Origin: a virus
Lineage: Duplodnaviria > Caudoviricetes
Length of the DNA: 31,804 nt
IMG/VR virus record: IMGVR_UViG_3300036904_000011
Span: 1 to 31,804 of that record
Reading direction: 5' to 3' (one strand)
Under the pieces are notes generated by a model, which was not told the origin of the DNA, made no database searches, and saw only the letters and a list, made by a program, of their open reading frames with translations. The position numbers and the translations under genes are program-made. Position 1 is the stretch's first letter; every line of letters starts with the position of its first letter. Shown piece after piece: positions 1 to 31,804 of the stretch.

Positions 1-358
1 GGCTTCGTCGTACGCCTTCCGTGCCGGTGCTATGGCTTCGTAGTACACCTTCCATGCCGGTACTACGGCTTCGTCGTACGCCTTCCGTGCCGGTGCTATG
101 GCTTCGTCGTACGCCTTCCGTGCCGGTGCTATGGCTTCGTCGTACGCCTTCCGTGCCGATGCTGTGGCTTCGTTGTACGCCTCCGATGCCGGTGCTATGG
201 CTTCGTCGTACGCCTCCGATGCCGGTGCTTTAGCTTCGTTGTACGCCTTCCGTGCCGATGCTGTGGCTTCGTCGTACGCCTTCCGTGCCGGTGCTATGGC
301 TTCGTTGTACGCCTTCCGTGCCGATGCTCTGGCTTCGTCGTACGCCTTCCGTGCCGGT
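1..358 (-). repeat. 33-bp coding tandem repeat, at least 11 units
   Basis: Unit GGCTTCGTCGTACGCCTTCCGTGCCGGTGCTAT and variants start at 1, 34, 67, 100, 133, 166, 199, 232, 265, 298 and 331. Consensus peptide IAPARKAYDEA. Confidence 0.95.
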
Positions 359-591
359 AAGACAATCTTTAGGGATGCCGTACTAACGGGTCTCATATTA
401 TCTAAACGGGTTATCTGCTCATGTTTGGATTTGTTTGAAAGAATATATCCAATCCGATTTTCAATCGGTTCGTTCAATTCTTCAAATTCAATTTCATGGT
501 GAATGCACCATCCGTACTTAGCTAGGTTATCTTTCCATGCCTTCCGGCACTCATCGGTTGCTTGCACTACGGTACGTGATTCGGTTTTCAT
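1..591 (-). CDS. 11-residue-repeat (ARKAYDEA) helical protein, paralog A; 3' end lies outside the window
   Basis: ATG at 591 after AAGGAG. Translates MKTESRTVVQATDECRKAWKDNLAKYGWCIHHEIEFEEL..., near-identical to the N-terminus of 4183..4683, then at least 11 repeat units. Absent from the ORF track because it runs off the window. Confidence 0.9.
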   Translation of the reverse strand, partial: MKTESRTVVQATDECRKAWKDNLAKYGWCIHHEIEFEELNEPIENRIGYILSNKSKHEQITRLDNMRPVSTASLKIVLPARKAYDEARASARKAYNEAIAPARKAYDEATASARKAYNEAKAPASEAYDEAIAPASEAYNEATASARKAYDEAIAPARKAYDEAIAPARKAYDEAVVPAWKVYYEAIAPARKAYDEA

Positions 592-651
592 CTTTGGTTC
601 TCCTTAAATTGTTAATGATACAGTTGATAGTTCCGAACGTATTAAATACGC

Positions 652-879
652 TCACAGTTGAAAATCAAGCTGTCCGTTAATCTCATCCATGTACCCGTAC
701 CAGTAAAACCATGAATCGGAAAACATAGAGACAGCCTTGCGCTTCTCGCGTGCCTCACAGAGTAGCAAACATGTAGCATCTGTGATTGCATGCCTTGCTT
801 CGGTGTGTCCGAATTCGTACCACGTTCTTGTTGCTAACTGCTCAACAGGAACACGGCTTTCTTCATAGACCATAGACAT
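652..879 (-). CDS. hypothetical protein (75 aa)
   Basis: ORF 652..924 restarted at ATG 879, which follows AAGGAG. Confidence 0.7.
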   Translation of the reverse strand: MSMVYEESRVPVEQLATRTWYEFGHTEARHAITDATCLLLCEAREKRKAVSMFSDSWFYWYGYMDEINGQLDFQL

Positions 880-1057
880 AATGCTCTCCTTTGTGTTGAA
901 GGTTCCACTTGTTGACAAGTTCATACGCTTCGAGTTGGGACATTCCAGCCATCGGCGCGTAATGTAACCCCATATGCTGAAAGTGTTCAGGACCGAATGG
1001 TACTAACTCATTAGTACCATTAGTAACATGGATTCGGTAGAAGTGAGTGTGTCTCAA
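863..1057 (-). CDS. hypothetical protein (64 aa)
   Basis: TTG start after AAGGAGAACTC; tightly packed with neighbours. Confidence 0.65.
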   Translation of the reverse strand: MRHTHFYRIHVTNGTNELVPFGPEHFQHMGLHYAPMAGMSQLEAYELVNKWNLQHKGEHYVYGL

Positions 1058-1087
1058 GAGTTCTCCTTAACGAGTTTGGAAAATGGG

Positions 1088-1315
1088 TTACTTAGTTTCG
1101 ATCTGTACAAGAGATTCGTACATCTCGCACAAAGATGTTTCAATGTTGACAGCGTGATGGTAGACCATGCCCGTCGGCACCCCTGCCCTCGACTCGATAT
1201 CCCCATAGCTCATTGCTCCCGGAGCATACTTCAGGCAAATGCCTTGGATACGATGCGCCAGTTGGATCGCTGCATGGTGGAGTACGCGTATTTCATTCTT
1301 GTCCTCTTGTGTCAT
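1088..1315 (-). CDS. hypothetical protein (75 aa)
   Basis: ATG 1315 (MTQEDKNE) after AAGGAG. Confidence 0.7.
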   Translation of the reverse strand: MTQEDKNEIRVLHHAAIQLAHRIQGICLKYAPGAMSYGDIESRAGVPTGMVYHHAVNIETSLCEMYESLVQIETK

Positions 1316-1316
1316 G

Positions 1317-1586
1317 CTATGTTCTCCTTGAGCCATCGTTGATAACGATGGTATAGTTTGAGATGCTACCACCATAGATAGCAAAATTTTCGAATCCTGT
1401 CAACACGTTTCCTGATTCTGTAACGTAGCAGTACGGACGGGCGAGATGGATTAGTACTAGGCCATCCTTGCCGATAACCTCGATCTTGCACACAAGAGAA
1501 TCATTGAATGCAAAAGGGCTGTCTGTGTTCAGTCGGATAACATCTCCAACATTGATTGTCACATCCTTTATTACTAGTCTGTTCAT
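1317..1586 (-). CDS. hypothetical protein (89 aa)
   Basis: ATG 1586 (MNRLVIK) after AAGGAG, directly downstream of a sigma70-type promoter. Confidence 0.7.
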   Translation of the reverse strand: MNRLVIKDVTINVGDVIRLNTDSPFAFNDSLVCKIEVIGKDGLVLIHLARPYCYVTESGNVLTGFENFAIYGGSISNYTIVINDGSRRT

Positions 1587-1607
1587 ACTATCTCCTTCGA
1601 TGTTTTG

Positions 1608-1636
1608 ATAGTATCTCAATACCAAACCCGTGTCAA
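1608..1636 (-). promoter_or_regulatory. sigma70-type promoter
   Basis: TTGACA(1636-1631)-17 bp-TACTAT(1613-1608). Confidence 0.75.
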
Positions 1637-1666
1637 CAGTTATTTTCATTTTCTTTTCCACAGCTT

Positions 1667-1979
1667 AGTACTAAATAGTTAATAGCAAGTACCATTAAAT
1701 TGCTCAGTACCATGAGTACCACTCAAGTACCAGTAAGTTAACCCTAGGGCGTGCTATTCCTAGCGTATATAATACGCAATCGAAGGATGATTGTAGGGTG
1801 AAACTACTCTTAAATTAACGTAAAATTAACGTAATCGTAGCACTAACGTATCGCTAGTCTATCCTTATCGTATCGTTAAACTAACGTATTACTATCGTAT
1901 AACTAACGTCAACTAGATTATTAGTTGATGGCCTGCTAGTAGTAATCCTGTCAACAGGTTAATAGGTTAATAGGTCTAT
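1667..1979. repeat. non-coding block of short iterated motifs
   Basis: AGTAC at 1667, 1688, 1706, 1715 and 1726; TAACGT at 1816, 1827, 1844, 1882 and 1904; AGGTTAAT tandem at 1956-1971. No ORF. Confidence 0.6.
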
Positions 1980-2178
1980 CAGGCCTAGTGTAAACAAGCT
2001 CTAACCTGCCTGCTAGTAGAGGTTCTGGCCCATCTAGGACATTTTCGACGTGGTTAGGGTCCATGGCAGTGGTGGGAATCGCGCTACGGGTTACTGGGAA
2101 GCCTCTAATTGACGGTTTATGAGGTCCGGGAGATGGTATGTAAGCTTTGCAGGCTTTAGTGCTATGAATGTATGGGCC

Positions 2179-2212
2179 AAAAGTTAACCCCTGCCGTCGC
2201 TAGCAGGGGTTA
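2179..2212 (-). terminator. intrinsic terminator
   Basis: 10-bp stem TAACCCCTGC/GCAGGGGTTA followed by CTTTT on the minus strand, just after the 2232 stop codon. Confidence 0.75.
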
Positions 2213-2231
2213 GCAGCTCGTGGAGAACGAA

Positions 2232-3182
2232 CTAAACTTCATCCCGAATCTTTCTGCCCGGAACTACTTCTACGAGTTCCTTAAGCTGTACTGAAATCTT
2301 CGCCATTTGCTCTGCAATTTGTGTCTTGAGAGATTCGTCCTTTTTCAGACCATCGGCGTACACTCCGCTATGCAGGTAACCTTTAACCTCGTTTACTAGT
2401 ACTTCCAAGTCCTGATCTTGAGCGATATCGCGATCCTTGAACGTGTCAATAAAGTCCTGCACGTTAGTAATCGCGGACGCAAAAAGTCTTTTTGGTTTGC
2501 CATCCGCATTAGGTGTGAGTACATCGGCGAGATGCGATACTAGCTCACTCATCGTTTGCCGCATGAAAAGGGTTATCTCGTTGGAAGCTTCTGCCAATTT
2601 TGCTTGCATCTTTTCGTTAGCCTTGGAGCGGATGGCTTCTGAAAGCGCATCCGGTATGGAGATGGTTTGATACTCATAATCAAACGTGAATTTAGCTCTA
2701 AAAGCTTCCGAGCTAAGATAATCCAGAGCATTGCCAAGCGGTCCAAGCGATACTATCGCATCTGCCACCCTTTGAGGATACGCGGCAATGCACGCATCGA
2801 CTAGGCCTTTACGCTCATCCTCATAAGCTTCTAGCCTATCGTTTACCGTGTCTAACAGGCCGATGGGCAGGAGTTGAGTGCCCATGGACCATGGCAAGCA
2901 TATGGTATACAAGTAGGTTCGAATCTTGCCATCTGCCGTCCGAATGGCTTCAAGTTCCGGAGATTCCAGCAAGGTTTTTTGCGCTTTTACAAGCTTAGCT
3001 TTGTAGTCTGTTGTCTTATTGCTAGTCACTTCCGCCGTACTCATGTTTACCGATTCGGACGAATCAGAGGTTATGTGAATCTGGCTTTGAGGGATTTTTT
3101 TCGTGTTTCCCGGCAAGCCAAAGGACACACGTAGAAAAAAGGTTTTGTCAGTGATTGGACTCTTTTTGACATTAGCAGCCAT
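2232..3182 (-). CDS. DUF3150-like helical protein (316 aa)
   Basis: AAGGAG RBS. The pattern LRVSFGLPGNTKK...KTLL...CLPW..G..LLP...F/C..AYP resembles DUF3150-type proteins of mobile elements (recognised by eye). Ends GRKIRDEV. Confidence 0.65.
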   Translation of the reverse strand: MAANVKKSPITDKTFFLRVSFGLPGNTKKIPQSQIHITSDSSESVNMSTAEVTSNKTTDYKAKLVKAQKTLLESPELEAIRTADGKIRTYLYTICLPWSMGTQLLPIGLLDTVNDRLEAYEDERKGLVDACIAAYPQRVADAIVSLGPLGNALDYLSSEAFRAKFTFDYEYQTISIPDALSEAIRSKANEKMQAKLAEASNEITLFMRQTMSELVSHLADVLTPNADGKPKRLFASAITNVQDFIDTFKDRDIAQDQDLEVLVNEVKGYLHSGVYADGLKKDESLKTQIAEQMAKISVQLKELVEVVPGRKIRDEV

Positions 3183-3229
3183 TTTATTCTCCTTTGCGTA
3201 TTAAATACGCGGGTTAGTGGGTTAGTGGT

Positions 3230-3556
3230 CTAGAGGAATGTACGCTCCAGGTAATCTACTTCGAAAGCGATTGCGCTCTCTCTACTGTCCCATTGCACGC
3301 CTAATATTCCCTGCCCGATGGGTGAAAAATCTATAAGCCATTTGCAACGCCATGATCGCGTGAACCGTGCGAGGACGGTACCATCTCCAAAAATTCGTAG
3401 GGCATGCCAGATAGTTCTTATTAACAAGTTGGCAGGAACAATGTGACTTGCCCGTCTAACGGTTGAATCTGGCAGGATAAGCAAGGGAGATTCAGCGGAG
3501 ATTAGGTATTTAACCTCCGCTGTATCCTCATCAATTGTGACTTTGATAATGTTCAT
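3230..3556 (-). CDS. conserved hypothetical protein of AAA/DUF1257/DUF2997 clusters
   Basis: Motifs VRRASHIVP, WLIDFSPIG and RESAIAFEVDYL; operonic position. Confidence 0.7.
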   Translation of the reverse strand: MNIIKVTIDEDTAEVKYLISAESPLLILPDSTVRRASHIVPANLLIRTIWHALRIFGDGTVLARFTRSWRCKWLIDFSPIGQGILGVQWDSRESAIAFEVDYLERTFL

Positions 3557-3564
3557 GTAATCCC

Positions 3565-3750
3565 CTAGGCCTTGATTGTAGACCCCTGCACTTGTTGTCT
3601 GTATTCCGGTTTGATTGTTTCCTTGGTTAACTTGCCAACTTGAGAGAATGCCTTGAGCAGAGCATCACATCCCTTGCCGTGAAATCCGATTAGATCGATG
3701 TTAACCTCGGCTGTAGTCTCATCGATTTGAACCTTTACTAGTTGAGCCAT
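3565..3750 (-). CDS. DUF2997-like small protein
   Basis: 61 aa with V.IDE..V.....GFHGKGC...L.....G......KPEY; adjacent to the DUF1257-like gene. Confidence 0.75.
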   Translation of the reverse strand: MAQLVKVQIDETTAEVNIDLIGFHGKGCDALLKAFSQVGKLTKETIKPEYRQQVQGSTIKA

Positions 3751-3754
3751 TGGA

Positions 3755-4186
3755 TTATCCTTTCACGAATAGCAGTTCACGTTTGTCGGCTTTTTTGGGA
3801 CCATACCCGGCAAAGCGCAATCCTTGCTTTTGAGCGGTTTTTATGGTGAATCGTTCGGCGTAGTTAACCTCTAGTTTCTTGCGCCATGATGCACCCTGCA
3901 ACGATTGATCGTATGCGGACACGATAGCCTCAAACCGGCCTGTTAGAGGGTTACGCTTAAACCCGATATCGTTGGACAAGCCGCGCACGAATTGACGCCG
4001 AATGATAACCTCTGCCCTGTCGCCTGTTGCATCTAGATACTTTGTTGGATGCCCCTGAAAGTCGATCAACTGTTGCGGCGTATCGTATACGCTGATTTGC
4101 TCCTTTGTCCATCCCATATCGGTTAATGCTTCGATAAGGCAGGGCAAGTCCTTGATGATCGTTTCTGCCATTCCGTATTTGCTCAT
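3755..4186 (-). CDS. DUF1257 (Ycf35-like) protein
   Basis: MS......T.IKD..CL..AL..MG, AEVIIRR, NDIGF and F..IVS.YD motifs; overlaps the upstream stop codon (ATGA). Confidence 0.8.
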   Translation of the reverse strand: MSKYGMAETIIKDLPCLIEALTDMGWTKEQISVYDTPQQLIDFQGHPTKYLDATGDRAEVIIRRQFVRGLSNDIGFKRNPLTGRFEAIVSAYDQSLQGASWRKKLEVNYAERFTIKTAQKQGLRFAGYGPKKADKRELLFVKG

Positions 4187-4683
4187 TGCTCCCCTCCAAA
4201 GATACTTTTACCGTTCCACGTATGGTTTGGTACATCGGCACGATGAGCCGATGTTATGGCTTCGTCGTACGCCTTCCGTGCCGATACTACGGCTTCGTCG
4301 TACGCCTTCCGTGCCGGTGCTATGGCTTCGTCGTACGCCTCCGATGCCGATACTACGGCTTCGTCGTACGCCTTCCGTGCCGGTGCTATGGCTTCGTAGT
4401 ACACCTTCCATGCCGGTACTACGGCTTCGTCGTACGCCTTCCGTGCCGGTTCTATAATCTTTAGAGACGCCGTACTAACGGGTCTCATATTATCTAAACG
4501 GGTTATCTGCTCATGTTTGGGTTTGTTTGAAAGAATGTATCCAATCCGATTTTCAATCGGTTCTCTCAATTCTTCAAACTCAATTTCGTGGTGAATGCAC
4601 CAGCCGTATTGAGACGGGTTATCTTTCCATGCCTTCTGGCACTCATCGGTTGCTTGCACTATGGTACGTGATTCGGCTTTCAT
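4183..4683 (-). CDS. 11-residue-repeat helical protein, paralog B (166 aa)
   Basis: AAGGAG RBS; about 78-aa N-domain shared with 1..591, six repeats, and a short C-terminal tail. Confidence 0.9.
   Translation of the reverse strand: MKAESRTIVQATDECQKAWKDNPSQYGWCIHHEIEFEELREPIENRIGYILSNKPKHEQITRLDNMRPVSTASLKIIEPARKAYDEAVVPAWKVYYEAIAPARKAYDEAVVSASEAYDEAIAPARKAYDEAVVSARKAYDEAITSAHRADVPNHTWNGKSIFGGEQ
4258..4450 (-). repeat. 33-bp coding tandem repeat, 6 units
   Basis: Units start at 4258, 4291, 4324, 4357, 4390 and 4423; same family as 1..358. Confidence 0.95.
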
Positions 4684-4740
4684 CTTTGATTCTCCTTAAC
4701 TTGTTAATAAGTTGCAGGTTAAAAGCGTACTCGAATACGC

Positions 4741-6267
4741 CTATTCATCCCTCATACGTCGGCCGGATGGGGCATCCAAAAGGTTAGATGCGGTCTGAGC
4801 CGATTCAGACCATGAGTAGATACCGGGCTTCGATGCTGAGAGATACTTGCCAGAGGAATTGCGCCGCAACTCTTCTATTCTGCCCTTGTCCGATACAGTA
4901 ACAGGCACAATGTAAGTAGAGGCATCTTTAAGCGAGATTTTAAGGGTATAGGCAGTGTACGCGCAATTTTTAATCTCTGCCCCTGTCCATCCCTCATCGT
5001 TCGGCATTGCTTGTACTGGCAGGCTATACTTCGCCCTGTAAATGTCCCATATCATGTTTCGCTCATTTTGGGTTTCCGGAGCGTCAAAAAAGAAAGTAGC
5101 AGCGGAAAACCTACGCTTGAGTTCCGGCGGTAAAGCGTTAACGCTATTGCACGTTGCCACCATGAAAGCAAACCCCCCGCTAATCGAATCAATCATAGCT
5201 TGAGCCGTTCTCAGGTTTTCATTCGAACTGCCTACTATACCAGATTCCATCGAAGCCAGATCAAACTTGATTACTGGGATACCGTACTTATTACCAATAG
5301 CCTTTGCTAGTGCGCTTTTACCAACTCCGGGTATTCCGAGCGATAGTACTCCCCTAATCTGCTTGTCCTCTGTCCAATCCAGCATACTGCCAGTTAATTT
5401 GGTAGTAACTCCACTTGTGTCGGTTCCCGACCCTGCAAACGCCTTTTCAACCTCATCCATAAAAAGTATCAAGTTAGGAGGATTCAAACCCTCGCACACC
5501 TTGCAAAGGTAGTCTTTAGCTTGTTGTAACCCGCCGATATCGTCGATAGATTCTTTGCCCGAGAGAACTTGCAAACCCCTTGTTTGATTGATGGCCTGCC
5601 GCTTTCTTTCCCATAGTGCATCCATATCAAGCGAATTAGCCTGCCTATCGATGCACATGGCCAGGCTCTGCTCAGACGGGAACAAAGGCAGGCCTATTAA
5701 AGCTTTAGTCGCGTGATCGATAATATCCGTCGATGGCGTACCCATTTTAGCATACGCGAAAGTATCAGTAATGCACTGCGCAAGCTCCTCTACCGACGGC
5801 AACGGCTCATCCAGTACCAATGTATCACTTGCGATTTCATTAGGTAAAATTGCTCCGCTGCCTGTTAGCATAATAAGCATGTTTCCAAGCGATTTAAACC
5901 TATCCCTGAGATTCCAGATACCTTGTATTACTGATGGCGCATTGCTCCAAAAAAGATGCGCATTGTGAATGAAAATGATCGAATCCTCAGGCAGGTATTG
6001 TGCAACAGTTAGCAACTCTTCTAGTACTCTCGTTGCTTCAATGCTTATACCTGCCTTTGCACACCCATTAGCTAGAGCTTTCTCGCCTTCAGGGTTGATG
6101 TGATATGCGCCCTTCATTGTGTCCCATGCCAGCAGCGAATAGGCTGTAGAGGTTTTCAGGCTTTTGATTCGATCAATCGTACTTTTGGCATCAAAAGTCC
6201 GGACGCAGAGCAATGGTACTCCTGCCATTAGTGCAGACTTGTACTGGCTTGTAAATGTGATAACCAT
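4741..6267 (-). CDS. Ycf46-like AAA+ ATPase with rearranged Walker motifs (508 aa)
   Basis: Ycf46-type degenerate N-domain, DIGGL N-linker, Walker B LILFMDE, Walker A GIPGVGKS, sensor-1 VATCN, LPPEL.RRF arginine finger, and GWTGAEI lid. Confidence 0.9.
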   Translation of the reverse strand: MVITFTSQYKSALMAGVPLLCVRTFDAKSTIDRIKSLKTSTAYSLLAWDTMKGAYHINPEGEKALANGCAKAGISIEATRVLEELLTVAQYLPEDSIIFIHNAHLFWSNAPSVIQGIWNLRDRFKSLGNMLIMLTGSGAILPNEIASDTLVLDEPLPSVEELAQCITDTFAYAKMGTPSTDIIDHATKALIGLPLFPSEQSLAMCIDRQANSLDMDALWERKRQAINQTRGLQVLSGKESIDDIGGLQQAKDYLCKVCEGLNPPNLILFMDEVEKAFAGSGTDTSGVTTKLTGSMLDWTEDKQIRGVLSLGIPGVGKSALAKAIGNKYGIPVIKFDLASMESGIVGSSNENLRTAQAMIDSISGGFAFMVATCNSVNALPPELKRRFSAATFFFDAPETQNERNMIWDIYRAKYSLPVQAMPNDEGWTGAEIKNCAYTAYTLKISLKDASTYIVPVTVSDKGRIEELRRNSSGKYLSASKPGIYSWSESAQTASNLLDAPSGRRMRDE

Positions 6268-6321
6268 CGGTTCTCCTTAAACTGTTAATAGGTTAACGGT
6301 TGAAAGCGTACATGAATACGC

Positions 6322-6516
6322 TTAGTCTCCATCCCTCAGGTTCAAGGCTTGATTGTAAAGTATTGCCCGTTTTTCATCCCGTGCTGTTAATTCGTTAAGG
6401 AGAATCAAGGCCTTATGCTGCTTTTCAAGCTTAAGAACCTCACGCGCTATTACGCCTATGGCGAGTAGCAAGAATAGTGCGAACCAAACCAAAACCAAAA
6501 CCATATCGAACCTCAC
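6322..6516 (-). CDS. small membrane protein
   Basis: One N-terminal hydrophobic helix (VLVLVWFALFLLLAIGVIA) followed by a charged helix. Confidence 0.6.
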   Translation of the reverse strand: MRFDMVLVLVWFALFLLLAIGVIAREVLKLEKQHKALILLNELTARDEKRAILYNQALNLRDGD

Positions 6517-6590
6517 TATCGAGTCACATCATGAACGGTTGAGCCAGACTCAGCACGAACGGTTGAGCCGGACTCTGTATACTGTGCCAT
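6516..6590 (-). CDS. possible 24-aa peptide MAQYTESGSTVRAESGSTVHDVTR
   Basis: AGAAAGG upstream; internal 24-bp duplication; its TAG overlaps the GTG of the next gene. Confidence 0.35.
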   Translation of the reverse strand: MAQYTESGSTVRAESGSTVHDVTR

Positions 6591-6744
6591 GGTGATAACC
6601 TTTCTGTGACTGCAACACATCACTTCTTTATTTAACGGCAATTCTCCCTAATCTGTCAAGGGGGATTATCAAATAGTTTGGCCATTGACGTGCATACAAA
6701 GCAAGCCTACCCTTTCGGATAGGCTTTGATGGACCTAGATGAGG

Positions 6745-6930
6745 TCAGAGGTACAGCCGGGTGTTGATGTTCTTGAACTGGTCGAGGCCGTTGTATGTCC
6801 CCATGTACATCCAATGACCGGCGTAGTTCCAAGCTGGCTCCTGGTCGGTGAGCCTGCCTGCCGCTATCGCTTCCGTGAAAGCCTGCCGAGCATCTTTGAA
6901 TGTTGGGTGTGTTGCCGTCGCGGTTTCCAT
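6745..6930 (-). CDS. hypothetical phage protein (61 aa)
   Basis: GGAGGG RBS; AF..AI..GRL...WMYMGT...D.FKN..TR.YL pattern. Confidence 0.75.
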   Translation of the reverse strand: METATATHPTFKDARQAFTEAIAAGRLTDQEPAWNYAGHWMYMGTYNGLDQFKNINTRLYL

Positions 6931-7315
6931 GTGCTGTCCCTCCATTAGAACAGTGTCGGGTGAATGGTGAAGGTTTGAGGTTAGAGGTTCCGAGCGTATA
7001 CATATACGCGTATGATGTTTACCTGCTAGCTAACGAGCATAGCAAGCGTAAAGGCCATGGTAAAAAGCCATGCACGAAAGGTAAAGCTTTCATCCATTCG
7101 CATACAATCTCCTTTCCCATACATGAAAGCATAAGACCTGCCAACGTGTCAAATGGTCAATACGTATTCATATACGCGTCTATGTTCATAGAGTGCCTGT
7201 TCAATGCGCTGATACGCAAGTTGCTCACTTGCAATCTTCGCACGTACAAGCTTGCCGACTATTGTCCAGACGGTAACGATTCCGATGGTTGCGAGAGTCA
7301 AGTGAAATCGTGCGA

Positions 7316-7759
7316 TTATTTATAGCTGGCTAATTGCTTGCGGCGAACGTCAACCGCATCACTGGGAAGTCTACGCCGAACCACGAGAACGTAGTTGTAT
7401 GGCTCAGACTCCAGTTCTGCTTTCAGGTTTGCGTACTCTTCGGGCTTCGCTGGTTTGGTGGCAGCTATGCACATTCCAGGATTGGCGCTCCCGTGCTGCC
7501 CTATGTGTTCATAGCAGGAACACGTATATGGATCGTTCGTGCCGGGATCGTAGGGAAAGAGTGCCAGGATACCGCCGCCTTCAGACTTCGGCCACTTGCG
7601 GAAGATCACAAGGGTAGTAGCAGGAATCTCCAGGCCAGGGTAATTGGACTTCGCATGTGCGATGTGTTCCTTGCACCATGTGTAGCCCTTGGCAGCTTTC
7701 TTGCCGCAGACCTGGGGACTGTTGACGGTGCCGGATTCGGTTTGCCAGTTGCACTTCAT
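7316..7759 (-). CDS. hypothetical protein with N-terminal Cys/His cluster (147 aa)
   Basis: AAGGAG RBS; C...C...C..H N-terminus followed by a VIFRKW...ALFP...YEHIGQHG domain. Confidence 0.8.
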   Translation of the reverse strand: MKCNWQTESGTVNSPQVCGKKAAKGYTWCKEHIAHAKSNYPGLEIPATTLVIFRKWPKSEGGGILALFPYDPGTNDPYTCSCYEHIGQHGSANPGMCIAATKPAKPEEYANLKAELESEPYNYVLVVRRRLPSDAVDVRRKQLASYK

Positions 7760-7845
7760 GGTTTGTTCTCCTTGACTGAATCAAGTGTCTCACGAATCGT
7801 GTTGAATGCCAAGCATTCTTTTGAGACATGCTTGACACGAAAGTG

Positions 7846-7989
7846 TTAGCGTGCCAGCATTTCGGCGTACATCTTCTCCGTATGCTCTATTTCCTTCACG
7901 AGCATTTCCCGGTCAGGGCCTGTGAAAACTGACAGCATTTTCTTTAGCGCCCCTAACCGTGCTACCATGTGCTTTTCACCGTTACTCAT
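7846..7989 (-). CDS. hypothetical protein (47 aa)
   Basis: ATG 7989 after GAGGA. The ORF-track TTG start at 8037 is the -35 box. Confidence 0.6.
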   Translation of the reverse strand: MSNGEKHMVARLGALKKMLSVFTGPDREMLVKEIEHTEKMYAEMLAR

Positions 7990-8008
7990 GTTTTTCCTCA
8001 CTGAATCC

Positions 8009-8037
8009 ATAGTCTCATGTTTTATGTTGATTGTCAA
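8009..8037 (-). promoter_or_regulatory. sigma70-type promoter
   Basis: TTGACA-17 bp-GACTAT, followed by GGATTCA as at the 14619 and 14978 promoters. Confidence 0.55.
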
Positions 8038-8522
8038 GTCTTAATCGGTTACCGTCGTAAGTAGACGCAGGCCTAGCAAAGCGTATTCATATACGCGTAC
8101 TGGCTTTCTCGGACCATGGACAATGGGGCAATATACAGAGCATAGATAGACCATATCAAACGTAATCAAACGTACTCGAATACGTATATTTGTTAATGAC
8201 TGTCAGACTGCTACTAGGCTTTCATATACTGTACGCCATACAGTACTTTGTAATGCAAAGTTGCCGATTCTTCATTTCCACGAAATGGGTACATAGGAGG
8301 GTAACCCTCCATTAAATCAACAAGATACGGTATCATAGACTCTGATACGTATTGATACGTTTACTAGATTGTTTCCATATGACTTGATACGTTTACTGTA
8401 CGGTGTGTAACTTCTTTGGAATCAATAACTTCCCTAACCATCCCTTTTCTGAGCCTAGACCGGCAGAGTCTCCCCACCCCTCGCCGATGCCGCGCGAACG
8501 GACCCGGCCAGCAAGAAAGCTT

Positions 8523-8574
8523 GGAGTCCCATAACGTCCCTAGGAGTCCCATAGGAGTCCCATAGGAGTCCCTA
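8523..8574. repeat. 11-bp tandem repeat GGAGTCCCATA
   Basis: Copies at 8523, 8543, 8554 and 8565, plus a degenerate copy at 8534. A (TCTGCGC)3+ run lies at 8776-8801. Confidence 0.85.
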
Positions 8575-8696
8575 ACCATCCCTAGTGTTGCCACAGACTT
8601 ACTGTGTATACACAGTTCACCCATGCTTAAGCCATCGCTTTACTATTTTTGTATAGTTATTGTATATACATTAGGAACAACATTCTCATAAACACG

Positions 8697-8726
8697 AAAA
8701 AACCCTACCTCCGAAGAGATAGGGTT
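8697..8726 (-). terminator. intrinsic terminator
   Basis: Minus strand reads AACCCTATCTC-TTCG-GAGGTAGGGTT-TTTT (cUUCGg loop, U tract). Confidence 0.75.
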
Positions 8727-9038
8727 CATATAAGGGATTTACGTACTTGACTCCCGTTTTCTTTAGGTGGCCCGGTCTGCGCTCTGCGCTCTGCGCTCTG
8801 CTAAGGACGAACGCGGAGGTCCACCGCGTTGATCAGGACCGACCCCAATACAGCTATCGCTGTCTCGTCCCGCAGTGTCTTGCACGTTGCTCCCTCGTGG
8901 TCCACTTTGCTCCTCCTTTGGCGTACATACTTCGTAATGACTGTTGGTAGTTCTGAATATTTAAAGTCTCCTATATCTTCCCCGGATGCAAGACCAGCTT
9001 GCGCACTAGGCGTATTTACATACGCATATCTTTCGACA

Positions 9039-9725
9039 TTACACCTCATCTCTAAATCTCCTTCCACTGAACTGCTGTATATCTACTCTCTCTGGACCAA
9101 GACCCGGAACCTGTCGGACAGCCTTTGGTGTAAAACTATCAATAGGAACTATGTTACTAGGCTTTGGTGCCGGTGCCGGAAGTTTATTAGCAGCCTCTTG
9201 CAGATTCTTTAACGCCAATTCTTTCTTGGCAATATCGTCTTTAATATTCTTACCGTTGAAGTAACTCTGCTTCTTTTTGGCATTCTTTATTAGTAACTTT
9301 TGCTGTTCTATTTGATCTTGTAAGTATTCTTTTTGCTTATCCGCTTTCTTTTCTTCCAGCAAATCTTTATAGCTTTCCAAGTCTTTAGGCTTATATAAAG
9401 ACTCAATGGCATTAGGAGTATTGTTATTCAGCAAATCGCATTCGAATACTGGTTCCGATATGCCATCATGCCTGTGTTTGTCACAAAAGATACCCAACTC
9501 TGTCCAGTTTTTGTTATCAAGAACCTCATCGTAGTTTAAAGTCTGGGTCTCTTTGCACTTCTGACAAATGGCCCTACAATCCATACCACCTGTTGCTAGG
9601 GGACGGGACTGTAGGACCACATTGAAGTTAGACAATTTGGCGATGGCGTGGATAGACCCTTGCTCCAAACCTTTTTGTCGGCCGGCAAACAAGGGTCCGC
9701 CGAATTTCAAAATAACTCCATCCAT
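9039..9725 (-). CDS. hypothetical protein with CxxC/CxxH metal site and Lys-rich coiled coil (228 aa)
   Basis: CQKC...FCDKHRH, a coiled-coil stretch, and a C-terminal GRRFRDEV. Confidence 0.8.
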   Translation of the reverse strand: MDGVILKFGGPLFAGRQKGLEQGSIHAIAKLSNFNVVLQSRPLATGGMDCRAICQKCKETQTLNYDEVLDNKNWTELGIFCDKHRHDGISEPVFECDLLNNNTPNAIESLYKPKDLESYKDLLEEKKADKQKEYLQDQIEQQKLLIKNAKKKQSYFNGKNIKDDIAKKELALKNLQEAANKLPAPAPKPSNIVPIDSFTPKAVRQVPGLGPERVDIQQFSGRRFRDEV

Positions 9726-9744
9726 AGTTACTTTTTTACCCTTC

Positions 9745-10392
9745 CTACTTCGTTAGTTCTATCAAAAATGGCTTATTTACTGGTTTGTATTGTTCATCAC
9801 ATATACTGACATTATAAAATGATGTATTCTTATTAACATGTTGTCCATACCCGCCGTGAATGTGTCCGAAGATGTGAACTGCCGGTTTTACTACTTCCTC
9901 AACTGTTTTGGCTAGTTCTTCACAGCCTAGTGATTCTCGACCGGCATGTAATGTATCTAGAATGCCGTAAGGAGGCCCATGCGTGATCAATACGTCCGTG
10001 TCTGTCGGAATCCTATCCCAGTAAGCTTTTATTGGCGCTCCACGATGGACATTGAACGCCCAGTCAAGAAACCACGGCTGAACCGGACTGCCCCAAAACT
10101 TGAACCCTTCAATATCCGCTGATTCATTCTCTAGATAAGTAACGCCTCTTGGGAACTGTTGCAAACACCAATCTTTGTTGCTCTCAAACATCCTGTCATG
10201 ATTACCTGCGACGATAATTTTGTGCCGGTACTCCAACCTACAGAACCATGCAGCGAAGTCTCTAACCTCTTCATGCCGGTACCCCGATCCCATAAGATCG
10301 CCGCCGAACACCAAAACATCAGCATCAGGCAGATTTACTGACCGATGGTGTGTATGTGTGTCTGAGAATGCTGCTATTGTTAGTTTACTCAT
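9745..10392 (-). CDS. calcineurin-like metallophosphoesterase (MPPED/239FB-like)
   Basis: All five motifs are present: SDTH, GGD, GNHD, THGPP, GHIH. Start placed at MSKLTI, overlapping the upstream gene end. Confidence 0.9.
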   Translation of the reverse strand: MSKLTIAAFSDTHTHHRSVNLPDADVLVFGGDLMGSGYRHEEVRDFAAWFCRLEYRHKIIVAGNHDRMFESNKDWCLQQFPRGVTYLENESADIEGFKFWGSPVQPWFLDWAFNVHRGAPIKAYWDRIPTDTDVLITHGPPYGILDTLHAGRESLGCEELAKTVEEVVKPAVHIFGHIHGGYGQHVNKNTSFYNVSICDEQYKPVNKPFLIELTK

Positions 10393-10984
10393 CTTTTTTC
10401 CATTCCTTGTCAAATTTCTTAGGTTTCCAATTATTAAGTTTTATCTCCATCTTCTTCTGTACATCTTCGATGGAAATAGGGAAGTAATTCTGAGCATCAA
10501 CGCCTACATCAAATGACAGCGGCGATTCATCTAATGTGCCTGATGGATTAATTTCTGGCAGATTGGAATGGCTGTGACCATAAAGGTGCCACGACTTCCT
10601 ATGACTGCCATTCCACACCCTACAAGCGTAATGGTGTAGATATATGTTCGGATGGCCTTGTGGATGAATGTTGGCAGCGTCTTTACACCAAACGAAACTA
10701 TCCCTGAGAACTTTGTCACCGAATGGTTGGTCATGGTTACCAAAGATATAATAATGATTGCCATTAAGTCGGTAGCGGATATCCAGAGCCTCTTTGAGGG
10801 TCACCGAGTTCCAGAACATATCCCCGATATTATAAACTAAATCTCCCTTTTTAACTACTGAATTATGATTGGTAATTAACTTCTCCTTCATATCATTAAT
10901 GTCAGTAAAAGGTCTGTTACAAAATTTTATGATATTGCGGTGTCCAAAATGTTGATCAGAAGTGAACCAAATTCTTTCGCTCAT
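10385..10984 (-). CDS. calcineurin-like metallophosphoesterase (phage COG4186-type)
   Basis: FTSDQHFGH.NII, GD, GNHD, LHHY, LYGHSH and DVGVD motifs. Confidence 0.9.
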   Translation of the reverse strand: MSERIWFTSDQHFGHRNIIKFCNRPFTDINDMKEKLITNHNSVVKKGDLVYNIGDMFWNSVTLKEALDIRYRLNGNHYYIFGNHDQPFGDKVLRDSFVWCKDAANIHPQGHPNIYLHHYACRVWNGSHRKSWHLYGHSHSNLPEINPSGTLDESPLSFDVGVDAQNYFPISIEDVQKKMEIKLNNWKPKKFDKEWKKDE

Positions 10985-11028
10985 ATACCCTTTCTATCCA
11001 TTCATAGTTTCTTAATTTCTTAATTTCT

Positions 11029-11120
11029 TGGTGGGGACGGATGGATTCGAACCACCGATGTTTACCAGCTTGGGTCGCAGGGTTACAGCCTGCTATCTTC
11101 AACCGCTTGATTACGTCCCC
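11029..11120 (-). tRNA. tRNA-Tyr(GTA)
   Basis: GGGGACG/CGTCCCC acceptor stem, GCAGG-CT GTA AC-CCTGC, long variable arm, TTCGAAT loop, encoded CCA. Confidence 0.95.
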
Positions 11121-11196
11121 TTGTTTATTAATCTACTAAAACCATTGTAGCACACCTTTGTCAGATGCGCTATAAAAATTTCGGGTATATTAAATT

Positions 11197-11283
11197 TGGT
11201 GCGGGTAGAGGGACTTGAACCCCCATGCCAAATATGACAGTTGATTTTAAATCAACCGCGACTTCCGATTTCGCCATACCCGC
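11197..11283 (-). tRNA. tRNA-Leu(TAA)
   Basis: GCGGGTA/TACCCGC, GTTGA-TT TAA AA-TCAAC, long variable arm, CCA. Confidence 0.95.
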
Positions 11284-11306
11284 ATCGGCCCTTCACAGCT
11301 TATTTG

Positions 11307-11576
11307 CTAGCAAACTATTCGCTCATCATGATTTCCATATACGAAATAGTGCTTGCCATTAAGTGCATATCTAATATCTAAACACTCTCTCAGAGAGCAA
11401 GACTTCCAGAACATATCACCAAGATGGAACACTTCGTCATTTTTACCTACTATTGAATTATGATTATTGATAAGTTTTTCTTTCATATCTTGTAATGATA
11501 TGAATGGTCTTGACGTAAACTTAAGTATATTAAAATGTCCATAGTGCTCATCTGATGTAAAAAAGATGTTTTCCAC
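11307..11576 (-). pseudogene. truncated paralog of the 10385..10984 phosphoesterase (N-terminal half, 89 aa)
   Basis: GTG 11576 after AAAGG. Has FTSDEHYGH, LGDMFW and GNHD, then TAG; lacks the last two metal-binding motifs. Confidence 0.75.
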
Positions 11577-11592
11577 TTGTTTTCCTTTCTTT

Positions 11593-11687
11593 TGGCGGGT
11601 GCAGTAAGATTCGAACTCACGGAACGTGGTACTAGCACGTCCTCTGGTTTTCAAGACCAGTGCCTTAAACCGCTCGGCCATACACCC
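11593..11687 (-). tRNA. tRNA-Ser(TGA)
   Basis: GGGTGTA/TGCACCC, CTGGT-CT TGA AA-ACCAG, long variable arm, G73-CCA. Confidence 0.95.
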
Positions 11688-11736
11688 GTATTCATATACG
11701 CTTTCGTGCTACTTCCTGATAACTCATTAATAAGTT

Positions 11737-11839
11737 GTCCGCACAGACCCGTTTACTACGGTTGTAAACTGCGCTTCCTCTCCTTACGTCTCTGCTCGGT
11801 GCGCTCCAGTCAGACGGGATACGGTAAGCCTGTGCGGAC
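11737..11839 (-). ncRNA. candidate structured RNA (about 103 nt)
   Basis: Closing stem GTCCGCACAG/CTGTGCGGAC extends through a G-U pair only on the minus strand; inner CCCGT/ACGGG helix; lies between two tRNAs. Confidence 0.45.
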
Positions 11840-11956
11840 TTTTGTCTTGTGTCTTTCCCCGAAGCTAATACAGGTAAGATATCTAAAGAGCTACTTCACA
11901 AGGCAAACGTATTTAAGTACGCGAACTAATCACTTGCTGTAAAACTATTAATAGCT

Positions 11957-12030
11957 TGGTGCCGGTCAAAGGCTTTGCAACTTCTCAGGGAAAGCTTATG
12001 AGACTTCCTGCCTCTGCTACGGGAACCGGC
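11957..12030 (-). tRNA. atypical tRNA with CAT anticodon (Met or Ile2)
   Basis: GCCGGTT/GACCGGC-A-CCA and a CT CAT AA loop; D arm and T loop are non-canonical. Confidence 0.7.
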
Positions 12031-12039
12031 CAATTTTAT

Positions 12040-12251
12040 CGCAGTATACAAGCCATCTGGACAATATGCAAAAAGCAAATTGCAAAAGTCAATAAGCATC
12101 ATCAAGTTATTTCCCGTTACAATGTGCATATGTCGAAGACATGTATTATTAATATTACGGGAGTCACCTTGATTCATCGAATACAAATGGATGAAATCCA
12201 CTTGTATAATAAGTATTTCCCCTTTCGGGGAGTGATGGGTTGTATACTGCG
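12040..12251 (-). ncRNA. candidate multibranch RNA (about 212 nt)
   Basis: 18-bp closing stem (12040-12057/12234-12251, one mismatch), TCCCC-GAAA-GGGGA hairpin on the minus strand, and further nested helices. Confidence 0.55.
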
Positions 12252-12303
12252 TGTGGTGCATCAACGGGACGGACCACTGCGATGCACAACAACCTTACAA
12301 AAC

Positions 12304-12861
12304 TTACAGAATTTCGTACTTATTGAGAAAAGAAACTTCCTCATCAGAAAGTTCAATCTCAGTCTTCACATTGAGATTAAGAAGTTGATCACTAACCTTC
12401 TGCTTCTGTCTGCGAATGGTCACCATGTTCTTCTTGAATGCTTCCACAGTCTCTTTCTTCAAGAGTCCAACCGTGAACGTCTTGGCACGATACCCGGTTG
12501 CATCTGCTGCTTTGATATCAGCAAGTTGGGCATCCAAAGCTTCTTTAGTCACAGCGAATGAAGTTGTTGATGCAAGTTGGCGAAGAAATGCTTCGCGCTT
12601 TGACAACAGAGCTTGAGTTGTTAGCAAATCGGCAACCCCTGCAACTTGTCCAGCCGCTGCAACCTTGCCACGAATTGCATACAACACGGTAATAAGATCA
12701 AACTTCTGTCCAACCGTTTCTAGCAAAATGTCGGCGGCTTGGTCTACCACTTCAACGGGGTTGTCAAACTTTCCAACTGTTACTGTTTCTACAAACGGGC
12801 TATTAATCTGCTCGTTAATCAAAAGCTGCAAGGCATTAGCCTTTCTCAAAGATATCTTCAT
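12304..12861 (-). CDS. hypothetical helical protein (185 aa)
   Basis: ATG 12861 (MKISLRKANALQ) after AGGAG. The longer ORF-track start merely reads through the GAAA repeat. Confidence 0.85.
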   Translation of the reverse strand: MKISLRKANALQLLINEQINSPFVETVTVGKFDNPVEVVDQAADILLETVGQKFDLITVLYAIRGKVAAAGQVAGVADLLTTQALLSKREAFLRQLASTTSFAVTKEALDAQLADIKAADATGYRAKTFTVGLLKKETVEAFKKNMVTIRRQKQKVSDQLLNLNVKTEIELSDEEVSFLNKYEIL

Positions 12862-12870
12862 CTGTCTCCT

Positions 12871-12895
12871 CTTTCTTTCTTTCTTTCTTTCTTTC
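12871..12895. repeat. (CTTT)6 microsatellite
   Basis: Six CTTT units directly upstream of the RBS of 12304..12861. Confidence 0.9.
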
Positions 12896-13093
12896 TTCAA
12901 TTCGGTCTGTGGCAATTCCACTGCGCCGGACTAGGAACACTAACTACCAACCGTGTGAGTGCTCCCTATGGCAAACATGTGAGCAATAAAAATTTAACTG
13001 CCCTCTTTTCACGTGTTGCTTGTAGTCTTTCAGTAATCTGTTGAATTTGTTTCCACATTTTTTACAACTTAATTCAATAGTTTTCATAGGAAT

Positions 13094-13172
13094 TGGTCAG
13101 GGACCAGAGATTCGAACTCTGACGGTATTCTCGGCTCCAGACCGAGTGGCCTTCCAAATGGCCCTGTCCCTG
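13094..13172 (-). tRNA. tRNA-Pro(TGG) with non-canonical anticodon loop
   Basis: C1-G72 and A73-CCA; CTCGG-TC TGG AG-CCGAG gives C33 and A37. Confidence 0.85.
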
Positions 13173-13183
13173 ATTAAACTGTT

Positions 13184-13261
13184 TGGGGTGCAGTGTGGGA
13201 TTCAAACCCTACGTATCGAGATTCACAGACCCGCGCCTTTTTCCACTCGGCCAACCGCACC
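13184..13261 (-). tRNA. tRNA-His(GTG)
   Basis: G-1:C73 pair, CT GTG AA loop, CCA. Confidence 0.9.
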
Positions 13262-13713
13262 ATAATCTCTGGCAGCATTCATATTGAATGCTTGCCATCA
13301 AGTCACATGTTTGTGCCATGACGCAACAACTTGTTTATCGTCACATGTTGTCATAACGCCGTTCTTATCTTTTATTTTTACGGCTCATGAAAGACGGATG
13401 AAACGTTGAGCCTTCCCAATATTAAATGACCAGTTTCACACTATTCGTCAAGCCGGTCTAAAGCCGTCAAATGGGTAATTCGTACTATTGCTCGTCTGCA
13501 CCGTCTTAGGGTACTTGACTCATACTGGTAAACCATTATAACCGCTGCATTAATGGTACGGTCTAGACGGTTTCACAACCTGTTCGCACCCTGTCAATGG
13601 ACTGAGTGGTTATTTTCCTGACTCAAACGTACCATATTATAGCCGGTTGTGCATCTTATCTTACACCAACTCTGTTGACTCTTCTTCTGGGAGTGTCTAA
13701 CCTTCCGGCAGCT

Positions 13714-13789
13714 TAGTGCTAGTGGTCAAGAATCGAACTTGCGACCTCCGGGTACAATCCCGGCGCTCTTCCATTGAGCTACCACCAGC
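13714..13789 (-). pseudogene. degenerate tRNA, probably Thr(TGT)
   Basis: Normal D arm (TAGCTCAATGGAAGAGC) and TTCGATT loop, but a 6-nt anticodon loop ATTGTA, an 8-bp acceptor stem and a 3' end ACTA instead of ACCA. Confidence 0.7.
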
Positions 13790-13799
13790 AAATCTTTTT

Positions 13800-14200
13800 G
13801 GCCCGTTCTGTTGCTAGGTGGGCCATTCCCCGGTCCTAATTTCTTAGGCCATTACTAGATCGTTGTCATGAACTTCCGCGCCAAGGTCACTGTTTCCAGT
13901 TTCGATTGCGTTGAGGAAATCTTCTACAACACTAGCCTGCTGATTTTGGTCGGCAGTTATTGTTTTCCGCTTTTAACATAGTCGGCTACGTGCAAGTCTG
14001 CTAACACCTTGATAAATACTGTCGAATCTTGTCAGGCCCAAATTATTACGTGAAGTTATTGTTTCAACAGGGTACCCTGCTAACGGGGTCCGCTTCACGT
14101 AAACTTGCTAATACAAAACTTGGTGGACCTGCGGACTTATGCTAGTCCGGTCCAATATTACAACATGCGCTTCATACTTGCGTACTTTATAGTGGCCTAT
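13800..14200 (-). ncRNA. ssrA: circularly permuted (two-piece) tmRNA
   Basis: The acceptor piece ending CAGGTCC-A-CCA at 14121 lies upstream of the coding piece starting GGGCCTGACAAGATTCGAC at 14039. G3-U70 Ala determinant; ATAACT-GCC resume context; tag ORF 13954..13844. The 5' boundary near 14200 is approximate. Confidence 0.9.
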
Positions 14201-14341
14201 GAATGCTCTTTGCTTTAAGCTACACCCGCTCACTTAAGAACGGGAGCAGAGCCGCAACCTTCTGTATCCTTCATGGAACCACTATCCCTTGCGTATTCAT
14301 ATACGCTCCACTTTAGGCCGCGTATCTAATACGTTTATAGC

Positions 14342-14476
14342 TTACTTGCCCTTCTTTACAATCTTCTTCAAGAGCTTTGCGTCTGCTTTCTTATCTTCTT
14401 TTTCGAACTTCTTTACAACAGAAGTTCCCTTCTTTGCTGCCTTCTTAACCGTCTTGCTTGTCTTTCGAGTAGCCAT
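14342..14476 (-). CDS. 44-aa Lys-rich basic protein
   Basis: AAGGAG RBS; MATRKTSKTVKKAAKKGTSVVKKFEKEDKKADAKLLKKIVKKGK (17 Lys). Below the ORF-track length cutoff. Confidence 0.8.
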   Translation of the reverse strand: MATRKTSKTVKKAAKKGTSVVKKFEKEDKKADAKLLKKIVKKGK

Positions 14477-14584
14477 TAATCTAGTTCTCCTTAAATTGTT
14501 TACAGCTTATTTTAATAAACTACATAGGGCAACTCTCGCCGCCTCCACCACCTTGTTTTTCCGTCAAGGAACGGGTTCTATCTG

Positions 14585-14971
14585 TCAATCAATTTCTTTA
14601 TTCTCAACTACTGAATCCATTATAGCATTGCTTCTTGCCGTTGTCAAGCGGTCTAGCTTATTTATTCTTCGTGTCTTTGCCGCTTTACGCTGTGCAGAAT
14701 CTAAGCTTCTTTCTTTGAATGCCTTAGTAGTCTCTTCCATAAATTGAGCAATTTCCCGCATACATGCCGTATCGAACACGGAGTTCAATGCGTAGAAGCA
14801 GTATGCCCTCCACGGGGCGTGCCATTTGACATACCCGATTAGGGAACTATTATACCTATTGAACACACTGTACTTTCGGGTAACTGCCTTCGGATTCAAA
14901 GGCCCGTCATCGCGGTACATAAGGTACTTGCTTTGGAACAAATCAACATCAAGTCTTTTTATCTCAACCAT
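14585..14971 (-). CDS. hypothetical protein (128 aa)
   Basis: IGYVKWHAPWRAYCF...FD..CM.EI..F pattern; has its own promoter. Confidence 0.8.
   Translation of the reverse strand: MVEIKRLDVDLFQSKYLMYRDDGPLNPKAVTRKYSVFNRYNSSLIGYVKWHAPWRAYCFYALNSVFDTACMREIAQFMEETTKAFKERSLDSAQRKAAKTRRINKLDRLTTARSNAIMDSVVENKEID
14619..14647 (-). promoter_or_regulatory. consensus sigma70 promoter upstream of the tmRNA/tRNA cluster
   Basis: TTGACA-17 bp-TATAAT with extended TG. Confidence 0.85.
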
Positions 14972-14977
14972 GAATCC

Positions 14978-15006
14978 AGTCTACAACACTGGGTCAACTT
15001 TGTCAA
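14978..15006 (-). promoter_or_regulatory. sigma70-type promoter, probably leaderless transcript
   Basis: TTGACA-17 bp-TAGACT, then 6 nt to ATG 14971. Confidence 0.75.
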
Positions 15007-15373
15007 GCTCTTTTTTGAACTTTTTTATTGCCTTAGCTTGATCATCGGTTACTTGCCGGGTTACATACCCCAGAGTGTACGCAAAAATCTCCTCATCTGG
15101 CTTGGAACTTATCCAATTAAACATATTTGATATAGCATGATAAACCTCATGTACAATGTGGTCAATACTTGCGTCTATTGGATATACAAGATAAGTAAAA
15201 CTTTGGTTAGAGAACTTAATAGTAAAAGCTCTGGTACTTTCTAGGTCCGTATCTTTGGCCAGCAGTCCTTGCGCTTTTAAATCAGCGGCACACTCTTTCA
15301 AATCATCCGTGAAGATCACGTAGATTCGATAGTTGTACACCGGGAATGGTATGATCGTCTTTATTTGTCTCAC
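14981..15373 (-). CDS. HExxH zincin-like small protein
   Basis: GTG 15373 after AGGAGG; IVHEVYHA...DEEIFAY. Confidence 0.75.
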   Translation of the reverse strand: MRQIKTIIPFPVYNYRIYVIFTDDLKECAADLKAQGLLAKDTDLESTRAFTIKFSNQSFTYLVYPIDASIDHIVHEVYHAISNMFNWISSKPDEEIFAYTLGYVTRQVTDDQAKAIKKFKKELDKVDPVL

Positions 15374-15380
15374 TCGCCTC

Positions 15381-18119
15381 CTATTTCTTCCAGTATCCTG
15401 CGATATTGTAGTCAAACTCCATGATTACCTTTTTCATCTTGGTTGCCGCCGCCCGTTTGAAAGCGTCTCCAATCAATTCTGCTACAATTTTTCCATATTG
15501 CTTTGGGCATTGTACGACAAGTTCATCGTGAACAAACTTAATCAGCTTTGCCTTGTACAACAGCAAAGTGTGCCACAGATAAGGCTTCCCATCTTTGTCA
15601 AATTTTGCCGACATCGCTAGCTTGGCAATTGTTGCGTTGGTGCCTTGAATCCTATGATTCTTTCCTTGTCTCCCGATGCCACTTGAAATTCCAATATAGC
15701 TCTTTGCAACTTCTTTTTGAGTAGGCTCACGGTGAATTAGTATGTACTCTTCTTCTTTATTAGGTTTGCGTCCTTTGACCTTTTCAAAGGTATCCAGATT
15801 TTGCTGCGCTTCATCTGTATCAAGTCTAAGGTCTTTCTCATTACGCTCTTTACAGTTCGCTCTAGCGCGTTCCGTAGTAGGCTCTGGCAGTATTCTTCTA
15901 CGGCCAAATAGATCGAACGCTTTAAAGTTGCGTTGAGCCTCCTCGCCTGAGTTCTTAAGATACGCCCAGATAATCGGATTCTTCTGTTCGTGAAGTGCCA
16001 TCAATTCTTTGGCAACCTTCATTGTCTTCTTAATCTCAGTCGCCAGTTTTCCTGGCCCTCCCCCATATGCCAAAAGAAAATTGGTACTCTTATTGTGGTC
16101 TCTCATTTCCTTGTGCAATGGACAACTACATTTTTGATGTTGTGGTTCTCCCAAAATTCTAAGGATATTCTTAGCAACACTCTGCTCATCATGGGCCTTG
16201 AAGTATGCACAATCTGCTAGTTTGGATGCAGGCCACTCTTTCTCATAGAGGAGTTCGGTTCCGACTGAGTGAACGTCCTCACCTTTGGCAAATGCATTAA
16301 TCCACACCGGGTCATTAGCGTCTTCTGCAATGATCCTAAGTTCTGCTCCTGACATATCGGCAGTTACGATTACATACTCTATTTTAGCGTACGTATTACA
16401 CGGTTTATTACACTTGGAGCAAATAGTTTGCACATCGTCGCCTAAATCCGTGTTTATATATTCAAAATAGGTGTCAGATTCACAGCATACACTTATCCTA
16501 ATATCTTCGTTCGGATCATCAGCTATAAAACAACTTCTTACCTCTTTATCTTGAGGGAGGTTTTGGCCGTTAGGTTTTTCAGACGAGCTTCTTCCAGTTT
16601 CGGCGTCGTATTGATTAAACTCACAGTGCAATCTCCCATCGCCGGGGTGTAACCATCCTTCTTCTTTACACGGATGAGTTGTCCACGTTTGCGCCCATGC
16701 GTCACCATACGTGCCGATTTCTTTAGCCAATCCGTGATACTCACGAATAGCCTTTACAACTGGAATGTCTTCATATTTCTCCAGAATCTCATCATCAAGT
16801 CCTTCGATCTTGGCTAGCTTTTTTACGTTGTCCTTGAGCAGCTTCATCAACTGTGCATCTGAGCTATAATTTACAAGGGCTTCTCCTTGACACATATCTG
16901 CCAGATTGTTGATCTTCGTTCTTTTCTTCTTCAAATCGGAGCATTCTTTTTTCAGAACTTCTTTCTGTGCCTTACGTTGCTGCTCCCATTGGCTCATCTG
17001 TATTTCTAGTTCTCGCTGCTTCAATTGGTTATCAACAGATTCATCACTTCCAATAACAAGCTTCCTACAGTCTCTTCGAAGGCTTATAAGCTGCAACTTT
17101 AGTTCCAACTCCGTGCTAGTTGGATTGTTGTATGTCTTCCACTCTGCTTCTAACTTCTCAATCGTAGAGTCACTAATCTGTTCATTCTTGGACCCAGTTA
17201 TAGGCAAGAAAAATCCATCAAGGTTTTTCACAACCTCAACCATGCGCAACTTCTTTTTGGCAACACGCGCAAGCCATGCGGCGGTATCTATTCTTTCCCC
17301 GTGAACGTGCATGTCCACGAAACTCCCTAGACATGCGTTCTCAATTTCGATTACCTCATTCAGATTGTCGCCAAGAATTAACGGGTCTAGTTTTCCCAAA
17401 TACCCAGACATGATTTTTTTGCCTTTACGGAATAAACTTCCAACAGTCTCTCCATCGGCAATCAATGTCTGAATTACTTTTATAGCCAGAGGGGTACGAG
17501 TGTCTAATGCTGCATATTCAAATTGTGGATCAGAGAGTTCATCCTCAAGGTTGAATGATGTTTGTAGCGCCTTGTCCATACTCTTGTTGAAGTATCTCCC
17601 AAACATCTCTTCCATTGAGTAGAATTCATAGTTTTTCAGATATGCACTTCCGCCTAATCCAGCGTATATACACTTCTCTGCCCACATACAATCGTAGTAA
17701 CCATATGTTCTTAATCCAAATTGCCAATATAAGCATTCATATTCAAATGCAAGATTAACTCCCACCTTCAACCACTTGTCGCTGCATAGATAAAGTTTTA
17801 ATCCCATTAACAGTTTATGAAGATTGGGTGCTTTCTCTAAATTCTTCCCGTAGTCACCCTGACACGTATATAATACGTCTGAGTCTGAGCAAAATGCCTT
17901 TAAGTCGATTACATATTGCTCAGTAGATGTTCCGAACTGCATGGTCCTCATGCGCCTATAGAAGAAGTCTTTTGTGACGGTGGTCTCTACGTCGAATCCG
18001 AACTCAAATGTGCGCTCTAGGAAGTCGATCAGCTTTCCTATTGACTCATCGTCAACAACTCGCGTGATATTTGGTGGCGGGTCGAGTATAAGTGGCGTGC
18101 GTTCAACGATATTATCCAT
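15381..18119 (-). CDS. polA: family A DNA polymerase with 3'-5' exonuclease domain (912 aa)
   Basis: Exonuclease motifs FDVETT, NLAFE and YAALD; TGRSSS..PNGQNLP; motif A ADMSGAELR, motif B R...KSTNF...YG, motif C VHDEL. No 5' nuclease domain. Confidence 0.95.
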   Translation of the reverse strand: MDNIVERTPLILDPPPNITRVVDDESIGKLIDFLERTFEFGFDVETTVTKDFFYRRMRTMQFGTSTEQYVIDLKAFCSDSDVLYTCQGDYGKNLEKAPNLHKLLMGLKLYLCSDKWLKVGVNLAFEYECLYWQFGLRTYGYYDCMWAEKCIYAGLGGSAYLKNYEFYSMEEMFGRYFNKSMDKALQTSFNLEDELSDPQFEYAALDTRTPLAIKVIQTLIADGETVGSLFRKGKKIMSGYLGKLDPLILGDNLNEVIEIENACLGSFVDMHVHGERIDTAAWLARVAKKKLRMVEVVKNLDGFFLPITGSKNEQISDSTIEKLEAEWKTYNNPTSTELELKLQLISLRRDCRKLVIGSDESVDNQLKQRELEIQMSQWEQQRKAQKEVLKKECSDLKKKRTKINNLADMCQGEALVNYSSDAQLMKLLKDNVKKLAKIEGLDDEILEKYEDIPVVKAIREYHGLAKEIGTYGDAWAQTWTTHPCKEEGWLHPGDGRLHCEFNQYDAETGRSSSEKPNGQNLPQDKEVRSCFIADDPNEDIRISVCCESDTYFEYINTDLGDDVQTICSKCNKPCNTYAKIEYVIVTADMSGAELRIIAEDANDPVWINAFAKGEDVHSVGTELLYEKEWPASKLADCAYFKAHDEQSVAKNILRILGEPQHQKCSCPLHKEMRDHNKSTNFLLAYGGGPGKLATEIKKTMKVAKELMALHEQKNPIIWAYLKNSGEEAQRNFKAFDLFGRRRILPEPTTERARANCKERNEKDLRLDTDEAQQNLDTFEKVKGRKPNKEEEYILIHREPTQKEVAKSYIGISSGIGRQGKNHRIQGTNATIAKLAMSAKFDKDGKPYLWHTLLLYKAKLIKFVHDELVVQCPKQYGKIVAELIGDAFKRAAATKMKKVIMEFDYNIAGYWKK

Positions 18120-18126
18120 TCATTCC

Positions 18127-18155
18127 ATTTTACAACAGAGCGGTCAGTTTGTCAA
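18127..18155 (-). promoter_or_regulatory. polymerase promoter
   Basis: TTGACA-17 bp-TAAAAT, 7 nt before ATG 18119. Confidence 0.8.
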
Positions 18156-18188
18156 GTAAAAATAAACTAAATTTCTTTTGCAAAACCC

Positions 18189-18217
18189 TTGACAAGCCGA
18201 TTGACTTGTGTTATTAT
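18189..18217 (+). promoter_or_regulatory. RNase H promoter, divergent from the polymerase promoter
   Basis: TTGACA-17 bp-TATTAT with extended TG, 9 nt before ATG 18227. Confidence 0.8.
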
Positions 18218-18226
18218 GGTATCTGG

Positions 18227-18676
18227 ATGAGAACTTTAAGACTGCACTTCGATGGATCAATCTCCAACCCCAACCCCGGCGGAAACGCCGCTTGGGGCTT
18301 CTATATAACTGACAACATGGAAGTTGTTGCCGAAGGAACAGGGCCACTGGCCGGAAATCCTTTAATAAGCAACAACTATGCGGAGTTATTCGCATTGCAT
18401 AAAGGTTTGGAGAAAGTAAAAGAGATTGTCTCACAAAGTGAAGAGAAATATCAGTTGATGGTATTTGGTGATTCCCAACTTGTCATAAACATTATGACAA
18501 AGAAGTGGGGAATTGATCCTGAAAAGTTGTACTATCCAGCCTACTTGATGGCTAGGGATTCGACTGTGTGTATTCGCAAGAAGAACATATTAGTATCTTT
18601 TGATTGGATTCCTCGTGAATACAATACAAAAGCTGATGAACTTTCAAGGTGGCAACAATATGAATTGGTTCATTAA
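18227..18676 (+). CDS. rnhA: ribonuclease HI-family protein (149 aa)
   Basis: FDGS..NPG, NNYAE, GDSQLV and WIPRE.N..ADEL; the four catalytic acidic residues are present. Confidence 0.9.
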   Translation: MRTLRLHFDGSISNPNPGGNAAWGFYITDNMEVVAEGTGPLAGNPLISNNYAELFALHKGLEKVKEIVSQSEEKYQLMVFGDSQLVINIMTKKWGIDPEKLYYPAYLMARDSTVCIRKKNILVSFDWIPREYNTKADELSRWQQYELVH

Positions 18677-18733
18677 TGAGTCCGTAAGGGCCTTAATGTA
18701 CTGTTTATGAGTCAAAGCATCAGTATATTACCG

Positions 18734-19097
18734 GCAGTAAACATCTCTGACTGTGCAAGTCTCGGATGGTAGTTAGGTTAGCTGATGACCGTGCAGGAGA
18801 GCACGGCGCAAAGGGTAGAGGTTCGGACTGCCTGAGTACAGGCACTGAGGGAATTGCCAACTATGGTCTGGTAATTCTAGGATACCTTTTCAAAGAATGC
18901 GTGATTGTAAAAATGCAGACATAGCAATGTTTGTAGCGGACCCAGTCTAGGAAGCACTCCTTTACTGACACCGATTTGAAGCTACCTCCGGGGACACTAC
19001 TAGTGTGTTGATGCGCTATCATCAAGAATCTAGTCTAGTTGGTAAGATGACACCGTTAGTTGTTTACACGGCAGAACATCTCGACACTGTTTACTGC
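18734..19097 (+). ncRNA. candidate large structured RNA
   Basis: 10-bp long-range closing stem GCAGTAAACA/TGTTTACTGC with at least six nested helices, in an ORF-free gap of about 860 bp. Confidence 0.55.
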
Positions 19098-19358
19098 AAG
19101 AGCCGAAAGGTTTGAAATAGGCCATAGAAATCATTGTCTCTGTTGCCCTATTAACGGGTAGATACGGGAGAACACTATCCTGTCCCTGCAAGAGTATACT
19201 TGTTAATTAAGTATATTTAAAGTATATAAAGTGTTATCTTGGGGCAAGATAGACGCAGAATAGGGGCTATAAACAGTTCAACTTTAGTTTGGGAAAATAA
19301 GAGAATATTTATTTCACCTTTAGTTTCAAGCACTTGCAGACCATTTTTTGAGAAACAC

Positions 19359-19389
19359 TTGACAAGGCGGGGGCAACTCATGTTATACT
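19359..19389 (+). promoter_or_regulatory. promoter with extended -10
   Basis: TTGACA, then TG-T-TATACT; the 19-bp spacer is longer than optimal. Confidence 0.6.
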
Positions 19390-19542
19390 GGTAGTATCTT
19401 ACAATAAGAACAGTGGTTAAAGTAACAAGGAAACAAGTCCCGGCTCCTCCTAGTTATGAGCTAACGCTTGTAACTACCGGGACTTGATATTGAGGAACGA
19501 GGGCCACTCTAAACGGTGGCCCTTTCATTTATGGAGAATTAC

Positions 19543-19812
19543 ATGCTACCTATTGCCCTACAAGTAACGATTGCCTCTACAGGCGTAGCACAACAGCTTC
19601 CTGCCAATCCTTTAAGCATAGGTTACACATTTTCTGCACCGAGTTCTAACACGGGATCCGTTGTGGCAGGGAACAGTTCAGCAGTCACATCTTCAACTGG
19701 TTATATCATAAGCAAGGGAACATCTTCACCATTTGTGCAATTTCAAGGAAATACGAACTCACTTTGGGTTGTTGGAACGGCAGCAGATGTAATCTCCCTA
19801 ATAGGAACATAA
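19543..19812 (+). CDS. small beta-rich protein, possibly virion-associated (89 aa)
   Basis: ATG 19543 after GGAG; S/T/G/V-rich with almost no charged residues. Confidence 0.75.
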   Translation: MLPIALQVTIASTGVAQQLPANPLSIGYTFSAPSSNTGSVVAGNSSAVTSSTGYIISKGTSSPFVQFQGNTNSLWVVGTAADVISLIGT

Positions 19813-19994
19813 TGAGAGCATCAAATACAGTAGACAACTTGAAAGGTATTGATCGAGACGAAGCAGTTGCAATGGGTCGCATTTACTTTTCGATAAGCCC
19901 CAGAACGGACTCAACTACACTTCGTGTTAATCCATTACCAACAACTCTGGATGCAACTGGCAAGAACGTATTTAATACGCAAGAACAAGTTTAA
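19812..19994 (+). CDS. hypothetical protein (60 aa)
   Basis: TAATG stop/start overlap with the previous gene. Confidence 0.6.
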   Translation: MRASNTVDNLKGIDRDEAVAMGRIYFSISPRTDSTTLRVNPLPTTLDATGKNVFNTQEQV

Positions 19995-20035
19995 AAGAGC
20001 GCCCGTATAATACTTTATACAATAATCGTGGCGCT

Positions 20036-20059
20036 AAGCCCTGAAGAAGGGCTTTTATT
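20036..20059 (+). terminator. intrinsic terminator
   Basis: AAGCCCT-GAAGA-AGGGCTT-TTATT. Confidence 0.6.
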
Positions 20060-20121
20060 GAGGGGCACATAGTTTTATAGACGTATGACGCGGTGTGCCC
20101 CCTAGAGCCGGGAGATTACCC

Positions 20122-20541
20122 ATGTACTCGAAAGTCAGGGTCAAGCGTGGAGCATTGAACTACTTTCGCAGAATGGCTCGTAAATCATATCCTAAAGAAA
20201 TACAAGTGTACTTGTTAGGCAAGATTGTATCCATGGATGAAATACATGTGACAGATTTTGTATATACAAATAAGTATTTCAAACAGACAACAAATACAGT
20301 AGTTTGGACACAAGAGGAATATAATAAATTAAAGCTACGAGCAGAATTAGAAGGCAAGAAGATAGTAGGGGATGCACACAGTCATCCAGATTGGGATGCT
20401 GTTATGAGTCCAACTGATTACGCCGGGGCGATCATAGAGTCATTATGGCTTTGTGGTATTTGCTCTATACATGTTAATAGGACTAGATTTAGATTCTGGA
20501 CCCCAACTTCTGCATTGCCGTGCAAGATTATTTACTCATAG
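20122..20541 (+). CDS. JAB/MPN (JAMM) metallo-isopeptidase family protein
   Basis: Upstream Glu (PKEIQ) and VGDAHSHP-x5-MSPTD fit E-xn-HxH-x7-S-x2-D. Confidence 0.85.
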   Translation: MYSKVRVKRGALNYFRRMARKSYPKEIQVYLLGKIVSMDEIHVTDFVYTNKYFKQTTNTVVWTQEEYNKLKLRAELEGKKIVGDAHSHPDWDAVMSPTDYAGAIIESLWLCGICSIHVNRTRFRFWTPTSALPCKIIYS

Positions 20542-20555
20542 TTCTGGAGGGAACA

Positions 20556-20990
20556 ATGGGACAAAGAGGAAGACCACCTAAGAAAAAGAGAACTCCTGCT
20601 GACATTCCCTTCAAAGAAGTAAAGAACCATCTACTCAAGTGTTGCCGGAATATAAACCTACCGGCGACTCGCCACTCTGTAATGACCACACTGTTGATGT
20701 GGTGGACATTTATTGAGAACAACGACGCCGATAGAGAGAAGAAGCTTTGGGAGTTCATAGAAGTCAACTTCATGAACAAGAAAGGACAAGTCCAGTGGAG
20801 AGACGATGACGAGCCTAAGAAGTTAAATTCTGAGGGTGAGCGAATCGCCGAGTCTAAGGATGCTAAGGCGCTGTTCGACAACATAACGAGTGCATGGGCA
20901 GGAGTTCTTTCTGGAGGGAAAGACAATGCAAGCAACATTCAAAGTGCAACTTCAGGATGCACAGAACTTTCAGACCGTCTGGACACATAA
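20556..20990 (+). CDS. hypothetical protein with basic AT-hook-like N-terminus
   Basis: ATG 20556 after GGAGGG; MGQRGRPPKKKR. Confidence 0.7.
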   Translation: MGQRGRPPKKKRTPADIPFKEVKNHLLKCCRNINLPATRHSVMTTLLMWWTFIENNDADREKKLWEFIEVNFMNKKGQVQWRDDDEPKKLNSEGERIAESKDAKALFDNITSAWAGVLSGGKDNASNIQSATSGCTELSDRLDT

Positions 20991-21138
20991 AGGATTAGCC
21001 TTACCGTTGCCTCCAGAGGCTGCTCAATTCGCAACTGATTTCGCAAATATTGTATTGAGAAATTTTATAGAGTTGATGCAGCAACAAGCTAAAGCACAAC
21101 AGCCGGTATCAGAGAAAAAGTTAATCATAGAGGGATAA
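20926..21138 (+). CDS. hypothetical protein (70 aa)
   Basis: ATG 20926 after GGAGGG; overlaps the previous gene by 65 bp. Confidence 0.65.
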   Translation: MQATFKVQLQDAQNFQTVWTHKGLALPLPPEAAQFATDFANIVLRNFIELMQQQAKAQQPVSEKKLIIEG

Positions 21139-21369
21139 ATGTTATACCGCATTTACTTCAATGACAAGTCAGACTTACCTTTTATTTGGAGTTTCGATTC
21201 TGGAGATATTTCTTCAGAAGTAAAGGTTACCAATGTCAACATTGCCGATTGTCATGCGTGGACACATTATGATGTGACAGCCGATAACAAGACAAGTCCG
21301 ACAGCATGGATATATGTAATGGCGGGATATGTCGAGATAGTTGATGATGTGGTTTATTTTATGAATTAG
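21139..21369 (+). CDS. hypothetical protein (76 aa)
   Basis: Starts immediately after the previous stop codon; GAGGG RBS. Confidence 0.7.
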   Translation: MLYRIYFNDKSDLPFIWSFDSGDISSEVKVTNVNIADCHAWTHYDVTADNKTSPTAWIYVMAGYVEIVDDVVYFMN

Positions 21370-21376
21370 GTTTTAC

Positions 21377-21481
21377 TGGCAGGTCGTATAACGGCAGTAT
21401 AGGACACTTTTAATGTCTAAGGTGCGGGTTCGAATCCCTCTAATGTCTAAGGTGCGGGTTCGAATCCCTCCTTGCCAGCCA
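21377..21481 (+). tRNA. tRNA with TTT (Lys) anticodon carrying a 30-bp internal tandem duplication
   Basis: TGGCAGG/CTTGCCA-G-CCA and GGACA-CT TTT AA-TGTCT; 21411-21440 is repeated exactly at 21441-21470. Confidence 0.8.
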
Positions 21482-21499
21482 ACTCTGGAGTACACAATC

Positions 21500-21994
21500 A
21501 TGGTAGATATTTATGATGGTTTGTATGTCGGAGATGACACTGATTACGAAAAAATTAAGAGCAATTCTGACTGGCGTAGTGCCAGAATGTGTAAATTTGG
21601 GCCGGGTGGACATAAAGAAACACTAGGTTATACTACCATGTCTGCTCCAAAAGGTAAGCACTATCTATCAGTAGAAAAAGACAATAGAATTGCAATCAAC
21701 ATTATTGACATGGAAGACCCTTCAATGATTCCGGTTGAGTGTCTTACCACAGCTATAACATATGTTAAAGAACAGTTAGATTTAGGAAAAAATGTACTGA
21801 TAGCTTGTAATTCAGGACACTCCAGAGGCCCTTCAACTGGAATGGCATTCTTGCGCAGCATTGGCGAACTTCCTTACCACTTCATAAAGTCCGAAAACAT
21901 ATACAAAGTTCTATATCCTAATTACGATCCCGGCATCGGAATCCGTCAACTATTGCGAGAACACTGGGGGGATTTGCAAGACATGGAGGTTTAA
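21500..21994 (+). CDS. dual-specificity/PTP-like (CX5R) phosphatase
   Basis: ATG 21500 after GGAG; GLYVG N-terminus and VLIACNSGHSRG P-loop. Confidence 0.85.
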   Translation: MVDIYDGLYVGDDTDYEKIKSNSDWRSARMCKFGPGGHKETLGYTTMSAPKGKHYLSVEKDNRIAINIIDMEDPSMIPVECLTTAITYVKEQLDLGKNVLIACNSGHSRGPSTGMAFLRSIGELPYHFIKSENIYKVLYPNYDPGIGIRQLLREHWGDLQDMEV

Positions 21995-21996
21995 TA

Positions 21997-24900
21997 ATGG
22001 CCCAACTTAATCCACAAAAACTCCCCGCCTATAATGCTCTTATTAGCGGTACTGGATTTGTTAGTGCTGATGTTATTCCTCTGACTAATTATGATGGCCT
22101 AGCAGTATGCATTCTAGACGGTAACGGAAATCAAATTACAACATTTGGTGGAGGGAGCGGCACACAATATACATATGGAACTGTCAACACAACCCCAATT
22201 GGAACTGTAGCATTTGGTCAAACACCATCAAATGTATTACAAAGTCTAAGTCTTGATTCGTCAGGCAACTTAAAAGTAAACATTGCATCTGGTAGTAGCA
22301 GTGGTGTGCAATATGCCGATGATGTGGCATCTGGAGCAACCCCTACCGGAACTCTTGGCATGGGTTGGGACAGTATTAATGCTGTTGTACGAGCATTGAA
22401 AGTAGATACTACTCAGAACTTGTACGTTAATGTATCAAACTTTCCATCAACTCAAAATGTAAACATTCAGAACTCGTCTATAGCTGTAACTGGAACTTTT
22501 TGGCAAGCAACACAGCCCGTGTCTATATCCGGTACTGTAGCAACATCTTCCGCGCAACTTCCCGCAGCATTAGATGGTAGTGGAAATTTAAAAGTAGCCG
22601 TAGAGAATTCCCCGTCTGTTAGTGTATCTAATTTTCCATCTACTCAGCCTATCTCTGGAACCATCGCAGTTTCAAACTTCCCATCGACACAAGCGGTTAC
22701 CGGAACATTCTGGCAGACAATTCAACCTGTATCCCAATCTGGAGCATGGACCGTTGCAACAAACGCCGACTCTCCTAGAGCGGGGGGAATTGCCCCATCT
22801 ACAGCTCTTGTTATAGGCGGTACTTACAATAATCCTAGATTGGGCTTGACGGCAGGTCAAAGTGCAGGACTGTCCATTGATAGTGATGGAACATTGTTAG
22901 TCCAAGTAGTTGACTGGACTGCTGGAACTCTTACAATATCAGGAACAGTAACTGCCAACCAAGGAACAGCTAACACAGCGGCGAATGCGTGGCCTAGTTA
23001 CATTACGGTATCAGGATCGGCAATCGATCCTCGGCAAATCAGAGCACTTACTTCTTCAGACCAAATTACCATATCCAATTCATCCATCGCAGTAACGGGA
23101 ACATTTTGGCAAACCACACAGCCTGTTTCAGGCTCCGTGTCAGTTTCAAACTTTCCTGCTACACAAGCAGTATCATGGTCAGGGCAATCTGTAGCAGTTA
23201 CAGGCACAGTTACTGTATCAGGTACAGTCGCATCTACACAATCTGGAACATGGACTAACACAGTCACTCAGGCCACTGGCACCAATCTTCATGCAGTTAT
23301 CGATTCAGGGTCCGTGACTATCACAGGAACTCCTGCCATCAGTGGTACCGTCACAGCCAATCAAGGCACGGCTAATACTGCCGCTAACGCATGGCCGACA
23401 GCCACGATTGTCTCTGGTGCGGCTATTGACCCACGTCAGATTCGTGCTCTTACCTCTGCCGATGTGGTCTCCCTGCCCACAGCACAGGTCACCACGCTCA
23501 CTCCTCCGACCGCTGCTGCCATCGGCACTGCTGTGGCTGCTCCGACTGCTGCGGCTATCGCTTCCGCGATTGTCGCCAATCCACCGACCACACCGCTGCC
23601 TACAGGGCAGGTAACTACCTTAACGCCACCCACCGCCGCTGCGATAGGTTCGGCAGTCGCTTCGGCTCTGACCAATCCGCTCCCGGTCAGCATTGCTGCG
23701 ACTGTGAACACTTCCGACGCTCACGCATACGCCATTGGTTCAACGACCTCAGGACAGAGCGGGTTCTTGGAATTCGGGGCAGTAACTTCCACCAACCCGG
23801 TTTACACCACAGCCACATCTGAACCTCTTTCCTTGAGTCAGATTGGTGCCCTTCGTGCGGACGCTACAGCGTGGGGCGGAACCGCAGTGTCCGCTCCGAC
23901 AGTATTTGGTGTCTCCCCAATTAGCTCCAGCGGGACAACCTCCACTTATGCCACCACGGGTGCCAGTTCCCCCTCGGCTCTCGCCTTTGATAGCTCAGGC
24001 AATGCTTGGGTCGGAGGCAACAACGGAGTTGTTCAGTTATCCCCTACAGGAACCATCCTACAGACCCTGACTCCAACCGGAAACATTCGTGGCGTAGCTG
24101 TTGACTCATCCAATAACGTGTGGGTAGGAGACAACACAGCCAACTCCATAATCGAATACTCATCTGCCGGTGCCTTGCTCAACACCTACACGACCGGCAT
24201 ACACGGACCTCGCATCATCGCCTTTGACAGCCTTGGAAATCTTTGGGTGCCGAACAACGGCTCAAATACACTCGTGAAACTCTCTTCGGGGGGTACTGTA
24301 CTTGCTACGGCTACAGTGGGTAACGGCCCCTTCGCGGTCGCGATTGATGCTTCCAACAATGCTTGGGTATCTGTTCAAAACACGTCCTCGGTCGTGAAGG
24401 TTTCTAACTCTGGAACAATCTTGGGCACCTTTGCACTGGCTACGGGCGCAGACCCGTATTGTATCGCGATTGATGCGAACCAAAATATCTGGACGGCTAA
24501 CTTCGGAAATGGCACCGTCAATGTTCTCTCCAATGCGGGTGTGATACTTCAAACTATCACTCTTCCGACAGGTGCCAAGCCCATCAGTATCGCCATCGAC
24601 TCTCTTGGAAATGCTTGGGTTTCGGGAGGCACAGGGGGCGACAACAACATCCATGTCATATCACCCGGTGGGGCGGTAATCGCCTCCTATCCAACAGGTG
24701 CATCACCCTATGACGTGGGTATCGACTCCTCAGGAAACGTATGGGTGACAAATGAGACGGCCAACAGTGTTACCAAGCTGAGTGGATACTCGACCAGCAC
24801 AGGCATTGCCACCAATGCTTCCTTGTTCTCAGGGATAACCCCTCTGACCAACACAGCCGGTGCATTGAACGTCAATGTATCATCTGGGTCTATATCTGTA

Positions 24901-25734
24901 TCAGGAACAGCAACTACTACTCCGGCAGCAGCTACAATTCAAGGAGTGTCAGCCGTTACAGGTTCGGCATCGGTGAAGACCGCACCTATTTTCACGGCGG
25001 TAGCAGATGGAACTAATGTCTCGGTGCTTACAGCTACAGGAACCGCCCCCGCTACATCGACATTCTCGCTTCCCGTTGCTTCTGTGATGTATGCCGGGGC
25101 TACTCCTACTGCGCTTGGTACACCAAATACTTTTGGAACTACAGCTATTACCGGAAATGCTCTAGGTGTTAATGCATCATTGTTCATGGGGACCACGCTT
25201 GCTCGTACTAATCAAACTACGACTGCTACTGGAGTCGTTGATGTTAATATAGTTGGAAGTTTAGGAGTAACCAACTCTGCTACTAACGGATCATTTTTCC
25301 GTTTAACAGATAATACAACTGCCCTCACGGCAGCGGTGTCATCGCTAGGAACAGCGCCAACAGGAACCGGCGTAATGGCTGTAAACTCCGTGTTACTTCC
25401 ATCAGCAGCGTCCGGGGCGTCTTGCACACTGTTTAGCAACTCAACGGTAACCACAGCAGTTGTTGCAAAAGCATCAGCAGGAAATTTATATGGGTGCTTG
25501 GTTAATGGGGGAACATCGGGAAACTTTTTACAGTTTATAAATGCATCATCTGCACCAGCGTTGGGCACTGCACCTGTATTTAGTATACAAATACCTGCAT
25601 CTGGAATAATAAGCATACCTCCAGGAGTGTTCGCACTAGACAATTTTACTTCTGGAATAAGTGTAGGTATATCCACTACTTACAATGGAGCATCGGCGGG
25701 AACAGCCGCATCCGTAGTGTTGTTTTACAAATAA
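21997..25734 (+). CDS. large S/T/A/G-rich virion surface or fibre-like protein with NHL-type beta-propeller (1245 aa)
   Basis: Repeated VSNFP and VTGTFWQ units; seven [AG][FIV]DS.GN.WV blades at about 23940-24790. Confidence 0.75.
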   Translation: MAQLNPQKLPAYNALISGTGFVSADVIPLTNYDGLAVCILDGNGNQITTFGGGSGTQYTYGTVNTTPIGTVAFGQTPSNVLQSLSLDSSGNLKVNIASGSSSGVQYADDVASGATPTGTLGMGWDSINAVVRALKVDTTQNLYVNVSNFPSTQNVNIQNSSIAVTGTFWQATQPVSISGTVATSSAQLPAALDGSGNLKVAVENSPSVSVSNFPSTQPISGTIAVSNFPSTQAVTGTFWQTIQPVSQSGAWTVATNADSPRAGGIAPSTALVIGGTYNNPRLGLTAGQSAGLSIDSDGTLLVQVVDWTAGTLTISGTVTANQGTANTAANAWPSYITVSGSAIDPRQIRALTSSDQITISNSSIAVTGTFWQTTQPVSGSVSVSNFPATQAVSWSGQSVAVTGTVTVSGTVASTQSGTWTNTVTQATGTNLHAVIDSGSVTITGTPAISGTVTANQGTANTAANAWPTATIVSGAAIDPRQIRALTSADVVSLPTAQVTTLTPPTAAAIGTAVAAPTAAAIASAIVANPPTTPLPTGQVTTLTPPTAAAIGSAVASALTNPLPVSIAATVNTSDAHAYAIGSTTSGQSGFLEFGAVTSTNPVYTTATSEPLSLSQIGALRADATAWGGTAVSAPTVFGVSPISSSGTTSTYATTGASSPSALAFDSSGNAWVGGNNGVVQLSPTGTILQTLTPTGNIRGVAVDSSNNVWVGDNTANSIIEYSSAGALLNTYTTGIHGPRIIAFDSLGNLWVPNNGSNTLVKLSSGGTVLATATVGNGPFAVAIDASNNAWVSVQNTSSVVKVSNSGTILGTFALATGADPYCIAIDANQNIWTANFGNGTVNVLSNAGVILQTITLPTGAKPISIAIDSLGNAWVSGGTGGDNNIHVISPGGAVIASYPTGASPYDVGIDSSGNVWVTNETANSVTKLSGYSTSTGIATNASLFSGITPLTNTAGALNVNVSSGSISVSGTATTTPAAATIQGVSAVTGSASVKTAPIFTAVADGTNVSVLTATGTAPATSTFSLPVASVMYAGATPTALGTPNTFGTTAITGNALGVNASLFMGTTLARTNQTTTATGVVDVNIVGSLGVTNSATNGSFFRLTDNTTALTAAVSSLGTAPTGTGVMAVNSVLLPSAASGASCTLFSNSTVTTAVVAKASAGNLYGCLVNGGTSGNFLQFINASSAPALGTAPVFSIQIPASGIISIPPGVFALDNFTSGISVGISTTYNGASAGTAASVVLFYK

Positions 25735-25763
25735 TATGTAAATGGTAAATATTAGGAGAGAAT

Positions 25764-25910
25764 ATGAACATTGATGTGAACGAGTTGATTTCAGAAATTG
25801 GAAGATTGCACATTCAGATTATTTTGCTACAAAAGGCTTATTCTGATTTACAATCGCAGTTTGCAACGGCCAAAGCTGTTACAACTGAAAATATCGTACA
25901 AGGTGAATAA
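25764..25910 (+). CDS. 48-aa coiled-coil protein
   Basis: AGGAG RBS; MNIDVNELISEIGRLHIQIILLQKAY...; fills the gap between two genes. Confidence 0.7.
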   Translation: MNIDVNELISEIGRLHIQIILLQKAYSDLQSQFATAKAVTTENIVQGE

Positions 25911-25912
25911 AT

Positions 25913-26749
25913 ATGGTACAAACCAATGGTCCATTCTTGACTCTTGAACAAGCCGAAAACTTAGGGGTACTTGATACCATCGAGGGCATCGAGAGTCAAG
26001 GTGCCGATCATCCTCTAAAGGCAGTTAGATATGTGGATTCACCAAAAAAGGTTAAACCGGGAGAACACGGAATGGCAGATATTGCTAATGAACTAAAAGA
26101 TACGTTTTCAAAGGTGGTAAATGCCCCTGTAAAAGCCGTGTCAGATGCCGTAGACACTGTAAAGAAATATACTGGATTTGGTCCTAAACCGACTGTTGAG
26201 TCCCAACCGGACAAGCCAGATGCAGGATGGCACAGCGATATGGTCAACAAAGCCAATGCATCTTTCAAGAATAAACCAACAGCGCCTGCCCCTGCAAAGA
26301 AACCTAGTTACAAACATGGTACAGATTTTGTTCCTGAAACGGGAGACGCCAAGTTACACAAAGGCGAAGCGGTGTTAAAGAAAGAAGATGCCGACAAATA
26401 CAGAGAGGCAAAGATGCACGGAACAATGGACGATTTGAGAGAATCTCTTGGTGGTGACCACAAGCCTAAGAAAGAGATTCATGAGATTAAGACACGTAAG
26501 GCCAAGAGCGGCGGGTTTATCCACACCCACACGCATACCCATCCGGCTCACCATCCTGATGAGGAGCACGTAAGTAAAGACATGGCAGCACTACATGATC
26601 ACATGGAAGATGCATTTGGAACCCCTAATCCCGGAGAGGCTGAGGCTGATGCGGGACAGAGCGGTATTCCTACAGGAGCAGGCGCAGGCGCAGGCGCTCC
26701 CCAAGGCGGGACACCAGCAGGCGGTCCACCTTCGCCAGTAATGGGTTAA
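25913..26749 (+). CDS. His-rich, largely disordered protein
   Basis: YKHGTDFVPETGDAKLHKGEAVL motif, HTHTHTHPAHH tract, Gly/Pro tail. An alternative internal start at MADIANEL is possible. Confidence 0.8.
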   Translation: MVQTNGPFLTLEQAENLGVLDTIEGIESQGADHPLKAVRYVDSPKKVKPGEHGMADIANELKDTFSKVVNAPVKAVSDAVDTVKKYTGFGPKPTVESQPDKPDAGWHSDMVNKANASFKNKPTAPAPAKKPSYKHGTDFVPETGDAKLHKGEAVLKKEDADKYREAKMHGTMDDLRESLGGDHKPKKEIHEIKTRKAKSGGFIHTHTHTHPAHHPDEEHVSKDMAALHDHMEDAFGTPNPGEAEADAGQSGIPTGAGAGAGAPQGGTPAGGPPSPVMG

Positions 26750-26752
26750 GTT

Positions 26753-27229
26753 ATGATGCCACTTAGAAACAGCATGGACCCTTCTAAATTAGACGGGGAT
26801 GATCCAGCGCGACCAAAGCCCGGTTCGGGACCATCATTGTTTGGTGGACAGCCTCCAAAAGCCGTGAATAATCCGGTTGGAGGATTAGGAGAAAGATTAC
26901 CGACTGCACCTACCGGGCCATTCGCCGCAAGGCCGAACAGCTTCAAGTATGGTGGAAAAGTCGAGAAGACCGGATTAGCTCTGGTCCACGAAGGAGAACA
27001 TATCGTGCCAGCAGACAAACATGATGAACACCCAAAACACAATGTATCTTTGTACCGTGTGATCCATCATATGAACAAAGGCGGCCTCCATCGTGCGCTC
27101 AATATACCGGAGGGTGAAAAAATTCCCGCCGATAAATTGGAGGCCGCATCTCATTCTTCAAACGAGCATATCCGTCATATGGCTGGATTCGCACACACGC
27201 TTGAAGGTTTTCACCACGGTAAGAAATAA
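26753..27229 (+). CDS. His/Pro-rich protein sharing a motif with the upstream gene
   Basis: FKYGGKVEKTGLALVHEGEHIV and KGGLHRALNIPEGEKIP. Confidence 0.8.
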   Translation: MMPLRNSMDPSKLDGDDPARPKPGSGPSLFGGQPPKAVNNPVGGLGERLPTAPTGPFAARPNSFKYGGKVEKTGLALVHEGEHIVPADKHDEHPKHNVSLYRVIHHMNKGGLHRALNIPEGEKIPADKLEAASHSSNEHIRHMAGFAHTLEGFHHGKK

Positions 27230-27302
27230 GGTTTGCAATCGTGCTAAAGATGTGATGGGTAAAGAAGAATTCCTTGATTGGATAGGGAGAGTATACAATC
27301 AT
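27228..27302 (+). pseudogene. C-terminal remnant of an HNH-type endonuclease
   Basis: Reads KVCNRAKDVMGKEEFLDWIGRVYNH, matching the CN..K..M...EF..W tail of phage HNH proteins; no credible start. Confidence 0.55.
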
Positions 27303-30300
27303 GCAGTTATCAAAACTGGAACAACTGTACGAACATTGCCGCAATCTACCAAATTATCAATTCCGTGAGATGTCCGATTTTGAGTTTTTAGAGAAAGCCG
27401 GTAAAAGTATTAATAAGTTAACACCAGAACAACAAGGGAAAGTATACGATTCATGGGCAAAACAGATTGGAAAAAAAGACAAGACTGAGTTGACGAATGA
27501 TGAAATTTTCACGGTATCAAAATACCGATTTCTTTGTCAGACAAATCTTTATTTCCTGTGCCATCTGTTAGAGAGATATAACAACATCACTCTCAAGACT
27601 CATGAAGACATTTGTAACGACTTTTTCGTACAGAAAGACCCTACATTTATCACGTTTGATCAGTTTGCTGATCAATATGTGGACCTGAAGCAGAGATTGC
27701 TCTTGGTTCCTCGTGGCGGCTTCAAAGCCTTAGACTTAGATACTGAAATTCCAACTCCAAATGGATTTCGTCTACTTAGAGACATACATGTAGGGGATAA
27801 AGTATTCGGCAGCAATGGCAGGGTGTGCAACGTAACTGGAGAGAGTAATGTCTTCACTGATAGAGAATGTTTTTCAGTAGAATTCTCTAGCGGTGAAAGT
27901 ATCATTGCCGATGCAGATCATTTGTGGGTTACCGATACACGAAAGGACAGAGACAGGCTCAAAGGCAGAAATGGAAAAACTCAAGGCGCACGTCCTTCGG
28001 TAAAAACTACGAAAGAAATTAGTGAAACGCTGATGTGCAGAAAAGAGCACAACCATAGGGTTAAAGTAGCAGGAGCTATTCAATTAGAGGAAAAATCTCT
28101 AATCATCGACCCTTATGTTCTTGGATGCTGGCTTGGAGACGGAACATCTTCTTCCTCTAATATCACTAGCTATGATATTCAAATAGTTGAAGAAATTTCT
28201 AAATACGAAACAATTAGAGAATCAGATTACACGAAAAACCTCTATGTATGTAACGGCGGTAAGTATCACAAGGACTACCGAAAGAAAAGTGGAGTTTCCC
28301 TTGCCAGCAGGCTTAGGTCATTAAATGTACTAAACAATAAGCACATACCTGATGCCTATCTATTTGGATCGTATGAACAAAGACTATCTCTTTTACAAGG
28401 ATTAATGGACACCGATGGAACCTGTGATAAGAGAGGAAAATGTTATTTTTCTAATACCAATAAAACGCTTGCCTACCAAGTTCGTCAACTTATTGCATCT
28501 TTAGGTTTTAAACCGTACAAAATGTGTGAATTTGATGCAACTTTAGACGGAAGATTTATTGGAAAGGGTTACCAAGTAGGTTTTACTGCCTATAAGCAAG
28601 TGCCGGTATTTAGATTACTACGCAAGTTAAATCGTCAACAAGAACGGAAAAAATCGAGCCTCTCGGGGCATCGACAAATTTTGGCAGTTAACTCGGTAGA
28701 AAGCCGCCCAACAAAATGTCTAATGGTGGATTCAGATGATCACACCTATTTGGTCGGCAGGTCTTTTATCACCACACACAACAGTTCATTGAACATGGCG
28801 GATTGCGTACAGTGGATCATTTGTTACCCGGCGATCACAGTCGCGGTTCTTACTGGTGTTTTACAACTGGCAAAAGACTTTGTTGGTGAAATCAAAATGC
28901 ATTTCACTTACACTGAATCTGGAACTGACAGTAAGGGTAAGGCAACTTACGGAACTAGGCAGTTACAGAATAAGCAGACCGGAGAGTGGTCAAACAGTTT
29001 ATTTCAAGTGTTGTTTCCAGAACATTGTCTATCTCCTTTAGAAGGTAATCAACTAGAATTTCAGACTCCAGCGGCGGAAGAGGCTAAAGAGCCTACTGTA
29101 AGAGCGGCATCTATTGATCAAGCCTTGTCAGGAAGTCACTTTAACATTCTCAAGTTAGACGATGTTATTACCAATGAGAACACTAAGACACAAGCCCGTA
29201 TGAAGGATACTATTAAGCAGATCAGTATCAACAACGGACTTTTGAATCCTAACGGTTTTTACGATGTAATCGGGACGTGGTACGATGAGTTGGATTACTA
29301 TGGTAATACGGTCAAGAAGATCGAGAAGCGTGCTAAAGATGAAGGTCTACAGGATGCTATTAAAGGGTCCGTAGATAGTGGAAGATTCAACACCAATATT
29401 GGATTTAAAGTTTATTTGCGTGCCTGCTGGTGGCCTACAAAAGCTGCTGAGCTTGCAGGTAAGATTGAAGAGGAAATGATAAAAGCTGACTGGGAATTAT
29501 GGTTTCCAGAGCGTATGAGCTATGAATGGTTGCTCGAAAAGCAGAAGGGCGATTCAGAGCTAGATGACGAAGACGGAGATACTGGGTTCTTTGCGATCAA
29601 GTATTTGAATAACCCCAGAAAAATCAATCGCATCAAGTTTCCACGCGAACTGTTAATTAGAAGGACCATACCACACACGCAATTCCCATCACAAGGCATT
29701 GTAGTGACAACCGTTGATACGGCATATAGCACTAAGTCGTGGGCAGATTTTACAGTTATTCTGACAGCTTTAATCTTTGGCGGTCGTTTTTATATCATAA
29801 ACATGGCAAGAGGTCGATACAATGAATACGACTTACCAAAAGTAATTGCCAATGTTGGATATAAATGGAAGCCAAGAAGGATCGCCATTGAAGACTCAGT
29901 CGGTGTTAAATGGATGGGGCGTGAACTTAGACGTGAAATGGATTCCCTTAAAATATCCATCCCAGTTGAATTTTGCACCCTTGGATTTGGTAGCAAACTC
30001 AGATCAAAGCAACTTAAAGCGAAGCCAGTCTTACGGCTTTTGGGGGATGAAAGGCTTTACTTCCTTAACTCTTGTGAAGGATTAGAAGAAATCTACAACG
30101 AGATGGAGAAGTTTACCGGAACGTCTGAAGACGCCCATGACGACATTATATCAGCATTGTCTTTGCTAGTCGAGCAATTCGGAGGCTACGCAGAAATGGA
30201 CTCACGGATTAATTCAGTAAATCAGGATTATGCATCTAATCAACAAATGCAAGATGCATATAATAGGATGTACTGTCTAGGAAAGTACTCTAATCTTGCT

Positions 30301-30402
30301 CAAGAAAATGAAAATCCGGCTACTCAATATGAATTGCAGAATTCGAATGCATTTGCTGTCCAAGAGAGTTATCACGATCCACTTGCAGAGCTAATGCACT
30401 AA
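27301..30402 (+). CDS. terL: terminase large subunit, intein-containing
   Basis: Walker A PRGGFK|SS split by the intein, Walker B LKLDDV, IGTWY coupling motif, nuclease VDTA...DFT and HDD; upstream of the portal gene. Confidence 0.93.
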   Translation: MQLSKLEQLYEHCRNLPNYQFREMSDFEFLEKAGKSINKLTPEQQGKVYDSWAKQIGKKDKTELTNDEIFTVSKYRFLCQTNLYFLCHLLERYNNITLKTHEDICNDFFVQKDPTFITFDQFADQYVDLKQRLLLVPRGGFKALDLDTEIPTPNGFRLLRDIHVGDKVFGSNGRVCNVTGESNVFTDRECFSVEFSSGESIIADADHLWVTDTRKDRDRLKGRNGKTQGARPSVKTTKEISETLMCRKEHNHRVKVAGAIQLEEKSLIIDPYVLGCWLGDGTSSSSNITSYDIQIVEEISKYETIRESDYTKNLYVCNGGKYHKDYRKKSGVSLASRLRSLNVLNNKHIPDAYLFGSYEQRLSLLQGLMDTDGTCDKRGKCYFSNTNKTLAYQVRQLIASLGFKPYKMCEFDATLDGRFIGKGYQVGFTAYKQVPVFRLLRKLNRQQERKKSSLSGHRQILAVNSVESRPTKCLMVDSDDHTYLVGRSFITTHNSSLNMADCVQWIICYPAITVAVLTGVLQLAKDFVGEIKMHFTYTESGTDSKGKATYGTRQLQNKQTGEWSNSLFQVLFPEHCLSPLEGNQLEFQTPAAEEAKEPTVRAASIDQALSGSHFNILKLDDVITNENTKTQARMKDTIKQISINNGLLNPNGFYDVIGTWYDELDYYGNTVKKIEKRAKDEGLQDAIKGSVDSGRFNTNIGFKVYLRACWWPTKAAELAGKIEEEMIKADWELWFPERMSYEWLLEKQKGDSELDDEDGDTGFFAIKYLNNPRKINRIKFPRELLIRRTIPHTQFPSQGIVVTTVDTAYSTKSWADFTVILTALIFGGRFYIINMARGRYNEYDLPKVIANVGYKWKPRRIAIEDSVGVKWMGRELRREMDSLKISIPVEFCTLGFGSKLRSKQLKAKPVLRLLGDERLYFLNSCEGLEEIYNEMEKFTGTSEDAHDDIISALSLLVEQFGGYAEMDSRINSVNQDYASNQQMQDAYNRMYCLGKYSNLAQENENPATQYELQNSNAFAVQESYHDPLAELMH
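27727..28782 (+). mobile_element. class 3 (Ala-start) intein with LAGLIDADG homing endonuclease, 352 aa
   Basis: Starts ALDLDTEIPTP and ends TTHN|S. Block B ADADHLW, block F TKCLMV, block G Thr. Endonuclease motifs LGCWLGDG and LQGLMDTDG. Confidence 0.92.
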
Positions 30403-30464
30403 TGTTCTTGTAAAACTATTTATAAGAATGCTACCAGAAACGTATATGAATACGCGAGGTTCCG

Positions 30465-30629
30465 ATGGCTGAAAGAAGTGTTGAGTTGATCAAGCAGGCC
30501 CTTATACGAGAGTATGAAAAGTTGGCAACCGGCGAGAAGGTACATTCAAAAGCATTCTCGCTTTGGATACTTGGACGATATGCGGATTTGCTGTACAAGT
30601 TGTATTTGAAGGCAGAAAACAAAGGATAA
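30465..30629 (+). CDS. hypothetical protein (54 aa)
   Basis: GAGG RBS; MAERSVELIKQALIREYEKL... Confidence 0.55.
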   Translation: MAERSVELIKQALIREYEKLATGEKVHSKAFSLWILGRYADLLYKLYLKAENKG

Positions 30630-30632
30630 TTG

Positions 30633-30746
30633 ATGCACGTTTATTTGATTCAGAACTTGGTGAATGGAAAGTACTATGTCGGGCAACACTATCGACTAGC
30701 TAAGTTAAATGCTCTGGAGGAACAGAATGTCTTTGATACAGCCTGA
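30633..30746 (+). pseudogene. N-terminal remnant of a GIY-YIG endonuclease
   Basis: MHVYLIQNLVNGKYYVGQ, then loss of similarity and a stop after 37 aa. Confidence 0.7.
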
Positions 30747-30960
30747 TTCCACTAATCCTAATAGAGATTTGGTGGTAACTGATTACAAATCAGACGGCAC
30801 GTTAAAAAACTCAGATGCAGAAGTTAGTTTGGTAGTAGGTTCAGCCAGCAAAGCTGAAGCATATATAGCAGGAAAACAATTCGCTTTAATGTGGCGCGAT
30901 TCGGATTTACTATATAACTCACCCCGTCCGCTATCAGTTTTCGAAAATACTTACATCCTT
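30727..30960 (+). CDS. portal protein, exon 1
   Basis: ATG 30727 after GGAGG; ends ...FENTYIL at the 5' splice site. Confidence 0.8.
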
Positions 30961-31174
30961 TGCTAAATGGCTTGGGGATGTTTAAACCCACTCTAATTGA
31001 CTTGAACGCTGAAATGCCAACAAGGGCGAAGTCGCAAGACACGCTGAGAGACTAAACGAGAGGGCATCTAGAAATAGGTGATGCGATAGTCCGTTCTCAT
31101 GGGAATAACAACCATGAGAGTTAGACAGAAATGATCTAACTCAATGACGTAAGTTGTTGATAACAAAGGTAAGG
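30961..31174 (+). mobile_element. ORF-less group I intron (214 nt)
   Basis: P1 ACATCCTT/GGGGATGT with a terminal U-G pair, P10 TGGCTT/GAGCCA, P7 elements GAGAGACTA and ATAGTCC, terminal G at 31174. Removal restores the reading frame. Confidence 0.9.
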
Positions 31175-31804
31175 GAGCCAAACGTTGTCCGCTTTACTGT
31201 AGCTAAAGTAGTAAATGCTATTGTACCTCAATTATATAAAGGTTTGTTCTATCAAGACCCTCCAATGATACTTAGACCTAGACCGGGAACATCACAAGAT
31301 GTTACTGATTCTAAGACTTCAATGATTTCCTACTTACTTGATGATTGTAAATTCAAGGAAGAAACCAAGTTGGGATTGGAGCAAATGGTGTTCTTAGGTA
31401 CAGGCATTTGGAAGTGGGGAATTACATACAAAGAGATTATCACCAAGAAACGCAAAGCCACATCGACCAGAATACAATCATCAACATCAGTTCCAAACGC
31501 GGATTCTTCTAATCTAAGCATACCAACAGACGATGCTCCACAGATCACTGTTAGTAAACGGTATGCGCCTAGGCCATATCTAGAATCAAGAGACATCAGT
31601 AGAGTTTTAGTTGACCCACAATGCCCGGTAGGAGACATTAGAAGGGCAGATTGGGCAGTTGATGTCAGATACATGAATTTTTACCAATTGCAAGACTTGA
31701 TTCGAGGCATAGCAGAATTACCAGAAGATCACCCTGACAAGAAAGGTTGGGTGCTTCCATCTGAAGCAGATTTAAAGATGTGGTTTATTCCACCAACGGA
31801 TGCT
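31175..31804 (+). CDS. portal protein, exon 2 (continues past the window)
   Basis: Open frame EPNVVRFTVAKVVNAIVPQLYKGLF...GTGIWKWG...VLVDP; position after terL and portal-like motifs. Confidence 0.8.

Follow-up and report, generated by a model that had tools for sequence, protein, structure and literature searches.

Three unrelated phage proteins end in one short peptide, and sequence comparison indicates that this tail is the lineage form of an R-x-hydrophobic ending carried by the predicted p97-like ATPase and the DUF3150-like protein of a conserved gene module. The ATPase itself is the likely dock. What is new here is an apparent charge swap between tail position +3 and residue Asp95 in the degenerate D1 domain of the ATPase.

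A shared tail on three unrelated proteins

The window, a stretch of 31,804 nucleotides of viral DNA (IMG/VR record IMGVR_UViG_3300036904_000011), belongs to a soil-type phage. As claimed in the preliminary description, three unrelated proteins encoded there carry the same ending, written each time in different codons. These genes and their neighbors are as follows.

2232..3182, minus strand: 316-aa DUF3150-like protein, ending PGRKIRDEV; small beta sheet and long helices in the predicted structure
2235..2258, minus strand: tail 1, GRKIRDEV, C-terminus of the 316-aa protein
3230..3556, minus strand: 108-aa conserved module-associated protein with RASHxEP-type motif, tail-less; tblastn matches in 42 loci, duplicates included
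3565..3750, minus strand: DUF2997-like protein, tail-less; PF11211, E 0.0017, below the curated cutoff
3755..4186, minus strand: DUF1257 protein, tail-less; PF06868, E 7e-8
4741..6267, minus strand: 508-aa Ycf46-type p97-like two-domain AAA+ ATPase, ending SGRRMRDE; PF00004, E 5e-13
4744..4764, minus strand: tail 2, GRRMRDE, C-terminus of the ATPase
9039..9725, minus strand: 228-aa accessory protein, ending SGRRFRDEV; putative zinc-binding domain, long charged and Pro-rich linker, tail
9042..9065, minus strand: tail 3, GRRFRDEV, C-terminus of the 228-aa protein
9465..9671, minus strand: SNFNV...CxxC...FxxxHxH putative zinc-binding domain; 175 representatives at E ≤ 0.001

Across all six frames of the window (920 segments of at least 20 aa), the pattern GR[RK][FIMLV]R occurred only three times, always two to three residues before a stop. 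When C-termini from a hand-picked set of 33 likely genes were compared, five columns were identical in the best triple; with internal 12-mers of these proteins, drawn 300 times, the number was never above three. Selection on the peptide, rather than a DNA repeat or recent copying, was borne out by the codons of the invariant Gly and Arg residues, whose identity showed no excess within genomes (0.27 within versus 0.23 between; P = 0.16). An AAGGAG..ATG signal does overlap the third tail. However, the overlap does not account for that tail, because the 88-aa open reading frame downstream of it had no tblastn match in the fetched loci and relatives of the 228-aa protein retain the ending; a ribosome-binding-site artifact was thus rejected.

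A four-gene module with a p97-like ATPase

Genes for the AAA ATPase, DUF1257, DUF2997, and the DUF3150-like protein occurred together in 77 of 80 loci, with DUF1257 and DUF2997 accompanying the ATPase in 77 to 78. Loci apparently without DUF1257 or DUF2997 mostly held divergent copies, so a receptor could not be picked from gene absence. Long contigs in bacterial genome bins carry the module as well, and close relatives are linked to Acidobacteria. Promoter and terminator scans performed no better than shuffles.

The predicted ATPase consists of tandem D1 and D2 AAA domains with a fold similar to p97 (Foldseek E 4e-14), and its close homologues bear the source name SpoVK/Ycf46/Vps4. It lacks an N domain, the model beginning directly at the D1 helix and strand, and the consensus of its degenerate D1 contains no recognizable Walker motifs. 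In D2, the Walker B block precedes Walker A: profile positions 261 to 311 align to VAT 377 to 429, and positions 304 to 356 to VAT 321 to 373. The same order was found in 92 of 93 homologues scorable by regular expression, a count that excludes 224 of the 317. The C-terminal tail was disordered and undocked in the monomer model (pLDDT < 50).

The DUF3150-like label of the 316-aa protein held for predicted structure and failed for sequence profiles. No Pfam family, including DUF3150 (PF11348), matched at E 0.01, but the fold is DUF3150-type by comparison with the ESM Atlas (TM 0.81 over 289 residues, with models on both sides and a matched cluster containing 20% PF11348 members). Foldseek gave no match at E ≤ 0.001 for this model, and fold searches otherwise yielded nothing more specific than generic helical bundles (best Z 9.0). 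An ESCRT-III/PspA reading found no support in these searches, although it may still be entertained. The tail of this protein, as a correction to the preliminary description, directly follows helix H283-305.

Profiles of DUF1257 and DUF2997 had only weak or spurious matches to PDB sequences. The third tailed protein represents a putative zinc-binding accessory family, whose domain has no Pfam match and whose profile matched nothing in five module-bearing bacterial genomes, perhaps partial ones. Pfam recognized almost nothing among 28 accessory proteins, apart from one weak WGR match.

The tail is conserved, terminal, and genome specific

The tail was conserved in orthologues of all three proteins. 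With R[RK][FIMLV] in the last 14 residues as the criterion, it was kept in 24 of 25 DUF3150-like and 81 of 120 ATPase homologues; 118 of 150 zinc-domain relatives of the 228-aa protein, collected with a tail-free profile, also retained it. A relaxed motif was present in 82 of 89 ATPases and in 82 of 89 DUF3150-like proteins, versus about 18 to 21 expected for those sets, and was not enriched in DUF1257 (14/71) or DUF2997 (7/57). Further tagged proteins were found in related phages. In 13 related phage records, there were 53 terminal and 25 internal matches, an 11.8-fold C-terminal enrichment per position, and up to six unrelated genes per genome carried a genome-specific version of the tail. 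Tails were more similar within genomes than between them (P = 0.0005). In phage Tunturi_3, the strict tail was found at no C-terminus, the module proteins ending DGRIIR and PDRKFHLEGEEF. Together, orthologue conservation, C-terminal enrichment, additional tagged proteins, and normal codon identity give good support to the proposal of a selected C-terminal motif, presumably for docking. The tail is undescribed in the literature that we found on Ycf46, DUF1257, and DUF2997, a search that lay outside subscription journals and bioRxiv supplements.

Cargo-loading peptides are likewise short terminal motifs on unrelated proteins, and a capsid-loading or virion address signal had been suggested. We consider this highly improbable because tagged genes cluster near the ATPase gene: each of the 43 curated tagged genes has the orientation of the ATPase gene and lies within 25 kb of it, 39 of them within 10 kb. 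The presence of the module in bacterial genome bins also argues against a virion address. Such short, terminal, unstructured tails on co-oriented genes of one region might instead mark early proteins for timed turnover by a host protease. Yet the residues after the core number from none to about ten and are often acidic, at odds with free-C-terminus degrons, ssrA among them, and two core module proteins keep the tail in very distant lineages. A degradation signal is accordingly improbable.

Covariation points to the D1 domain of the ATPase

5983..5985, minus strand: ATPase residue Asp95, located immediately before D1 strand 96-101; a candidate for tail contact, proposed from charge covariation with tail +3

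When the tails of the ATPase and the DUF3150-like protein were compared, the two top covarying pairs were in register (+3/+3, Z 5.0; +1/+1, Z 3.5). The best tail-to-protein pair joined tail +3 to ATPase D95 (Z 5.9), in a matrix where unrelated inter-protein pairs reached Z 5.1 to 5.5. The DUF3150-like tail was basic at +3 in 0 of 32 cases with a basic ATPase residue 95 and in 32 of 45 with an acidic one. After tree correction, D95 ranked first of 428 columns in seven of nine tests for +3, a position singled out once the first covariation result had been seen, and second in the others; N434, in D2, was nearly equal and did better in two. Among held-out loci, the ATPase tail was basic at +3 in 13 of 16 with an acidic residue 95, largely kin of the training set, versus 1 of 9 with a basic one. 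The DUF3150-like tail in held-out acidic-95 loci was basic at +3 in only two of four and acidic in one. A strict test on independent pairs gave about four pairs for and none against, of 11, which is not significant (P = 0.125), and D95 came fourth of 289 for +3 (r = −0.19) in a larger set of 227 sequences limited to the ATPase. Covariation cannot place the invariant tail Arg. The charge swap between tail +3 and D95 makes the ATPase itself the likely docking site of the tag.

The dock could instead be another module protein, either the beta domain of the DUF3150-like protein or a unit formed by DUF1257 and DUF2997, with ATPase and accessories competing for one hub. DUF1257 and DUF2997 are the tail-less, near-constant companions of the ATPase, and their columns show mutual covariation (Z about 9, in part a clade signal). 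DUF2997 S36 (Z 4.8) and DUF3150-like S99/D84 (Z 4.3 to 4.4) also covary with tail +3, and a tail on the ATPase itself suits docking onto another partner, as in the system described in PMC4254994. However, tree correction removed S36 and S99/D84 from the top five, D95 staying first or second, and S36 pairs with like rather than opposite charge. We regard this alternative as unlikely, although it deserves serious weight.

Covariation with a module residue also bears on targets outside the module, whether nucleic acid or a host hub (clamp, SSB-type partner, RNA polymerase, ribosome, or protease adaptor). An Arg-rich, flexible tail, relatives linked to Acidobacteria, and accessories with putative zinc-binding and weak WGR-like domains would fit such a target. 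The covariation speaks against it, as do a tail version that varies by genome within one phage group, a +3 position that is acidic in many lineages, and a tail that follows the module among distant phages and on bacterial islands. We rate this reading as rather improbable. Thus, of the original interpretation, the selected motif, presumably for docking, is well supported, but its partner list (host hub, protease adaptor, capsid loader) leaves out the likeliest candidate, the module's own ATPase.

A working model and its significance

With about even confidence, we propose that one conserved peptide, this lineage's GR[RK][FIM]R-DE version, ends the three proteins and docks on the degenerate D1 near Asp95. 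The ATPase would form a ring without the N domain of p97, and the D1 surface would serve as the recruitment site, which the ATPase's own flexible tail would fill or compete for. The DUF3150-like protein would be a standing partner, and a variable accessory set (zinc-binding, WGR-like, and others) would be recruited through gaining the same tail, acting as adaptors or as substrates remodeled early in infection. More tentatively, phages and mobile elements may possess a widespread p97-like remodeling machine with ubiquitin-free addressing, in which a five-residue tail plugs genes into a dead D1 and the code drifts per genome as charges are exchanged at one tail-receptor contact; the same logic perhaps operates in Ycf46 of cyanobacteria and plastids.

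The tail gives initial access to a gene module that is very common but has an unstudied mechanism, and it predicts which uncharacterized phage proteins work with the ATPase. The D95/+3 swap points to a testable predicted binding location, and Tunturi_3, though its tail is weaker, is a culturable phage bearing the module. If the model is true, bacterial viruses operate a p97-like cofactor system whose tag is portable and five residues long.

Comparison with known systems

The same families, Ycf46, Ycf35 (DUF1257), and DUF2997, occur in cyanobacteria and plastids and lie adjacent in the phage module. DUF2997 and DUF1257 are neighbors in Synechocystis (PMC4284462), and Ycf46, induced by stress, is an AAA ATPase whose mechanism is unknown (PMC13683863); the portions of these two sources at hand do not mention a tail function. 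Compared with that set, the phage module has a DUF3150-like partner, tagged accessories, and a location in phages or mobile islands, and its ATPase departs from the normal AAA order of Walker A before B.

Like the phage ATPase, p97/Cdc48 has a two-domain AAA fold and an unstructured C-tail. It is bound by VIM, VBM, and SHP linear motifs and by PUB/PUL tail binders, the N-domain binders having the consensus RRx5AAx2Rh, RRhRLxRF, or GxG (PMC5389986, in the sections consulted). In both systems, short Arg-rich motifs of unrelated proteins compete for one ATPase site, as predicted for the phage. In contrast, the phage ATPase has no N domain, a degenerate D1, and no sign of ubiquitin dependence, and its motif, which the ATPase itself also carries, sits at the C-terminus and is probably extended, not helical. 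By eye, the phage tails match no VIM, VBM, or SHP consensus.

A terminal docking motif shared by an AAA ATPase and unrelated non-ATPase proteins recalls Mpa and Bpa, which compete for the proteasome through HbYX tails (PMC4254994, in part). The phage tails differ in having no Hb-Y-X sequence and no fixed distance to the C-terminus, and a 20S or proteasome subunit was absent among the annotated or scanned window genes and the Tunturi_3 annotation. Finally, the phage tail resembles the C-terminal tail of SSB, a short, conserved, flexible docking peptide. There, one tail meets many receptors; in the phages, many tails would probably meet one receptor, through a core of opposite charge.

Results

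The C-termini of three minus-strand open reading frames (ORFs) in the window read, in the order listed here, PGRKIRDEV, SGRRMRDE, and SGRRFRDEV.

2232..3182, minus strand: DUF3150-like protein (316 aa)
4741..6267, minus strand: AAA ATPase (family match; structure model)
9039..9725, minus strand: accessory protein (228 aa)

The preliminary description had reported this tail on three unrelated proteins, and it is there as stated: the strict motif GR[RK][FIMLV]R has three matches in all 920 six-frame segments, exactly these ORFs, each 2 to 3 residues before the stop. Within a hand-picked set of 33 likely window genes, the three most similar C-termini have five columns in common, versus a maximum of three in 300 draws of internal 12-mers.

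The shared tail is real, selected, and widespread. R[RK][FIMLV] lies within the last 14 residues of 24/25 DUF3150-like homologs and of 81 ATPase homologs among the 120 matches listed of 1157; the strict motif occurs in 13 and 61 of these, respectively. A profile search with the tail-free zinc domain returned 175 representatives; among the 150 listed, 95 carried the strict tail, 118 R[RK][FIMLV], and 139 the relaxed R-x-hydrophobic form. We also compared 13 records of related phages, of which 11 were near-complete, one was a fragment, and one was 60 kb long. Across them, the motif occurred 53 times in the last 11 ORF positions versus 25 times internally, an 11.8-fold enrichment per position in counts that include shadow ORFs. 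Removal of ORFs under 60 aa and of four shadow ORFs left 43 tagged genes, 10 of them the ATPases themselves. All 43 are co-oriented with the ATPase gene and less than 25 kb from it (39 within 10 kb; circular distances), with up to six per genome and many unrelated BLAST clusters. One tagged accessory protein has a weak WGR match; others carry what we take, by eye, to be putative SWIM-finger or clamp-like domains. A tagged family of 200 to 226 aa (L304, 6755-7360, minus strand; L306, 16800-17477, plus strand; both comparison records) looks by eye like part of a sliding clamp and had no Pfam match.

The tail is a property of a gene module. Of 80 non-redundant loci flanked by at least 5 kb, 77 have all four genes (ATPase, DUF1257, DUF2997-like, and DUF3150-like); the module is found both in phage genomes and on contigs of bacteria, mostly Acidobacteria. 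A single Acidobacteriota genome bin holds at least five module copies on separate contigs (L181, L185, L187, L188, and L248). In the 89 loci, out of 91, that a looser pattern had picked up, the relaxed tail was found on 82 ATPases and 82 DUF3150-like proteins (from random internal 13-mers, 18 and 21 on average and at most 31 and 33); it was infrequent on DUF1257 (14/71) and DUF2997 (7/57). With the window excluded, post-core tail matches were 0.77 within genomes versus 0.27 between them (P = 0.0005), whereas tail codons were no more alike within genomes (P = 0.16), which agrees with the earlier proposal of selection on the peptide rather than a DNA repeat. Peptides alike within genomes but codons not is the pattern expected if each genome's tails are selected to fit a receptor that the genome itself encodes. 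A common host or codon bias may still account for some of this likeness.

As modeled (pLDDT 90.9), the ATPase consists of two AAA domains, the first (D1) degenerate, and lacks an N domain; its final 20 residues are disordered, and p97/Cdc48 is its best structural match. In the second domain, D2 (5200-5480, minus strand), the Walker B strand-helix block is encoded ahead of Walker A, as in 92 of 93 scorable homologs (224 of 317 were not scorable). Genes for DUF1257, the DUF2997-like protein, and a conserved protein of 108 aa lie between the ATPase and 316-aa genes. The 108-aa protein (3230-3556, minus strand) has a RASHxEP-type motif and no family match, and is a fifth regular module member in this phage group. 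The 316-aa protein resembles DUF3150 models (TM 0.81); it had no Pfam match, and fold searches gave no clear solved-structure match. Directly after its gene, inspection by eye shows a GC-rich hairpin and then a run of T (~2175-2215, minus strand), which is absent from the terminator scan listing. The 228-aa protein has a putative CxxC...HxH zinc domain, followed by a linker of ~130 residues versus ~10 in most relatives.

Covariation among the four module proteins and two tails was measured as corrected mutual information in 112 loci (effective number, 68), with tail positions counted from the invariant Arg (0), an anchor set by heuristic. Covariation between the two tails, which served as the internal control, was in register (+3/+3, Z = 5.0; +1/+1, Z = 3.5). 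The top tail-to-protein pair joined DUF3150-like tail +3 to ATPase D95 (Z = 5.9). D95 lies where D1 strand 96-101 begins, and G128, where the following strand begins, also scored (4.5 and 3.7). Position +3 was selected after this first result. Where residue 95 was acidic, +3 was basic in 32/45 DUF3150-like and 30/43 ATPase tails, versus 0/32 and 1/32 where it was basic; at the sequence level, the two charges are complementary. In phylogenetic contrasts on three trees, D95 ranked first of 428 charge-variable columns in seven of nine tests and came second in the others, with r between -0.31 and -0.45 against a background SD of ~0.11. In 40 held-out loci, partly kin of the training set, ATPase tail +3 was basic in 13/16 with acidic versus 1/9 with basic residue 95 (DUF3150-like tails, 2/4 versus 0/7). 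We propose the D95 region as a candidate receptor for the tail.

Several results count against this dock. A strict independent-pairs test was not significant (among 11 pairs, ~4 agreed with the dock and none disagreed; P = 0.125), D95 ranked 4 of 289 for +3 in 227 ATPases alone, and the ATPase tail is undocked in the monomer model. Moreover, ATPase N434 competes with D95 in covariation, and other inter-protein pairs reach Z > 5. Docking on a DUF1257-DUF2997 or DUF3150-like hub, modeled on the Mpa/Bpa HbYX pattern as outlined in PMC4254994, is the main rival and a possible, if doubtful, reading by analogy.

The 31.8-kb virus record includes a family A DNA polymerase gene and tRNAs. By ATPase, the closest isolate is Tunturiibacter phage Tunturi_3 (44% identity), described in PMC11924767 as a 97.6-kb podovirus of Acidobacteriota; its tails are weaker and confined to its two module proteins. 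Other features are as follows.

1-~590 and 4183-4683, minus strand: two paralogs that carry an ARKAYDEA-type helical repeat, 11 residues long, in different copy numbers; the first continues beyond the window edge, and neither had matches in the fetched loci
11029-13787, minus strand: six tRNA genes (Tyr, Leu, Ser, Pro, His, one unassigned); the sixth accounts for the GRKFDS shadow ORF at 13726-13851
18092-21994, plus strand: consecutive RNase H-like, JAB-domain, and dual-specificity-phosphatase-like genes, partly syntenic with Tunturi_3 gp139-146
27301-30402, plus strand: terminase-like gene split by an apparent intein (both by eye) with a LAGLIDADG-like domain (Pfam match)

Discussion

The preliminary description took the tail for an address tag docking several proteins on one partner. 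A selected short docking motif stands; its likeliest partner is now the module's own ATPase. Recruitment to the degenerate D1 is the most likely reading, with about an even chance of being right. Binding of the tail to a host hub is unlikely, a degron very improbable, and a capsid address scarcely credible. If D1 is the dock, the tail of the ATPase itself would be a competitor for that site, the DUF3150-like protein would be a constant client or adaptor, and accessory genes would be recruited by acquiring the tail. Its family and the gene's position also suggest probable ring formation, remodeling activity, and early expression.

Cyanobacteria have Ycf46/Ycf35/DUF2997 genes, and their Ycf46 is stress induced, with its mechanism open (PMC13683863 and PMC4284462). 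Literature listings on module and motif gave no description of the tail; as far as searched, it would be a new and unpublished form of docking by short motifs on an AAA machine. p97 gathers VIM, VBM, and SHP motifs on its N domain (PMC5389986); in the phage ATPase, which lacks that domain, the degenerate D1 may serve in its place as the recruitment site.
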